DNA from: an uncultured virus (IMG/VR IMGVR_UViG_3300046665_000306)
Lineage: Duplodnaviria; Heunggongvirae; Uroviricota; Caudoviricetes
DNA: 58,498 bases
Virus record (IMG/VR): IMGVR_UViG_3300046665_000306
Span: 62,001 to 120,498 of that record
Strand: one strand, 5' to 3'
Positions within the stretch are counted from its first letter, which is position 1. Every line of letters begins with the position of its first letter. Positions 1-58,498 of the stretch are shown one piece after another. The notes under the pieces are model-generated. The model ran no database searches and was not told where the DNA came from. It saw only the letters and a program-made list of their open reading frames with translations. A program made the translations under genes and the position numbers.

Positions 1-89
1 TCATTTAAGGTTCAATTCATTCCTGTCGGTGATCAAGCCGGTCGAAATGAATCAGGCTAACAGTGCTCTACCAACTGAGCTAACCCCAG
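1..89 (-). ncRNA. 5' part of a tRNA-like RNA with an expanded anticodon arm (3' end outside window)
   Basis: Minus strand reads CTGGGGT-TA-GCTC-AGTTGGTA-GAGC-A-CTGTT (canonical acceptor 5' strand, U8A9, D arm). No 7-nt anticodon loop follows; instead a long hairpin (ATTCATTTC...GGAATGAAT) runs off the window edge. Confidence 0.7.
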
Positions 90-129
90 AAATCTTCTTC
101 AACCGTGGTTGAGGAAGCTTTATGTAATT

Positions 130-377
130 TGGTCCAAGAGAATGGATTCGAACCACCAACCCCACGTTTTCTACCAATCCTTTTCAATTCCATTGTCGCG
201 GTACTAAGTCTCTTTCATGAGTTGATCTGACTCACTACTTAATCCTTTTCAACGGCAATGTCCTATCCAATTCCATCTAATGCTGTAACACGATTTGTCA
301 CATCGTTGCACTAAATAAGGCCGTGGTGCTCTACCTGCTACCTTTTGACACAAGGCATACTTTGGAGCTACCCTTGG
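130..377 (-). ncRNA. 248-nt tRNA-like RNA: acceptor stem, D stem, anticodon stem, T arm and CCA intact; 33-nt D loop and 155-nt insert replacing the anticodon loop
   Basis: CCAAGGG(377-371)/CTCTTGG(140-134)+A+CCA; GCTC/GAGC D stem; CCACG(326-322)/CGTGG(166-162); GGTGG-TTCGAAT-CCATT T arm. Confidence 0.8.
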
Positions 378-412
378 TTGAAACAAAAAGACTTTCGTCC
401 TCTTGTTATTCC

Positions 413-441
413 TATGTAAGACATTCGTTTCGTTTTGTCAA
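413..441 (-). promoter_or_regulatory. sigma70-type promoter upstream of the tRNA-like RNAs
   Basis: TTGACA-17 nt-TACATA on the minus strand, ~35 nt upstream of the 248-nt RNA. Confidence 0.55.
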
Positions 442-525
442 ACAGTTTTTTCAGTCTCTTCGAAATTAATTTTTATAACTTCTTCAAACCTGTGAAGACT
501 TGGTCAAAAATTTCTTGTTCGGTCA

Positions 526-912
526 TTAGATATATTTCTCCACCTTAACGTAGTGTTCTTTCGCCGTCTCAATGAGACGTTGCTTCATATCTGCTGGACT
601 TTTGGCAAAATCGTGAGCCCGCTGTAACTCGCGTAGGAACCAAATCAGGTTCTCAGAAAAATTATCCATAAAGTATCTCACGCCAGTAACAGCCATACTT
701 TCAAATTCTTCCTTGTAATCCGCATCTGGCAAGATATGCCCTGCGGCGCAGCGGCAATCATTAGCACCGCGATACTTGCACTGAATATAACTTGGATCAA
801 TATCCCACATCACACCTACCTGCTCAGGCACGACAGACTTGATAAAACCCTGCTTTTCAAGGGCGCTAAACACGACGTGAAAAAGTTCTTGCTCATTCGA
901 AAATTGTGTCAT
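526..912 (-). CDS. conserved-type phage hypothetical protein (C-x-YR...RC-x-AG motif), paralog of 893-1234
   Basis: CKYRGANDCRCAAGHILPDADY aligns with the neighbour's CRYRNKRKKLRCTAGWLIPDSDY. Confidence 0.75.
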   Translation of the reverse strand: MTQFSNEQELFHVVFSALEKQGFIKSVVPEQVGVMWDIDPSYIQCKYRGANDCRCAAGHILPDADYKEEFESMAVTGVRYFMDNFSENLIWFLRELQRAHDFAKSPADMKQRLIETAKEHYVKVEKYI

Positions 913-1234
913 CTGGTATCTCCAATTCGTGGCGCAGTCCTAGCTGTTGAAGCCTGTACCGCATCTCTTCAATCATCATTGATTCATCGTGAATTTCTTG
1001 AATTTCCTCGATAAAGTCAATATGTTCCATGTCTTTAAAGAAGTCAAGCTCTTTAATGAGGAAGCCTTCCATTTTACGAGCATTATAATCACTATCAGGA
1101 ATGAGCCAGCCAGCGGTACATCGGAGCTTTTTCCGTTTATTTCTATACCTGCACTCATATCCATCGGTGCATTGGCGGAAACCTTGAGACTTCATCCCGA
1201 GATAAATTTTATCGAAGATTTCTTGACGTGTCAT
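893..1234 (-). CDS. phage hypothetical protein, paralog of 526-912
   Basis: Shared QGF, CxYR, RCxAG, LIPDxDY and Q-x-x-HD motifs. Confidence 0.75.
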   Translation of the reverse strand: MTRQEIFDKIYLGMKSQGFRQCTDGYECRYRNKRKKLRCTAGWLIPDSDYNARKMEGFLIKELDFFKDMEHIDFIEEIQEIHDESMMIEEMRYRLQQLGLRHELEIPDDTIFE

Positions 1235-1568
1235 TTTATTTTCTTAAGAAATAGTTAAGATCATAAGTGTCGTGGTGACACAGACTAACTCGGTTCCAAT
1301 GATTGAAATCAATCTTCTCATAATTTTTATCGTCTAGAACATCTTCTAAATGATTTAAAAATTCAAGGACAGTTTCAAAATATTCTGTGAATTGTTCGTT
1401 AGTAATCTCAGCCATTAATCACAATATCCCATGTAATAGGCCCAAACAACGTTCTTGCCAAAGAGAATAGAATTGGATAAACCGCAATGGTAACTCGCCA
1501 CGGCCTTGGCATAGAGCCCGAGACCGGAGAGGATGATTAATATAGTGATTACAATAACGGGTAGGATG

Positions 1569-2408
1569 TTACGCATATGGTTTAATAATACCTTCAGCTA
1601 GAGCTTTTTTGAAACGCTCAACATAATTTTCGTTATACATTTCTAACACGGTGAAGTAATTCTCATAAGCGAAGGTCCGCCACCAGCCTGAGCTAATCGA
1701 GGTGCAAACTTTCTCTAACGCCATTTTAAATGACCTAAATGGGTCAGGCTCGAAATTATGCGGAATTTGTGATCGTTCCAAGGCTAACGTGTATGTCTCT
1801 TCTAATACAGTCGCTAGTTGTAATTCTTCCGTAAGACTAAAGAATCGTTCTTTGGAACAGAACACGTCAGCTTTATCCGCTTTGATTTTTTCAAACGCGG
1901 GCACATCAAAAAGCTTTACTGCTTCGTGAATTGTGTCATGATCATAAATGTAAGGGAAATTATCAGTAAAGAAATCTTGTTTTGATCTGTTCAACGCTGG
2001 ATGAGAATAATCGTAAGTAACTTTGGACCGCGCCTTGAGCCAATCCGTAAGCTGCCACGGCACAGTTGCTCCCCGTTCCCGCAACGTCCTGATATCCTTC
2101 ATTGTTTTAAGGAAATGCGGACTATTTTTTAAAAAGCGGTGTGACATTTTTAAAGTTAAAAGTACGCCGGGACTAGCCTCATCATGTCCAACGATACGTA
2201 GTAGTTCTTGACCCGTTTCAGACGTGTCAAATTCAATCGGCACGGAGCCCGTCATGAAGATTGTCTCGCCAAACTTTGTAGGTTTGGCGAGAACGATTTT
2301 ATCACTATTTATTTCTTTAAAAAGTTCTAACTCACCCGGAGTTGCGATATAGTCGATATCCCTAGGAGTACGACCGAAATCAAAGGCATGAGAACCAACT
2401 AAAAGCAT
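1569..2408 (-). CDS. putative Pol-beta-superfamily nucleotidyltransferase with helical C-terminal domain
   Basis: N-terminal hhhGS...DhD signature (LLVGSHA...RDIDYIA); GGAG SD upstream. Confidence 0.65.
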   Translation of the reverse strand: MLLVGSHAFDFGRTPRDIDYIATPGELELFKEINSDKIVLAKPTKFGETIFMTGSVPIEFDTSETGQELLRIVGHDEASPGVLLTLKMSHRFLKNSPHFLKTMKDIRTLRERGATVPWQLTDWLKARSKVTYDYSHPALNRSKQDFFTDNFPYIYDHDTIHEAVKLFDVPAFEKIKADKADVFCSKERFFSLTEELQLATVLEETYTLALERSQIPHNFEPDPFRSFKMALEKVCTSISSGWWRTFAYENYFTVLEMYNENYVERFKKALAEGIIKPYA

Positions 2409-2429
2409 AACGTACTCCTTATCTTCTAT

Positions 2430-2570
2430 TTAGTAGCAGCTAGAGCTTTCCCAAGCGGTCCAGTCATCATAAATTTCTGCTTCTTCAAGAGCTTCAGCAA
2501 TAATGGTGCGCTGCTCCACAGTCAATTCAACACCGGAGCGAAGTAGTTCAAGGGCTTCAGTCTTAGTCAT
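2430..2570 (-). CDS. 46-aa acidic peptide ending WESSSCY (not in ORF track)
   Basis: Translated by hand: MTKTEALELLRSGVELTVEQRTIIAEALEEAEIYDDWTAWESSSCY; AGGA SD upstream; homologous to the C-terminal half of 2606-2899. Confidence 0.75.
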   Translation of the reverse strand: MTKTEALELLRSGVELTVEQRTIIAEALEEAEIYDDWTAWESSSCY

Positions 2571-2605
2571 AATGTATTTCCTTTTTATTTAGGTTAAAGT
2601 TTTGA

Positions 2606-2899
2606 TTAGCACATAGATGATGAAGAAACCCAACCAAAGTTTTCTTCGTCATAATCATCTTCGTCTGTTTCTAGGACTTCTGCAATGGCATCTTTTTGCG
2701 ACGAAGTTAGTTCTACCCCTGAATTCAGGAGTGCCAAAGCGTTCTCTTTATCCATCGCGGGACGGTAGGTTCCACCCATTCCGTAAGCAACGTCAAAATC
2801 AAATTCAATAAAATTTTTATCTGCAATATCTTCTGCGGCATGAAGTGAGGCATAGGCCTCAGCAACTAGGCCATCAATTTGTTCTTGTGGTGTAGTCAT
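2606..2899 (-). CDS. 97-aa acidic protein ending WVSSSSMC
   Basis: ORF track; shares ALxLLxSGVELT...IAExLE...W-x-SSS...C with 2430-2570. Confidence 0.75.
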   Translation of the reverse strand: MTTPQEQIDGLVAEAYASLHAAEDIADKNFIEFDFDVAYGMGGTYRPAMDKENALALLNSGVELTSSQKDAIAEVLETDEDDYDEENFGWVSSSSMC

Positions 2900-3077
2900 T
2901 AAACATTTCTTCCATAATTTTTAAAACATTTACTCTAGGATATTCAGCCACGATGGCGTCACAGTCCATCATATCGTCTACTCTATGCTCAAGAGAAAGG
3001 GCCAACAGTTCCGATTCATAACCGTTCCGACAAGCATTTTCCCAAGATTCTTTAATTAATTCACGCAATACTTCCAT
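2874..3077 (-). CDS. hypothetical protein
   Basis: Tiles within the minus-strand operon. Confidence 0.55.
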   Translation of the reverse strand: MEVLRELIKESWENACRNGYESELLALSLEHRVDDMMDCDAIVAEYPRVNVLKIMEEMFNDYTTRTN

Positions 3078-3267
3078 TTCGTTCTTCTTTGGTATAATTT
3101 AGTGGTACGACCCAATGTGAGCCCACGCCATACGTTTCATTAAGTATTTCACAAACTTTCAACGCGTCGGAATGCTTATCACATTCGTAACTGCCATAAA
3201 TTCTAACGGATGTTGCAGGGTAATTAAAATCCCATTTAATTTCAGCCATCAAATCTTCGTCATGCAT
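3061..3267 (-). CDS. hypothetical protein
   Basis: Overlapping stop/start tiling. Confidence 0.55.
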   Translation of the reverse strand: MHDEDLMAEIKWDFNYPATSVRIYGSYECDKHSDALKVCEILNETYGVGSHWVVPLNYTKEERNGSIA

Positions 3268-3503
3268 TATAAATACTCCTCACATAAAACCTTCCCATTA
3301 CCCTCCTCGATAAATTCGAGAACAGCGCTTTCCATCCACCAGCCACAGCTGTCGCAACACTCAAGGCTGGGACGGCAGTTCAACAACTCGTCTTCCCAAT
3401 CCAGCCCTTCGTCTAGGCTAAGGGCTTCACATGCCATACCTATGGTCTGACACGTTCCGTCAAGGAATGCAGCCATAGCTTCTCGATCTTCACTGAGAGA
3501 CAT
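3267..3503 (-). CDS. hypothetical protein, possible Zn-binding (CDSCGWW...C)
   Basis: ORF from internal ATG (MSLSEDRE); Cys motif. Confidence 0.55.
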   Translation of the reverse strand: MSLSEDREAMAAFLDGTCQTIGMACEALSLDEGLDWEDELLNCRPSLECCDSCGWWMESAVLEFIEEGNGKVLCEEYL

Positions 3504-3504
3504 G

Positions 3505-3804
3505 TTAAGACCCTTCTCCAAAGTTTTCAGAGTCGCGATATGCAAGAGCCTTTTCTTGCTGTTCCTGTGTCAAGGTGGCCCAAAATCCAGCTGCCTCGCG
3601 AGGCGCATCAGTTTCCCTCATGATAAGCGCGATCATGTCTTCCCTGACCCTACCGCTGCAATAGCGCTTCATGACAAAATATAGCTCATCCATCGTGAGC
3701 TTGGCCAAGTCTTGGTCATTGATCGTGCCGTCATGCTTGATGACGATGCGCTTCCCGTCACCAACGACTAACATCATGCCGTGGTACATCTTCTTGAACG
3801 CCAT
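3505..3804 (-). CDS. hypothetical protein
   Basis: Tiled ORF. Confidence 0.6.
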   Translation of the reverse strand: MAFKKMYHGMMLVVGDGKRIVIKHDGTINDQDLAKLTMDELYFVMKRYCSGRVREDMIALIMRETDAPREAAGFWATLTQEQQEKALAYRDSENFGEGS

Positions 3805-4092
3805 TTATAGCAGGCCTTTTTTGCCGGTCAGCTTCTCGATGGCGTACTGCTTCTTTGCCTCATCCATCGCAGTGATGGAGCACGCCTCGTTGATCTTATA
3901 GACCGGGAGTTGCTTCATATATTTAGGCATCTCTGTGACGCAATTATCGAAGATTCTTTTGGCTATTGCTTCTGTCCTACCTGCCTCGGTTTGAGGCAGG
4001 CCTAAGTTGTCCCTAAAGACATATGCCATAGAACCTAATAGAGGGATGGCTAGAACGATAAACGGCACGACAATATTCTTATGCATTGACAA
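3805..4092 (-). CDS. hypothetical membrane-anchored protein
   Basis: N-terminal hydrophobic helix; GGAGG SD; own upstream promoter. Confidence 0.6.
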   Translation of the reverse strand: MSMHKNIVVPFIVLAIPLLGSMAYVFRDNLGLPQTEAGRTEAIAKRIFDNCVTEMPKYMKQLPVYKINEACSITAMDEAKKQYAIEKLTGKKGLL

Positions 4093-4121
4093 GTCCTCCT
4101 ATGTTATACTACTAGAAGGAC

Positions 4122-4150
4122 ATTACGCATGATTCTGCGACATGTGTCAA
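4122..4150 (-). promoter_or_regulatory. sigma70-type promoter
   Basis: TTGACA-17 nt-CGTAAT on the minus strand. Confidence 0.5.
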
Positions 4151-4404
4151 GTAGTAATATTATCGATACCTACGAATTTAAGGTCAGCGATTAGCTGTTC
4201 TTTTGATTCATAGCCCATGGTAGAGATAGACTTATCGCCAAAGATATCTTGGATCATGGCGGACCAGCCGTGGAAATCTCCACCAGCCGCTTCGAAATCA
4301 AGCACTGCGTTGGCCTCATCAATGACGATATCCAGTTCCATCAGAGCTTCTTCAATCTCTAGAAGATTGGCAGGGATAGGGTCTCCGAAAAAGTTCCGCT
4401 TCAT
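4147..4404 (-). CDS. hypothetical protein
   Basis: Tiled ORF. Confidence 0.55.
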   Translation of the reverse strand: MKRNFFGDPIPANLLEIEEALMELDIVIDEANAVLDFEAAGGDFHGWSAMIQDIFGDKSISTMGYESKEQLIADLKFVGIDNITT

Positions 4405-4558
4405 TCTCCGTCCTCTTTATCTCTCAGTTCATCAATCGCTTGTTGCACATCATCTATGTTTCGATACTCTTCATCTAGTAAAATCTTTCTAAACGGCTTG
4501 TACCACCACTTGCACCGAATCTTATACCGACGCGGCCCCATGACTTGAATTAAATATT

Positions 4559-4861
4559 TTACCATGATACGCGGATTACATAATTCCCTTCTTCGATCCA
4601 ACCCTCATTGGCGGCATGAGTCATGACAATCCGACGATTACGACCCATACTTAGCCAGCCAGTATTTAAGAATTCATCAAGAGCCTTTTGATCCCATTGA
4701 TCAAGGTTTTCTCTCTTCACTGAGACGGTATAATCTGAGTGATTATCTGCATCACCCACTTCAACAGATTTACCAATCTTTTTGGAAAGGTAAAGGGCCA
4801 GATCAAAAGCATCAACAAAATTCGTTGTCTGAACTTCCATTTTCAAACCATCTGCCGCCAC
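4559..4861 (-). CDS. hypothetical protein
   Basis: Tiled ORF. Confidence 0.55.
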   Translation of the reverse strand: MAADGLKMEVQTTNFVDAFDLALYLSKKIGKSVEVGDADNHSDYTVSVKRENLDQWDQKALDEFLNTGWLSMGRNRRIVMTHAANEGWIEEGNYVIRVSW

Positions 4862-5028
4862 GTTTCGCCCTCCTCTGAAATTTTATACAAATCGAAATCC
4901 CATGCATCAAGATATCCAGCTTCCCAATCCTGATATTCGAACTGCGACATTTTGTATGGATTTTCGCCCCTGTCAGACCCAAAGAAATATGCGTCATAAC
5001 CTTCTTCGAATGCCCTACTCTGTTCCAC
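4843..5028 (-). CDS. Rmf/CrpP-fold (ribosome modulation factor-like) small protein
   Basis: RAFEEGYDAYFFG...NPY...WEAGYLDA matches the RMF pattern RAxxxGYxAxxxG...xPY...WxxGWxxA; probable GTG start. Confidence 0.55.
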   Translation of the reverse strand: MEQSRAFEEGYDAYFFGSDRGENPYKMSQFEYQDWEAGYLDAWDFDLYKISEEGETWRQMV

Positions 5029-5198
5029 TTTCCGGTTCCTCCTTTTCTTCGCCCTCGACTGTAACGATGTTAGCGTTTTTAGCAAAATATCTGATTCCAT
5101 TTGACAAGTCAATGGTTATACCGTCTGGATAACGCTTGAACAAAGTGCCTTCATACTTGTCCCGGTGATACGCGTCCCAAACTACAGCGGTTGCCATA

Positions 5199-5399
5199 TC
5201 AGTAACGCCTCGCTAATTCTTGCCTAATCATTTCAATCTTAAGCGCTGCGCCGTGCCAGCTTTCGCCAATTTCAGCGCTATGATCTTCTAGCGCGATTTG
5301 CCATTCCAATGCGGAGCGCAGCTGAGCCGTTGTCATGGCGGATGCTTCTTGGCTCAATCTCTGGCGGCGCTCTTCCCTAGCTCTCTCATAATAGCTCAT
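5199..5399 (-). CDS. hypothetical protein
   Basis: Tiled ORF. Confidence 0.5.
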   Translation of the reverse strand: MSYYERAREERRQRLSQEASAMTTAQLRSALEWQIALEDHSAEIGESWHGAALKIEMIRQELARRY

Positions 5400-5812
5400 T
5401 ATATCATTCCCTTCACAACTTTCGAAGCCGTTTTACCGTCATACGATCCGGCGTAATTGTCTTTGAGATATTTCATCAAAGAACCCATGACCTTCTCTGT
5501 ACCACTTTTTTCGAGAATGTCAAGTATCTCTGTCTCACTAAGTTGCTTTGGAAGGAAAGATTCGATAATTTCCCTCTCGCGAAGTGATTTAGCGTTCTCA
5601 GGAACTACTAGCAAAAATTCAACCACCTTCTTTTCAAAAGATTTAAGGACTTTGACAGTGCCTTCCTCTGTCACTACCTTGACCCCGTCAATCATCTTAG
5701 CGTTAGATTCGATTTCACCAATGATGGTTGAGAGGAAGGCAGATGTTTCAGTGTCGCGAGCCTTACGGCTTTCGAGGAACTTGGATCGGATCAGAGTTAG
5801 TGTGTCACTCAT
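5399..5812 (-). CDS. GatB/YqeY-domain protein
   Basis: ARD...LSTIIGEI...E.EIIESFLPKQLSE.EI...MGSLMKYLK...YDGK pattern; start at ATG 5812 after AAGGAG. Confidence 0.8.
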   Translation of the reverse strand: MSDTLTLIRSKFLESRKARDTETSAFLSTIIGEIESNAKMIDGVKVVTEEGTVKVLKSFEKKVVEFLLVVPENAKSLREREIIESFLPKQLSETEILDILEKSGTEKVMGSLMKYLKDNYAGSYDGKTASKVVKGMI

Positions 5813-6022
5813 TGTTTTCTCCTTGTGATTCTTGCATGAAGTCGGAGACACGGCCATGATATTCGCCCTGCTCCTCCACATTGCTTTTCTTGTATATGTA
5901 ATTGAAGTCATCGGTCAAGAATTTAACCTGACCCTGATTGGGATTTTCAGTATTACAGAGGTTAAACAGGGACAAGAATCTTTTCCACATTTCGTCAATT
6001 TTGTTCATGTATGCCTCCTTTA

Positions 6023-6367
6023 TTAAAATTTTCGATACGGCGTTTCTCGGACGTGTGAGAAATTGATCCTAATACCTTCTAGGATAATGTGAGGCGGGTA
6101 CATTTCTCCGCGCCTGTCGTGCCTGACATTGGCATGGCCAACGTATTTAGCTATGTCCCAAAACACACATGACGCAACGTCTATCTCTATCACAGCTATG
6201 GTTCCGCTTTCTTGGAATCGGCCTCTGGCATAACGTATCACATCTAGGACAGCTTCAAAGTCTTTCCCATCTTCCATACTAAATTCCAAAAATTTCTTGC
6301 AGAACTTCGTTGGGAGTAATTTCCCCTTTTTGAAATCTGGCAAACACTTGAGAGCTTTCTGCATCAT
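6023..6367 (-). CDS. hypothetical protein
   Basis: ORF; start uncertain. Confidence 0.45.
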   Translation of the reverse strand: MMQKALKCLPDFKKGKLLPTKFCKKFLEFSMEDGKDFEAVLDVIRYARGRFQESGTIAVIEIDVASCVFWDIAKYVGHANVRHDRRGEMYPPHIILEGIRINFSHVRETPYRKF

Positions 6368-6460
6368 ATAGTTCAGGAATTTCGTCGCGATCCACTTTAC
6401 GTGCCAGATCGGCGCGACCTACACCTACTAACCAAGGCTTTAGGTATTCTTTTATATGCA

Positions 6461-7204
6461 TTACTTCAAATCCTCTCCATTTACTGGACTACATGTCGCG
6501 CTCAACAAATGAGGGTAAATTTCCCAATTACGCATCAGGAGCTTTAACCTGAAGCCGTATGACGTTGTGGTACAAATATTAAGGCCGGGAGGAACGGTAG
6601 CACTGACATAGTCGCTGTAGAACAGGCCATGGCCGTGCACCAAGCTCCAAAGGTGGTTGAACAACGTGCCTTCGATTCGAAAATAGATAGTGTCGTTCTC
6701 ATCCAATGGAAGGCGTGTCGCGCCTTGAACAGAGTGAATGTTGTTTTCCGAATCAATTTCTTGGCTGTTATGGAGGTAGATCGTCTCGTTGACTTTTGCG
6801 GTCAGGCCGTAACTCACCGTCTCTCCGACGAAGAATGTCAGGGGCCACAGGAAGAACCAAACAAAAATCACAGTGCTGGTCAAAAACGCTCCGGCTCTCA
6901 CTTTTGAGAACCGGAGATTTTCGAATTCGTCCCGCCGATACACGACAAGGCTCCAAAGGCGTCTGTACTGCTTCAGGAGCTTCCAGAACGGCCAACGCAC
7001 AACTTTCCATGTCGGAACACCCACGTTCCAGAACGACCACTGACACGCAGCTATGACCTGAAGAATGAACCTATGGAACATGTTCAAGTCTTCCGACATT
7101 CGCTCTATCCGGGATTCCGATTTTACCTTGGTCCTGTCTCGCTCAATTTTTTCTTGAGTCTCTCTGGCCCGCCGCATCTGTTCAAGAAGATCGTTGTCAG
7201 CCAT
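6461..7204 (-). CDS. membrane protein with C-terminal extracytoplasmic domain, coupled to the ClpB-like gene
   Basis: Hydrophobic segments (WSFWNVGVPTW; FLTSTVIFVWFFLWPLTFFV); start overlaps the ClpB-like stop. Confidence 0.75.
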   Translation of the reverse strand: MADNDLLEQMRRARETQEKIERDRTKVKSESRIERMSEDLNMFHRFILQVIAACQWSFWNVGVPTWKVVRWPFWKLLKQYRRLWSLVVYRRDEFENLRFSKVRAGAFLTSTVIFVWFFLWPLTFFVGETVSYGLTAKVNETIYLHNSQEIDSENNIHSVQGATRLPLDENDTIYFRIEGTLFNHLWSLVHGHGLFYSDYVSATVPPGLNICTTTSYGFRLKLLMRNWEIYPHLLSATCSPVNGEDLK

Positions 7205-9201
7205 TATTGTTCCTTCTCCACCTTAAATGATTTTGTTTCAGTATCATACCTTACAAAGAGCTTACCTGTAAAGCCATCAAGAGAGAAATCAGCGAAAATA
7301 GGTTCAAGATTGGTTTCGATATATCCCGGCAAGCCACGAGCCCCTTTGACAGGGTCGTAATGATCGGCACAGAAGTTTGTAATCGTGTTTCCCTGAATAG
7401 TGATAATAATCTCTTCCTCGCCGTAGACGTTAGAAATTTTATTAATTTCACGCATCACGATATGTTCGATATGCTCTACTTCAAGCTTTCTGAAGCAAAC
7501 AATGTTCTCACGACCCGCAAATCTGTTAAGAAATTCAGGACGATAGGTATTGTTAAGGTCTTCGAATGCAAGAGTTTCAGCTTCTTCCCACGTCAATTCC
7601 TCATTGAGGAAATGTGGCTGACCAATATTCGTTGTCATGATAATGATGGAATCCGCGAACGAAACGGTACGGCCCAAGTTATCAGTGAGGCGACCATCAG
7701 AAAGAATCTGAAGGAAGAGATTGAAAATCTGCGGATCAGCCTTTTCGATCTCATCGAAGAGGAGAATCTGATTAGGATTGTTCCGCATCAAATTGGTCAA
7801 AATACCACCAGCCTCGGCCAACTCGTAACCCGGAGGTGCACCGATAAGCTTTGCCACGGCATGCTTTTCCGAGTATTCTGACATATCGAAACGCGCCAGA
7901 GATTTCTCACTACCTAAGAGAATTGAGGCAAGAGCCTTTGCAATTTCGGTTTTACCGACACCAGATGGCCCGAGGAACATGAACGCGGCTTGTGGAGATT
8001 CCTTATTTCGACGCACCGCCCGAGCCACCTTAACGGCATTAGCCAACTTGCCCACTGCTAGAGGCTGTCCAAAGACACGCTGCCCCAACTCTGCCTCAAG
8101 ACCCTTCAGCTTTTCGCGCTCGTTTTCATTAAGCTTCGACGCCGCAATGCCAGAAATCATGGCAAACTCTTCCGTCACCATTTCCTTTGTCAGACGTAGA
8201 TTGGCATTGATTTCTAGCTTTAATTTATCAAATTCTGCCTTATTCGCATCAACTACTTTTTGGAATTCTTTAATAGTTTTGCGAAGTTCAACAACGGCGG
8301 GAGGCTCAATTCCGATATTGAAACTATCACCCTTTTCCTTGATTTCTTTTAGCCGCTGCTCGATATTTTCTTCAAGGTTGGCGATTTCAATTTCACCATC
8401 TCTTTTATTTTTATTAAATTCGCGCAATTTTGCAGAAACAGTTTCGTCTAGACCGGCATGAGCTTTGAGACGGTAACTGGCAAGGGCGCGATCCAGAAGC
8501 GTGACGCTACGCTCTGGCTGAGCACGGCTTAGACCGGGATCGCGGGTACGATATTTGTTCGTAAGTGCAATCGCCTCAAGAATAGCATCATCATTAATCG
8601 CAATTTCATGATATTTGGCTAGACCTTCAGACGCCTTCGTGACAATCTCATGAAGAGCTTCTTTGACAGGCTCAATCACGTCCATCATTGTGAAACATTC
8701 TTTTAGATCACTATGGACCCTCATGACAGTTTCAGCATCTTCGTCACGTGTCTCAAAGATGACCTGTGTCAGATTCCGCTTCACTGCCGACATAAGATCG
8801 TTGATGAAATGAACCGCGCCGTTGTTTCGACACGCCTCAATGAAATCACGAGTGTCTTCGATAATCAGAATGGAATCAGGTGTCTTTTCGAGGCGAGCCA
8901 TGATCTTTCGGAAATCTTCGCTCGTCTTATTGGAATCACCGGACGAGAAAAGCCTATCAGTATCGAGCCAGAACAGTCGCTTTGCCACGATATCGAACGG
9001 CGCATCTGGATCAGCCTTCTTCATCTGAAGCCCGAGGCAGAGCGCGGTAATGCCTACACCACCGGGACCGACAAGTACGACAGAATTTGCCGCGCTTCGC
9101 ATCAAAATAGCGCTTAACCTATCCAAATCGTGATTTCTACCAACGAGATTGAAACCTACGTGCTGCGCCAGATATTCAGAACCGCGAATCAGATAATCCA
9201 A
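7204..9201 (-). CDS. clpB: ClpB/ClpA-family AAA+ ATPase lacking the N-domain, with degenerate NBD1
   Basis: NBD2 motifs GPSGVGKTE, RFDMSEY, LIGAPPGY, LLFDEIEKA, GRLTD, RPEFLNR, GARGL; NBD1 GPGGVGIT and IIED; coiled-coil middle domain. Confidence 0.9.
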   Translation of the reverse strand: MDYLIRGSEYLAQHVGFNLVGRNHDLDRLSAILMRSAANSVVLVGPGGVGITALCLGLQMKKADPDAPFDIVAKRLFWLDTDRLFSSGDSNKTSEDFRKIMARLEKTPDSILIIEDTRDFIEACRNNGAVHFINDLMSAVKRNLTQVIFETRDEDAETVMRVHSDLKECFTMMDVIEPVKEALHEIVTKASEGLAKYHEIAINDDAILEAIALTNKYRTRDPGLSRAQPERSVTLLDRALASYRLKAHAGLDETVSAKLREFNKNKRDGEIEIANLEENIEQRLKEIKEKGDSFNIGIEPPAVVELRKTIKEFQKVVDANKAEFDKLKLEINANLRLTKEMVTEEFAMISGIAASKLNENEREKLKGLEAELGQRVFGQPLAVGKLANAVKVARAVRRNKESPQAAFMFLGPSGVGKTEIAKALASILLGSEKSLARFDMSEYSEKHAVAKLIGAPPGYELAEAGGILTNLMRNNPNQILLFDEIEKADPQIFNLFLQILSDGRLTDNLGRTVSFADSIIIMTTNIGQPHFLNEELTWEEAETLAFEDLNNTYRPEFLNRFAGRENIVCFRKLEVEHIEHIVMREINKISNVYGEEEIIITIQGNTITNFCADHYDPVKGARGLPGYIETNLEPIFADFSLDGFTGKLFVRYDTETKSFKVEKEQ

Positions 9202-9236
9202 AATTTTTCTCCTTAAGTTCTTTTAGATAGATATGA

Positions 9237-9275
9237 TTAAGGCGCTATTTAAAGCGCCTTAAGTGATTTTGTCAA
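9237..9275 (-). promoter_or_regulatory. promoter whose -10 is the loop of a perfect 10-bp inverted repeat
   Basis: TTGACA(9275-9270)-17 nt-TTAAAT(9252-9247); arms TTAAGGCGCT/AGCGCCTTAA. Confidence 0.5.
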
Positions 9276-9289
9276 GTGATTCTCTTCGT

Positions 9290-10939
9290 TTAAATCTTGA
9301 AAGGCGTGTCTTCGGCAGACTTAGAAGGCTGTTCCGTCGCTTCGATCTTGATCGAAGAGTGAACCGAAGCATTTTCCTTGACCGCGTCCTGCACCGATGA
9401 AGCAAGTTCTCGGATCGATTCAAGGTTCTGTTCAAGTTCAGCCACGTTTTCGCGTGTGATCTTTGTGGCGTCGGCAACTACATCCTTGTACTGGTAAAGG
9501 TCTTCCATTGCCTTTACAAGCTCTTCGTTCACTTCGCCAGTTGCGACAGCCACTCTCATGCTTTCCTTCATAGCAATTTCGTTCGTCGCATCATTCATCT
9601 GAACCATTGTATCACGAGCAATGGTTGCACTTTCAGCAATTGCGGCTTGGCCCACGGCCTGAAGCACGGTAGAAAGTCGATCCGCAACGCCCGCAACGCC
9701 TTGAGTATGCATAACACGCACCTTCTCGACCTGAGACGAGTTTGAATCTGCCATGGTCTTAATTCGAACACTCTGCGTAGAAAGATCAGCAAAAGTCTTT
9801 TCAGTGTCAACGGCGGAACTTGAGAGCACAGTGAGATGATCGTCAATGGCGCGAAGTTCATTGTCTCGCTTCATCTTAGTGATCATTGATTCTTCTTCGG
9901 CGGGTGTCGCTAGAGTTTCGCGCTTCGTCTTGATCTCCGAACCAGCTTCCTTAATACCTTCGCCAAGGATGGCATATGCACTAATCATGGATTGGTTAGC
10001 ATCGGTAAGATCATCGATTTGATCTCCCATACCGGTAAGACTGCCACGAATTCCGCCGAGAGCAGACTTAGAAACTGCCACGAATTTCTTAGCCTTTTCA
10101 ACAGTGTTGGCAGAATTTCGCTGATGTTCTTCCGCCGAAAGATCGAGCATGGCGCGAATCGTAGCCTTGGCCTTGCCGAATTCCGAATCATCTTCAACAG
10201 AGACAGGAGCTTGAGCCGAAACTGCCGAAAGCTCTTGCTCCAAGCGAACAATATTGTCTTTGGCCTGAATGATAGAAATTTCATTCAAAGCGATCTTTTC
10301 GCGTGAGGATTGGCGCACCCCGAGCAGGCCGAACAGCGCTTTATCTTCGCTGAGTCGCGCATTTTCATTGGTAAGATCGTTGATCAGTTGCTGAGTTGTT
10401 TCAAAGCGCTGCTTAATGCCGTTGATCTTGCCGTTGAATTCTGTCTCAACGCTACGGTCGTTGCGAATATCTGAGAAGATTTCGTTGGTCTTCCCTTCTT
10501 TTCTCACAACGTGCATCGCGTCGATGATTTCAAGGATTGGCTTCATCGCTTCATTGAATTCGATAAGACCGTCATTCATTGTGGTATAAACTTGCTGAAG
10601 CTGAGCCGTGGTATTCGTATTGGTGACATCAATGATTTTACCAGCCATCGTTTCGCGCTGAAGCTGAAGAAATTCCTTGAATTCATCCAAAGCCTTAATC
10701 GTGGCCTTGTTTTCTTCCTTCGTGCCCACGGTAGCGAGAGTTTTCGCTACTGCTTTCTGCTTATCTTCCGGCGAAAGCTCAGGATTAAGTACGATCTTGT
10801 AGAACGTGTTAGCCGCGATATTTTCGGCCCGCGTATCCTTGGCCGTTTCGGTCTGTACCGTCTTGGCCTTGACCCCGGTAATTTCCGCGATTCGCGCCTG
10901 ACGTGCTTCCTTAAGCTTTGCTGCTCCAAAATCACTCAT
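9290..10939 (-). CDS. long coiled-coil protein (possibly TelA/KlaB-like)
   Basis: 549 aa, almost all heptad-rich helix, no Cys/Trp, short hydrophobic ALFGLLGV patch; family call tentative. Confidence 0.6.
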   Translation of the reverse strand: MSDFGAAKLKEARQARIAEITGVKAKTVQTETAKDTRAENIAANTFYKIVLNPELSPEDKQKAVAKTLATVGTKEENKATIKALDEFKEFLQLQRETMAGKIIDVTNTNTTAQLQQVYTTMNDGLIEFNEAMKPILEIIDAMHVVRKEGKTNEIFSDIRNDRSVETEFNGKINGIKQRFETTQQLINDLTNENARLSEDKALFGLLGVRQSSREKIALNEISIIQAKDNIVRLEQELSAVSAQAPVSVEDDSEFGKAKATIRAMLDLSAEEHQRNSANTVEKAKKFVAVSKSALGGIRGSLTGMGDQIDDLTDANQSMISAYAILGEGIKEAGSEIKTKRETLATPAEEESMITKMKRDNELRAIDDHLTVLSSSAVDTEKTFADLSTQSVRIKTMADSNSSQVEKVRVMHTQGVAGVADRLSTVLQAVGQAAIAESATIARDTMVQMNDATNEIAMKESMRVAVATGEVNEELVKAMEDLYQYKDVVADATKITRENVAELEQNLESIRELASSVQDAVKENASVHSSIKIEATEQPSKSAEDTPFKI

Positions 10940-11957
10940 AAATTTTCTCCTTTAGTTCGTTAACTTCCATTTTCTGCCCATGCATCCAATGTTTGGTGGT
11001 CTGTATATGACCTTTCCTTACACACTTTGCAACATATTTTTTGAATTCTCCGAAAGAAAATTCACTTGCACTCCTAACGACATAACCTTCATGATTGTCC
11101 CACGACAAAGCTATGTTTTTAATAAGTTTTTCGTCATACATGCCTCGATACAGAACAGGAACTGGCTCAATGTTTAATAGTTTAAACCACTCCAACGTCT
11201 CGTCCCATGAGAGACAAACGTTTTTATCGTTCCAGATGGAGAAGCCGTAAAAATAAGTTTCGAGATTATCATAACCGATGGAGTGTTTGGCATAAAGGTT
11301 TTCACCACAAACTCTCCAACGCTCAGGAATATCTACGGCAATGGAACTCCAAAAGTTTTTAACCCAATTGCGACTAGGATGATTCCTGCCATCAAGACTT
11401 CTGGCGTGAATATAATCGCTATAAAGCGTAGTGTTCTCACCATCCATTTTCTCCGTCACAACGACTTCCATACCGCTGAAAGCTGACATATCTCTTAGGA
11501 TACGATCATCCTCATTCATGCCGGGAGACCATGGAACATGAGTCGTGCGTGGATATTTGACATAATGAGTGAACAGTGGGAGCTTATCATGAAGTATCTT
11601 TTGAACCGATTCGTCAAAGAAAAGTTCTCCGATCAACCTAGTTCCATTCGGCAGGATTGGATTTCCCCATTTGTCATACACCTGATCATCATAGAAATGC
11701 TCAGGGATAACCTTCTTCGTGATCCCGGCACGTTCTCTGATTTCCTCGACTGAAATGTCTGTAGCCTCGCAAGCTATGTGGTGAATTCCGCAGACGCTGG
11801 CCCCGTTATCGAGATAATAACCACCATCGGAAAAGAGTCGGCGTTCCAAGATATGATGTGCGTCAAGCTTTCCACCTATTCCGCAAACGACACAGCGATG
11901 ACCGTCCCTGATAAAGACGCCCTCTCTGAAATCATCTCTGGTCAAAAGCTTTGCCAC
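10932..11957 (-). CDS. HNH domain fused to an ATP-dependent RNA ligase domain
   Basis: N-terminal RDGHRCVVCG..DAHHI..NGASVCGIHH; C-terminal KYPRTxH, TEKMDGEN (motif I), GENLYAKHS, EGYVVR, K.VR. Confidence 0.85.
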   Translation of the reverse strand: MAKLLTRDDFREGVFIRDGHRCVVCGIGGKLDAHHILERRLFSDGGYYLDNGASVCGIHHIACEATDISVEEIRERAGITKKVIPEHFYDDQVYDKWGNPILPNGTRLIGELFFDESVQKILHDKLPLFTHYVKYPRTTHVPWSPGMNEDDRILRDMSAFSGMEVVVTEKMDGENTTLYSDYIHARSLDGRNHPSRNWVKNFWSSIAVDIPERWRVCGENLYAKHSIGYDNLETYFYGFSIWNDKNVCLSWDETLEWFKLLNIEPVPVLYRGMYDEKLIKNIALSWDNHEGYVVRSASEFSFGEFKKYVAKCVRKGHIQTTKHWMHGQKMEVNELKEKIYE

Positions 11958-11958
11958 T

Positions 11959-12288
11959 TTAATAATCCGCCTCCGTCTGATATTTAAAATTCATATAACC
12001 GTCGAGATAATTTTCAATGTTAGCCGCCCCGACAGGATTTTGACTATGGACGTACCACTCAAAATCCGGCCCGATCAGTGTTCCACCTCTATCCTCATCC
12101 AGATCAACTAGATACTTGGCACACTCGTAGCCACTAAGGCTGTCATCTCCAAGATCGTGATCAAAGCTAATGAATTTGATCGGCGTTTTTGCGTAAAGCA
12201 CTGCGTCAACGAATTCGTTATAATTCCTTACAATAACGAAGTCAAGGTAATTCGCGGGCAGGCGTTCGTCATCTAGAAAAATGTTCAT
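11959..12288 (-). CDS. cyclic-phosphate-processing receiver-like domain protein
   Basis: IFLDDER, ISFDHDLG, SGYEC, VHSQNPVGA motifs; adjacent to an RNA ligase. Confidence 0.8.
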   Translation of the reverse strand: MNIFLDDERLPANYLDFVIVRNYNEFVDAVLYAKTPIKFISFDHDLGDDSLSGYECAKYLVDLDEDRGGTLIGPDFEWYVHSQNPVGAANIENYLDGYMNFKYQTEADY

Positions 12289-12473
12289 CAAGTCACCGCG
12301 AAATAGATGCACCATGCCAGCAGTGATACAATCACAGCCGTTCCCATAAAAAGAGGAGCAAAAAACGCTCCTACCAAGGGATCATCTTCGCGCATGACGA
12401 GAATTACCGCAGTCGTTATACTAATAAAAGTAACAAGGGCAGGAATACCCCAATAACCAATAACAATTGTCAC
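12288..12473 (-). CDS. small two-TM membrane protein
   Basis: Two hydrophobic helices. Confidence 0.55.
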   Translation of the reverse strand: MTIVIGYWGIPALVTFISITTAVILVMREDDPLVGAFFAPLFMGTAVIVSLLAWCIYFAVT

Positions 12474-12805
12474 TTCAAATCACCTTCCTTAAATTCTGGC
12501 ATGGTCACGACAGCTTTATAAAATGCCATCTTACCGTCACGATAATAAGTGTCGGTAATATCGCCACCGATGCCTTGCTCCCATTTCGACGTTACCTTGA
12601 ACAGAATGCCGGGGAACATTTTAGAAACGGGAAGCATTGCCTCGTTCATCTCATCGTCATAAACGCTTTCACCGTAAAACAGGTACTTCTTATCCGCAGC
12701 TTGGGCCACAACATCTTCCGCCCTACCTTTGAACATGACGAGCATAGCGTTAAACGCCAAGTCGTGGCCAGTATATGTTAGAAAATGATCAACTTGATAT
12801 CCCAT
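12470..12805 (-). CDS. hypothetical protein
   Basis: Tiled ORF. Confidence 0.6.
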   Translation of the reverse strand: MGYQVDHFLTYTGHDLAFNAMLVMFKGRAEDVVAQAADKKYLFYGESVYDDEMNEAMLPVSKMFPGILFKVTSKWEQGIGGDITDTYYRDGKMAFYKAVVTMPEFKEGDLK

Positions 12806-13022
12806 TACTTTTCTCCTTCTTCCATCTCTTGTACTCCTTGATATAATGTTCAGGCACGATAGCCGTCATAACGCCGAGACTGTCTCTAAACATTGGGTCT
12901 AACTTACCGTCAATCACTTTTGCATAAGAAAACACATCACCTTTGACGCGTTCCAACGCTTCTACCCCGCCATTTTCAGTCACGATCCAGATGTATTCAG
13001 GACTGGTCAATATCCACTCCAT
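12789..13022 (-). CDS. hypothetical protein
   Basis: Tiled ORF. Confidence 0.55.
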   Translation of the reverse strand: MEWILTSPEYIWIVTENGGVEALERVKGDVFSYAKVIDGKLDPMFRDSLGVMTAIVPEHYIKEYKRWKKEKSNGISS

Positions 13023-13179
13023 TCCGCGATCTTCTTACCGATAATAAATGGCAAGGCAACAACGATTACGATGGGCCACAACACTGAGGCCCAAAATACG
13101 TCTGACAAGCCCATCCTGCGAAAGAAGCCAAGTGCAACGAACATGCTGAAGAAGTAAAGGATAATGTAAATCATGTCAG

Positions 13180-13620
13180 TTATACTCCAAAATAGAGACG
13201 GTCATAGATTGAGGCGGCGCGGAATTTGGTGAATTCATGACTACAATCCACTTCGCCGTAGTAATCTTGCCAATAGTGAGTCGAGAAGCCTTCGATCACG
13301 AACCACTCATCTTCTTTGATCTCATTCACGCCGATCATTTCTTTGATGGTGTATGATAGGCCAGCGCCGAACTCGGCTTCATACGCCGCCGCGCCACCTT
13401 CATATTGAATTTCATATATGCCCCAATCATCACCGTCAACATACTCTATCTGAAACAGAATTGTGGAAGGCTCGGCAGGATTAGGACATTCATATTCTTC
13501 ATCTTCATCTATTCCGTCGATCACGGTCCAATCTTCGGCATCAATTACCGCTGCGGCCCTGTCACGCATGATAGCCACACCTTCAGCGATATCATCTTCT
13601 CTAATTTTTACTTCGACCAC
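13180..13620 (-). CDS. highly acidic hypothetical protein
   Basis: Very D/E-rich 146-aa ORF. Confidence 0.6.
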   Translation of the reverse strand: MVEVKIREDDIAEGVAIMRDRAAAVIDAEDWTVIDGIDEDEEYECPNPAEPSTILFQIEYVDGDDWGIYEIQYEGGAAAYEAEFGAGLSYTIKEMIGVNEIKEDEWFVIEGFSTHYWQDYYGEVDCSHEFTKFRAASIYDRLYFGV

Positions 13621-13787
13621 TTACTTCTTCTCCCGGCATGATAATGCCCCAATAAACTGTGAACAGATCGACCGTGCCGATTCGTTCCATTTTAAGGCAA
13701 TGGACCTTACGAATCGTGTCCGCCGTGCCTACCTTAAATTCAAATCCGGGTGAAGCGATGCAGTTACCGATTTCTCCTCGCCACGTT

Positions 13788-14360
13788 TCATGCTTGATTT
13801 GGTAAACCATTTTCCCTTGCTCCTAACTTTATAGGTCGATCCTGTTGAGCTTTTAAACCTTCAACAGTAACCTTGTCATTCTTTTCCCAACCTTCTTCTA
13901 GGGCGAGAATGTACAGGGACAGTTTAAGATTCTTTGCCAAGATTTGTTCCATCGCTTCTGCATCACCGTCTAGAGCGTTTAGCTTTCTGAAGTAGTGCTT
14001 GCCGCGAATCGGTGGCGGAACTTTACCACCATTTTCAATTATTTTAGCTTTGAATTTTTCAAAATTTTCGGTGCCTCGGCGCTGGTTGCAGGACCAATGA
14101 CTGAGAGGAACGTTCTCCTTAGCACTCGAACCACCTTTAGATTTGAGATGCACATGCTCAAACGTGGCATTACTTTTCGGCGTCTTGCTTTTGTGCTTCC
14201 CGACGCTGATCGTCATAGGTTTGCTACAGAGACAGCACAACCCATCTTGTTGCTTGAACAGTGCCACCTTTTTTCTATGCTGTCGCCTTACCCACGCCTC
14301 TGGTATGGCGGGAATAAGGGCTTCGTACACGATAAGCTGTTGCTGCTGTTCCGGCGTCAT
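13788..14360 (-). CDS. HNH endonuclease
   Basis: QDGLCCLC...ATFEHV..KSKGG...N..LSHWSCNQRRG. Confidence 0.85.
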   Translation of the reverse strand: MTPEQQQQLIVYEALIPAIPEAWVRRQHRKKVALFKQQDGLCCLCSKPMTISVGKHKSKTPKSNATFEHVHLKSKGGSSAKENVPLSHWSCNQRRGTENFEKFKAKIIENGGKVPPPIRGKHYFRKLNALDGDAEAMEQILAKNLKLSLYILALEEGWEKNDKVTVEGLKAQQDRPIKLGARENGLPNQA

Positions 14361-14371
14361 GGCACTCCTCT

Positions 14372-15031
14372 TTATATCTCGTCAGCTTCTGCGAATTTTC
14401 TCGACCTGAGCGCGGAGCAGACACCTTCAGTAATTTGCCTACCAGTTGCGCCGAGAATCAAGCGTTCTGTTAATTTCGTCATATTCTCTTTAGCCAGATA
14501 TGGCAAGCTTAAATTTTTGCAAAGCTGGACAAGTTCGTCGCGCCACAGCAAATTGAGCATGGCTCTGGTATCAGGTGTGTCATACAAACCCTTGATTTTC
14601 CACGTCTGATCCATGTAGCGATTTGAATTCCGTAACGGCTCTGGATAGGTCCAGACAAAATCTTTGACATGACTGCCGACTATTTCTGTCAATGGTGGGC
14701 TAGGATCGTAACGCGTACCACCATTATTGGCATAATCTTTCGCGACAAAAAACTTTTTATCGAGCACGAGAAAGGTTTGATGTGAGCAGCGTTTAAACGC
14801 TTTCCACTGATGATCCAAACGCTTAAGTACGTCTTTCTCACTCTTAATTTCAAATAATAAAATTTCAGAAAGACCAACAACGGCTAGATCGGCACGAGGA
14901 CTTCCTGTCCCTGCCGTATTTAGTTCATGGATTATTCGTGAACAGGGTCTAACTTGTCTGATTTTATCAATGACTGTATTTCTAATTTCGCGCTCTACCG
15001 AACTGCCTGCCATAACGGGGATAAATCTCAT
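14372..15031 (-). CDS. PD-(D/E)XK nuclease-fold protein (sce7726-like)
   Basis: IIHEL...RADLAVV...FEIKSEKD.LKRL..Q motif. Confidence 0.7.
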   Translation of the reverse strand: MRFIPVMAGSSVEREIRNTVIDKIRQVRPCSRIIHELNTAGTGSPRADLAVVGLSEILLFEIKSEKDVLKRLDHQWKAFKRCSHQTFLVLDKKFFVAKDYANNGGTRYDPSPPLTEIVGSHVKDFVWTYPEPLRNSNRYMDQTWKIKGLYDTPDTRAMLNLLWRDELVQLCKNLSLPYLAKENMTKLTERLILGATGRQITEGVCSALRSRKFAEADEI

Positions 15032-15239
15032 TTTTGTGTTGTGAATAAATGTTCATAATATTATATGAAGTGACTTTGGAGGTATCAATTTCGCTGGTGA
15101 TTAGCCATTGAGCCAAGTGCCTTCCGATTTCATAACGTGGTCCTGTGAAATAATCATAATCATCAATTCTAGAAGGTAAATCATTTAACCTGTCACAAAA
15201 GCCAGCAAACATGGCGTCATAAACTGAATGGAACGTCAT
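14982..15239 (-). CDS. hypothetical protein
   Basis: First gene after the leftward promoter (ATG 15239). Confidence 0.5.
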   Translation of the reverse strand: MTFHSVYDAMFAGFCDRLNDLPSRIDDYDYFTGPRYEIGRHLAQWLITSEIDTSKVTSYNIMNIYSQHKNEIYPRYGRQFGRARN

Positions 15240-15250
15240 TAAAATTCCTA

Positions 15251-15299
15251 TTGACTTATTGAATTTAGCTGTTATAAACGACGAATTACAAAAAGTCAA
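15251..15299. promoter_or_regulatory. bidirectional promoter at the main strand switch
   Basis: Plus: TTGACT(15251)-16 nt-TATAAA. Minus: TTGACT(15299)-17 nt-TATAAC. The two -10 elements overlap. Confidence 0.65.
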
Positions 15300-15336
15300 G
15301 CAAAATGATTATAACCTTTAAACATAAAGGATCAGT

Positions 15337-15540
15337 ATGTCCGCCACCAGCGCAGCAACTAAAAGCAAGTTTAAAGAAGTTTATATCGATGGAGAGCGCT
15401 ATGTAAGTGACGAACTTGAGGCGCAGATTAAGTGGCTCAAGGTCAGGAGTGAAGAGATTTTCCACGGCTCCATTGATGATCGCGCCTCTCTCACCAAACT
15501 TTATCAAATTATAGGGATGATTTCAGTTGAAAATAATTAA
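15337..15540 (+). CDS. hypothetical protein
   Basis: First plus-strand ORF; AAGGA SD. Confidence 0.55.
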   Translation: MSATSAATKSKFKEVYIDGERYVSDELEAQIKWLKVRSEEIFHGSIDDRASLTKLYQIIGMISVENN

Positions 15541-15639
15541 TTATATTTGTTACGCCGTTACCATTTTAATCGTCGGTTCTTTTCTTTATAATTATCAACT
15601 AACCTACGCCATTCTGCTCCTCCTGTTAGGAGCAAATTA

Positions 15640-15837
15640 ATGAGCGCACCAACTCTCTTAGCACCTGTATTTTTCGCTATTTCGATGTGCCTTGTTATGA
15701 CGTGGCTCTGCATCGGTTTGGAAAATTATCTTGTCAATGAACGGGCGAGAAGCATTCTTTCGTGGATTTCCCCCGTTTTCCTTGTCGCGATTCCTGTATC
15801 GCTGACTTTTTATCTTTTTGGAACAAATCCGTCATGA
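15640..15837 (+). CDS. small membrane protein
   Basis: Two hydrophobic helices; AGGAG SD. Confidence 0.6.
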   Translation: MSAPTLLAPVFFAISMCLVMTWLCIGLENYLVNERARSILSWISPVFLVAIPVSLTFYLFGTNPS

Positions 15838-16006
15838 AATTAGCTTTTAAAAAATCACACCCTCCCGGCTTTGTCGAAGTGAGGTACGGAAGCTTGTTGC
15901 TTTATAGCAACAAGGAATTTGAGAAGGCGGTTAATTGGGTAAAGTTGCATTATAAGTTGACAGATAAACAATTAGCTGCAATTGTCAGGGAATATGAAAA
16001 GGAGGA

Positions 16007-16282
16007 TTGAAAATGAATGAAGAGCTAACCCTAGATCGTTACGCCGTGTTCGAAGATTACGCCATCCCCCATCCAACAGGCGCTTTTGTCCGATTCACAG
16101 ACGTTGCCACTTTGATTAGTCGACTCTGCATGGTGATTGAGGCACACAACGGCGCGGCAAACAGCCCTGCAAATGCTGTGTTCATGGCGTCTCCTCCTAT
16201 GGTTTGGGACGCCGTAATTGATAGAGACCTTGCCATTGCGGCTGAGGTTTGGGCCGAATTCGCCACGGCTAACTTAATTTAA
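16007..16282 (+). CDS. hypothetical protein
   Basis: GGAGG SD; tiled. Confidence 0.55.
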   Translation: MKMNEELTLDRYAVFEDYAIPHPTGAFVRFTDVATLISRLCMVIEAHNGAANSPANAVFMASPPMVWDAVIDRDLAIAAEVWAEFATANLI

Positions 16283-16290
16283 GCTACCTT

Positions 16291-16641
16291 ATGTCGAAAC
16301 ATCATAATTTATCAAAACTCGATAGAGCTTTTGTCAAAATCTATCGAGAGGAAGCTCTATTGAGCCAAGACAAGAAGTGCTGCTATTGCCACGAGCCTTT
16401 GTCATTTAAAAGCGTCACGGCGGAGCATAAGCAGCCAAGAAGCAAGAATGGGTCCGACGCTAAGGAAAACATTGCAGGCTCTTGTAGGGCTTGCAATGAG
16501 GCAAAGGGAGCCATTACTGACGCCAAGTTCAAGAAACTTATTAAAAGTTTTCCAAGCGGCATGAGCTACAAGATAATTTTGACATGGTCGAGGCGCAGGA
16601 TCAACTTGGCGCTTGAGAGATTTGAGAAAGGTTGGAGCTAG
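16291..16641 (+). CDS. HNH endonuclease
   Basis: QDKKCCYC...TAEHKQPRSKNG...NIAGSCRACNEAKG. Confidence 0.85.
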   Translation: MSKHHNLSKLDRAFVKIYREEALLSQDKKCCYCHEPLSFKSVTAEHKQPRSKNGSDAKENIAGSCRACNEAKGAITDAKFKKLIKSFPSGMSYKIILTWSRRRINLALERFEKGWS

Positions 16642-17486
16642 TGACCAAAATCACATGGTTAATCGACAATCACATGTTTGATCGCAGTCCGCTGTATCGG
16701 AACATGGATGAAAATTTTAAAGAATTAGGAATTCCTTATTATTATGCCCAATACATCCCTTTCGCTGACGCGAAAGACCAAGATTATGGGCCATTCAAAG
16801 ACGGCGATCCCGTTGTGATCTACGGCTCGATTAATTTCGTCAAGAAATGTCCAAGAGTCTTCGTTCCCGGCGCTTATGGTTACACCCAAAATCGTCAGTG
16901 CAACGTCTATATGACGAATATCCCTCATGATTGGTTCCTCAACTCTGACTATATCATGCTGCCTTGGGGCGACCTTAAGGCGAGATGGAAAGAGGTTTAT
17001 GTCGATCTGCTTAAGTGCTACGAAATTTTTATCCGCCCCATGAGTGGGGATAAGAGTTTCACTGGCCAAGCCATATTCTACAGTGATTTCCTGTTCGAAG
17101 CAAATTCGACGCAGCAACTGACTTCTGTCACGGATGAGACAATCGTCATGATCGCGAAGTCGAAGAAGCAGGAAATTAAGGGTGAATTCAGATTCATCAT
17201 TGGCGCTGGTGAAGTCATCGCCGGTTCGGAATATCGTTGGGACGGAAATCTGGATATTCGTAGGGATTGGCCCGCTGAGTGTGAAGCCTTGGCAAAACAA
17301 GTAGCCGAACTTCCGTGGCAACTCGACACGGTCTACACCTGTGACGTTGCCCTGATGGCAGATGGCGTTCCTAAAATTGTGGAACTAAATGGGTTTGCCA
17401 GCGCTGGCTGGTACGCCGCAGATCAAAAGAAAATTATTTCAAGAGTGACAGAAATTGCAGAGGCTGAACATGCCGAAAACATTTGA
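16641..17486 (+). CDS. ATP-grasp domain protein (R2K/DUF4343-like)
   Basis: FIRP..GDKSFTGQ, EFRFII, YTCDVA...KIVELNGFASAGWY. Confidence 0.75.
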   Translation: MTKITWLIDNHMFDRSPLYRNMDENFKELGIPYYYAQYIPFADAKDQDYGPFKDGDPVVIYGSINFVKKCPRVFVPGAYGYTQNRQCNVYMTNIPHDWFLNSDYIMLPWGDLKARWKEVYVDLLKCYEIFIRPMSGDKSFTGQAIFYSDFLFEANSTQQLTSVTDETIVMIAKSKKQEIKGEFRFIIGAGEVIAGSEYRWDGNLDIRRDWPAECEALAKQVAELPWQLDTVYTCDVALMADGVPKIVELNGFASAGWYAADQKKIISRVTEIAEAEHAENI

Positions 17487-17660
17487 TTATGTCGTGGCTC
17501 GTCATTGGGATAATGGTTCGAAGTGTATCTACACCTATCACACTCAGGTCCATCACGGCTCGATAGAGAGTGCTAGAAACTTGCTGGATTACGTCAAACG
17601 TCGAAGTCCGGAACACAACGATTACAAAATTTATAAAATTAATTATGAGGAAGTTGAATA

Positions 17661-18485
17661 GTGGGAAGTTTTCATAAAGTCTGTGGCATCACTGGTATGA
17701 CGATTCAATGGGGCGAGCCGTGCTACGTGACACGTTTGGAGCGCCAGAAGCATGTGTATCGCCAAGGCGCTATTATTTTCAAACCGGATCAGGAGTGGCA
17801 ACCCATTTCTTTCCCACAACTCACGTCATACTATGATTATGGCAGAGTTGATGAAGATTTCAAGCCGAATCCTCTCAATGAATTTCTTGGTCTTAACGTT
17901 GAAGATGGTGAAGAAGATAGGACCATTGATACGGACGATCTTGGCGCTGAATATAGCGTGTCTGACACTCTATTCCTTATCCATCCACAGGCCTACCAGA
18001 AATTTAGCTCTAAAGTGATCGATCCTGATGACCTGTTCAACTATCGGCGTACAATCTTCGAAACGGGACCGTCTTATTTCATTGATGCGTTCGAAGAGGC
18101 TAAGAAGATGACGGAATCCGCTCTTCCCGACGATCCAGTCAAACATTACATGTTTCATATGTACCTAGAGAATTCTCACGCCTTTGGCTGGAACCATAGC
18201 AAGATTGGTTGGAAAATTTTTAATAAAATCAATGATGCTAAATCTTATGAACCGTTGGACCGCGCCGTTAGCCTTGGACTGGCAGAAGAACTTTATAAGC
18301 AATTCATCTTTGAGACCAATATGGATCAGATGTGGAAAAGTTATAGGCCTTCGAATTATGGCGGGCAATACGATAACTATGAGACCTATCTTGAATTGGC
18401 CGATGTGATGATTGAAATCGCGGCAGAGAAGCGGCTCAAGATCGATGCTGAAGATGGCGATTACGATGAAGACGAGGATTTGTGA
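17661..18485 (+). CDS. hypothetical protein
   Basis: 274-aa ORF starting MGSF..CGITG; GAGG SD. Confidence 0.7.
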   Translation: MGSFHKVCGITGMTIQWGEPCYVTRLERQKHVYRQGAIIFKPDQEWQPISFPQLTSYYDYGRVDEDFKPNPLNEFLGLNVEDGEEDRTIDTDDLGAEYSVSDTLFLIHPQAYQKFSSKVIDPDDLFNYRRTIFETGPSYFIDAFEEAKKMTESALPDDPVKHYMFHMYLENSHAFGWNHSKIGWKIFNKINDAKSYEPLDRAVSLGLAEELYKQFIFETNMDQMWKSYRPSNYGGQYDNYETYLELADVMIEIAAEKRLKIDAEDGDYDEDEDL

Positions 18486-18486
18486 C

Positions 18487-18756
18487 ATGGCAGTTCCAGT
18501 TGATTTTCCCGGCGCTAACCTAACCCTTGGTCCACCGAAAGGTATGACTGAGGAAGAGGTACGCAGCATGCCGGTCCATCATGCAAAGAATCACTTCATT
18601 TCTTGTTGGTATTTATCCGATTCTGAGATCGAAGAGATAGTCAGGACTCGCTGCGTTTGGCAAACTTTGATGGGTAGCGGGGCTCAACCAAGCTTCATTA
18701 GTGGCTCCTTAAATGATGTGATTGATCTAGTTTATGACCAAAACGAGGCAATTTAG
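18487..18756 (+). CDS. hypothetical phage protein
   Basis: PVDFPGAN...ISCW.L...E motif; start at ATG 18487. Confidence 0.6.
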   Translation: MAVPVDFPGANLTLGPPKGMTEEEVRSMPVHHAKNHFISCWYLSDSEIEEIVRTRCVWQTLMGSGAQPSFISGSLNDVIDLVYDQNEAI

Positions 18757-18929
18757 GCGTGACGCCAACCTCTCCTCGAAAATAAATCCATGCATTTTCA
18801 AAGACTTATGAAAAAGTAATCAAAAGAGGTTACTTTTCACGGAACATTTCTTTATGTTATCCATTATTCCGTCAGACAAACGCAAGGGGCGGTGTCACAA
18901 ACAACGGAAACGAAACAGGAGAAAATGTC

Positions 18930-19358
18930 ATGGCTACTGCAATCAATGAACTGAAGTCGATCAAGGTAAACGAAATCGCATGGAGCGGTCGCGCCGCCGC
19001 TGCGCTGAAGAATGGCGGCTTGCTGGATAAGACTCTGGCTGATGTTGACAACATCAAGGATGATGAGCTTCTGTCCATCAATCGTATGGGTCGTGGCTCT
19101 CTTGGCGAGATTCGCCAGAAGATCGTCCAAGCCGGTGCGAGGGCTCGTGAAGAAAAGATGAAGCAGGATATGGATCAGCGCAACGCTGATTTCAATACCG
19201 GCAACAACACCAATGATCAGCCTGTGCCGGATCGGCGTGAAATCAAGGTCAGGTCGAACAGTTCCGTCGAGGATAAGGTCATGGAATTCGCCAAAACCCA
19301 CCCTTCGATCATCAATTCGATCATCAACGAAGAAGTGATTTTGGTCCCCCGGCTGTAA
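18930..19358 (+). CDS. RNA polymerase alpha-subunit C-terminal-domain-like protein
   Basis: WSGRAAAALKNGGL..TLADV....DELLSINRMGRGSLGEIRQKI resembles alpha-CTD LSVRsxNcLk...LL...NfGrKSLxEI; AGGAG SD; followed by a terminator. Confidence 0.75.
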   Translation: MATAINELKSIKVNEIAWSGRAAAALKNGGLLDKTLADVDNIKDDELLSINRMGRGSLGEIRQKIVQAGARAREEKMKQDMDQRNADFNTGNNTNDQPVPDRREIKVRSNSSVEDKVMEFAKTHPSIINSIINEEVILVPRL

Positions 19359-19392
19359 CATTTCTATTGACATTCACGAAACGTTCTGATAC

Positions 19393-19426
19393 AAAACTCC
19401 CCATATTGATTTATGGGGAGTTTTTT
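19393..19426 (+). terminator. intrinsic (possibly bidirectional) terminator
   Basis: AAAACTCCCCATA/TATGGGGAGTTTT inverted repeat plus T-run. Confidence 0.7.
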
Positions 19427-19742
19427 ATTGGCTACGAAGTTCTTATTTAACAACCTCCCCGCCTATCAAGAAGGGCGATTCGCCCTTGTTAAAAATTCCG
19501 ACGATGGATTGTGGTATATTTATCACATTATGTCAGGGTTGAAAGCGATGTGGATCATCCCTCCTTTCAAGCAGAAACGCGATGCTCTTGTTTTTGCTCA
19601 ACATTTGGATCAAGCACCGATTGATTGGAATGTCAATAGTGAGATTCAACTACTTGAGAAGAACGACGCGAATCAGCTACACACAATTATGTCGCGAATT
19701 TCTCGCGCCATGAGACAACATAGGCTCAACGGGGGTTCTTAA
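19413..19742 (+). CDS. hypothetical protein
   Basis: ORF; start uncertain. Confidence 0.5.
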   Translation: MGSFLLATKFLFNNLPAYQEGRFALVKNSDDGLWYIYHIMSGLKAMWIIPPFKQKRDALVFAQHLDQAPIDWNVNSEIQLLEKNDANQLHTIMSRISRAMRQHRLNGGS

Positions 19743-19745
19743 GAA

Positions 19746-19982
19746 ATGGCGCGATTTACTGCTTTTGTTACCTACAGAAAGACGGATGATGTAAATGACA
19801 GTATTGTTTTCGACTTTGAAGAAGAGGGACAACTAGGCGAGGAATTGGAGAAACGGCATATCAGTCTTTTCAATATCGTAGGTAGAATGGAGCTTCTGTA
19901 TAACGGTCATATGGGCAACCCTATCTCCATGGCGCAGTGTTTCGCAGAAGGCGACTTCGAACCAATTGGTGCAATGCATTAA
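19746..19982 (+). CDS. hypothetical protein
   Basis: Tiled ORF. Confidence 0.55.
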   Translation: MARFTAFVTYRKTDDVNDSIVFDFEEEGQLGEELEKRHISLFNIVGRMELLYNGHMGNPISMAQCFAEGDFEPIGAMH

Positions 19983-19994
19983 CATTTTCTTCTT

Positions 19995-20038
19995 GCCCTC
20001 TTCCTGAGCGAAACTCGTGACGGAAGAGGGTCTTTTTT
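19995..20038 (+). terminator. intrinsic terminator
   Basis: GCCCTCTTCC...GGAAGAGGGT stem followed by T6. Confidence 0.6.
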
Positions 20039-20058
20039 CATTTAAGGAATAACATTAT

Positions 20059-20469
20059 ATGACTATTAGAAATAATTGCGAATGGCTGTTTCAAGGCTCA
20101 CTCCTAGCCGTGGCTAGGGTGAATAAGGTTGGCGAAATCTGGCTCACCATGACAGGCGGGAAAGACCCATTTGACCCTCGAAAAATTGGCGACACATGGC
20201 TGTGGGAGAGCACTGAAGAAAGATTTTTGAGCCAGTGGGTCTTTGTTAAAGAAATCGAGCCGGAAGTGGGCGAAGGTACGGATGACAGAGAACCGCTGAT
20301 CGAAACGTGGCTCATCGTGTGCCGTTTCGCTGATGGAGTTGATTACCATAATGGCTTTTTCACTTCCAAGGAGGAGGCTCAACTAGCCTATGATGAAGAG
20401 CCTTACGACATTGTCACAGGCGAGCGCGTAGAACTGCTCGACATTGTCAGGGTGCCATATTATGGCTAG
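20059..20469 (+). CDS. hypothetical protein
   Basis: AAGGA SD; 136 aa. Confidence 0.6.
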   Translation: MTIRNNCEWLFQGSLLAVARVNKVGEIWLTMTGGKDPFDPRKIGDTWLWESTEERFLSQWVFVKEIEPEVGEGTDDREPLIETWLIVCRFADGVDYHNGFFTSKEEAQLAYDEEPYDIVTGERVELLDIVRVPYYG

Positions 20470-21106
20470 ACAGCTGACCCGCGTCATTGGCGATGTTCAT
20501 GGCAAATATGATCAATACAAAAAGATCATCAAAGGCACGACTCGATCCATTCAAGTCGGAGATATGGGCGTAGGCTTTCGATCCTATAATTTTGAGAGAG
20601 AATTGGTGCGCAGCGCCAATCCTCCTCATGACTTGATGATTAAGCACGGTGCCCGATACATTAGGGGCAACCATGACAATCCCAATGTGTGCCGCATGGA
20701 TAAAAAGTGGATTCCAGATGGCACGGTCGAAGATGATGTGATGTTTATCGGCGGCGCAACATCAATCGACAAAGCTTATCGGACTGAAGGCCTGTCATGG
20801 TGGGCCGATGAAGAATGTGCATACAACGATCTTCAATCGTTTATTGATACAGCGGCTGTACATAAACCACGAGTCCTTATCACCCACGAATGTCCAGAAT
20901 TCATTGCTGATGGGATTTTAGCTGCGGTCAATAGGACAAAGCTGGAAGACCCTAGCAGGACTAGGCAGGCGTTACAGATAATGAGAGACTACCACAAACC
21001 AGAGACGCACATTTTTGGCCATTGGCACGTAGATATCGATCAAGTCATTGATGGCACGAGATTTATTTGTTTAAACGAACTAAGTTACATAGATTTGGAA
21101 CTATGA
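20462..21106 (+). CDS. calcineurin-like metallophosphoesterase
   Basis: GDVHG, GDMG, RGNHD, THECP, FGHWH motifs. Confidence 0.9.
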   Translation: MARQLTRVIGDVHGKYDQYKKIIKGTTRSIQVGDMGVGFRSYNFERELVRSANPPHDLMIKHGARYIRGNHDNPNVCRMDKKWIPDGTVEDDVMFIGGATSIDKAYRTEGLSWWADEECAYNDLQSFIDTAAVHKPRVLITHECPEFIADGILAAVNRTKLEDPSRTRQALQIMRDYHKPETHIFGHWHVDIDQVIDGTRFICLNELSYIDLEL

Positions 21107-21672
21107 AAATAGAATTAACTCAAGATATCCTAAAAGAACTGTTACATTACGAACCTCATACTGGCCATTTTTATTGGAAATTCAGAGACAAAAAATGGTT
21201 TGATAACCCAACTGGACCGGGATCAGCTAGTTGGAACAGTCGTTATGCCTATACTAAGGCCTTTACTTTAAATGATAAAGATGGTTACAAACTTGGGACC
21301 ATTTTCACAAAAAGGTATAGAGCGCATAATATTGCTTGGCTTTACGTTTATGGTTCATGGCCAAATGGAATCATTGATCACATCAATGGGAAACCTTGGG
21401 ATAATCGAATAGAGAATTTGCGGGATGTAACAAAACTAGAAAACGATAAGAATCAGTCTCTAGCTAAAAATAATAAAAGCGGCATTATTGGAGTGGATTT
21501 TTGGCCTTCTGCTTCACCTCCTAAACAGTGGGTTGCCCGTATCTCAACAGGAGATGGCAAGCGTAAATTTTTAGGCTATTTCCTAACTAAAGAAGAAGCA
21601 GCGGAAGCCAGAGCCAAAGCAGAAATTGAATATGGCTATCACGAAAACCATGGAAAACGAAAATGTCAGTAA
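21103..21672 (+). CDS. HNH homing endonuclease with C-terminal AP2-like DNA-binding domain
   Basis: AHNIAW, IDHINGKPWDNRIENLR, N.SG..GV..W.ARI...LGYF...EEAA.AR. Confidence 0.9.
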   Translation: MKIELTQDILKELLHYEPHTGHFYWKFRDKKWFDNPTGPGSASWNSRYAYTKAFTLNDKDGYKLGTIFTKRYRAHNIAWLYVYGSWPNGIIDHINGKPWDNRIENLRDVTKLENDKNQSLAKNNKSGIIGVDFWPSASPPKQWVARISTGDGKRKFLGYFLTKEEAAEARAKAEIEYGYHENHGKRKCQ

Positions 21673-21887
21673 TTGATTTTAATCTTTTTAAAGCTAAAGT
21701 TGAAACGAATCCTAAACTTTATAACAAAGAGACGGAAGAATTTTGCTACACCATTGAGTATTTTCACGACGGCAGGAAATTTGTGACCGACCTTTGGGCC
21801 AAGACGTGGACCGACGCGGAACTTAAACTGAAGTCAATTCAAGATACAGCGGTTGTGGTAGGAAAATTAGTTGAGCGAGAGGATTGA
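21663..21887 (+). CDS. hypothetical protein
   Basis: Tiled ORF. Confidence 0.55.
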   Translation: MSVIDFNLFKAKVETNPKLYNKETEEFCYTIEYFHDGRKFVTDLWAKTWTDAELKLKSIQDTAVVVGKLVERED

Positions 21888-21980
21888 CACGTGCTCATAA
21901 TCATTTTACTAAGCATCATTGTCTATTTATTGGTTGAGATAAGAGACAGAATGAAAAAGTAAACCGCAAAGGAGATTTAG

Positions 21981-22628
21981 ATGAATAAGTATTGGGGCAG
22001 CTTGAATTGGGGCACGATCCTCACAGTGATCACTTACGCCATCGGCTCAGTATTGGGTCTGGTTGATGTGCATAATTTTAACTATGTCGAATTTTTCGCG
22101 ATCTGGACCAGCTATGTTTGCACCCTGATGTGCGTGTTCCAGACGAGGTGGAATTACCCGCTCGGCGCGGTTTCTACCATTCTCTACGCCATTCTATCTT
22201 ATCAAGCCAATCTCCCCGCCGTTGGGCTGTTCAACATTCTCCTATCGATCAATTTGATTTATGGCTGGTTCCGTTGGCGCAGCGATGATGTGACTCGGCC
22301 CGTTACCAATCCTAATGCGGCATGGTGGCTCGGATATGTCGGGATCGGGTTGGCCACTTATCTGATCCTAACCATTGTCAATGGTTACTTTGGCTACGAC
22401 CAGACTTGGGTAGACGTTACTACAGCTGTAGTTTATGCCGTGGCTCAAGCCATGCTCGACAACAAACATCGCACATCGTGGACCGTATTCTTTGTCCTCA
22501 ATGTCTTGTCGATCTACCTTTATTTCAAGCAGGAAGCTTATTTCGTGGTTATCCAATACGTTTACTTCCTCGGAAATACACTTTATGGTCATTTTGAATG
22601 GCGTAAGTCAGAAGAAGTTTTCAATTAA
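21981..22628 (+). CDS. pnuC: nicotinamide riboside transporter PnuC
   Basis: Multi-TM; WNYPLG, YGWFRW, D...AV..VAQ.ML, W..F..LN, YG...W motifs; nadR nearby. Confidence 0.85.
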   Translation: MNKYWGSLNWGTILTVITYAIGSVLGLVDVHNFNYVEFFAIWTSYVCTLMCVFQTRWNYPLGAVSTILYAILSYQANLPAVGLFNILLSINLIYGWFRWRSDDVTRPVTNPNAAWWLGYVGIGLATYLILTIVNGYFGYDQTWVDVTTAVVYAVAQAMLDNKHRTSWTVFFVLNVLSIYLYFKQEAYFVVIQYVYFLGNTLYGHFEWRKSEEVFN

Positions 22629-22632
22629 ATCA

Positions 22633-22661
22633 TTGACAGTAGCCCCTAACGGGGCTACACT
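22633..22661 (+). promoter_or_regulatory. sigma70-type promoter with an 8-bp hairpin in the spacer
   Basis: TTGACA-17 nt-TACACT; GTAGCCCC/GGGGCTAC inverted repeat. Confidence 0.6.
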
Positions 22662-22680
22662 GCTATCTAGATAAAGGAGG

Positions 22681-22896
22681 GTGTTTATGCTGAGATTTCT
22701 AATAATTTACGGCCTCGTCGCCTTTGGTACTTGGGCCGGATATGACAGAATTTATAGAGAGGCTTGCCCTTCGGAGAAGTTCTCATACGGTCCTGTCACG
22801 GCGGGAATTGCATGGCCCTTCTTCGCCGGTCTAGCCATTGCCAGCGCCACCACTGATAGGATTTCCAATCCTGTCACTTGTGACAATAAATTTTAA
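22681..22896 (+). CDS. small membrane protein
   Basis: AAGGAGG SD; two hydrophobic segments. Confidence 0.6.
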   Translation: MFMLRFLIIYGLVAFGTWAGYDRIYREACPSEKFSYGPVTAGIAWPFFAGLAIASATTDRISNPVTCDNKF

Positions 22897-22905
22897 AAGG
22901 AGGTT

Positions 22906-23124
22906 TTGATGCGTTATAAGAAATGGACCAGTGCATATCTTCTTAACGAAGCGTTGGAATCTCCCACGATGAAAGCAGAAGTCACGGTTAACGGCGAAAC
23001 TATTGCTGTCAGCGCCGTGACAGAGCTTGAAACATTTGGCGTGACTTGGAAGCGTAACGGCGTTCTTGTCACGGAAGAAGATGCGGCAGAAGTTTTGGCT
23101 CGATGGGCCGTGGAAGGAGTTTAA
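22906..23124 (+). CDS. hypothetical protein
   Basis: AGGAGG SD. Confidence 0.55.
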   Translation: MMRYKKWTSAYLLNEALESPTMKAEVTVNGETIAVSAVTELETFGVTWKRNGVLVTEEDAAEVLARWAVEGV

Positions 23125-23129
23125 ATTTT

Positions 23130-23603
23130 ATGACGAGAGACGAAGTTAAAGCGAATCGAATCAAGTGGGCCAATTTCCTTCTCAATAAGAAGAGGAAGAA
23201 GGCTACCGGCATACTTGATAAGGGCGACGGTGCTAGATGCTGTTTGGGCCACGGCGCGTACTGCTTAGGCGTGTCTCGTCACAGACTTGGTGAAACGTAT
23301 GTCACGAGTTTCGAGTATGGAGATGGGCGCGCAACATATTCCGCTCCTTCTGAATTGGTAGACCTTGTCGGACTGTGGGACAGTGATGGCATGACTGAAG
23401 GCGAGGATTTAGTTATTGATGGTCTTAACTTTTCTTCACTAGCCTCTGCCAATGATGCTGATAGGCATTATGCCTTTGAAACAGGCGTTGAAAGCAGAGA
23501 AATAAACATCACTCCTCAAATGATTGGGACATATCTCCTCACCGTGATCGAAGGCGGCGACGATACTCCATTCCGCCCACTGTCGGAGTATCCCGAAGTA
23601 TGA
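23130..23603 (+). CDS. hypothetical protein (W..xL...G.L....CCLG family), paralog of 28460-28801
   Basis: Shared CCLG motif and C-terminal ND. Confidence 0.65.
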   Translation: MTRDEVKANRIKWANFLLNKKRKKATGILDKGDGARCCLGHGAYCLGVSRHRLGETYVTSFEYGDGRATYSAPSELVDLVGLWDSDGMTEGEDLVIDGLNFSSLASANDADRHYAFETGVESREINITPQMIGTYLLTVIEGGDDTPFRPLSEYPEV

Positions 23604-24613
23604 CCACAACAGGACTATGCGTGATCAGTGGCCTCTTGCCGACACGTGGTCATCAATATCTAATTGATTTTGGTTCTAAATTCGTGGATCGGCTCCATGT
23701 CATTGTCTGTATCAGGTCGTTTGAACCACGACTCACTCTGGATCGAGCCGAAGTTTTGGCACAGCATTATGCTGGAACGAATGTAACGATCCACGAGCAC
23801 TACGCCGATGATGCGCCTCAGAATGATGATGGCACGCCTGAGTTTTGGGACTATTGGTCCAATCTCGTCAACAAAGCCATCACGAAGCGTAAAAAGATTG
23901 ATTACTTCTTCGCCTCGGAAAAATACGGCGCGCGCTTCGCTGAAGCTCTTGGCATCACCTTTGTCCCGGTAGATATTGGCAGGGAAATCCTAAGCGTTAC
24001 AGGGACAGGTGTCAGGAAAAATCTGGCTGAAAATTTTAAATACATTCTGCCTGAGTATCAAAACCGTTTGGCCAAGACTGTGTGCCTCTACGGTCAAGAA
24101 TCAGTAGGTAAAACCACTATGTCTAAGTGGCTCGCCAATAAGTTGGAAGGCCGTTGGATTCACGAATGGGCCAGACCTTATCTTGAAGAAGTCGGCGCTG
24201 AGATAACGGATGAAAAAATGTTAAACATTGTGCGTGGCCAGTACGCAGCGATGATTTCCGCACCTATGGCATTGTTTAATATAAGAGATACTGATCTCCT
24301 TTCCACTATTGGTTATTATAAAATCTATGGCGGAACTATGCCTGAAGAACTTATCCAAAAATTTAACTTGACAAAGAGTGATCTTTATGTAATGTTAAAT
24401 GACAATATCCCTTTCGAGCCTGATCCTTTGAGATACGGCGGTGATAAGAGGGAAAGTGAGATGCAGTTCTGGATCGACCTGTTGGACGAATATGACTGCA
24501 AATATCATGTCGTGGACAGCACTGATATTAAAAAGCAACGCAAAGAAGTTGTAGAAGCTGTTTATGATTTTTTCACCGATCTACGCGAGATAGAGGAATT
24601 TATTCGTGACTGA
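23600..24613 (+). CDS. nadR: NadR-type bifunctional NMN adenylyltransferase / ribosylnicotinamide kinase
   Basis: PTRGHQYLI (HIGH-like), FASEKYG, SVTGTGVR; kinase GQESVGKTT, EWARPYL, DTD, DPLRYG. Confidence 0.9.
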   Translation: MTTTGLCVISGLLPTRGHQYLIDFGSKFVDRLHVIVCIRSFEPRLTLDRAEVLAQHYAGTNVTIHEHYADDAPQNDDGTPEFWDYWSNLVNKAITKRKKIDYFFASEKYGARFAEALGITFVPVDIGREILSVTGTGVRKNLAENFKYILPEYQNRLAKTVCLYGQESVGKTTMSKWLANKLEGRWIHEWARPYLEEVGAEITDEKMLNIVRGQYAAMISAPMALFNIRDTDLLSTIGYYKIYGGTMPEELIQKFNLTKSDLYVMLNDNIPFEPDPLRYGGDKRESEMQFWIDLLDEYDCKYHVVDSTDIKKQRKEVVEAVYDFFTDLREIEEFIRD

Positions 24614-24938
24614 ATTCATTAGAGGTGACAAAGTTATCTTTGTCGATCCAGAACATAAATACGGCGGCTGGAATTTCACTGTGGGTAGGACCTATACCGT
24701 TGGTGGTAAGTATTTTCCATCAGACGACGGGTATTTAGGGATTATGGCGGACGACAGCGGCTCTCCTAATGGACATTTGCTAAAGTTCTTCGTCTCAGCG
24801 CCAGTTGTGGACCAAACTTTTTGCTCTTGGTGGAACGAATACTATCCTCAAGAATATGGCCACAACGCCGAATTTAGGAAGATTGTGGAACGACACGCAG
24901 AAGCAGCCTATGTGGCGGGAAAGCGCCACGGCTCGTAA
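24606..24938 (+). CDS. hypothetical protein
   Basis: Tiled ORF. Confidence 0.55.
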   Translation: MTEFIRGDKVIFVDPEHKYGGWNFTVGRTYTVGGKYFPSDDGYLGIMADDSGSPNGHLLKFFVSAPVVDQTFCSWWNEYYPQEYGHNAEFRKIVERHAEAAYVAGKRHGS

Positions 24939-24959
24939 CCAACAAATAGGAACTTTGAT

Positions 24960-25370
24960 ATGAACTACAAATGGCTTACCTTCAACTGCGTCACGCTCTT
25001 TATCGTGGCCTTTCTGATCCAGTTTTATGATGGATTTAATCAACTACTAGCTCTGGATCACACCTACGTCTCATTATTCATTGTAGCTCAATATGTTGCG
25101 ATCAGCACCTATCTAGGCATCAAGAAAGAAGCCTCTAATTTCAACGCAGTCAGATACTATGCCAATATGCTTCCGCTAATTGGAATGGTTGGAACGCTTA
25201 CCGCTGTGATGTTGGTTATGTACGAAGCTCAGATATCAGGCGCGAAAACAATCGCGGATTTTCACGGCCTCTTCTCAATGTTCACCACAACACTCTTTGG
25301 TGTGTTCTTCCTAGGCATGTCCAAGTTTCAGCTTGGTCTAGCATTTGGAGAGTACAAAGATGCTGACTAA
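24960..25370 (+). CDS. MotA/TolQ/ExbB-like proton-channel membrane protein
   Basis: Four TM segments; PLIGMVGT and F.TTLFG motifs typical of ExbB/TolQ. Confidence 0.7.
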   Translation: MNYKWLTFNCVTLFIVAFLIQFYDGFNQLLALDHTYVSLFIVAQYVAISTYLGIKKEASNFNAVRYYANMLPLIGMVGTLTAVMLVMYEAQISGAKTIADFHGLFSMFTTTLFGVFFLGMSKFQLGLAFGEYKDAD

Positions 25371-25947
25371 ATCACTATCAGTCTCGTACATCGACTTCCT
25401 TTGGGCTTTATGTGGCGTCTTTCTCCTCCTGTTCTTAATTTCTGACGTTCAGGTAGAGAAGGCGAAGGGGAATATCATTGATCCGGCCCAATTCCTAGTG
25501 GAAATGACATGGACCGATGATAGCCCCAACGATATTGACCTCTGGATGAGTAATCCTAACAACGATATTGTCTACTACCACACCAGAGAAATCGGCGGAA
25601 TGACCCTAGACACAGACAATCTAGGTAGAAATAATACTTTTACTGATCCAGCTGGTAATCTGATTGTCAATCACACACGTCGCGAAGTTGCTAGTATTAG
25701 AGCAGTAATGGCAGGTACGTATACCGTCAATGTGATGCTTTTTGATAAAGTAACCAAAGGATCAGAAACGGTCAAGATCAGGGTTTTCAAGTTGAATCCT
25801 TATAAAGATATTATTGAAAAAGTGGTCGTGCTAGAAACGGTCAAGCAAGAATCCACCATATTACAGTTTGATGTTGATAAGGACGGCAATTTTATCAGTA
25901 AATCCGAAGCTGAACAGATTTCTCTCTTTGCGAGGTTGAAGGCATGA
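25360..25947 (+). CDS. ExbD/MotB-like single-TM protein with periplasmic beta domain
   Basis: N-terminal TM with conserved-type Asp (SYIDFLWAL..VFLLLF); W...NDIDLW..P...LD.D...E..GTYTVNV domain. Confidence 0.65.
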   Translation: MLTKSLSVSYIDFLWALCGVFLLLFLISDVQVEKAKGNIIDPAQFLVEMTWTDDSPNDIDLWMSNPNNDIVYYHTREIGGMTLDTDNLGRNNTFTDPAGNLIVNHTRREVASIRAVMAGTYTVNVMLFDKVTKGSETVKIRVFKLNPYKDIIEKVVVLETVKQESTILQFDVDKDGNFISKSEAEQISLFARLKA

Positions 25948-26411
25948 TTATCCCATCGATCATTATTCTCGGACTTCTACTTGTCACAGTTTTTGTTGGA
26001 TTTAAATATAACTGGAAACTCTCACTAGCTATTTTCATTCCAATGCTTTATCTCGGTTATTGGACCGTAGCCACTCAGGTTCCAAAATACTTTGGCTATG
26101 CCGTGCCAATCAATTTCGCTGAAATGGAAAATCAGGCCTTATTGATCAGCGGTTATGATGGCGGTAAACTTATTTACCTGCTCATCATAGAGAAAGGCAT
26201 CAAGGAACCACGCCTCGTCAGTATGCCAAATAATGACGAAAATAGGGCAATATTTAACGAACTTACCAAAAAAATCAAAAACGGGCAAGCCGCCATTATT
26301 AAGAAAAACAATAAAAAAGGCGAAAAGGGTAAGGGCGATGGTCAATCCAGTATGGGCGATATTGAAGGTGTAGAGATGAAGGATCAAAATATCCTTCAAA
26401 AGGAGGGATAA
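25944..26411 (+). CDS. membrane protein, third gene of the ExbB/D-like triad
   Basis: Two N-terminal TMs; IYLL...EPR motif; overlapping start/stop. Confidence 0.65.
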   Translation: MIIPSIIILGLLLVTVFVGFKYNWKLSLAIFIPMLYLGYWTVATQVPKYFGYAVPINFAEMENQALLISGYDGGKLIYLLIIEKGIKEPRLVSMPNNDENRAIFNELTKKIKNGQAAIIKKNNKKGEKGKGDGQSSMGDIEGVEMKDQNILQKEG

Positions 26412-26413
26412 TC

Positions 26414-26635
26414 GTGAAACCTGCATATTATTTAATTGAAAATTGCCGGTGTGAAGCCTATGTCCAAGAAATCGCGGTCTGCGTGTTCTGGCGTAGGTGG
26501 TATTGGAAGGCAAAGTTTTATTACGAGGGCGAATGCACCCCGTATGACATTTTCGACGGCACAGAATTGACGGAACAAGAGGCGGTAGAATCCTGCCTCA
26601 GTAAATATGGGGAGTTGTTTCCAAGCGATGACTAA
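26414..26635 (+). CDS. hypothetical protein
   Basis: Tiled ORF. Confidence 0.5.
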   Translation: MKPAYYLIENCRCEAYVQEIAVCVFWRRWYWKAKFYYEGECTPYDIFDGTELTEQEAVESCLSKYGELFPSDD

Positions 26636-26817
26636 AGCAGTTGTAGTATATCAAGCCGGTGACGAGGCCCATAGCATTCAAGTCGCACTGAGCCGACGTG
26701 ACGGCAAAACGTTCGTGAGAGAATTCAAGCGGCATACCAGATTTGGCAAGAAGTGGGACACGTGGCGCGAGACTTCTTTTCCTGAAGTCATTGCGCTAGG
26801 CTTCGAAGAATTTAAGC

Positions 26818-27123
26818 GTGTCGATAAAGGAGTTAAGGTTGTCTTACCAATTACCGTTGCTGTTATTTAGTGCTGGACTAAATTTAATTTTTATATTTGG
26901 TTTCTTTGCTTGGCGCATGGGCCAAACTCCTTTGAACAGGGCGAGACATAAAGTTCGCGGCACGGATTATGAAATTTTAGGCTTTGCCACGGTACAAACC
27001 GCTGATGCACTTAAAGACGATGACAGAGTTTTTGTTTATCGAGATATTGACAATGACGAAATGTATGTTAGAAAAGATAGTGAATTTGCGGACGGAAGGT
27101 TTGAATTAATCGATGCCAAGTAA
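26818..27123 (+). CDS. DUF1653-like SH3-fold protein
   Basis: RHK..G.DYEILG.A...VYR......YVR...EF..GRF. Confidence 0.6.
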   Translation: MSIKELRLSYQLPLLLFSAGLNLIFIFGFFAWRMGQTPLNRARHKVRGTDYEILGFATVQTADALKDDDRVFVYRDIDNDEMYVRKDSEFADGRFELIDAK

Positions 27124-27607
27124 TTTAAAAACTATGATCCTTGTCAAAGCCGCTCTATCTGGTCAATACGACCAGCAGAAAGTATCTAAGTACGATCACT
27201 GTGTCAGAGTATCTAATAATGCATTAATGCTGGTGAAGCGTTACGACATTGCGGACGAAAAACTGGCAAGTGATATTTATCAAGTCGCACTGCTCCACGA
27301 CGTACTTGAAGATAGCGATATTACGGCTTATGATCTCCATCTCTATGGATATAGCAATGCCATTATCGACGCGGTAGAGCTTTTGACTCACTATAACGAA
27401 GATGGAAGTTATTCAGACTATATCGATACGCTCTGCGCCAGCGGTAATATCACTGCTCTGATCGGCAAGCTGGCCGACAATATGGATAACACATCAATTG
27501 GACGCAACGCAGGCCTAGATGACAGGTTCAAAAATTATTTAAACCGACGTTATGCCGGTGTGAGAGAAAAGCTGGAAGCAGCGATTGAGAAGGCTTTAAA
27601 TGTCTAA
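27113..27607 (+). CDS. HD-domain hydrolase, RelA/SpoT-hydrolase (Mesh1/SAH)-like
   Basis: HCVRV, ALLHDVLEDS, V.LLTH, KLADNMDN motifs. Confidence 0.8.
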   Translation: MPSNLKTMILVKAALSGQYDQQKVSKYDHCVRVSNNALMLVKRYDIADEKLASDIYQVALLHDVLEDSDITAYDLHLYGYSNAIIDAVELLTHYNEDGSYSDYIDTLCASGNITALIGKLADNMDNTSIGRNAGLDDRFKNYLNRRYAGVREKLEAAIEKALNV

Positions 27608-28007
27608 TTCTAATACAGTTTTTGATAATCTAAAAATCATTTATAATAATTTTGTTGTGAAAGCCGCCGAGATTGGAGCTTATGCCAGCAGCTGGACCCC
27701 GGAATTTTCTGTAAGTTGTTTGACTGAAATTTTCGACAATAAGCATAAGTGGAAGCCTAATGAAAAGTGGTTCGATGTGGAATTCAGTCAGAAGGACTTT
27801 CAGGGCCTCACCCCGGATCAGCTTATCAGTGTAGGCTTCAGGAAGTGGGACAACGATTTCTCATTTCTAGTCCCTCTGTATCTCCTGAATTATCTAAAAA
27901 TTGATGAGACTTATAAGTGCATCTCAGGAGATGCTGTCATGGTCAAAGATTTTGATAATGATAATCGGTATGGCTGTTTGGCCTATTATTTTAATCTAGT
28001 TAATTAA
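27600..28007 (+). CDS. hypothetical protein
   Basis: GFRKWD...L.PL...D.D.RYG.LAY phage-type motif. Confidence 0.6.
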   Translation: MSNSNTVFDNLKIIYNNFVVKAAEIGAYASSWTPEFSVSCLTEIFDNKHKWKPNEKWFDVEFSQKDFQGLTPDQLISVGFRKWDNDFSFLVPLYLLNYLKIDETYKCISGDAVMVKDFDNDNRYGCLAYYFNLVN

Positions 28008-28018
28008 TAAGGAAAATT

Positions 28019-28234
28019 ATGTCTAATAATGTTAGTTCTTCTTCCGCAAGCGGCGGTATCGGATTCTTCGGCGGCTTGACGCTGTTATTCATTGCCCTGA
28101 AACTAACCGGATTCATTGCATGGTCGTGGTTTTGGGTTCTATCTCCAATTATTTTTGCCTTTGGCATTTTTCTTTTGGCTGTAGGTCTTTTCATTTGGTT
28201 AGCGCTTAAAGAAGCTGGTGTGAAAAGACGATGA
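28019..28234 (+). CDS. small membrane protein (GGIGF..LFIALKLTG.I.WSW.WV.SP family)
   Basis: Characteristic two-TM motif. Confidence 0.75.
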   Translation: MSNNVSSSSASGGIGFFGGLTLLFIALKLTGFIAWSWFWVLSPIIFAFGIFLLAVGLFIWLALKEAGVKRR

Positions 28235-28470
28235 CTCTATTTGATTATTATTTGCTTTGGGCCGGAACAGGGCTTTTGGGCTGTGTCATAGGATTCTATA
28301 TAGATTATTATCTAGGGAATGACTCTAGATTAAAGGATTTGCTAGGATTTATCACTCTTGCTCTAACTATCGGACCTTTTGTTGCCGTAATGGCTATATC
28401 GTATTTTTGCTCAGAATTTAAAATTTTTGACAAAGTCGTTATTAAGGGAAGGAATAAGAATGAGGATTGA
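28231..28470 (+). CDS. small membrane protein
   Basis: Two hydrophobic helices. Confidence 0.55.
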   Translation: MTLFDYYLLWAGTGLLGCVIGFYIDYYLGNDSRLKDLLGFITLALTIGPFVAVMAISYFCSEFKIFDKVVIKGRNKNED

Positions 28471-28801
28471 GAACAACCATAAAGAACTGCGAGCGGCGTG
28501 GGTCGCTGCGCTGCGATCCGGCGAATATAAGCAGGGAGTGAACAATCTTCGCACCCCTGACGGGGAATACTGCTGCCTCGGCGTGGCAGGCAAAATCATT
28601 GGACTAAGTGATGATTTGCTAGGAGATTGGACCGAGGATGAATATCCTTATGACACGATTCAACAGGCATTTGGTCTATCAGATTGTTTGGGAGCGTATG
28701 CAGAAGGCCAACTTTATTCACACAACGACCACGACGGCTTGACTTTCTCCCAAATCGCAGATATAATCGACGCCGAACCAGAAGGTTTGTTCATCGATTA
28801 A
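28460..28801 (+). CDS. hypothetical protein (WVAALRSGEYKQG...CCLGV...ND..G.TF.QIAD.I)
   Basis: Recognisable recurrent phage motif; paralog of 23130-23603. Confidence 0.7.
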   Translation: MRIENNHKELRAAWVAALRSGEYKQGVNNLRTPDGEYCCLGVAGKIIGLSDDLLGDWTEDEYPYDTIQQAFGLSDCLGAYAEGQLYSHNDHDGLTFSQIADIIDAEPEGLFID

Positions 28802-28826
28802 CCTTCTTCCAATTCATTGGAGGAAG

Positions 28827-29075
28827 GTGTCATACCATAAGGAGAACCATGTCATGCTTATCACAGTCCTCGTGCTCAGCGCCAATATCGTTTTCGTCCA
28901 GAACGGCGAAATCAAAGTCGGAACCGTGGTAAAGAAATCCGGTTCTGTAACTTATGTAAGAGACTGTGAAAATGAGTCTCAAATTTATCGCGTCCCGGTA
29001 CAGCGTGGCGAAGTCGTTGGGGCGTATCGCGGCACGTGTGCCGACTTCAGAGAATTGAAAAGGGAACTTAGGTGA
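28827..29075 (+). CDS. small secreted-type protein
   Basis: Hydrophobic N-terminus and two Cys; resembles 50123 and 50344. Confidence 0.5.
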   Translation: MSYHKENHVMLITVLVLSANIVFVQNGEIKVGTVVKKSGSVTYVRDCENESQIYRVPVQRGEVVGAYRGTCADFRELKRELR

Positions 29076-29459
29076 CGGTGGATTTTTGGAGCCTTTTTGG
29101 CTGGTGGTTTTTTGTTGGAATTTGTGAGTATTTAGGTCTGACCCTTTATGCTTTTGTTATGTTTGCCGTCTCTGAGCGTTATTTTGGACTAGGCGGCGCA
29201 ATTGTTGTTGGTTACACCGTTTGGTGTTCGATTTTCATTCTGCCAATTGCTTGGCTATGTTATGGGTTTTATTTAATTGGTACACAATTTTAGATTAAGG
29301 CTCCGATATTGGGTAAGCCGTTGGGCCTATCCATATTATGATTGCGAGAATTGTATCGGCATGATAGAACATGGATGTTACTGTTCGTATTACGACGCCT
29401 ACAGTCCCGGCTCAGGTGATATTCCTTGGTGGGTCAAAATTTTAAGAAAGATTTAGTTT

Positions 29460-29687
29460 ATGAAAATTGTTTTAGTAAGTGGTGATGATTGGGAAGGTCT
29501 GTATATAAACGACTGTCTTGTAACCGAAGGTCATAAAGTCACTGTGAGAGAAGTTGTTGAGGCTATTTCTGAACGCTTGGTCCGTCTCGACATTACGTAT
29601 GAATGGCAAGAAGTTGATTATGAATGGCTTCATGACCGAGGTGACTTGCCACAAGAACTTAAGAAGGTTAAATTAAATGCTCGATAA
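29460..29687 (+). CDS. hypothetical protein
   Basis: GDDWEGLYI...EGH motif. Confidence 0.6.
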   Translation: MKIVLVSGDDWEGLYINDCLVTEGHKVTVREVVEAISERLVRLDITYEWQEVDYEWLHDRGDLPQELKKVKLNAR

Positions 29688-30051
29688 TCCATTTGAATTT
29701 CTGACCCCGGCATGGCATGAGAGAGCCAATGAGATTCGTGAAGCGCGGGCCGTGGCTGATGCGGCTCGTGTCGAAAAGTTGAGGGAAGAAGGTATTTCTG
29801 GTGTCCTCGTTAACGCATTTTTCAACGATAATAAGCATGATCCAAGATATCCAAATATCGTTGGCCGCATCGATATTGATGCTAAGGGCCGATTTAATTT
29901 TTGGGACTTGGTTTATACCAGTCGTCTCAAAAAGATTTATGCTGAGAATGGCAGAACTTTTGCCAAGACACATTATTCACTTTATGAATTAATTGGTTTC
30001 GATCCAGAATCTATTCCAGAGGATTTCCGTTTTGCCTTCCAAGACCTTTGA
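29677..30051 (+). CDS. hypothetical protein
   Basis: Tiled ORF. Confidence 0.6.
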   Translation: MLDNPFEFLTPAWHERANEIREARAVADAARVEKLREEGISGVLVNAFFNDNKHDPRYPNIVGRIDIDAKGRFNFWDLVYTSRLKKIYAENGRTFAKTHYSLYELIGFDPESIPEDFRFAFQDL

Positions 30052-30316
30052 TAAAGAAGAACTTAAACTAGTTATTTGGGGAGATTCAGAATCTCTAGAA
30101 CTGATTGAAGATGATATTACTGATACGGGTCGCTGGACCGTGCATCACAAAATGATTTTCAAAGACGTTGAGACTGGAAAATTTTACTTGACAAATTATT
30201 CAGTTGGTGCTACAGAACAACAGGATGAGTATCCGTTCGAATACGAACCAGACGAAATTTCATGTGCAGAAGTTAAGCCGGTAGAAAAAATTGTAATTAA
30301 ATACGTAAAGGTTTGA
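29993..30316 (+). CDS. hypothetical protein (RW...GATE.QDE.PF motif)
   Basis: ORF; true start probably downstream. Confidence 0.55.
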   Translation: MVSIQNLFQRISVLPSKTFDKEELKLVIWGDSESLELIEDDITDTGRWTVHHKMIFKDVETGKFYLTNYSVGATEQQDEYPFEYEPDEISCAEVKPVEKIVIKYVKV

Positions 30317-30683
30317 AATGTCTAAAATTAATGAAACGCGTACCGAAAAGATGAAGAAGAAGAGCACGGAAGAGCTTAAGGCAATTATCCAAAGCGGCAG
30401 TCTCAGCAGGGCTGCGGCAGAATATGAAATGCAACGCAGAATGAAGGGTGGCGGGAAGTAAGAAGCTTCCCCTCCTTGTTACAACAACTCTTGAAAAGGA
30501 ACTAAAATGTTTGCACTTATTATCGATCTCGCATTCCTCGCCCTCGTTGGATATGCCGGTTATACCGCATATACCACTTACGTAGAGCGCGGTAATTCCA
30601 TCTCTCCTCTCGATGAATACTTTGCCGCCTTCACAAAGAAGCTGTTTCGTAAGTAATCAACTAATTGATAATGCTTAATAAAG

Positions 30684-30719
30684 GCCCTGTCAAGACATTG
30701 TCAGGGCTTTTTATTTTTT
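30684..30719 (+). terminator. intrinsic terminator upstream of the primase gene
   Basis: GCCCTG...CAGGGC stem plus long T-run. Confidence 0.65.
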
Positions 30720-30791
30720 AAAAATGGATCATTAAAGCATTGACTTTTTTGATTTTTTGTGCCATATAACAAGCATGTGAAAAAAGGCATA

Positions 30792-33700
30792 ATGATGAAG
30801 ATTACTGAAAACGAGCTTGAAAGGCTTGTTGCTGGTTTATTTGGTGACGGTCTTACTCAAGGCAATATTGAATTTTTTAATGAAGAAGACAAAGTTTTAA
30901 AGACTCGTGACATAGACGAAGTCATCGCTTTCGATCCTACCCACTTCAGCTTGGAAACAACGGCTCAGGAATTGGTAGGTTTCGCCCTACCTGAAGATGA
31001 AGTCCCGGCTCACTATCCCGCACCAAGTGCGACAGGTGGCGGTTTGAAGCTGTGGTTCTACGAAACCGCGATTGATAGTGATCTCCTGCCCCAAAACGGC
31101 GAGCCCATCGTTGAAATTCCGCTGATCCAATATACCTTCAATGAAGATAATTTTTACGAAACGTTTGACTTCGATGAAGTAAGCGAATCGTCTGAATTGT
31201 TATCGAAAATCGACCGAAAGACAAAAATTACTTTCGCCATGGCTCCAACCGCAGCTGCTAAAAAGGGTGGCTGGAAGAATGTCGAAGGCACTTTTGGCGA
31301 TGTTATTGAAATGCTTACCCTTCACCAAGAGGGTAAGAAGGATGGGGCGTGCTTTGTTCAGGGCGAACTAGCTGGTGGGGATCGTGCCGCTAAGGCCATG
31401 GTCAAAAATTATCTAATCGGCTTCGATCTGGATACGGGTGAGACGGCGGAAGAAATTGATACCCGCCTCGCTGAAACAGGTCTGGCCTATGTCAGATATA
31501 CCACTCATTCTCATATGAAGGATGAGTCTGAAGTCAAACGCGATTCCTTTTTCAGGTGGAGCGAGCGCGATCCTACAAAAAATATCGACATTAATCTCCT
31601 CAGAAAATATCTAATTTCTAAGAAGGGTTTCATCCCGCGTGTCGTGGAAAAACTTGAAATCATCGAAGACGCTAAAGTCTCCGAAGAAGGTACGCTCACG
31701 ATTGTCAAGCATCACCAGATGCCGAAGCACAGAATCATTTTCTTCCTATCCGAGCCTTTCGTGTTTCAGGGCAAAGCAAATCAAATGGAAGAGATTAAGG
31801 CGTGGAAAGAGCATTACCACGGCCTAGGGATTGATCTAGGCTTCGTCTACGACCACACTTGTATCGATCCGGCCCGTTTGTTCTTCATGCCGCGCCACGC
31901 CAAGGATGGGCCGTATGAGACACGTTTCGTAGACGGTGATTATGTCGATCTCCGCTCCTATGACCGTGTCGAGATGAAACGTAGTGATAAGGCCGAGCCA
32001 GCAAATGCGTTTCAAGACGCTGGTAAATCTCTTGGTGCCACGAGTGAGGGCTTGTTTGTCAATGGTTACAACCTGAAGCGTTGGATCATGACAAGGGATT
32101 GCGAAATTGTCGATCTGATCGAAGAATTTTATCCAGATGCGATTAAGACACCTCGCACCAATGGTCCCGGCTTTCACATCGAATGCCCGTATGAAGATGA
32201 GCATACCAAAGCTGGTGGTTTAGGCACATATGCCATCAATGCTTCAGACGGTGATCGCGGCTTTCATATCCATTGCACTCATAACAGCTGTCAGGGCAGA
32301 AATAAACTAGAATACGTTCAGCGCATGGCAGAGCTTGAATGGTTCACGATAGATGATCTTCAGGACGAGCGCTTTTGCCCCAGCCTTTTGAGAGAAGAAG
32401 TTGAGGAAAGAGAAAGTTCTGAACCGCAAGAAGAATTTAACATTGCTGAACTGATCGACTCACTTTCACAAGCGAGTAAAAAAGATGACGTGATCGACGC
32501 GGTTAGGAAGATTGGCAGGGTCGAAGATTTGGACGAAGATGACTTCGACGTTTATCTGTCTAAAATCAGCAGAAAAACTAAAGTCCCTAAGAAAATTCTG
32601 AAGAAGCACTTACCAACTAAGTTCGAAAAAACTGAGGATGAAAAAAATAAAAAACTTGACGAATTGGATAAAAGGCTTCATAAGTACAACGAACGTTATG
32701 CAATGGTTGACACTGGATCAAAAGTAGTTATTATGGATTCACATAAGAAAGACATGACGTTTACCGGTCGAGATGACTGGAAAGCACTTAAAGCGAATGA
32801 GAAAATTTTGGTACATGAAGGAACAGGCGAACCTCGCCTAGAACCGATTTCGAAGATTTGGTTGGAATGGGAGCAGAGACGCACCTATGAAGGCGTGACT
32901 TTCGATCCACGCCCTAATCCAGACCCGTCTAAGTTCAATCTTTTCAATGGGTTTCAAACCGTGTCCCGCAAAGGTAATTGGGATAAGTTAAAAAATCACA
33001 TTTTCGAAGTGATTTGCCACAACAACGAAGAGCATTATCTTTGGGTCATGACATGGCTTGCTCATATCGTGCAACGCCCTTGGGAAAAGAAGGGCTCAGC
33101 TATCGTGGTTCGCGGCCTTAAAGGCGTGGGTAAATCTCTCGTCTTCACAATCTTTCAAGATATGATGGGCAAGTACGGTATGAGTTCGGCTAATGCGTCC
33201 CACATTACGGGACAATTTAACTGGCACTTCAGAGACAAACTGTTTATGATCGCTGAAGAAGGCTTGTTCGCCGGTAATTCCAGAGAAGATTCGATCCTGA
33301 AAGAACTGATCACAGGTTCTTCCCTCCTCATGGAGCCAAAAGGTATCGATGCGTTCCAGATGGAAAACTTCCTTCGTATCGTGATCATTTCGAACGAAGA
33401 ATGGGTTGTCAACGCCTCATCCGATGAGCGCCGCTATTTCGTCACTGAAGCCTCAAATAAATATAAAGATAACATCCTGTACTTCAAGGCCATCATTGAA
33501 CAAATGGAAAATGGCGGCAAGGAAGCGATGATGTACGACTTGCTGCATTTCGAGCCTCAGACCGAAGCGGGTTGGGACATTCTGCGTCAGCCGCCTAAGA
33601 CTGACGCGCTGAGCCAGCAAGTAACACAATCCACACCGCCTTGGGAAAAGTTCTTCATCACGTTTGTTGAAAACATGGGCGTAGAAGAAGCCTCGGACGA

Positions 33701-33983
33701 TCTGGAAAAAATCGAACTTGAATTTGGTGTTGATAATTGGGTCGATCCTAAGTTCTTGAGGCAGTATTACTACAACAGCTTGAAGACCGGTAATTCTCGA
33801 TACAAGGCCGATCCAAAGACTTTCCAAAAACTTGCTGAGCATTACTTGGATGCAAAAATGGTTCGAAGAAAGAAAAGAGCCAACGAAGTTTGGATGAAAC
33901 TACCACCACTAGAGACTATCATAGATCATATCCAAAATAACCTAAAAATTAAACTTGACATGCTCAACATTACGGAAGAATAA
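30792..33983 (+). CDS. primase-polymerase (AEP-like) / Zn-binding / superfamily-3-type (DUF5906, NrS-1-like) helicase fusion
   Basis: FDLD, YTTHSH, D.ARLFF catalytic-type motifs; CPY..EH...C.H.SC; Walker A GLKGVGKS, AEE, LKELITG, SNE, DERRYFV. Confidence 0.8.
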   Translation: MMKITENELERLVAGLFGDGLTQGNIEFFNEEDKVLKTRDIDEVIAFDPTHFSLETTAQELVGFALPEDEVPAHYPAPSATGGGLKLWFYETAIDSDLLPQNGEPIVEIPLIQYTFNEDNFYETFDFDEVSESSELLSKIDRKTKITFAMAPTAAAKKGGWKNVEGTFGDVIEMLTLHQEGKKDGACFVQGELAGGDRAAKAMVKNYLIGFDLDTGETAEEIDTRLAETGLAYVRYTTHSHMKDESEVKRDSFFRWSERDPTKNIDINLLRKYLISKKGFIPRVVEKLEIIEDAKVSEEGTLTIVKHHQMPKHRIIFFLSEPFVFQGKANQMEEIKAWKEHYHGLGIDLGFVYDHTCIDPARLFFMPRHAKDGPYETRFVDGDYVDLRSYDRVEMKRSDKAEPANAFQDAGKSLGATSEGLFVNGYNLKRWIMTRDCEIVDLIEEFYPDAIKTPRTNGPGFHIECPYEDEHTKAGGLGTYAINASDGDRGFHIHCTHNSCQGRNKLEYVQRMAELEWFTIDDLQDERFCPSLLREEVEERESSEPQEEFNIAELIDSLSQASKKDDVIDAVRKIGRVEDLDEDDFDVYLSKISRKTKVPKKILKKHLPTKFEKTEDEKNKKLDELDKRLHKYNERYAMVDTGSKVVIMDSHKKDMTFTGRDDWKALKANEKILVHEGTGEPRLEPISKIWLEWEQRRTYEGVTFDPRPNPDPSKFNLFNGFQTVSRKGNWDKLKNHIFEVICHNNEEHYLWVMTWLAHIVQRPWEKKGSAIVVRGLKGVGKSLVFTIFQDMMGKYGMSSANASHITGQFNWHFRDKLFMIAEEGLFAGNSREDSILKELITGSSLLMEPKGIDAFQMENFLRIVIISNEEWVVNASSDERRYFVTEASNKYKDNILYFKAIIEQMENGGKEAMMYDLLHFEPQTEAGWDILRQPPKTDALSQQVTQSTPPWEKFFITFVENMGVEEASDDLEKIELEFGVDNWVDPKFLRQYYYNSLKTGNSRYKADPKTFQKLAEHYLDAKMVRRKKRANEVWMKLPPLETIIDHIQNNLKIKLDMLNITEE

Positions 33984-33984
33984 A

Positions 33985-34239
33985 ATGCAGCGAAATATGT
34001 TTGGACTAAAAATTATTGAAAATATGGACGACATGGTAGAAGCCATGGAAGATTACGAAATTGATGAATTTTATGTAACTCTTGAAAAGGACAGAGAATC
34101 CAGTGGTTGGAAAGCCTTCTTTTTTCTAACAGTTGATGGCGAATCGTTAGCAGAAACTGATTCATGGTTCACTAGTAAAGCTGAACTGATTGAAGATATC
34201 GTGTCTGTTTTTGGCGAAGATGTAGATATTTTGAATTGA
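33985..34239 (+). CDS. acidic hypothetical protein
   Basis: Follows the primase stop. Confidence 0.5.
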   Translation: MQRNMFGLKIIENMDDMVEAMEDYEIDEFYVTLEKDRESSGWKAFFFLTVDGESLAETDSWFTSKAELIEDIVSVFGEDVDILN

Positions 34240-34251
34240 ATTATTGAGAAT

Positions 34252-34291
34252 GAAGATTCCGCTTGACAAAAGCGGAATCTTCTGTTATAAG
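34252..34291 (+). promoter_or_regulatory. extended -10 promoter of the nadM-nadV operon; -35 sits in the loop of a 13-bp inverted repeat
   Basis: TTGACA(34263)-17 nt-TATAAG with TG at -15/-14; GAAGATTCCGCTT/AAGCGGAATCTTC. Confidence 0.65.
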
Positions 34292-34328
34292 TCGAATGTT
34301 AAATGAAATGGCAAGAGAAGGAGTTTCT

Positions 34329-35399
34329 ATGCCGGGTATTAAATACGACTACGGCGTCTTCATTGGACGCTATGCACCAATGCACGACGGTCATTTTAAA
34401 GTAATGACCGAAGCACTTGAGCAATGCGATTATTTGATCGTAGTTTGCGGTTCCGATAATATGGCGCGGAACACCAGAACCCCCTTCACAGCATTAGAGC
34501 GTCAACACATGATTCGTCTAGCCACGAATCATAATGAACGGATTCTGCTTACAAGTGTTGGCGATTATCCTTACAATGATAATCTCTGGCTCGCAGAGGT
34601 TCAGCGCGCCGTAAATGAAGCCATCGTGTTGAACGAAAAGCAGCACACAGTTAGTTACACGAATAAAGGCTTTAAAGATTATAACTACAAAATAGCTTTG
34701 GCCGGAATGCACAAAGATGCCAGTAGTTTTTATCTGAAGAAGTTCCCTCAATACGAATCTATTGCAGTGACGCCTGACATGATCGGGAGTGTTGTACTGA
34801 GTGCTACCGAAATCAGGACAAAACTTTTCACCGGAGCGTTTGATACGGTGAAGCACTTGCATCCAGAGGTACAATCCCTAATTCTTGGTGACATGAATGC
34901 GCGCCCTGATATTTGGGACAGGCTTCGATCCGATTGGGAATATGAACTAGGCTACGAAGCGAAATGGGGCAAAGGTCCACACACCACGGTAGACAATGCT
35001 GTGATCCAAGCCGGTCATATCCTTCTCATCCAGAGAGGGAATGAGTATGGCGAAGGTCTATATGCTCTTCCGGGTGGTTTTGTAAATCGTGAACGATTGC
35101 TTCACGCAGCTGTTCGAGAACTTCGCGAAGAGACTAAACTAAAAGTACCTGAGAAGGTTCTTTTTGGCTCATTAAAGGCTGTTAAGGTCTATGATGATCC
35201 ATTTAGGAGCAATCGCAGTCACATCATCACTCACTGCCACAAATATGTGCTTGAAGATGTGAGCGCTGGCCTTCCCAAAGTCAAGGGTAGTGATGACGCC
35301 AAATGGGCAGGTTGGGTGCCTATTTCTGAACTAAAACAAATGCGTGGTCAGTTCTTTGAGGACCATGAGAGTCTTATCCAGTCAATTTTAACAGCATAA
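34329..35399 (+). CDS. nadM: bifunctional NMN adenylyltransferase / Nudix ADP-ribose pyrophosphatase (NadM-Nudix)
   Basis: FIGRYAPMHDGH, SATEIR; Nudix box PGGF...AAVRELREET, GSDDA, FEDH; AAGGAG SD before ATG 34329. Confidence 0.92.
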   Translation: MPGIKYDYGVFIGRYAPMHDGHFKVMTEALEQCDYLIVVCGSDNMARNTRTPFTALERQHMIRLATNHNERILLTSVGDYPYNDNLWLAEVQRAVNEAIVLNEKQHTVSYTNKGFKDYNYKIALAGMHKDASSFYLKKFPQYESIAVTPDMIGSVVLSATEIRTKLFTGAFDTVKHLHPEVQSLILGDMNARPDIWDRLRSDWEYELGYEAKWGKGPHTTVDNAVIQAGHILLIQRGNEYGEGLYALPGGFVNRERLLHAAVRELREETKLKVPEKVLFGSLKAVKVYDDPFRSNRSHIITHCHKYVLEDVSAGLPKVKGSDDAKWAGWVPISELKQMRGQFFEDHESLIQSILTA

Positions 35400-35414
35400 A
35401 TGAAGGAGCTTCAT

Positions 35415-36818
35415 ATGTTTAAACGTAATCCCGTAATCTCAACAGACAGTTATAAAATTTCACATTTTAAGCAGTATCCTCCCGGTACTACTGAAGTAAG
35501 CTCATATATTGAATCTCGCGGCGGGCCATTCAATAATGTTGTCTTCAATGGCCTCCAAGGCTTTATGATGGAGAAACTTGAAGGTCCAAGAATTACCATC
35601 GAAGACGTTTTCAACGCAGAAAAAGTCGCGGAAGCTCATGGCGAACCTTTCAACAGGGAAGGTTGGGAGCGTATTGTTTATAAGCACGGCGGCATGTACC
35701 CTGTAGAGATTCAAGCCCTTCCCGAAGGATTTGTGACACGTCCCGGCGTTCCTTTGGTACAAATTAAGAACACTGATCCTGAACTTCCATGGCTGACTTC
35801 TTATCTGGAAACTTCTTTGCTGCGCTCGATATGGTTCCCGGTAACGGTAGCCTCTCTCAGCCGTTCTATCAAAGAAGTTATTTATGATAACCTGAAAGCG
35901 ACTTCTGATAATCCAGAAGCCGAACTTCCGTTCAAGCTGCACGATTTTTCGGCTCGCGGCGTATCTTCTCAAGAAAGTGCAGAGATTGGCTCAACTGCTC
36001 ACCTCCTAAACTTTATGGGAACGGATAGCATTGAGGCAATTCCTTACTTGCAATACGTCTACGGCTATGCAGACATGCCGGGATATAGCATTGCTGCATC
36101 CGAGCATAGCACTATCACTAGTTGGGGCAGGGAAAATGAAATTCTTGCCTACAGTAACATGATTGAGCAATTCGGCGGCGAAGGAAAAATCTACGCCTGC
36201 GTCAGTGACAGTTACGATATCTATAAAGCTGTGACTGAAATGTGGGGCAATGTGCTCAAGGAAAAGATTATCGCTAAAGGTGGAACCTTGGTGATCAGGC
36301 CAGACAGCGGTGATCCTGTAGAAATCACGCTTGAAGTCGTGAAGCGATTGGATGACGCATTTGGCAGCACCATTAATTCTAAGGGTTACAAGGTTCTACA
36401 TCCCTCGGTTAGAATTATTCAGGGTGATGGAATTAACATTGATTCTATTAAAGCGATAGGTGAAAACTTTAAAGCCAATGGATATAGTGGTTCCAATATA
36501 GCGTATGGTATGGGCGGCGCTCTTCTTCAGCGAATTGATCGTGACACGATGAAATTTGCTATGAAGGCAAACGAAATTGTAGTCAATGGCGAACCTCGCG
36601 AAGTCTACAAAGACCCTGTTACTGACACTGGCAAGCGCTCCAAGCGAGGTAGACAAGCCGTTGTAGCTTCCCATCATGGACACATTGTGATCCCTGAGAA
36701 GGATTGGATAGGCACAGGAGAACATAACTTCCTACAGCCTGTGTTCCGAGACGGCGTTATTCTAAAGCGTTGGACTTGGGATGAAGCTAGGGCTTACGCC
36801 TCGTTAAACACTATGTGA
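35415..36818 (+). CDS. nadV: nicotinamide phosphoribosyltransferase (Nampt/NadV)
   Basis: TDSYK.SH..QYP, HDFSARG, SEHS, VSDSYD, IRPDSGDP, GMGGALLQ, K.SK.GR. Confidence 0.95.
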   Translation: MFKRNPVISTDSYKISHFKQYPPGTTEVSSYIESRGGPFNNVVFNGLQGFMMEKLEGPRITIEDVFNAEKVAEAHGEPFNREGWERIVYKHGGMYPVEIQALPEGFVTRPGVPLVQIKNTDPELPWLTSYLETSLLRSIWFPVTVASLSRSIKEVIYDNLKATSDNPEAELPFKLHDFSARGVSSQESAEIGSTAHLLNFMGTDSIEAIPYLQYVYGYADMPGYSIAASEHSTITSWGRENEILAYSNMIEQFGGEGKIYACVSDSYDIYKAVTEMWGNVLKEKIIAKGGTLVIRPDSGDPVEITLEVVKRLDDAFGSTINSKGYKVLHPSVRIIQGDGINIDSIKAIGENFKANGYSGSNIAYGMGGALLQRIDRDTMKFAMKANEIVVNGEPREVYKDPVTDTGKRSKRGRQAVVASHHGHIVIPEKDWIGTGEHNFLQPVFRDGVILKRWTWDEARAYASLNTM

Positions 36819-36829
36819 TCTAAAACATT

Positions 36830-36851
36830 AGCCCGCTTCGGCGGGCTTTTT
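36830..36851 (+). terminator. intrinsic terminator with UUCG tetraloop
   Basis: AGCCCGC-TTCG-GCGGGCT-TTTT right after nadV. Confidence 0.85.
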
Positions 36852-37375
36852 GTTGTCCTGAATATAAGTCAAAAAGAAGGCCCGCTGACGCGGACCTACA
36901 CTAGTTTATTGAATTGTTGTCGCACTACTTTTGTGAATAGTATTAGAGTTAATCTAGAACCACAGCCAACGCTGAAGCGGTAACTATTGCGGTAGTCAAT
37001 AAGAGCGCAGGCATTCTATATTGCTCGTTCTCCCAATGCCCGATTGTTATGAACCAGCTGAAAAAGAACACGACCCACGGCGTAAGTAGTATCATCGCTA
37101 TCAGAGAGCAGATGTGACTCATCACCAATCACCCTCTTCATCGGCCTTACCAACGATCCAGCTGTAACTCTCATCATCTTCAGGGTCGTTCAACGCTTCC
37201 ATGATCTCGGCATATTCATCAAGAATGTCTGATTCGCGTTTCGTGACTGGATTACCCATGAATTTCGTTCTCCTTGATTAAGTCTTTCAGTTCTTTTTGG
37301 TAAACTTCGTTGCCCGTTGTGTCATACATGTGGCAAAGAAAATCGATGATGCTTTCGAGTTGGTCTTTTTCTGCG

Positions 37376-37765
37376 TTATCCATAGACTTCTGTTAGGTTC
37401 CTGATTGCTGTTTTGATGTAGTTGTCGATCTTGGGCGCACGTTGTGGCAGTTCGGAAAGGCCGGTGCCTAGGCCGTCGAGAGGGATGATCAGTATGCCGT
37501 CAAGCGCGAGATGCTCATAGACCGGCTCCATATCAACGAGATAATGGTCTTCAAATAGATCGAAGTCATCATCGCTGAAAAAGCTGTTGTCATATTGAGA
37601 AGGGAGTTTCTTTGTCGCGATGCCAACGGCGTTAGGTTCGCCCCGCATTTCTTTTGCCTGTCCACCTAAGCCTTGACGCTTCAGGTTGTCTCCGAAGAGA
37701 TATAGGACGTGGGGATTGGCTTGTAGATCGACGCGGTAAATAAATTTCTGGAAGATTACTGGCAT
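37376..37765 (-). CDS. macrodomain-like phage protein
   Basis: FGDN....G.GGQA..RGEPNAVGI.TK...P.DGLGTGL; fold assignment tentative. Confidence 0.6.
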   Translation of the reverse strand: MPVIFQKFIYRVDLQANPHVLYLFGDNLKRQGLGGQAKEMRGEPNAVGIATKKLPSQYDNSFFSDDDFDLFEDHYLVDMEPVYEHLALDGILIIPLDGLGTGLSELPQRAPKIDNYIKTAIRNLTEVYG

Positions 37766-38075
37766 TTTGCAACGGTCTCCGTGGCGATTTTCTCTGCCTG
37801 CTCTTTTGTTAGTTCCGTGCTATGCATAATGATTTTGGTTAAATCGTTTCTAAGAAATGTCGTTAGTGTTTTCTCAGAAAATACTTTACTTTTTTTGATC
37901 ATTCGTATCCTCATTTTCAATGCGTTTAAAACCATGTACGGCACAATCTTTGTGATACCGTGCCACTATCTTACCGTCTGGCCTTATAAAGTCAACCGCT
38001 TCAGATGGTTTAATGTTGCCTTGAACAGGGTCACAGGAGCAAATTTTTTCTTCAGTCATTATGTTTCTTTTTGTA

Positions 38076-38127
38076 TTGACTTTTTGATTATGACGTGATA
38101 TCTAACACACTTATTAACGAAAGTCAA
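38076..38127. promoter_or_regulatory. bidirectional promoter sharing one -10 hexamer
   Basis: TTGACT-17 nt-TATCTA(38099-38104) on plus; TTGACT-17 nt-TAGATA on minus using the same 6 bp. Confidence 0.6.
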
Positions 38128-38372
38128 GAGTTAAGTGATTATAATTTATAATAATTTTGAGTGGGTCTATTTCTCGGAGCAGTTTGATTACTACATTGTC
38201 TCAGGTTATGTCATGACTTGTCCCTGCCCCGTCACTGGTGATCCAATTATTCACGACGTTATTGTTGACGAAATTTGGGACGTGGAACAAAATAATAACT
38301 TGACAAATGTGATCGGACATGATTGGATAGCCTCGAATTTAGATAATCGCATATATTAATTAGGCATTTTTA

Positions 38373-40517
38373 ATGAAAACAAATACAGTAGCTAATGATG
38401 ACGTGCTGGTTCATGGCGCGCGGCAGACCAGAAAGTTTAGCATCGCGGCTAATGGTAAAGCCTTCAAAATTCTTATCGACGGCATTTACTCAAATAAAAT
38501 TCAAGCCATTGTCAGGGAAATTTCTTCTAACGCTTTTGATGCACATATCGGGGCGAATAGGAGCGAAACTCCTTTCGATATTCAACTTCCCAATCTTCTT
38601 GATCCAAGTTTCAGCGTCAGAGATTATGGCACCTCACTGTCTCACGAAGACATTATGGGTCTTTATACCACTTTGTTTGAAAGCACGAAAGAGGATTCTA
38701 ACGATGAAATCGGTAAGTTTGGTCTCGGATCGAAGACGCCATTTGCCTATACCGACAATTTCACTGTAACAGCCTTTCTTCGTGGCACGAAGCGTGTCTA
38801 TGCTGCATATATCGATGTCAAGGGCGAGCCTAATATCTCCCTCATGGCTTCGGAAGACACGGACGAACATGATGGCCTAATGGTTTCATTCCCGGTTAAC
38901 TCCAAGGATTGTGAACGCTTCAGGGTTGAATGTGAAAAAGTAGTCGAAGGTTTTGATATTAAGCCAAATATTCGTGGCGCTAAAATCTCGTTGAAGCGCC
39001 ACGGCGAGACCATCAAAGAAGGCTCTAACTTCAAGGTCTATCCTAATGGCGGGGCGCGCGCCAAGCAAGGCTGCGTAATTTACCCCATTGATCTTGACGC
39101 CCTGCCCTCATTGACACAGCAGCAGAAGAATATCCTGACTTCTGATATTTTAATTGATTTTCCAATTGGCGAACTTGATATCACGCCGAGCCGCGAAATG
39201 CTGAGCTATGACGATATCACGATCCAGAATATTTTGGATATGGCTGAGAAAATTGACGCCGAAATCTTAGGCGATATGGAACAGCAATATTCTAAGATGA
39301 GAACTATGCATGAGGCGCGATGCTTCATGACAAGGCATAAAAATGCTGCACTCAAGACTATCAGCAATTTCGCAACCAATCTACGGTTCAACGGCAAGAC
39401 CGTGTCCAGCCATTCCAACATGCAGCGCGACAAGCTTAAAAAAATCTACGGCGCAAGCATTTATAATGTTGATGGCTATGACATTAGGAACTTGAAAACG
39501 CTAAAATACAAAGGCGATAAGGGTTATGTTACGAGTTGGGACGTTGATGAAGGAACGATGTTTCTTGTCGAAGATTATCGTGACCCTAATAAGGCAGTTA
39601 AACTAGTCAATGCAAGGATTCGCAACAATTTAGGTGATCATACCAATATCGTCTGGATCAGAGATTACGGTATGACGGACAAGCAATTTAGGCAGTTGCG
39701 TAAGCTACTCGGCTACCCACCTAAGTTTTATAAACTTTCGGACTTCCAACTCCCGGTTCGTGAGAAGACTGTCAGGTCTTACAATTATGACCCTGTGCCT
39801 CGCATCGCGCGCCACGAAATCCGTGCCGAGAAAGTGAATAGTAGCAACCAGACCTACGAATATATCTTCGATCTGAATAATCTCTCGCAAGACACCAAAT
39901 ATCTTTTTTTCTATAAGGGATATTTCTTAAGCAATGAGGCAGATGCAGACAGCGGCGTAGTCAATATTAATAACTATTTTACCAAGGAAGAGCTTGACAG
40001 TTTTATCGTTGTTCGTAATAAGCACTTGGAAAAAATTAAAAAATTAGGATTCACCAATGCTTTGACCGAAAAGCGTGACGCACTTGAGCAAATTCTCGAT
40101 TTCCAAGCGTTTAACGCGCGGGCTGAGTTAGATAAAGAAATGAACCATTGGATTAAAAAATATGCCAATGACTTAAGTGCTTTAGAGTATGACAGTGACA
40201 CTTCGTTTAAAAAAGTGCTTGACTTTTTACGTAGATATGCTAATAACGATGAGAGTGACACCAACAGCGCTAACATTGCGTTGTGGAAACGACTCGTTCC
40301 TCTCTCAGCCTATGTCGCTAAAAAAGATGAATTCCCTGTAGAATTCACAGGTGCTGACACTCTCAGCTATTGGGTAGATAAATTTAAAGCGGATTACCCT
40401 CTCGTAAATCTGTATCTCCCGACATATACCAGCAGTGAATTTTACAAAAATTTAGAACATATTTTTAATTACATCAAAATGGTTGACAAAGAAAATGGCC
40501 AAAATATTATTACATAA
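38373..40517 (+). CDS. rIIA: rIIA protein (GHKL ATPase N-domain)
   Basis: IYSNK..AIVREISSNAFDAH, VRDYGT.L, STK..SND.IG.FGLGSKTPFAYT, TPSREMLSY. Confidence 0.92.
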   Translation: MKTNTVANDDVLVHGARQTRKFSIAANGKAFKILIDGIYSNKIQAIVREISSNAFDAHIGANRSETPFDIQLPNLLDPSFSVRDYGTSLSHEDIMGLYTTLFESTKEDSNDEIGKFGLGSKTPFAYTDNFTVTAFLRGTKRVYAAYIDVKGEPNISLMASEDTDEHDGLMVSFPVNSKDCERFRVECEKVVEGFDIKPNIRGAKISLKRHGETIKEGSNFKVYPNGGARAKQGCVIYPIDLDALPSLTQQQKNILTSDILIDFPIGELDITPSREMLSYDDITIQNILDMAEKIDAEILGDMEQQYSKMRTMHEARCFMTRHKNAALKTISNFATNLRFNGKTVSSHSNMQRDKLKKIYGASIYNVDGYDIRNLKTLKYKGDKGYVTSWDVDEGTMFLVEDYRDPNKAVKLVNARIRNNLGDHTNIVWIRDYGMTDKQFRQLRKLLGYPPKFYKLSDFQLPVREKTVRSYNYDPVPRIARHEIRAEKVNSSNQTYEYIFDLNNLSQDTKYLFFYKGYFLSNEADADSGVVNINNYFTKEELDSFIVVRNKHLEKIKKLGFTNALTEKRDALEQILDFQAFNARAELDKEMNHWIKKYANDLSALEYDSDTSFKKVLDFLRRYANNDESDTNSANIALWKRLVPLSAYVAKKDEFPVEFTGADTLSYWVDKFKADYPLVNLYLPTYTSSEFYKNLEHIFNYIKMVDKENGQNIIT

Positions 40518-40839
40518 TACCTATGGCTACTACTGGCTCCCAAAAGAAATCGTTATGCGTTATCTGGAACTAGCAGGTCTGTCATATATTTTTGACCCTG
40601 ATGGTGGGTGGAGCAACGAAAAGAAATGGACAGTTAACGGCAAGCCGTTTGATCCAGACGATGAAATCGAGCGTCACGACACTTTACTTGTCCAAGCCGT
40701 GGAAGAATTCGAAGACTCTTTCGGGAGTCATTTAAACATTGAAGAAGTACCAGCTGGTACGCATTACATGATTGAAGATTATGACGGAAAAGAAATGATC
40801 CGTATTCGAGAAAATATTAATTGGAGAATAGCAGAATAA
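40483..40839 (+). CDS. hypothetical protein between rIIA and rIIB
   Basis: RHD..LVQAVEE...I.DYDG.E motif. Confidence 0.65.
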   Translation: MTKKMAKILLHNTYGYYWLPKEIVMRYLELAGLSYIFDPDGGWSNEKKWTVNGKPFDPDDEIERHDTLLVQAVEEFEDSFGSHLNIEEVPAGTHYMIEDYDGKEMIRIRENINWRIAE

Positions 40840-41804
40840 TGACTTTTGGATTTGTACAAACTGGTCGCGGCGGCGTCAATCTTTTCTTTGGCGCTAAGCC
40901 AGTTGCGGTAGACCCGACCCACCTCTATTATAACGAAATTTTGGAAGAATTGAAGAAAGGTGCAACGTCTTGGAGCGTGGATCGACTCAAGGAGCTTTCC
41001 AACATCCCTGAAGCGATTAAGGGCCTGCTTTATGGTGACGTAACTGTCACAGATGGTGAAATTTATTATAAAAATCACGTCGTGCATAACACTCTGACCA
41101 ACAAAATGATCGAACTGATTCGCGAAGGTTGGGACGTTGGTATTTGGGCCAACTTCTTGAATAATGTGATGAAGAACCCTTCACAAACTGCTGTTGACGA
41201 ACTATATCTGTTTCTTGAAGCGGCGCAAATGCCCCTCACATCAGATGGCCACTTCCTAGCATTTAAGAAGGTACGCGATGACTACACCAGTATCCACGAC
41301 GGAAAGACCGATAATAGTATTGGGTCAAAACCTTCTATGCCTCGCGAAGAAGTCGATCCCGACCGTGACCGTCATTGCAGCCGTGGTCTTCATTTTTGTG
41401 CTCATAGTTACTTAGGTTCTTTCGGTAGCACCGTAGGTCATCGTGTCGTTGTGGTTAAAATCAACCCCGCCGATGTTGTCGCCATCCCTTCAGATTATGC
41501 TAATGCAAAGGGTAGGGCTTGGACCTATGAAGTCGTAGATGAAATTGATAATCCCGGCAAGGGTGAGCGTGACAAGCGTTTCAATGTTGCGGTAGATGAT
41601 TCGTGGGACGCTCCCGAGGAACTAGCCCTTGGTGATACTCCTAGTGATCTTCTCTTTGGCGACATTTATACCGCTAAGGAAATCCTTGACAAGGTGAACG
41701 AAGTAGGGTCTGTCAGGGGTGCGGGTCGAGCCCTTGGAATCGCTAAGTCAACTTTTGGCGATTGGGTTAAGAAGGCTAAGGAAATCGTTTCACAGGAGGA
41801 TTAA
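40839..41804 (+). CDS. rIIB: rIIB protein with C-terminal HTH
   Basis: NPS..AVDELY.FL, T.DG.FLAFKKV, MPR..VD.D....CS.GLH, VKINPADVVAIP.DY; HTH SVRGAGRALGIAKST. Confidence 0.9.
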   Translation: MTFGFVQTGRGGVNLFFGAKPVAVDPTHLYYNEILEELKKGATSWSVDRLKELSNIPEAIKGLLYGDVTVTDGEIYYKNHVVHNTLTNKMIELIREGWDVGIWANFLNNVMKNPSQTAVDELYLFLEAAQMPLTSDGHFLAFKKVRDDYTSIHDGKTDNSIGSKPSMPREEVDPDRDRHCSRGLHFCAHSYLGSFGSTVGHRVVVVKINPADVVAIPSDYANAKGRAWTYEVVDEIDNPGKGERDKRFNVAVDDSWDAPEELALGDTPSDLLFGDIYTAKEILDKVNEVGSVRGAGRALGIAKSTFGDWVKKAKEIVSQED

Positions 41805-42158
41805 ATGAAATTTCGTTACAAGATGGCTTTAGGACTGGCGGCTTTTTTGGCAGTCACCTATGGCGTGCGATACATATATGTAGCTGCGACGACAACCACA
41901 GTCACTGACCTATTTGTTAGGGACAGTGAGAGGGTTTGCGACAAGACTGGCAAGGATTGCAAGTACCTAGCCTTTGGACAGAACGAGACTTACGAAAATG
42001 TAGATGAATGGGTTTTTGCAAAATATAATTCGTCTGATGTTAATAAAGTTCTTGTCAAGGGCAATAGCTGTAGGCTCAAGGTTCACGGCTTCAGATTTGG
42101 TTATATGTCATGGTACAGAAATATTATCACGGCGGACTGTGTACCAAATACTAAATAA
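41805..42158 (+). CDS. membrane-anchored periplasmic protein
   Basis: N-terminal TM; KYL...EN.D...K.NSSD...V.GFR...SWY.NII motif. Confidence 0.7.
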   Translation: MKFRYKMALGLAAFLAVTYGVRYIYVAATTTTVTDLFVRDSERVCDKTGKDCKYLAFGQNETYENVDEWVFAKYNSSDVNKVLVKGNSCRLKVHGFRFGYMSWYRNIITADCVPNTK

Positions 42159-42160
42159 AT

Positions 42161-42180
42161 GAGCGCTTCGGCGCTCCCTT
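42161..42180 (+). terminator. UUCG hairpin, weak terminator
   Basis: GAGCGC-TTCG-GCGCTC followed by a poor U-tract. Confidence 0.4.
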
Positions 42181-42204
42181 CCCGTTTCAAAATTAAGAAA
42201 AATT

Positions 42205-43341
42205 ATGATTTATAAAACATTATTCCACCTCGATAACAACGACAATATTCGAACATGGTTTATGGAGCAGGACGGCTCTCAATATCGGACCCACTCAGGC
42301 ATTGAAGGCGGCAAGATCGTCATTTCTGAATGGAAGCAGGCCACGGCGAAAAATGTTGGCAAGACAAATGCCACGAGTGATGAGAGCCAAGCCACGGCTG
42401 AAATTGAAGCTCTGTATCAAAAGAAGCTGGACCGCAAGTACAGTCTAACTCCCGACACGGCGCAGCGCTCAAATTTTGTCCAGCCCATGCTAGCTGATAA
42501 ATTTCACGAAACCAAAACTTTTAAAACCAAGAAGACTTGGATTCTCCAACCAAAGCTAGACGGACTCCGCTGTGTCATGGATGACACTGGTGGCACGTCG
42601 CGCGCCGGTAAGCCGTTTCACACCGTGGCGCATCTCGTCGCTAAACTGGACGAAGCCGCGCTAAAATATAATGTCACTTTCGACGGCGAGCTTTATAATC
42701 ATTCGTACAAGGAGGATTTCGAAAAGATCGTTTCACTGGTCAAAAAGCAAAAGCTCTCAAGCCTAACAGATGAAGAGTTGCGAGAAATTGCTGACAAGGT
42801 TGAATTCCATATCTACGACGTAATTTTTTGGGACAATCTTGAGCGACCGTATCGCGAAAGACTTGACTTTCTGGAAGAAATCTTTGTCGAAGACTTTTCT
42901 ACCAGCACCAAAATTAAACTAGTCGAAGCGATTCAAATCGAAGGCCTTGATTTTGAAAGGGTTCAGCAGGCACACGACAAGTATTTTGCTGAAGGTTATG
43001 AAGGCCTTATGCTTCGTGACGCGGATTCTCCCTACGAATTCAAGCGCTCAAAAGGCCTTCTAAAATATAAAAACTTTGACGAAGATGAATTTGAACTTGT
43101 AGATATCATCGAAGGTCAGGGCAATTGGAGCGGCGCGGCTAAGGCTGTAGTTGTTAAAACCCCGCACGGAGAATCCGAAGCCGGTGTTGCTGGCACCTAC
43201 GAGCGCAACAAAGAGATTTGGGAAAACCCTAAAAAGTATATCGGCGGACAAGTTACCGTTAAATATCAAGGGTATACCAAAGACAATAAATTGCGTTTCG
43301 GTGTAGTCAAAGCTTTCCATGAAGGCAAAAGAGATTATTAA
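42205..43341 (+). CDS. lig: ATP-dependent DNA ligase
   Basis: QPMLA, QPKLDGLRC, FDGELY, IYD, YEGLMLR, KRS..LLKYK, TVKYQG....LRF. Confidence 0.95.
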   Translation: MIYKTLFHLDNNDNIRTWFMEQDGSQYRTHSGIEGGKIVISEWKQATAKNVGKTNATSDESQATAEIEALYQKKLDRKYSLTPDTAQRSNFVQPMLADKFHETKTFKTKKTWILQPKLDGLRCVMDDTGGTSRAGKPFHTVAHLVAKLDEAALKYNVTFDGELYNHSYKEDFEKIVSLVKKQKLSSLTDEELREIADKVEFHIYDVIFWDNLERPYRERLDFLEEIFVEDFSTSTKIKLVEAIQIEGLDFERVQQAHDKYFAEGYEGLMLRDADSPYEFKRSKGLLKYKNFDEDEFELVDIIEGQGNWSGAAKAVVVKTPHGESEAGVAGTYERNKEIWENPKKYIGGQVTVKYQGYTKDNKLRFGVVKAFHEGKRDY

Positions 43342-43529
43342 ATCATGGATAATTGGTATCCTTGGACCGGTGGACACAGTAATGGACCGGTTAGTCCAAC
43401 AGCTGTTGTTGAGACTAAACTTCGGGATGGAACTTTGATGAAGCCATATCCAAGTGAAGGCATCATTTGGACTCATTATGGCCAATCCACTGATATTATT
43501 GAATATCGTGTTATTAACAAAGAAGAGTC

Positions 43530-43862
43530 TTGATGTACGGAGTAGAAAAAATAACGCTGACGAGGCCTGAGTACAATCTCATGCAACGTCGGCTCGCAAA
43601 ACTAGCTGCATTGGAAAGTCGCGGCGTCAATTATTGGGAATTTCATGACGAAGCGCTGATTGAATGGAAACGTGAAGAAGCGCTAAGCGATTTACTTTCC
43701 GCAATTATTGATGAAATTAACGACTTCCTAACCGAAGCTGAAATAGATCAACCCGCTGGTTATGGCTGTGGATATTCGATTACATTTGACGAGGGTCAGA
43801 TGGAAAATATCTTAAAAGGCTTTGCCGATAAATATGTTAGAATTAAGACCGATGACAGATGA
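43530..43862 (+). CDS. hypothetical protein
   Basis: L.ALE..GV.NW motif. Confidence 0.6.
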   Translation: MMYGVEKITLTRPEYNLMQRRLAKLAALESRGVNYWEFHDEALIEWKREEALSDLLSAIIDEINDFLTEAEIDQPAGYGCGYSITFDEGQMENILKGFADKYVRIKTDDR

Positions 43863-44346
43863 AGTTTTAAAATATTATTGCGGCGTGGGCAGCAGACAAA
43901 CGCCGGATGAAGTGATGGCGGAAATGAGAATGATTGCTGCTATCTTGAGAGAGAATGGCTATATTCTCAATTCTGGCGGCGCAGACGGAGCCGACACAGC
44001 TTTTGAAGATGGCGCGGGCGATGAGAAGCAAATCTTTCTCCCTTGGGAAGGTTTTAACGGCAGAGATGGCATTGTTGCTGGCGGAAAAACTGCGGCAAGA
44101 AAGATCGCAATGAGAATTCATCCCTATTGGGATAATCTGACACAGGGCGGGAAGAAGCTTCACACCCGCAACGCGTGTCAAGTCCTCGGCTTCGATCTGA
44201 AGACTCCTGTGGATTTTGTTGTGTGTTGGACCCCCGATGGCAAACCAAGTGGTGGAACCAGAACTGCCGTAATTATTGCTGAAGAACATGGAATTCCGGT
44301 ATATAATTTAAAGGTCGATAAATTTCCTATTGACAAATTCCTGTGA
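43852..44346 (+). CDS. SLOG-superfamily (DprA/Smf-like) nucleotide-binding protein
   Basis: Y.GVGSR.TP, SGGADGAD.AFE, LH.RN..QVLG, GGT.TA...A. Confidence 0.75.
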   Translation: MTDEVLKYYCGVGSRQTPDEVMAEMRMIAAILRENGYILNSGGADGADTAFEDGAGDEKQIFLPWEGFNGRDGIVAGGKTAARKIAMRIHPYWDNLTQGGKKLHTRNACQVLGFDLKTPVDFVVCWTPDGKPSGGTRTAVIIAEEHGIPVYNLKVDKFPIDKFL

Positions 44347-44388
44347 CGTGCTAACTTTTCCTTACATTCAAATCAAAGGAGAAACCAG

Positions 44389-44706
44389 ATGCAACAGATT
44401 AGCTACCGCGCCGCGCTTCGCAAGATCATTCTCGCTGGCGGCGATATCATGGGCATCACATTCGTTAAGGCTGACGGCGAACTTCGCGACATGACGTTTC
44501 GCCGTAACGTCGCTACGATGGTAAAGAACAACCCCGACAATGCAAAGAACGATAGCACTAAGAGAGTACGTCGCGGCTCTCTCATCACTGTCGTTGAAAT
44601 GGATGGGACGCAGGACCGGAAGTGGAAGACGATTAATCTTCGCACCGTAACAGAACTGCGTGTCAATAAAGAAAGATATGTAATCGATGAATCAACAGTA
44701 CGTTGA
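44389..44706 (+). CDS. WYL-like/SH3-fold protein
   Basis: F.KADG..R.M...WKTI motif; AAGGAG SD and upstream TTGACA. Confidence 0.6.
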   Translation: MQQISYRAALRKIILAGGDIMGITFVKADGELRDMTFRRNVATMVKNNPDNAKNDSTKRVRRGSLITVVEMDGTQDRKWKTINLRTVTELRVNKERYVIDESTVR

Positions 44707-45025
44707 AGGACTGCTTGAACATTTAAAAACCTTTTACTGCGAAACGCAGTGGGATAAGGTACTTGAATATTTTGGCGAAGAAGCTGCAAATGATCTTGAC
44801 TTCATGGCACATTTTGATTATGAAGAAATCTTTGCCAGAGGCGACCTAAAAGAATGTGAAGCATTTTATCACGTCTGCTTTATGCAGAGATGCTTGATTC
44901 TTGGCATGTTTGATCTTTCAAAAAACGAGGAAGCTGCAACAACTTTTGCCTATCTCGAATATTGGGTAATTAAATTGCACACGAAATTTACAGGAAGTAC
45001 GGAAAAAGATTTATGGCTTCATTGA
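44687..45025 (+). CDS. hypothetical protein
   Basis: Tiled ORF. Confidence 0.55.
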   Translation: MNQQYVEGLLEHLKTFYCETQWDKVLEYFGEEAANDLDFMAHFDYEEIFARGDLKECEAFYHVCFMQRCLILGMFDLSKNEEAATTFAYLEYWVIKLHTKFTGSTEKDLWLH

Positions 45026-45245
45026 TTAAGAGAACTGCTGTTATTTGCGACGACGTTGTAGAATTTGACGAACTGACTAGGTTTCGCCACAAAGAGGGTG
45101 TAGAGGAATATATTCACGTAACGACGGTAGACGTATTAAAAAGTATTGACATTCTTACAAATGCCATATACCTTGGTTCGGCTACTAAGTTAGACGAATT
45201 TGCAGCACTACGTGCCGCAGTGAGTGAAAGAGGAGTATCGGAGCG

Positions 45246-45830
45246 ATGGCAGTAAAGCGAGCTAAAATTCTAGAATCGAAAGATTTGAAGACCATCTTTA
45301 AATACATAGATTCGAACAAAGACCATAAGACAAATGCTCGCGACAAGGTCGCTGTACTTCTGAGCGCCAAGGCAGGGCTTAGAGCTTCTGAAATCGCCGG
45401 GATTCGCTGGATCGATGTGACGAAAGCCGATGGCACGATTAACGATGTGATGCATATCGGCAATCACATCACCAAGGGCGGGAAGCGAGAGCGACAAGTA
45501 CCTATCCATCCAGAACTGAAACATTACCTTGAAGTCCTGAGACGCCAGCGCCCCGCTGATGAGTACATCCGATTCGGAGACTACAAGGAGACCATGACGG
45601 CCAACGCCATGACGGTGTGGTTCACGCGCCTGTATAAGGCTGTGGAGCTTCAAGGCTGTTCCTCCCATAGCGGTAGACGGACCTTCATCACAGAGGCGGC
45701 ACGCCGCGCCAACCTGTACAACGCATCACTTCGGGATGTACAGGACTTGGCGGGACATGCGAACCTTACCACAACGGAACGGTATATCGATCCTAGCGAC
45801 GGTGTCAAGAAGCTGGTGTCATCTTTGTGA
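45246..45830 (+). CDS. tyrosine recombinase (catalytic domain only)
   Basis: GLRASE (R), TKGG (K), HSGRRT (HxxR), LAGH, TTERY (Y). Confidence 0.92.
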   Translation: MAVKRAKILESKDLKTIFKYIDSNKDHKTNARDKVAVLLSAKAGLRASEIAGIRWIDVTKADGTINDVMHIGNHITKGGKRERQVPIHPELKHYLEVLRRQRPADEYIRFGDYKETMTANAMTVWFTRLYKAVELQGCSSHSGRRTFITEAARRANLYNASLRDVQDLAGHANLTTTERYIDPSDGVKKLVSSL

Positions 45831-46075
45831 CACAAGATATCCCCGTATTTGAATATGTCGAGACGTTTAAGATATCAGGGAGAGGGACGCTTTATTGCGG
45901 CCCTTCCCCCTTTGACGATCCGTTGCGCGTCATGACGTGGATCGGAACCAAAGTCATGATTGACGGCGAGGTTCGCACGATTCGCGGCACTGAGACATAC
46001 ATGTCATTCGTAGGCCCTAGGAAGGGAAGTCCGATTGGGCTACTTTTTACTGCTGAAAATAAGGAAGATTTATGA
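45827..46075 (+). CDS. hypothetical protein resembling an EF-Tu domain-II-like beta barrel
   Basis: VETFKISGRGT...I.G.E...GLL; tentative. Confidence 0.4.
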   Translation: MTQDIPVFEYVETFKISGRGTLYCGPSPFDDPLRVMTWIGTKVMIDGEVRTIRGTETYMSFVGPRKGSPIGLLFTAENKEDL

Positions 46076-46312
46076 CTACGACAACTATTGATAAAGTTGA
46101 TATTTTAGACACTCTCAACGCGGCTGAAGATTACGGTTATTTTAAGCCTATCATTCTGCAAACATTGACGGCGTGGTACGGCCCTATCACTGTGGCTGAG
46201 ATTGCAGCCTTTGCCGAAAGCTATCTAGAAGAGGATGGCTATAACGAAAATGATGTAGATTTTACCATAGAAAATATTACTTACATTTTTAAGATGTATG
46301 GGAAAATTATTG

Positions 46313-46750
46313 ATGCGTGATATTATTGTCGATCTAGACGGCACGGTTGCGGACTGTAGCCATCGCCAGCATTACGTGCAATCCAAACCATCAAACTGGA
46401 AAGCCTTCGAAGCAGGTATTCCTCATGATACGCCACACCAGCACGTCATCGATCTGGTCAACGCGCTCTATGCCGCTGGCTGGCGCGTCGTGCTTTGCTC
46501 CGGTCGTGGCGAGCAATCCAGAGACCATAGCGTAACATGGCTTGAGAAGCATGACGTAAATTATCATGCCCTTTATATGAGAGCGCGTAACGATAGCCGC
46601 CGCGATGATATCGTCAAGATGGAGCTTCTTGATCAAATTATTGCAGATGGTTACAACCCTTCGTTTGTATTAGACGATCGAGATCAAGTTGTAGTTGCTT
46701 GGCGAGCCCGAGGTATTCCCTGCTTCCAAGTCGCGCCGGGAGATTTTTAA
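46313..46750 (+). CDS. HAD-family polynucleotide 3'-phosphatase (PNK phosphatase domain)
   Basis: DLDGT, SGR, MR...D.R.D..VK, DDRDQVV..WR..G..CFQV..GDF. Confidence 0.9.
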   Translation: MRDIIVDLDGTVADCSHRQHYVQSKPSNWKAFEAGIPHDTPHQHVIDLVNALYAAGWRVVLCSGRGEQSRDHSVTWLEKHDVNYHALYMRARNDSRRDDIVKMELLDQIIADGYNPSFVLDDRDQVVVAWRARGIPCFQVAPGDF

Positions 46751-46834
46751 AATGAATCCTTTCACTAACAAAGGCTCAGAGAAACTTGCTAAGTTTTTGC
46801 GTGGGCTTTGGAACAAGATTGCAGTTAAAAAATA

Positions 46835-47161
46835 ATGAAAATGTACATCGCCGTACTTGATGAGTTTCCTGACTATATGGTCCCGACGCTTGTCGCTCAT
46901 TCCGTGCTAGGCGCTCATCTCGAATTCCAAACGCAGCCTAGGTATAAGGGCTGGCTCAGCATGTCTTTCAAGAAATGTGTGGTCCGTGTCAATCAGCGCG
47001 AATTCGATAAGATTGCTGCGTTAGAGCATGTCTACCTAGGCCACGAGAACAAGACTCTCGACGGTCGTAAAGCTTGCGCCGTTGTTCTGCCTAATTTGGA
47101 GGAAGACGATCCTAACGTTTTAAAATTTGCAAAATTGTGGAAGCCAAAAGTTAATGATTAA
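46835..47161 (+). CDS. peptidyl-tRNA hydrolase type 2-like protein
   Basis: KMYIAV...AHS.L...W...SFKKCVV pattern. Confidence 0.55.
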   Translation: MKMYIAVLDEFPDYMVPTLVAHSVLGAHLEFQTQPRYKGWLSMSFKKCVVRVNQREFDKIAALEHVYLGHENKTLDGRKACAVVLPNLEEDDPNVLKFAKLWKPKVND

Positions 47162-47267
47162 ATGGCATTACGGCATAATTGTTAAATCAAACAAGCCACT
47201 TAAAGAACAAATCTGTGACGCGGTCAAGCGTTTAGAAGAAAAAGATAATTAATAGAAAGATAAAATT

Positions 47268-47801
47268 TTGGGAAAGCGTTCTGATTTCGAACGACTTCCA
47301 CGTGATTATTATAGAACCATTGATCCTAGGGCTGTTCAAGCCCTTAAGCCTTTTATCGAGGAAAATCAAACCTTTATCGAGCCATGTGCCGGTGATGGGA
47401 TTCTTACTGATCAATTAGTGGAAGTTTTAAAACTTAAATGTGTAGCAGAATATGACATTGAGCCTGATCACAAACGCATTTTGCAAAAAGATGCATTGAC
47501 TTTGACGGAAAGTGATGTTATAGGTGTTGACATAATCGCTTCTAACCCGCCTTGGGATAGGAAGTTACTTCACCCGCTTATCGAAAGGTTCGCTACACTT
47601 CGTCCAACTTGGCTCCTTTTCGATGCAAATTGGGTCTGGACCAAACAATCGTCACGTTTCATCACATCCTATTGTACCGATATCGTTGCAATCGGCAGGC
47701 TAAAGTGGATCGAGAACACCACAATGTCTGGTAAGGATGACAATGCGTGGTTCCGTTTCGATATAAACAAACAAGGATCGACAAAGTTCCATGGCCGTTA
47801 G
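47268..47801 (+). CDS. DNA N6-adenine/N4-cytosine methyltransferase
   Basis: EPCAGDG (motif I), DAL, SNPPW (motif IV). Confidence 0.85.
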   Translation: MGKRSDFERLPRDYYRTIDPRAVQALKPFIEENQTFIEPCAGDGILTDQLVEVLKLKCVAEYDIEPDHKRILQKDALTLTESDVIGVDIIASNPPWDRKLLHPLIERFATLRPTWLLFDANWVWTKQSSRFITSYCTDIVAIGRLKWIENTTMSGKDDNAWFRFDINKQGSTKFHGR

Positions 47802-48147
47802 AGAAATGAGCGAAGAAGAGAAGGTTGAGTGTGAAACCATCACTAAAGAGATGCACGCTCAAGCCAGAAATCTTCTGAAAGACAAAGAGAAAACTGTTTG
47901 GCTATTTAAACCAAAGCCGCCTGAACCGGTGGGCTACATAACTACCCCGATGGGCGAATACCAAACATCAGCCTCAATCGCGAAAGAGGTGCAAGAATTC
48001 TTTGATTCAACCCGCAGAGAAAATACGGGAGCAATCGGTGGTCAATACAGTTACACCTTTACTGACACACAGCTAGGCCTGATTCTAGAAATCAAAGACG
48101 GTTTTACCAATAAAACCATCAACGCAACGGACTTTAGTGAATTTTAA
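47791..48147 (+). CDS. hypothetical protein
   Basis: GAIGGQYSYTF..T.LG motif. Confidence 0.6.
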   Translation: MAVREMSEEEKVECETITKEMHAQARNLLKDKEKTVWLFKPKPPEPVGYITTPMGEYQTSASIAKEVQEFFDSTRRENTGAIGGQYSYTFTDTQLGLILEIKDGFTNKTINATDFSEF

Positions 48148-48167
48148 AGCAGAAAGGGAAATACGAA

Positions 48168-48506
48168 ATGAAGCCTGACATTTATTACGAAAACAAGTGC
48201 GCCCACATCATCAACTGCTCCGCAATTATCAACCTTCAGATTCCACGTGCCGCTCGTGACGGCGGAAACGCGATCAGAAATCTCCGACAGCATGTCATTG
48301 ACTTCATTGCCCTTACTCCTGATGTTTCTGATGGCCGTACCGATATGACTTGGGTCGCGTGTTGGAAAACAACCTATGCCCGCGTCAGTGATGCTATTCG
48401 TGATATCAAGGATATTGGCGATTATCGTCTGGATCAGAAGCGTAAGGAACTTGTTGCTGTGGCTAACTCTCTCCTCGCCGCACGCCGTGCCGTGTTCTGG
48501 TCCTAA
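48168..48506 (+). CDS. hypothetical protein
   Basis: SD-like upstream; co-directional. Confidence 0.55.
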   Translation: MKPDIYYENKCAHIINCSAIINLQIPRAARDGGNAIRNLRQHVIDFIALTPDVSDGRTDMTWVACWKTTYARVSDAIRDIKDIGDYRLDQKRKELVAVANSLLAARRAVFWS

Positions 48507-48524
48507 ACGAAAAGTTTTTATTTT

Positions 48525-48923
48525 ATGAAGCCATTTATTCACGCCAGATCGAGTGCCGCCAAGTTCGGCGGCACCCCTTCAGATTACATTAAAATTCACG
48601 AATATTTCGATAGCACGAAGTCCAGTCATGCCGATGTTCGCCACAGGGCAATTCTCCATACCGCGTTTGGTATTTATCTCGTGGCAGATGTTTTTGGTCA
48701 TCACATCACCAACAGCGACGGCAAAACCGTTTCAGTGCGCGATATTGGCGAGCAGCACGTCATGGAAGATTTGGGCCGCATCCCATCCATGTCTGATTAT
48801 TTAAATCATATGACGATTGAGGATTGGATGTTGGGTCCGCATAATAAAGCAAAAAGAAATATTACTAAATTTTCGATGGCTGGTACGGACGAAGGTGATT
48901 CCCACGTATTCTGCCGAGTATGA
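48525..48923 (+). CDS. His-rich DUF6915-like putative metal-binding protein
   Basis: HA.SSA.KFGG, IH..FD.TK, RHRA.LH, EQHV.EDLG.IP. Confidence 0.7.
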   Translation: MKPFIHARSSAAKFGGTPSDYIKIHEYFDSTKSSHADVRHRAILHTAFGIYLVADVFGHHITNSDGKTVSVRDIGEQHVMEDLGRIPSMSDYLNHMTIEDWMLGPHNKAKRNITKFSMAGTDEGDSHVFCRV

Positions 48924-48947
48924 TTATCACTTAGAAAGTTTAATTTA

Positions 48948-50129
48948 ATGAATTACGAATTCCCTCGGATCGTTCACATTCAGCAGGCGCTTGATGCAAT
49001 CAAAGGAGATGAAGACCTTTTCTACGTCGTGGAGAAGGATGGTTATACCGTCATCAATTATAAGCTGCCATGCAACAAGACCTTTCCGCCTGTGACAAAT
49101 CGTAACACTGCGATTCGTAGGGAACTTCGTGGCATTAAATTTGATTCCGCTACAGGCGAGACAATTTCTCGCCCGTACCACAAATTCTTCAACGCGGGAG
49201 AGCGTGAAGAAACTCTTCTTCCCTCTATCGATATTTCAAAAATCTACAATCGTTTGGAAAAGCTTGATGGGTCTATGGTTCATCCGTTGAGGATCAGAGG
49301 TGCCCAACGTTGGGCCACCAAAATGGGGATTACTGATACCTCAATGCAAACCGAGAATTGGTTAGTCGCTAATCATTATCAGGAAATTATTGAATTTTGC
49401 AACGAAGCTATGGACGACGGTTTTACTCCTATTTTTGAATGGTGTAGTCGTTTGAATAGAATTGTCGTGGACTATCCAGTAGATAGACTTGTGCTTACCG
49501 CTGTTCGCCACACCTTGGACGGTTGGTACATGACCTATGACGAAATGGTTGTCTATGATGCGGTAAAAGAATATGGAATAGAAGTTGTGAGCAAAAACGA
49601 AGCTCCTCTTCATTCCATGGAAGAATATGTTAATTTCATCTACGAACTGAAGTCCGATGAAATGACTGAAGGTGAAGTCCTTCGGTTCAGCGACGGCCAC
49701 ATGGTCAAGGTAAAAACGCAAGACTACATCAATCTCCATAGGACCAAGGATAAGATTCAGCGTGAAAGACATTTCGTTGCTATACTGCTCGCTGGTCAAT
49801 TAGACGACCTAAAGCCATTCATGCTAGCCGAAGATTTGACTAAGGCCGAGGCTTACGAGATTCAGTTAAACCAGAACATCACAGAACTTTGCCGAACCTT
49901 GTTTCATGAAGTTAATGCCATTCTGAAAGTGAAGCTCCCGCGTAAGGACTTCGCCATTAATTCAAAAGCGCCTCCTTTGATCAAGTCAATCATTTTCCAT
50001 CTGTGGGACAGAGATTTTCCATTGGATGAGATGGAAGATGAAATCATGAATCGGCTCCGAGAGGCGTGTGAATCTGAGCAGAAATTTGAACGAGTCAAAC
50101 CCTTAATCTTGAAAGGATGTGAGTGGTGA
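48948..50129 (+). CDS. RNA ligase 1 (T4 Rnl1 family)
   Basis: RELRGI.F, SRPYHKFFN.GE, EKLDGS, FEW, EGEV, VKVKT..Y. Confidence 0.92.
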   Translation: MNYEFPRIVHIQQALDAIKGDEDLFYVVEKDGYTVINYKLPCNKTFPPVTNRNTAIRRELRGIKFDSATGETISRPYHKFFNAGEREETLLPSIDISKIYNRLEKLDGSMVHPLRIRGAQRWATKMGITDTSMQTENWLVANHYQEIIEFCNEAMDDGFTPIFEWCSRLNRIVVDYPVDRLVLTAVRHTLDGWYMTYDEMVVYDAVKEYGIEVVSKNEAPLHSMEEYVNFIYELKSDEMTEGEVLRFSDGHMVKVKTQDYINLHRTKDKIQRERHFVAILLAGQLDDLKPFMLAEDLTKAEAYEIQLNQNITELCRTLFHEVNAILKVKLPRKDFAINSKAPPLIKSIIFHLWDRDFPLDEMEDEIMNRLREACESEQKFERVKPLILKGCEW

Positions 50130-50347
50130 AAAAGTTTATAATCATTGGGGTGATGGCGTTAGGTCTAACGTCTTGTGGAATAGATGAAGGTGATTTTGTT
50201 TATGTCAGAGGTGACACTGAGACGCTTTTTGGCTATGTCATTACAAAAAACTTTAACGTGACTTTTGTTAAGCTTTGTGACGGCAGGGTTGTTAGTGCCT
50301 CCGAAGGCTATATGGCTGAAGCCCCTGACGGGGAAGTATGCCAATGA
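50123..50347 (+). CDS. lipoprotein
   Basis: Signal peptide with lipobox LTSC. Confidence 0.75.
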   Translation: MVKKFIIIGVMALGLTSCGIDEGDFVYVRGDTETLFGYVITKNFNVTFVKLCDGRVVSASEGYMAEAPDGEVCQ

Positions 50348-50571
50348 GAAAGCTTTTAATCCTTGGCCTAATTGCTTTAGGTCTCACGTCTTGCGGACCT
50401 GAAGTTGGACAGAATGTTTATGTCGGCGCTAAGGGTGGGCCAACCCTTTTAGGCGCTGTCGTGGCTGGCGGTTACGCCAGAGACTATTCTGTTGTGCGCC
50501 TTTGCGATGGCCAAACCTTCTCCGTGAAGACTGACAATCTCATAGTCACTGAAGAAATGTGCCCCCAATGA
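50344..50571 (+). CDS. lipoprotein, paralog of 50123-50347
   Basis: ALGLTSCG...VYV...T L.G.V...V.LCDG...C shared with the neighbour. Confidence 0.75.
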   Translation: MRKLLILGLIALGLTSCGPEVGQNVYVGAKGGPTLLGAVVAGGYARDYSVVRLCDGQTFSVKTDNLIVTEEMCPQ

Positions 50572-51191
50572 GTGAGTGCGCCAATTGTGACACGTGCCCC
50601 TTCACTACGCCGGTCGATACACTTCATTACGAGATTCACATCACTGTGGATCACCGTGATACTTTTGTGGACGATTGTTACGCCATCGGTGTACGGCCTG
50701 TCATTATTGATATGGGACATGGCGTCCCGACCCACTCAATGACTACGTCCACGCTTAAAGATTCAAACGACACCATGGCGTTTGTCACGGCACATTCCAT
50801 AGCAAAAGCTTTAGAAGATATTGGTTACGACGTAGAACGTATCAAAATCGAAACGGTTCCATGGCATCCCAAAGCCTCATGCCCGGAGTCGGAACAATAT
50901 TTCGAAACGCATTTCGCTATCGACAATCCTAGTACGATGGACAATGTTTTAATATTAGGGCTGGCAAGTTTTCTCCACCGCTCCCGAAATGTCCTAAAGA
51001 AGAATGATAAAAACGTTCAGATGTACACTTACAGGAGTAGGGACAAGGCTGAACACTTCCGAACCGTGACAGAGGTAACAGATACTTTGAAATGGTCCGA
51101 AGTGCCTCTGAATAAAGTGATTACAGAATTTGCATTATATGACACAAACGAAAGAATGGATGATCCATGGCTAAAATCCTTATTGCGCTGA
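50568..51191 (+). CDS. hypothetical protein (YEIHITV / RIKIE / YFETH)
   Basis: 207-aa ORF with conserved-looking His motifs. Confidence 0.65.
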   Translation: MSECANCDTCPFTTPVDTLHYEIHITVDHRDTFVDDCYAIGVRPVIIDMGHGVPTHSMTTSTLKDSNDTMAFVTAHSIAKALEDIGYDVERIKIETVPWHPKASCPESEQYFETHFAIDNPSTMDNVLILGLASFLHRSRNVLKKNDKNVQMYTYRSRDKAEHFRTVTEVTDTLKWSEVPLNKVITEFALYDTNERMDDPWLKSLLR

Positions 51192-51634
51192 GCTATCCGC
51201 TCTATGCCGTTTACTTCCCCTTCAATCTCTTACTCGTACTGCTCTCCTATATCCTGTCGCCAGTTCTTGCCGCGCTATCTTTTATTTTCGGCCCTAAGCT
51301 TCCCGGTATGCTTCAGTGGTTCGGAACAATTGATGACGATCTAGATGGAGGAATTCACCAACACGTAGGCGGTTATGATCCTGATGCAAAGGGTTTCTCG
51401 TTGTGGTGGCAAAGAACTTGTTGGGTATGTCGTAATCCGGCCCACGGTTGGCAGTCCGTCGTTCTTGGATTTAAAGGTACTAATAAAGGCTTCACTTTTA
51501 AACGCGATATCAATGTCACTTCAAAATACTACCTAAAGCTTTGGCTCGGTTGGAGCGATAGATCGTATGACGGAACTTATTTCCACTACCTGTTCCAGTC
51601 CGGAATTAAAACAAGAAAAGATTACAATGACTGA
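51167..51634 (+). CDS. membrane protein (W..T.D..LDG...W..RNPA.G family)
   Basis: N-terminal hydrophobic region plus motif. Confidence 0.65.
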   Translation: MAKILIALSYPLYAVYFPFNLLLVLLSYILSPVLAALSFIFGPKLPGMLQWFGTIDDDLDGGIHQHVGGYDPDAKGFSLWWQRTCWVCRNPAHGWQSVVLGFKGTNKGFTFKRDINVTSKYYLKLWLGWSDRSYDGTYFHYLFQSGIKTRKDYND

Positions 51635-52103
51635 ATATCTGTACAATCCTGACATGCCCCTCGTGACGCAGTTTGATTTCCTGAGAGAAAACATTAGACC
51701 AGAGGCTTATACCGATACCGCAATCGCAGCCGCGATGGAACGTCTCTATGACGCCATTGTTCCAGTGATGCAGGGCTATCGAGACTTGTTGGGCCCAGAT
51801 GATCCCCTTGCGGTCTATCTCAATTATTTCACCCGCACCGCTATTGATATTTTGGAGGATGAAAATGATGAACCCGAACTTTATGCAACAGTACCACTTG
51901 GAAGCATCATTGAAGGGAAATTCACTAAAATCCCTGCTCTGTCTACTGTTCGCATCACTGCTGCCTCCCCTCTTGGTGATGTTGGCATCACTCGTAATCT
52001 ATCAGCATCTCGTGGCTTTGAAACTCGCGTCTTTTGGGACAGCTTGACAGATTACCGCGTCACGGCAGAGAAGGAAGTCGAAAATGGAAACACCTCCGCC
52101 TAG
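51627..52103 (+). CDS. hypothetical protein
   Basis: Tiled ORF. Confidence 0.6.
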   Translation: MTEYLYNPDMPLVTQFDFLRENIRPEAYTDTAIAAAMERLYDAIVPVMQGYRDLLGPDDPLAVYLNYFTRTAIDILEDENDEPELYATVPLGSIIEGKFTKIPALSTVRITAASPLGDVGITRNLSASRGFETRVFWDSLTDYRVTAEKEVENGNTSA

Positions 52104-52464
52104 AACAATTACGCGAGAAAACGCGACAGTATTTCTTATCGAAGATGGTGGATTAACGCTGCCAATCGATGACGGGCTGGATGTGCCGGGATGGGAATAT
52201 GTAGTGCTCAGAACTGTTGATGGTATGACAGTTAGAATGCCAACCAAGCGTGAGGGATATTGATTATGACAAATGAAGAACGCCGCGCAGCTTATTCTCA
52301 GTTCCGCTTGGATTATAATGATTATCTTAATTCGGAAGTCCCTGTGGATGAGAAGGAAGATTTGTTCGAACCTCCCGTTGGTGTCAACATTATTTGGGCC
52401 AGTGGATCAAGTGATTTTCTCGGACAAGATGATCGAAGGTACTTTACTTTTCTAGGAGATTGAT

Positions 52465-52980
52465 TTGCCTAAAAATTTTATTATTGTGCTTGTCGGACCG
52501 CCCTGTACCGGCAAGTCCACGTTCCGCCAAAGACTGAAGCAAGACTTTGAATTCATGCCGATTTCTTCAGACGATTATATCGAGGAAGCGGCACGTCGCC
52601 ACAACACGACGTATAGCAAAATCTTTGAACACGCTGTGAGTAATGCTACGAAACAGGCCGAGCTTGATGCTAAATTAGCTTTGGATAGCAGTCTTGACGT
52701 GGTTTGGGATCAGACTAACTTAACCGAGAAGAAGCGGAAGAAAATCCTTGACAAATTCGATAATTATGTTAAGATATGCGTATATTTCGAGATTGAAGAC
52801 TCTTTCGAATGGATGAAGCGATTGTATCATAGGGCCGGAGCTGAAGGTAAGTACATTCCTTACCATATCATTGATGGTATGAACCGCACCTATCAGCATC
52901 CGGTTTATTCCGAAGGTTTTGATTACGTCACGGATCGACATGGCTTCAGTAATAATATTGTGAAGGAGTTAATTAAGTAA
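52465..52980 (+). CDS. P-loop polynucleotide kinase-like (AAA_33) protein
   Basis: VGPPCTGKST, ISSDD, VWDQTNL...R, EGFD. Confidence 0.85.
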   Translation: MPKNFIIVLVGPPCTGKSTFRQRLKQDFEFMPISSDDYIEEAARRHNTTYSKIFEHAVSNATKQAELDAKLALDSSLDVVWDQTNLTEKKRKKILDKFDNYVKICVYFEIEDSFEWMKRLYHRAGAEGKYIPYHIIDGMNRTYQHPVYSEGFDYVTDRHGFSNNIVKELIK

Positions 52981-53528
52981 TGTCTAATGTTTACTTCACC
53001 AGTGATACCCATTTTGGTCACGCCCGAATCATCACTATCGGCGCGGGTCGCCCCTTCAAAACCATTCAGGAGCATGACGCTGAACTTATCAAGCGTTGGA
53101 ACGCCAAGGTAGGACCGGATGACGTTGTTTTCCACCTCGGAGATTTCAACTACAAATCTTCCGTCGATGCTGATTACTATCTGAAGCAACTCAATGGCAA
53201 AATATTCTTCCTCATCATTGGGAATCACGACGGGCAAAAGACTATCACAGCCGAAGGTTGGGGAGTTACACCGCTTCCGTACCAAGAGCTTGAACTGAAT
53301 GGCACGCTTATCACGCTCTGCCATTATCCAATCGAAGAATGGAACGGTTATTTCAAAGGTTCGTGGATGCTACACGGCCATGTCCACGGCATGACGAAGA
53401 CTGTTCCAATCAGGAAGAATAGAGTAGATGTAGGCGTTGATAATTTCAACTTCGCCCCGGCTACTTTCGAAGAAATTCAGGAGTTTAACAGAAAGGCTTT
53501 AGATGCCAAAATACCTGCGACAAGTTAA
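52980..53528 (+). CDS. calcineurin-like metallophosphoesterase
   Basis: FTSDTHFGH, LGDF, GNHD, CHYP, LHGHVH, DVGVD. Confidence 0.92.
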   Translation: MSNVYFTSDTHFGHARIITIGAGRPFKTIQEHDAELIKRWNAKVGPDDVVFHLGDFNYKSSVDADYYLKQLNGKIFFLIIGNHDGQKTITAEGWGVTPLPYQELELNGTLITLCHYPIEEWNGYFKGSWMLHGHVHGMTKTVPIRKNRVDVGVDNFNFAPATFEEIQEFNRKALDAKIPATS

Positions 53529-53754
53529 TCAAGGGGTAGAAGCTTTTAAAATTAGAAATGATGGACCTACGCCTGTCCCTGATTGGTTTCCTTCCAATTA
53601 TGAAATAGTCAGAGTTGGCATTGTGTTCGAATCTTCAAAAGGAGATTATAGTCTAGCCCCTTGGGGAAGTTACATAGTGAAATATGAAGGTGAAGATTTA
53701 TTAGGAGTAATGAGTGCTCTCACGTTTGAGAACCACTTCACTCTAGTTCCATAA
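53503..53754 (+). CDS. hypothetical protein
   Basis: Tiled ORF. Confidence 0.55.
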   Translation: MPKYLRQVNQGVEAFKIRNDGPTPVPDWFPSNYEIVRVGIVFESSKGDYSLAPWGSYIVKYEGEDLLGVMSALTFENHFTLVP

Positions 53755-53791
53755 TTAAATAATAAAAACAAAATAGAATAGGAATGGGCAT

Positions 53792-54292
53792 TTGACCACA
53801 ATCGCATTTCGTGACGGCGTACTAGCATCAGATTCAAAAGTATCTTCAGGTTCTGATGTTTTCGTTGGAGAATTCCAGAAGATTTTTAAATTGATTGTCG
53901 AAGAAGAATTATCTTGGATCGATAGATTAGTTTTTAGGAAAGAGCCGGAACAGGTTGAATATCTGATTGGCGCAGCTGGCACCTTGGAGGATATTCAGGA
54001 GTATATTGGTAATATGTTTATGGGAGGAGAAAGAACCAAAGCAAGTTATGATTGCTCTCTCCTCGCAGTTTGTCAAGATGATGAAGGCGGTTACATCATT
54101 ACTAAATATGACGGCGGGCAAAAAGGTTTTCAACTCTCAGCAAAATACGCTTCTATCGGCTCTGGATACGAAATTGCGCTAGGCGCGATGTATCATGGCG
54201 CGTCGGCGGAAGAAGCTGTCAAAGCGGCAATGTATCACGACAATACAAGCGGCGGCGAGTTGCAAAGAGTGAGCTTCGCTGACGATGAGTGA
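53792..54292 (+). CDS. Ntn-hydrolase (HslV/proteasome beta-like) peptidase
   Basis: N-terminal TTIA...LASDS, KIF, SIGSG...ALGAM, A..AV..A...D..SGG. Confidence 0.8.
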   Translation: MTTIAFRDGVLASDSKVSSGSDVFVGEFQKIFKLIVEEELSWIDRLVFRKEPEQVEYLIGAAGTLEDIQEYIGNMFMGGERTKASYDCSLLAVCQDDEGGYIITKYDGGQKGFQLSAKYASIGSGYEIALGAMYHGASAEEAVKAAMYHDNTSGGELQRVSFADDE

Positions 54293-54460
54293 AGAATTTA
54301 AAAAGGACTTTGGCGAGCTAAATAAATATTTTGAAATGCTGCGCCAAGGCAACGCAATTGCGTCTCGTCTCAATGCTCAAATCATTTCCGAACACAGCGC
54401 AAAAACTTTATTTGTCAAAATGATTGAGAATTTGACCAAGGAAGTTTTGAAAGATAAAAA

Positions 54461-54817
54461 ATGAATATAATGATTGACTATGACCTAACCTATACCGCTG
54501 CGATTGAGATGTGGCGCATGGTAGTGCCCATGTTTCTGGATCACGGTCATAAGGTTTTCCTAGTCACGTCGAGAGGGATGGACACGCCGGTTGAACTGGT
54601 TAACGATTTCCTTCCTCTAAATATTCCCATAATTTACTGCAACTACAGGGCTAAGAAGAAGGTCTGCGAAGGGCGCGGTATCAAAATTGATATCTGGATC
54701 GATGACGATCCTTATTACATCGTACATGGATTTATTGAAGAAGATGATCAAGATATTCAAAACGGACCCGGAGACAGTCACACCGTTCGGCATCTGGTTG
54801 GCAACGGGCCTAAATAA
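54461..54817 (+). CDS. HAD-superfamily hydrolase
   Basis: IDYDLT, VTSR, K, WIDDDP. Confidence 0.75.
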   Translation: MNIMIDYDLTYTAAIEMWRMVVPMFLDHGHKVFLVTSRGMDTPVELVNDFLPLNIPIIYCNYRAKKKVCEGRGIKIDIWIDDDPYYIVHGFIEEDDQDIQNGPGDSHTVRHLVGNGPK

Positions 54818-55229
54818 AGCAATCAATATTATTTGGCCTTTTGTGCCACGGCACAGATACGAATACCTAGAAGAAAAGTACACTATTAAAAGTTTCGAAC
54901 TTTACGAGACCACCAGAAATTTAGCCGAGTTAGAAGAGTTTCAATTTAATAAGGGTCCGCGTTACGTCCCGTTCCCGGACTACAAATATTCGTTTAGGCA
55001 GCAAGAAATTGCCGACCAACGCCCCATCACTCGCATTAGTTTGAGTGCTGAGCCGCTTCGAAGTTATTATCAGATCGATACCTATCAATTAAGTTTCGAA
55101 GATAGTTCCGAATATATTAAAAATTTATTAGTACGACAATCCGGTGAACTTTTCAGAAAGAAGGGTGAGGCTGATATGCGTAAAGTTATTGAAAGTTTAT
55201 CCCAAAATGACGACAGGAAAATTTATTAA
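54687..55229 (+). CDS. hypothetical protein
   Basis: ORF; start probably downstream. Confidence 0.5.
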   Translation: MISGSMTILITSYMDLLKKMIKIFKTDPETVTPFGIWLATGLNKAINIIWPFVPRHRYEYLEEKYTIKSFELYETTRNLAELEEFQFNKGPRYVPFPDYKYSFRQQEIADQRPITRISLSAEPLRSYYQIDTYQLSFEDSSEYIKNLLVRQSGELFRKKGEADMRKVIESLSQNDDRKIY

Positions 55230-56256
55230 ATTCCCTTCTATCGAAGCGTTTTCAAGTGTGAATGCCACGGTCAAGCGTCGATTCGAACTTGACAATCGAC
55301 CAAAGGTGTTGTACCGTGGCAAGGTAAAACTTCATGGCACGAACGCCGGGATCAGAGTCGATCCAGATGGGACAGTGACTTGCTTCAAAAGAACCGGGGT
55401 TTGCAACGTCGAGAACGATAATGCAGGATTCGCTAATTGGGTGGAGACTGTAAAAGATAAACTTATTGTTTATCCTTGGACCTACATCCTTTATGGTGAA
55501 TGGGCCGGTCCCGGTATTCAAAAGAAAGTGGCTGTATCTCAAATTGCCAAGAAGACTTTCTTTGTGTTCGCTGCGCATCTTCCTCACGCTGTTATGTTAG
55601 AAGCTCTTCCCGGCGAGCCTAGAATTCCTAGCGGAAGTGACAGAAGTAATTATGTGATGCTGGATAAGAGCGGAATTGATTACGTCTTTAACAAGCACAA
55701 TGTCTTTGAGACAATCCCTTGGGGAACGGAAGAATTTGTCGTAGATTTCAGGCTGCAAAGCTCTATGGAGCGTTTCACCAAGGAAGTGACTTCTTTGGTC
55801 GAAGCTTGTGACAAAGTCGATCCTTACATTAAAGATCGATACGGAATTGAAGGCATTGGTGAGGGTTATGTTTTTGTGCCTCTTGATCCAATTGATTCTT
55901 TAGACTTCGATGTTTACAGCGATTTTCTTTTCAAGGCTAAGGGTGAGAGCCATCACGTCTCTTCCTCTGAGAAGAAGGTTTCGATTCAAATCGATCCAGC
56001 CGTGCTAGAAGGCTCAGCGGCTTTTGCCAAGGAGTTTGTCACTCAAGGCCGTTGCGAACAAGGCGTGACTGAGGCTTGCGGCGGGGAAGCTGTGATGAAG
56101 AATATGGGCGCATTCATGAAGTGGATCGGCCAAGACGTGCAGAAAGAATCTGTGAATGAGTTGGAAGCTTCTGGCCTTGATTGGAAGAACGTTTCTAAAG
56201 CAGTAAATCAACAAGCGAGAGATTGGTATATCCTCGCAACTGAGAGGAATTTGTAA
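55207..56256 (+). CDS. RNA ligase, Rnl2-like family
   Basis: F.KFPSIE, KVKLHGTN (motif I), YGEWAG.GIQK, F.FA, GEGYV, FK.KGE.H. Confidence 0.85.
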   Translation: MTTGKFIKFPSIEAFSSVNATVKRRFELDNRPKVLYRGKVKLHGTNAGIRVDPDGTVTCFKRTGVCNVENDNAGFANWVETVKDKLIVYPWTYILYGEWAGPGIQKKVAVSQIAKKTFFVFAAHLPHAVMLEALPGEPRIPSGSDRSNYVMLDKSGIDYVFNKHNVFETIPWGTEEFVVDFRLQSSMERFTKEVTSLVEACDKVDPYIKDRYGIEGIGEGYVFVPLDPIDSLDFDVYSDFLFKAKGESHHVSSSEKKVSIQIDPAVLEGSAAFAKEFVTQGRCEQGVTEACGGEAVMKNMGAFMKWIGQDVQKESVNELEASGLDWKNVSKAVNQQARDWYILATERNL

Positions 56257-56738
56257 TGTCTAACGAGTCTTTTAATGATTACGTAGTTTTCGATCTTGAA
56301 TCATTGAGTCAAGTCCACGGAAGCGATTTTTATAACATTTCTTATGACTTAAGCGGGGCAGAAGCTCCTGTGGCTGGCGCTCCGACCACTCCTGATAGTG
56401 GTGAAGTCGTTGTCGGTGATCGATTCTACGACACCCTAGCCGGTGAAATCGAAGTAATTTATGTTTCGGAGTTTGGTCAGATCGTTGCTAAGTTTAGCGA
56501 CAACTCTATCTCGCTATTCGAATGCCTAGAAGATATTGAGGATGATGGCTTTGTTAAGGTCTTGGAAACCTCTGGCTTCATCAACGTGATTCGCGACACA
56601 GATTTCAATGACATTTTCTTTGACGATGGTGTGTATCTAACTCGGGATGCGGCGATTGCTGCATTTGCAGATAACAAGCTTTCGACATGGGAACTGCTTG
56701 ACACGACGCCCATTTCTTGGAGCAACAAGAATGACTGA
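56256..56738 (+). CDS. acidic hypothetical protein
   Basis: Tiled ORF. Confidence 0.6.
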   Translation: MSNESFNDYVVFDLESLSQVHGSDFYNISYDLSGAEAPVAGAPTTPDSGEVVVGDRFYDTLAGEIEVIYVSEFGQIVAKFSDNSISLFECLEDIEDDGFVKVLETSGFINVIRDTDFNDIFFDDGVYLTRDAAIAAFADNKLSTWELLDTTPISWSNKND

Positions 56739-56921
56739 CAAGTCAGAAATTTGGGTCACAAGTGGAACGACTGAAAGTGGCGATCCCATCGCCATTTTCC
56801 TTTGGGACAAAATGCCGTCTCGGAAGGAAGTGAAGAAAGTTTATATGGAACTTTATCCTGACGAGTATGAAGAAGTGGGCCACGTATATTTCAACATAGA
56901 ATTAGCAAGTTGGGCAAATAA

Positions 56922-57119
56922 ATGAGAAAAGAAGCTAAAGCAGCAGTCCTCAAAGCCGTTACGAAACTCTTGGAAACAGCTACTGATCAACTGGAATATG
57001 ACATTTACGGCGTAGATGATAAAGACTTGATCAACGTGATGAAGACCACGCTTGAGAAGCAGGCCGACGTAAATATCCAGCTGGCAGTTAGTTTTCTCAA
57101 CAAGTTGAACGAGTCGTAA
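56922..57119 (+). CDS. hypothetical protein
   Basis: Tiled ORF. Confidence 0.5.
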   Translation: MRKEAKAAVLKAVTKLLETATDQLEYDIYGVDDKDLINVMKTTLEKQADVNIQLAVSFLNKLNES

Positions 57120-57120
57120 C

Positions 57121-57381
57121 ATGTCAAAGAAAAAGATGGGCTACCATCTCACAGAAATCAAGAAGGGCGAGTTGGGTAAAAGCTCAAAGATTTTAGAGGA
57201 AATTCTTGAGCTTCAGGACGCGGAACAACAGGGCTGTAAGGTTATGGCCCTTGTCGAATTATCTGACATGGTAGGCGCGATTCAGGCTTATCTGGTCAGC
57301 AATTATCCCGATATGAGTCTTGCCGATCTGATGATTATGGCAGGAATTACGAAACGAGCTTTTGACAATGGAAGACGATGA
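57121..57381 (+). CDS. MazG-like all-alpha NTP pyrophosphohydrolase
   Basis: KILEEILEL..A...VELSD.VGA (EExxE...ExxD). Confidence 0.6.
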   Translation: MSKKKMGYHLTEIKKGELGKSSKILEEILELQDAEQQGCKVMALVELSDMVGAIQAYLVSNYPDMSLADLMIMAGITKRAFDNGRR

Positions 57382-57552
57382 TTTTGAAAACTCAATGGCG
57401 GAATATGATGAAGGTTACGAGCGCGTAAGATCACTTCTTCTAGAACAGTTGCGCCATCTGGACCAAGAATATAAAATGCGGGCCAGACCAATTATAGATA
57501 AACTTGCGCAGCTTGAAGCCTATAGGCCTTCGCCATTTTTAAGAGAGTTGTC

Positions 57553-58104
57553 ATGGAAGACGATAACCTAATTCGTTACGATCTAATCGCTAAAGCTCTT
57601 GACTTTTATAAAGATAAGGGTTATGTGGAGATATGTGTACCGTGGCACGTCAGGCCAGAAATTTCGGCACTGACTTGCCCTAGCCCCGATAGGGCATATC
57701 CGTTTGAAGATGGCGTGTTTGTCGGCTCGGCTGAACAATCTATGATCCAAATGGCTGTTGATGGCGAACTGATCGAAGATCAATATTATGTTGCCTGCTC
57801 CCCATGTTTCAGAAATGAGCCGGTTCTCGATGACCTTCATCAAAAATATTTTATGAAGGTCGAATTGTTTCATTTCGGAACCGCCCAAGACCCGTACAAC
57901 AAAATCCGCAGAGATGCGTACAACTTCTTTAAAACTTTAACTAATAAAACTATTTATTGGACGTTCGAAAACGAGACCGAGACAGATACCGACTTCGAAA
58001 TAGCTGGCATCGAAATCGGCTCGTACAATTATAGAACTGGCGCTGGAATTACGTGGACCTGTGGTACTGGCCTCGCATTGCCTCGATTTACTAAGGTGAT
58101 GTGA
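57553..58104 (+). CDS. stand-alone class II aminoacyl-tRNA synthetase-like catalytic core (SerRS-like)
   Basis: GYVEI.VP (motif 1 region), GSAEQS, PCFRNE..H..YFMKVEL (motif 2), EIGS, GTGLALPR (motif 3); only 183 aa. Confidence 0.75.
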   Translation: MEDDNLIRYDLIAKALDFYKDKGYVEICVPWHVRPEISALTCPSPDRAYPFEDGVFVGSAEQSMIQMAVDGELIEDQYYVACSPCFRNEPVLDDLHQKYFMKVELFHFGTAQDPYNKIRRDAYNFFKTLTNKTIYWTFENETETDTDFEIAGIEIGSYNYRTGAGITWTCGTGLALPRFTKVM

Positions 58105-58498
58105 TGTTCCAAATTGCTTGGGTAATGTTTGACGGTTCATTTGATATTGCAAACGAATTTGCCTCATTGAGCGAACTACATGAATGGGCCAGAAAATGGC
58201 CATCGTCAGAATATGTTTGGAGACAAATCTGATGACCATCAAATTATTTGATTATAAGCTTTCTAAATTAACAGAGAAACGAGACGCGGCGATGAGTGCC
58301 GGTGCAACAGCCGTCGCGTTGAGACTGACATACGAAATTCTTGAACTAATTAATAATGAAAAGACTTTAAGAAAATTAGTATATAATGTATAGAGAATTT
58401 CATTGTAAAATAGTTAGGGACGAACTTCCAAACGAAGAGGGAAGATGGGTTTCCTATATTGTAAAAGAGGGAGAAGATATCCCTACTTATGATACAAT

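What the first reader, a model, noticed from the sequence alone, without database searches (positions are those of the whole stretch)
1..129. A second expanded-anticodon tRNA-like RNA in tandem suggests an array
Only 40 nt downstream of the first RNA's CCA, past a spacer hairpin (94-117, CTTCTTCAAC/GTTGAGGAAG), a textbook tRNA 5' half begins (CTGGGGT TA GCTC AGTTGGTA GAGC A). Again no anticodon loop or T arm appears within the expected distance; at least 58 nt of a different hairpin-rich insert follows instead. Two different acceptor sequences, each with a different giant anticodon arm, argue for a designed RNA class in a polycistronic transcript rather than a single accident (inference).
Basis: partly seen in the sequence, partly recalled or inferred. 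Interest (0 to 1): 0.8.

Follow-up and report, generated by a model that had tools for sequence, protein, structure and literature searches.

The report
Phage tRNA-Phe-derived RNAs with grafted domain
Two neighbouring genes in a soil phage encode tRNA-shaped RNAs, descended from a phenylalanine tRNA, in which a conserved, folded domain of about 145 bases sits where the anticodon loop should be; this RNA family matches nothing catalogued and its job is unknown.

Summary
The second RNA starts at window 89 and runs off the window. Its missing 3' half lies just upstream in the same virus record: stem partner ACAG, T arm GGTGG-TTCGAGC-CCATC, acceptor ACCCCGG, then ACCA. It is 224 nt; the first RNA (window 377-130) is 248 nt.

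There is no array. Each of three related phage genomes holds exactly two copies, and a methyltransferase gene follows the second.

The two inserts are not different. They are homologous and share one architecture, with covariation (56 pairs, 87.8% of cells paired against 34-49% in slid controls).

The insert is flanked by CCUGAUU and GAA-R-N. These are the two halves of a tRNA-Phe anticodon loop, as in the relative's own normal tRNA-Phe.

No tool files it under a known family: Rfam gives no tRNA, group I intron or tmRNA match, and ARAGORN finds nothing by default.

Best reading (about 0.5): unspliced, tRNA-scaffolded non-coding RNAs whose grafted domain is the working part. Main rival (about 0.2): tRNA-Phe genes with a new kind of intron. 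Expression and function are untested.

The parts
1..89 (-). 5' 89 nt of RNA2 (224 nt in all; nt 90-224 lie outside the window at G000:C1:62000-61866). Acceptor 5' strand 89-83; D arm 80-65; anticodon-stem 5' strand 63-59; CCUGAUU relic of the tRNA-Phe stem plus U32-U33 at 56-50; hairpin Pa 52-15; conserved junction strand jA (UGAACCUUAAAUGA) 14-1.
   Evidence: Sequence; helices and covariation; model hit of 157.5 bits; CCUGAUU compared with the relative's tRNA-Phe.
94..117 (-). Spacer hairpin between RNA1 and RNA2 (10 pairs, one C.A mismatch on the minus strand). Only three U follow it on the minus strand. A near copy lies upstream of RNA1 in relative G002.
   Evidence: (z -3.96).
130..377 (-). 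RNA1, 248 nt. Acceptor 377-371 / 140-134, then ACCA 133-130. D stem 368-365 / 331-328, with an extra hairpin inside the D loop (357-352 / 344-339). Anticodon stem CCACG/CGUGG 326-322 / 166-162. Insert homologous to that of RNA2. T arm 157-141.
   Evidence: model hit of 149.1 bits.
413..441 (-). Promoter-like site: TTGACA (441-436), 17-nt spacer, TACATA (418-413). It is conserved as TTGACA-N17-TAGATA in G002 and TTGACA-N17-TATATT in G001. The simple scanner did not call it because the last base of the second hexamer is A.
   Evidence: Alignment; scanner result. Promoter function is inferred.

Best explanation
RNA1 and RNA2 are two paralogues of a small family of phage non-coding RNAs descended from a tRNA-Phe(GAA).

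Shown:
- Each keeps a full acceptor stem (C1-G72, A73, encoded CCA), a D arm and a T arm.
- A structured domain of about 141-148 nt sits between the two halves of the old anticodon loop. CCUGAUU lies on the 5' side, and a 7-nt stretch NN-GAA-R-N lies on the 3' side.
- The domain is a three-way junction. It has a variable hairpin (Pa), a long irregular rod (Pb-Pd-Pc) and two long, sequence-conserved junction strands.
- The rod carries two AGUA/GAA motif pairs arranged like loop-E or sarcin-ricin S-turns.

Inferred mechanism:
- The RNAs are made early from a host-type promoter.
- They are cut out like tRNAs (RNase P at the 5' end, trimming to the encoded CCA) and are not spliced.
- The tRNA body supplies processing, stability and recognition by factors that read tRNA-Phe, possibly including charging by PheRS.
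- The grafted domain is the payload. It binds or diverts a host or phage factor such as a protein, the ribosome or a tRNA-directed defence nuclease.

Which factor it binds is not known.
For: Family and structure:
- The 3' half is present.
- Six copies exist in three genomes: own G000, G002 and the complete G001.
- On the six-row alignment A4, 56 proposed pairs are 87.8% paired, against 34.5-49.0% when the 3' partners are slid. 23 pairs change on both sides, against 3-9 when slid. 0 of 500 shuffles reach the observed covariation score.
- Acceptor, D-loop hairpin, anticodon stem, Pa and Pb each carry double changes.

tRNA-Phe origin:
- The normal tRNA-Phe of G001 has the anticodon arm CCUGA-UUGAAGC-UCAGG.
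- All six RNAs have CCU(G/U/A)AUU at the 5' edge of the insert and GAA-R-N at the 3' edge. R2 of G001 has GAAGC exactly.
- ARAGORN in intron mode calls RNA2 of G000 and of G002 tRNA-Phe(GAA).

Against splicing into a decoding tRNA:
- U33 would be present in only 2 of 6 if the 7-nt stretch is taken as the loop.
- Cutting at U33|G34 would leave 7-9 extra bases between the D stem and a 4-bp stem.
- RNA1 carries a second, covarying expansion in its D loop.
- ARAGORN's intron calls disagree between orthologues: Phe i(33,131), Phe i(32,148), Gly i(35,152), and none for 3 of 6 by default.
- G001 already encodes a normal tRNA-Phe among its 15 tRNAs.

Not a mobile repeat: the model finds only two copies per genome.
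Against: - No expression data exist. Only DNA runs hold the stretch, so neither transcription, nor the ends, nor the absence of splicing is shown.
- Single-sequence folding is not unusually stable (z -0.55 and -1.03).
- Only six sequences from three related genomes support the structure, so relatedness inflates the shuffle control. The 3-bp helix CCU/GGG and the S-turn reading rest on invariant bases, without covariation (helix 5).
- For RNA2 an alternative pairing, CCUG with CAGG, competes with the anticodon-stem pairing and cannot be excluded from the RNA2 rows alone.
- Similarity of the tRNA body to tRNA-Phe is only marginally better than to other tRNAs (34 against 32 of 41 positions).
- The phage carries three RNA ligases, a PNKP phosphatase domain and an AAA_33 kinase-like domain, the kind of enzymes a protein-dependent splicing route would use.
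- In all three genomes a frame stays open from inside RNA2 into the methyltransferase gene.
Confidence: 0.5

Rival explanations
1. They are tRNA-Phe(GAA) genes interrupted by a new class of structured intron in the anticodon loop. The intron would be removed either by itself or by phage enzymes (an endonuclease plus the phage's kinase/phosphatase and RNA ligases), giving decoding tRNAs.
For: - The insert sits exactly inside the old anticodon loop, between CCUGAUU and GAA-R-N.
- For R2 of G002, ARAGORN at its default threshold removes 148 nt and obtains a 76-nt tRNA-Phe(GAA).
- A strongly conserved fold would suit a ribozyme.
- Phage tRNAs with unclassified 'enigmatic introns' are in print for Lak phages (PMC6784885, passages read).
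- The window encodes Rnl1-like and Rnl2-like ligases, a third RNA ligase, a PNKP phosphatase and an AAA_33 kinase-like domain.
Against: - No group I intron match even at E up to 10 or up to 1.
- The insert (141-148 nt) is shorter than the smallest group I introns that I recall (about 200 nt).
- The supported helices are nested, with no P3/P7-type pseudoknot.
- There is no conserved U.G pair at the putative 5' splice site and no conserved G at the end of the insert.
- No choice of junction gives a canonical anticodon arm in all six copies. U33 is present in 2 of 6, or else 7-9 extra bases remain after position 26 with a 4-bp stem.
- R2 of G001 has only 3 standard pairs in the anticodon stem.
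- RNA1 has a second expansion in the D loop.
- G001 has its own intact tRNA-Phe.
Confidence: 0.2
2. RNA2 (with RNA1) is mainly a cis-acting leader of the methyltransferase operon. The tRNA-like fold would direct RNase P or RNase E cuts that set the 5' end, stability or translation of the downstream mRNA. Alternatively it could contain the true upstream start of a longer methyltransferase.
For: - RNA2 is followed by the same small methyltransferase gene in 3 of 3 genomes. The start codon lies 14 nt after the CCA in G000 and G001.
- A GAAAGGA stretch followed by AUG, GUG or UUG lies inside the insert.
- The frame from there runs open into the methyltransferase gene in 3 of 3 genomes.
- Differences between G000 and G002 in that stretch fall 0, 3 and 7 on codon positions 1, 2 and 3.
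Against: - RNA1 has the same domain but only a 4-6-codon frame there and stops in all frames.
- In G001, RNA1 stands apart from the methyltransferase gene, behind a terminator-like hairpin and another ORF.
- Differences between G000 and G001 show no codon bias (9, 14, 13), unlike the methyltransferase gene itself (17, 13, 47 between G000 and G002).
- The G of the GGA stretch covaries with its pairing partner (AU in 3 rows, GC in 3, pair 137/177). That points to a helix, not a free ribosome-binding site.
- The methyltransferase domain matches its relatives from residue 2 onward, so no N-terminal extension is needed.
Confidence: 0.1
3. They are decaying tRNA pseudogenes that were hit by an insertion sequence, with no function of their own.
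For: They escape tRNA finders. R2 of G001 has a weakened anticodon stem.
Against: - Both paralogues are retained in three genomes whose methyltransferases are only 51-84% identical.
- Compensatory changes occur in 23 of 56 pairs.
- The insert length is fixed (160-nt spacing in all six).
- A promoter-like site is conserved upstream.
- The insert is not repeated elsewhere in the genomes.
Confidence: 0.03

Closest known systems
tmRNA (SsrA)
   Same: The acceptor stem, T arm and CCA are formed by the two ends of the RNA, with a large structured insertion taking the place of the anticodon arm. Some phages carry tmRNA genes (architecture and phage carriage recalled, not from a call).
   Different: - ARAGORN's tmRNA search finds none in the six RNAs or in the window and loci, and no Rfam tmRNA family matches.
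- The D arm here is complete.
- There are no pseudoknots in the supported model and no conserved tag frame.
- The anticodon relic is Phe.
- None of the three genomes encodes SmpB.
Bacterial Y RNA YrlA (Rfam RF02553)
   Same: It is a non-coding RNA with a tRNA-like module made of a T arm, a D arm and an acceptor-like stem. It gave the only weak Rfam hit here. The paper 'Bacterial noncoding Y RNAs are widespread and mimic tRNAs' (PMC4201824) was seen only in a search listing with the start of its abstract.
   Different: - The score is 18.8 bits against a gathering score of 69.
- The match runs from the T arm of RNA1 across the spacer to the D arm of RNA2, so it is an artefact of the tandem layout.
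- In YrlA the RNA ends lie at the anticodon side. Here they form the acceptor stem with CCA.
- None of the three genomes has a Ro60 (TROVE) gene.
tRNA genes with group I introns in the anticodon loop (cyanobacteria and some proteobacteria)
   Same: A structured insert of a few hundred bases or less lies inside the anticodon loop of a bacterial-type tRNA gene (recalled).
   Different: - There is no RF00028 match at permissive thresholds.
- The insert is smaller.
- The helix topology is different.
- There is no conserved U.G pair or terminal G.
- Removal does not restore a canonical anticodon arm.
Enigmatic tRNA introns of Lak megaphages
   Same: These are phage tRNA genes that are longer than expected, carry conserved inserts and could not be classified with Rfam (PMC6784885, passages read).
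   Different: - They were predicted with eukaryote-type intron settings in otherwise normal tRNAs of several identities.
- No structured domain shared between paralogues was reported in the passages read.
- The phage lineage is unrelated (gut Prevotella phages of about 540 kb).
- Their supplementary tables were not read, so sequence likeness was not tested.
Engineered tRNA scaffolds for recombinant RNA
   Same: The anticodon stem-loop is replaced by a payload RNA, while the tRNA body gives correct processing and stability in bacteria. The principle is recalled. PMC3753655 was seen only as a search listing.
   Different: Those are man-made. Here the design is natural, conserved, duplicated, and keeps the GAA anticodon relic.
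ROOL and GOLLD phage RNAs
   Same: They are large ornate RNAs of unknown function encoded in phages and prophages, often near tRNA genes. They assemble through kissing loops (bioRxiv 10.1101/2024.12.08.627333, passages read). Here the apical loops hold self-complementary stretches of 4-6 nt in 10 of 12 cases.
   Different: - There is no Rfam match to either family.
- The RNAs here are much smaller (224-248 nt) and are fused into a tRNA body.
- The self-complementary loop stretches are not beyond chance (12-49% of shuffles reach them).

Membership tests
Canonical tRNA (Rfam RF00005; ARAGORN) | 7-bp acceptor stem with discriminator base and CCA end | tested here: met
   helix 1: 100% of cells paired, and 5 of 7 pairs change on both sides. 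A73 and CCA are present in 6 of 6.
Canonical tRNA (Rfam RF00005; ARAGORN) | D arm and T arm with GG and TTCRA loop motifs | tested here: met
   GGTAGAGC and GGTTCGA are invariant in 6 of 6. T stem 100% paired (helix 11). RNA1 has an extra hairpin in its D loop.
Canonical tRNA (Rfam RF00005; ARAGORN) | 5-bp anticodon stem closing a 7-nt loop with U33 | tested here: not met
   About 145 nt lie between the stem strands. U33 is present in 2 of 6 if the 7-nt stretch is read as the loop. R2 of G001 has 3 standard pairs in the stem.
Canonical tRNA (Rfam RF00005; ARAGORN) | Recognition by the family model or finder | tested here: not met
   No RF00005 hit at gathering score or at E up to 10. ARAGORN at default finds 0. 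Positive control: the phage's four normal tRNAs score 54.7-73.4 bits.
Group I intron (Rfam RF00028) | Match to the family covariance model | tested here: not met
   No hit at E up to 10 in window 1-600, or at E up to 1 in L002 and in the relatives' loci.
Group I intron (Rfam RF00028) | U.G pair at the 5' splice site and a conserved terminal G | tested here: not met
   In the alignment, the U of AUU pairs with A in most rows, and the base before GAA is C, U, A, A, A or U.
Group I intron (Rfam RF00028) | Self-splicing | not testable with these tools
   No RNA run holds the stretch. A bench assay is needed.
tmRNA | tRNA-like domain plus tag reading frame; detection by ARAGORN or Rfam | tested here: not met
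   ARAGORN -m finds 0 of 6. No Rfam tmRNA hit. No conserved frame in RNA1. No SmpB in the 3 genomes.
YrlA / Y RNA (RF02553) | Score above the gathering threshold; ends forming the Ro-binding stem; neighbouring Ro60 gene | tested here: not met
   18.8 bits against 69, spanning two RNAs. TROVE is absent from 3 of 3 genomes, with the control search positive in 2 control genomes.
tRNA-Phe descent (not membership of functional tRNA-Phe) | GAA anticodon with flanking loop and stem sequence like a tRNA-Phe | tested here: met
   CCU(G/U/A)AUU ... GAA-R-N in 6 of 6, against CCUGA-UUGAAGC-UCAGG in the tRNA-Phe of G001. Body similarity alone is inconclusive.
Functional Phe-accepting tRNA | Charging by PheRS | not testable with these tools
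   A73, G34-A35-A36, U20 and G44-U45 are present in RNA2. The list of identity elements is recalled, not tested.

The most novel reading that the evidence does not exclude
These are natural 'tRNA-scaffolded' effector RNAs. A tRNA-Phe mimic that can still be processed, and perhaps charged, carries a rigid domain with two S-turn-like modules in place of its anticodon loop. The phage would use it early in infection for one of three ends. It could trap a host factor that reads tRNA-Phe, such as an anticodon-directed defence nuclease, PheRS or a modification enzyme. It could enter the ribosome in a tmRNA-like way and change translation. Or, through its self-complementary apical loops, it could assemble into a larger RNA particle.
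Probability: 0.15. Interest if true: 0.85.

Novelty: new variant of a known kind. Interest (0 to 1): 0.62.

Why it matters
tRNA-shaped RNAs that do something other than decode, such as tmRNA, Y RNAs and viral tRNA-like ends, have each opened a piece of biology. Phage-encoded tRNAs are now tied to escape from tRNA-cutting defences.

Here a phage lineage has kept, duplicated and conserved a tRNA-Phe body with an ornate domain grafted into the anticodon loop. It sits beside an early methyltransferase gene, in a genome rich in RNA-repair and NAD-salvage genes.

If the RNA is stable and unspliced, it is a natural version of the tRNA scaffold used in the laboratory, and a candidate new anti-defence or translation-modulating RNA. 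If it is spliced, it is a new intron class in bacterial viruses.

Either outcome can be tested with a Northern blot and a splicing assay. The family is small (three metagenomic genomes), which limits how general it is.

Tried and rejected
- No RNA holder listed. The look-up of sequencing runs returned 7 DNA runs from rhizosphere metagenomes and no RNA run.
- Read laying on 4 runs gave only contig pieces. One 925-nt contig in X6 joins a 20-nt D-arm match to a 35-nt match of the 3' half, skipping 167 nt. Its flanks are unlike this phage and one side is only 20 nt, so I read it as an ordinary tRNA of another genome, not as an insert-less allele. I could not fetch it.
- Wider homologue hunts found nothing beyond G001 and G002:
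  - blastn against 50,697 phage records gave one 31-nt match.
  - Four pattern scans of viral contigs. In one search, 12 of 14 stretches were ribosome-site-plus-start look-alikes.
  - One scan of metagenome contigs gave 28 stretches, none real.
  - One scan of genome contigs gave 1 stretch, a chance match.
  - Protein-guided searches with the methyltransferase and the upstream 128-aa protein added no new genome.
A model of the insert was used instead.
- Self-complementary apical loops were tested as a sign of dimerisation. They are not beyond chance: 234-977 of 2000 shuffles do as well.
- Coding potential of the frame running from RNA2 into the methyltransferase gene gave mixed results and I judged it incidental.
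- The methyltransferase fold came out at mean pLDDT 61.6, too poor for a fold search. Its target, DNA or RNA, stays open. PHROG families annotated 'DNA methyltransferase' match at E 1.8e-20, while KsgA/Erm-type rRNA adenine methyltransferases match at E 2.6e-5 in PDB and 1.8e-6 in NCBIfam, far below their cut-offs.
- Pairings between junction strands jA and jB, and between GAAC and the T loop, were considered. They were left unassigned because the bases are invariant.
Full report
WHAT IS THERE

Read on the minus strand, the first 480 bases of the window hold two tRNA-shaped genes.

RNA1 runs from window 377 to 130 and is 248 nt long. It has these parts:
- Acceptor CCAAGGG/CTCTTGG, followed by ACCA.
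- D stem GCTC/GAGC around an enlarged D loop.
- Stem CCACG/CGTGG.
- T arm GGTGG-TTCGAAT-CCATT.

The window then ends inside RNA2.

The window is G000:C1:62001-120498 of a 120,498-base virus record that CheckV rates 66% complete. Reading the record upstream gives the rest of RNA2...ACAG GTGTC GGTGG TTCGAGC CCATC ACCCCGG ACCA. The predicted partner of CTGT, a TTCGA-type T loop and an acceptor strand complementary to CTGGGGT (one G.U pair) with ACCA are all present. RNA2 is 224 nt long (G000:C1:62089-61866).

Fourteen bases after its CCA starts a 154-aa methyltransferase ORF. There is therefore no third unit.

STANDARD FINDERS DO NOT RECOGNISE THE TWO RNAS

- ARAGORN at default finds no tRNA or tmRNA in the window or in the 11-kb locus.
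- Rfam gives nothing at gathering score.
- At E up to 10 on bases 1-600, Rfam gives only YrlA and CrcZ. YrlA scores 18.8 bits against a gathering score of 69. Its alignment runs from the T arm of RNA1 across the spacer to the D arm of RNA2, so it is an artefact of the tandem layout. CrcZ scores 9.9 bits.
- There is no group I intron, tRNA or tmRNA family hit.
- As a positive control, the same library finds the phage's four ordinary tRNAs at 54.7-73.4 bits.

RELATIVES

The downstream methyltransferase led to two other IMG/VR records (22 candidate stretches, 2 confirmed).
- G002 (119,575 bases, 65% complete) has a methyltransferase 84% identical to the one here.
- G001 (184,940 bases, terminal repeats, 100% complete) has one 51% identical.

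Both carry an RNA2 homologue directly upstream of that gene. Both also carry an RNA1 homologue. In G001, RNA1 sits at the other end of the linear record. Between it and RNA2 lie:
- a 12-bp stem enclosing a T-arm-like hairpin;
- a terminator-like hairpin;
- a 161-aa ORF.

Every other search added no further member:
- blastn against 50,697 phage records found one 31-nt match.
- Four pattern scans of viral contigs found only G001 and G002 (with checks).
- One scan of metagenome contigs gave 28 stretches, none real.
- One scan of genome contigs gave one chance match.
- Three protein-guided scans added no new genome.

A covariance model of the insert finds exactly two copies in each of the three genomes, at 122.7-159.7 bits. 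The next best places score 12.5 and 10.3 bits. The family, as far as these collections show, has six members in three related phages.

The terminase of this phage is only about 36-42% identical to those of its nearest cultured matches. These are large siphoviruses of alphaproteobacteria and one Microcystis phage. DNA runs that hold the locus are rhizosphere metagenomes.

ARCHITECTURE

The inserts of RNA1 and RNA2 align along their whole length. The distance from CCTNATT to the GTTC of the T loop is 160 nt in all six copies. They are therefore homologous, not 'different' arms. The bodies are related too. For example, the acceptor of RNA1 in G001 (CCGGAGU/ACUUCGG) is close to that of RNA2 in G002 (CCGGGGU/ACCUCGG). 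The simplest history is one ancestral chimeric RNA that duplicated before the three phages split.

I proposed a structure from per-sequence helices and tested it on the MAFFT alignment A4. The model has 56 pairs in 11 helices. Results:

| Measure | Observed | Partners slid by 1-3 columns | Shuffles reaching it |
|---|---|---|---|
| Cells forming standard pairs | 87.8% | 34.5-49.0% | 0 of 500 |
| Pairs changed on both sides | 23 | 3-9 | 0 of 500 |
| Covariation score | 0.402 | 0.071-0.164 | 0 of 500 |

With six related rows the shuffle control is generous, but the slid controls keep relatedness and still fall far short.

Helices with double changes:
- acceptor (5 of 7 pairs);
- the extra hairpin in the D loop of RNA1 (2 of 6);
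- anticodon stem (3 of 5);
- Pa (4 of 8);
- Pb (6 of 11, although RNA1 and RNA2 are out of register there in MAFFT; per-sequence pairing is);
- Pd (1 of 3).

The 3-bp helix CCU/GGG never varies, so it is only a proposal.

In RNA2 numbering (window position = 90 minus i) the model is:
- Acceptor 1-7 / 214-220.
- D stem 10-13 / 22-25.
- Anticodon stem 27-31 / 187-191.
- CCU 34-36 with GGG 177-179.
- Pa 38-46 / 67-75, with a variable tip.
- Junction strand jA 76-89.
- Pb 90-100 / 150-160, with a central tandem G.A/A.G or A.A/A.G.
- GAA 101-103 facing AGUA 146-149.
- Pd 104-106 / 143-145.
- AGUA 112-115 and GAA 135-137 flanking hairpin Pc (117-120 / 130-133).
- Junction strand jB 161-176.
- A 7-nt stretch 180-186.
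- Variable loop GUGUC.
- T arm 197-213.

The two AGUA...GAA pairs have the polarity of loop-E or sarcin-ricin S-turns. That reading rests on my recall of the motif and on invariant bases, not on a test.

ORIGIN

G001 encodes 15 ordinary tRNAs, among them a tRNA-Phe(GAA). Its anticodon arm reads CCUGA-UUGAAGC-UCAGG. The six RNAs compare with it as follows:
- All six begin their insert with CCU(G/U/A)AUU.
- All six end it with NN-GAA-R-N.
- RNA2 of G001 has GAAGC followed by AACAGG.

The insert therefore sits between what were U33 and G34 of a tRNA-Phe, and both halves of the old loop survive as flanks. ARAGORN in intron mode calls RNA2 of G000 and of G002 'tRNA-Phe(GAA)'. Similarity of the D and T arms to tRNA-Phe is only marginally the best among 19 phage tRNAs (34 against 32 of 41 positions), so the anticodon relic is the real evidence.

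All six copies have C1-G72 and A73, whereas the phage's own tRNA-Phe has G1-C72.

SPLICED OR NOT

I could not observe RNA, because no RNA run holds the stretch (recorded under Tried and rejected only). The sequence argues against a simple intron on several counts:
- There is no group I match. The insert is 141-148 nt. The supported helices are nested. There is no conserved U.G pair at the 5' edge and no conserved G at the 3' edge.
- No junction restores a canonical arm in all six copies. Cutting after position 31 gives loops with U33 in only 2 of 6. Cutting at U33|G34 leaves 7-9 extra bases after position 26, a 4-bp stem and an oversized loop.
- RNA2 of G001 has only three standard pairs in the anticodon stem.
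- RNA1 has a second, covarying expansion in the D loop (helix 3).
- ARAGORN's intron calls differ between orthologues: Phe i(33,131), Phe i(32,148), Gly i(35,152), and none for the three RNA1 copies at default.
- G001 has an intact tRNA-Phe of its own.

In favour of the intron rival:
- The insert lies in the anticodon loop.
- ARAGORN gives a clean 76-nt tRNA-Phe call for RNA2 of G002.
- Unclassified tRNA introns have been reported in Lak phages (PMC6784885, passages read).
- This phage has an RNA end-healing and sealing set: an Rnl2-like ligase next to a cyclic-phosphate receiver domain, an Rnl1-like ligase, a third ligase, a PNKP phosphatase and an AAA_33 kinase-like domain.

I put 'unspliced chimeric RNA' at about 0.5 and 'new intron' at about 0.2.

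CONTEXT AND LIKELY WORKING

A TTGACA-N17-TA(C/G/T)AT(A/T) site is conserved about 30-70 nt upstream of RNA1 in the three genomes. The simple scanner did not call it here. On the minus strand the spacer hairpin between RNA1 and RNA2 is followed by only three U. RNA2 abuts the methyltransferase ORF in 3 of 3 genomes, and a cupin-type gene (PHROG 'cysteine dioxygenase') follows further on in at least two.

The methyltransferase has an NPPH motif. Its matches point two ways:
- It matches PHROG families annotated as DNA methyltransferase at E 1.8e-20.
- It matches KsgA/Erm-type rRNA adenine methyltransferases far more weakly.

Its target is therefore unresolved, and the predicted fold was too poor to use.

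From these facts I infer the following. The RNAs are transcribed early by the host polymerase. They are released by tRNA-processing enzymes and stabilised by the intact tRNA body. The conserved domain then acts as a platform that binds something. The retained GAA-purine stretch, A73, U20 and G44-U45 in RNA2 suggest that factors reading tRNA-Phe may still recognise it. My list of PheRS identity elements is recalled. What it binds is open: a tRNA-directed defence nuclease, PheRS, a modification enzyme or the ribosome. None of the three genomes encodes Ro60 or SmpB.

A LOOSE END

Inside the insert, GAAAGGA followed 7-8 nt later by AUG, GUG or UUG looks like a ribosome-binding site with a start codon. 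My first pattern in fact mostly caught real gene starts in other phages. In RNA2 the frame from there stays open into the methyltransferase gene in 3 of 3 genomes.

Four facts speak against translation as the main constraint:
- RNA1 has the same motif but only 4-6 codons after it.
- Differences between G000 and G001 show no codon-position bias: 9, 14, 13, against 17, 13, 47 between G000 and G002 in the methyltransferase gene.
- The GG of the motif covaries with a pairing partner.
- The methyltransferase domain aligns with its relatives from residue 2.

COMPARISON WITH KNOWN RNAS, AND NOVELTY

Functionally the nearest analogies are:
- tmRNA, which has a tRNA-like top with a large insertion in place of the anticodon arm;
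- the tRNA-like module of bacterial Y RNAs;
- laboratory tRNA scaffolds;
- the unclassified tRNA introns of Lak phages.

Membership of tRNA, group I intron, tmRNA and YrlA was tested, and each failed on at least one defining feature (see the membership table).

Three full-text searches turned up no description of a tRNA-Phe-derived phage RNA with such a domain. These searches are by word and cover open-access papers only, and I did not read supplements, so this is weak evidence of absence.

I rate it a new variant of a known kind (tRNA-derived structured non-coding RNA). It is real and conserved but rare, and its function is unproven.

Noticed in passing
window 10932-12315 (-), 46298-46750 (+), 48948-50129 (+), 52465-53528 (+), 55144-56256 (+): A rich RNA end-healing and sealing set: an Rnl2-type RNA ligase next to a cREC_REC cyclic-phosphate receiver domain, a PNKP HAD phosphatase, a T4 Rnl1-type ligase, an AAA_33 kinase-like domain plus a metallophosphatase, and a third RNA ligase. 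This is typical of phages that repair tRNAs cut by host anticodon nucleases.
   Followed up: partly
window 21981-22628, 34263-35399, 35400-36818 (+): An NAD salvage trio: a PnuC-like NMN transporter, an NMNAT-NUDIX fusion and a NAMPT. It looks like an NAD-replenishing counter-defence module.
   Followed up: no
window 43530-43862 (+): A small protein matching the T7 gp5.9 RecBCD inhibitor family, PF25708, at E 4.5e-10.
   Followed up: no
window 5399-5911 (-) and 7204-9201 (-): A YqeY/GatB-like protein (PHROG name 'tRNA amidotransferase') and a 665-aa ClpB/ClpA-like AAA+ ATPase lie 5-9 kb from the two RNAs on the same strand.
   Followed up: no
L003 2575-2729 (G002, between RNA1 and RNA2) and L054 1741-1860 (G001, after RNA1): Extra structured elements that carry T-arm-like hairpins. 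G002 has two (GCCGG-UUCAAUU-CCGGC and GUAGGG-UUCAAGU-CCCUAC), with folding z -2.96. G001 has a 12-bp stem enclosing AAGG-UUCGAGU-CCUU, with z -5.43, followed by a terminator-like hairpin. There is no Rfam match. They are absent from this window.
   Followed up: partly
window 94-117; L003 about 2287-2311: The spacer hairpin between RNA1 and RNA2 in this genome recurs, nearly identical, upstream of RNA1 in G002. It may be a movable processing or punctuation hairpin.
   Followed up: partly
L002 9974-9387 (-); L004 230-832 (+): A reading frame stays open from inside the insert of RNA2, through its T arm and CCA, into the methyltransferase gene in 3 of 3 genomes. It is preceded by a GAAAGGA stretch and an NUG codon. 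I judged it probably incidental, but this is not settled.
   Followed up: partly
Apical loops of Pa and Pc in the six RNAs (window 36-25 for Pa of RNA2): Self-complementary stretches (UGAUCA, UAAUUA, UAGCUA, GAUC) occur in 10 of 12 apical loops. In G001 both paralogues share UAGCUA. Individually they are not beyond chance, since 12-49% of shuffles do as well.
   Followed up: yes
coded run X6, laid on L002 9862-9896 and 10064-10083: A 925-nt metagenome contig carries what looks like a normal-length tRNA. Its D arm is the same, its 3' half is 32 of 35 identical, and its acceptor also appears to start with C1-G72. Its flanks are unrelated to this phage. It could be a relative of the ancestral tRNA. 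I could not fetch it.
   Followed up: no
G000:C1:26977-27422 (L061 6977-7422): A 446-nt gap between tRNA-Leu and tRNA-Lys in the phage's normal tRNA cluster holds a GGTTCGATTCC T-loop-like motif that no finder calls.
   Followed up: no
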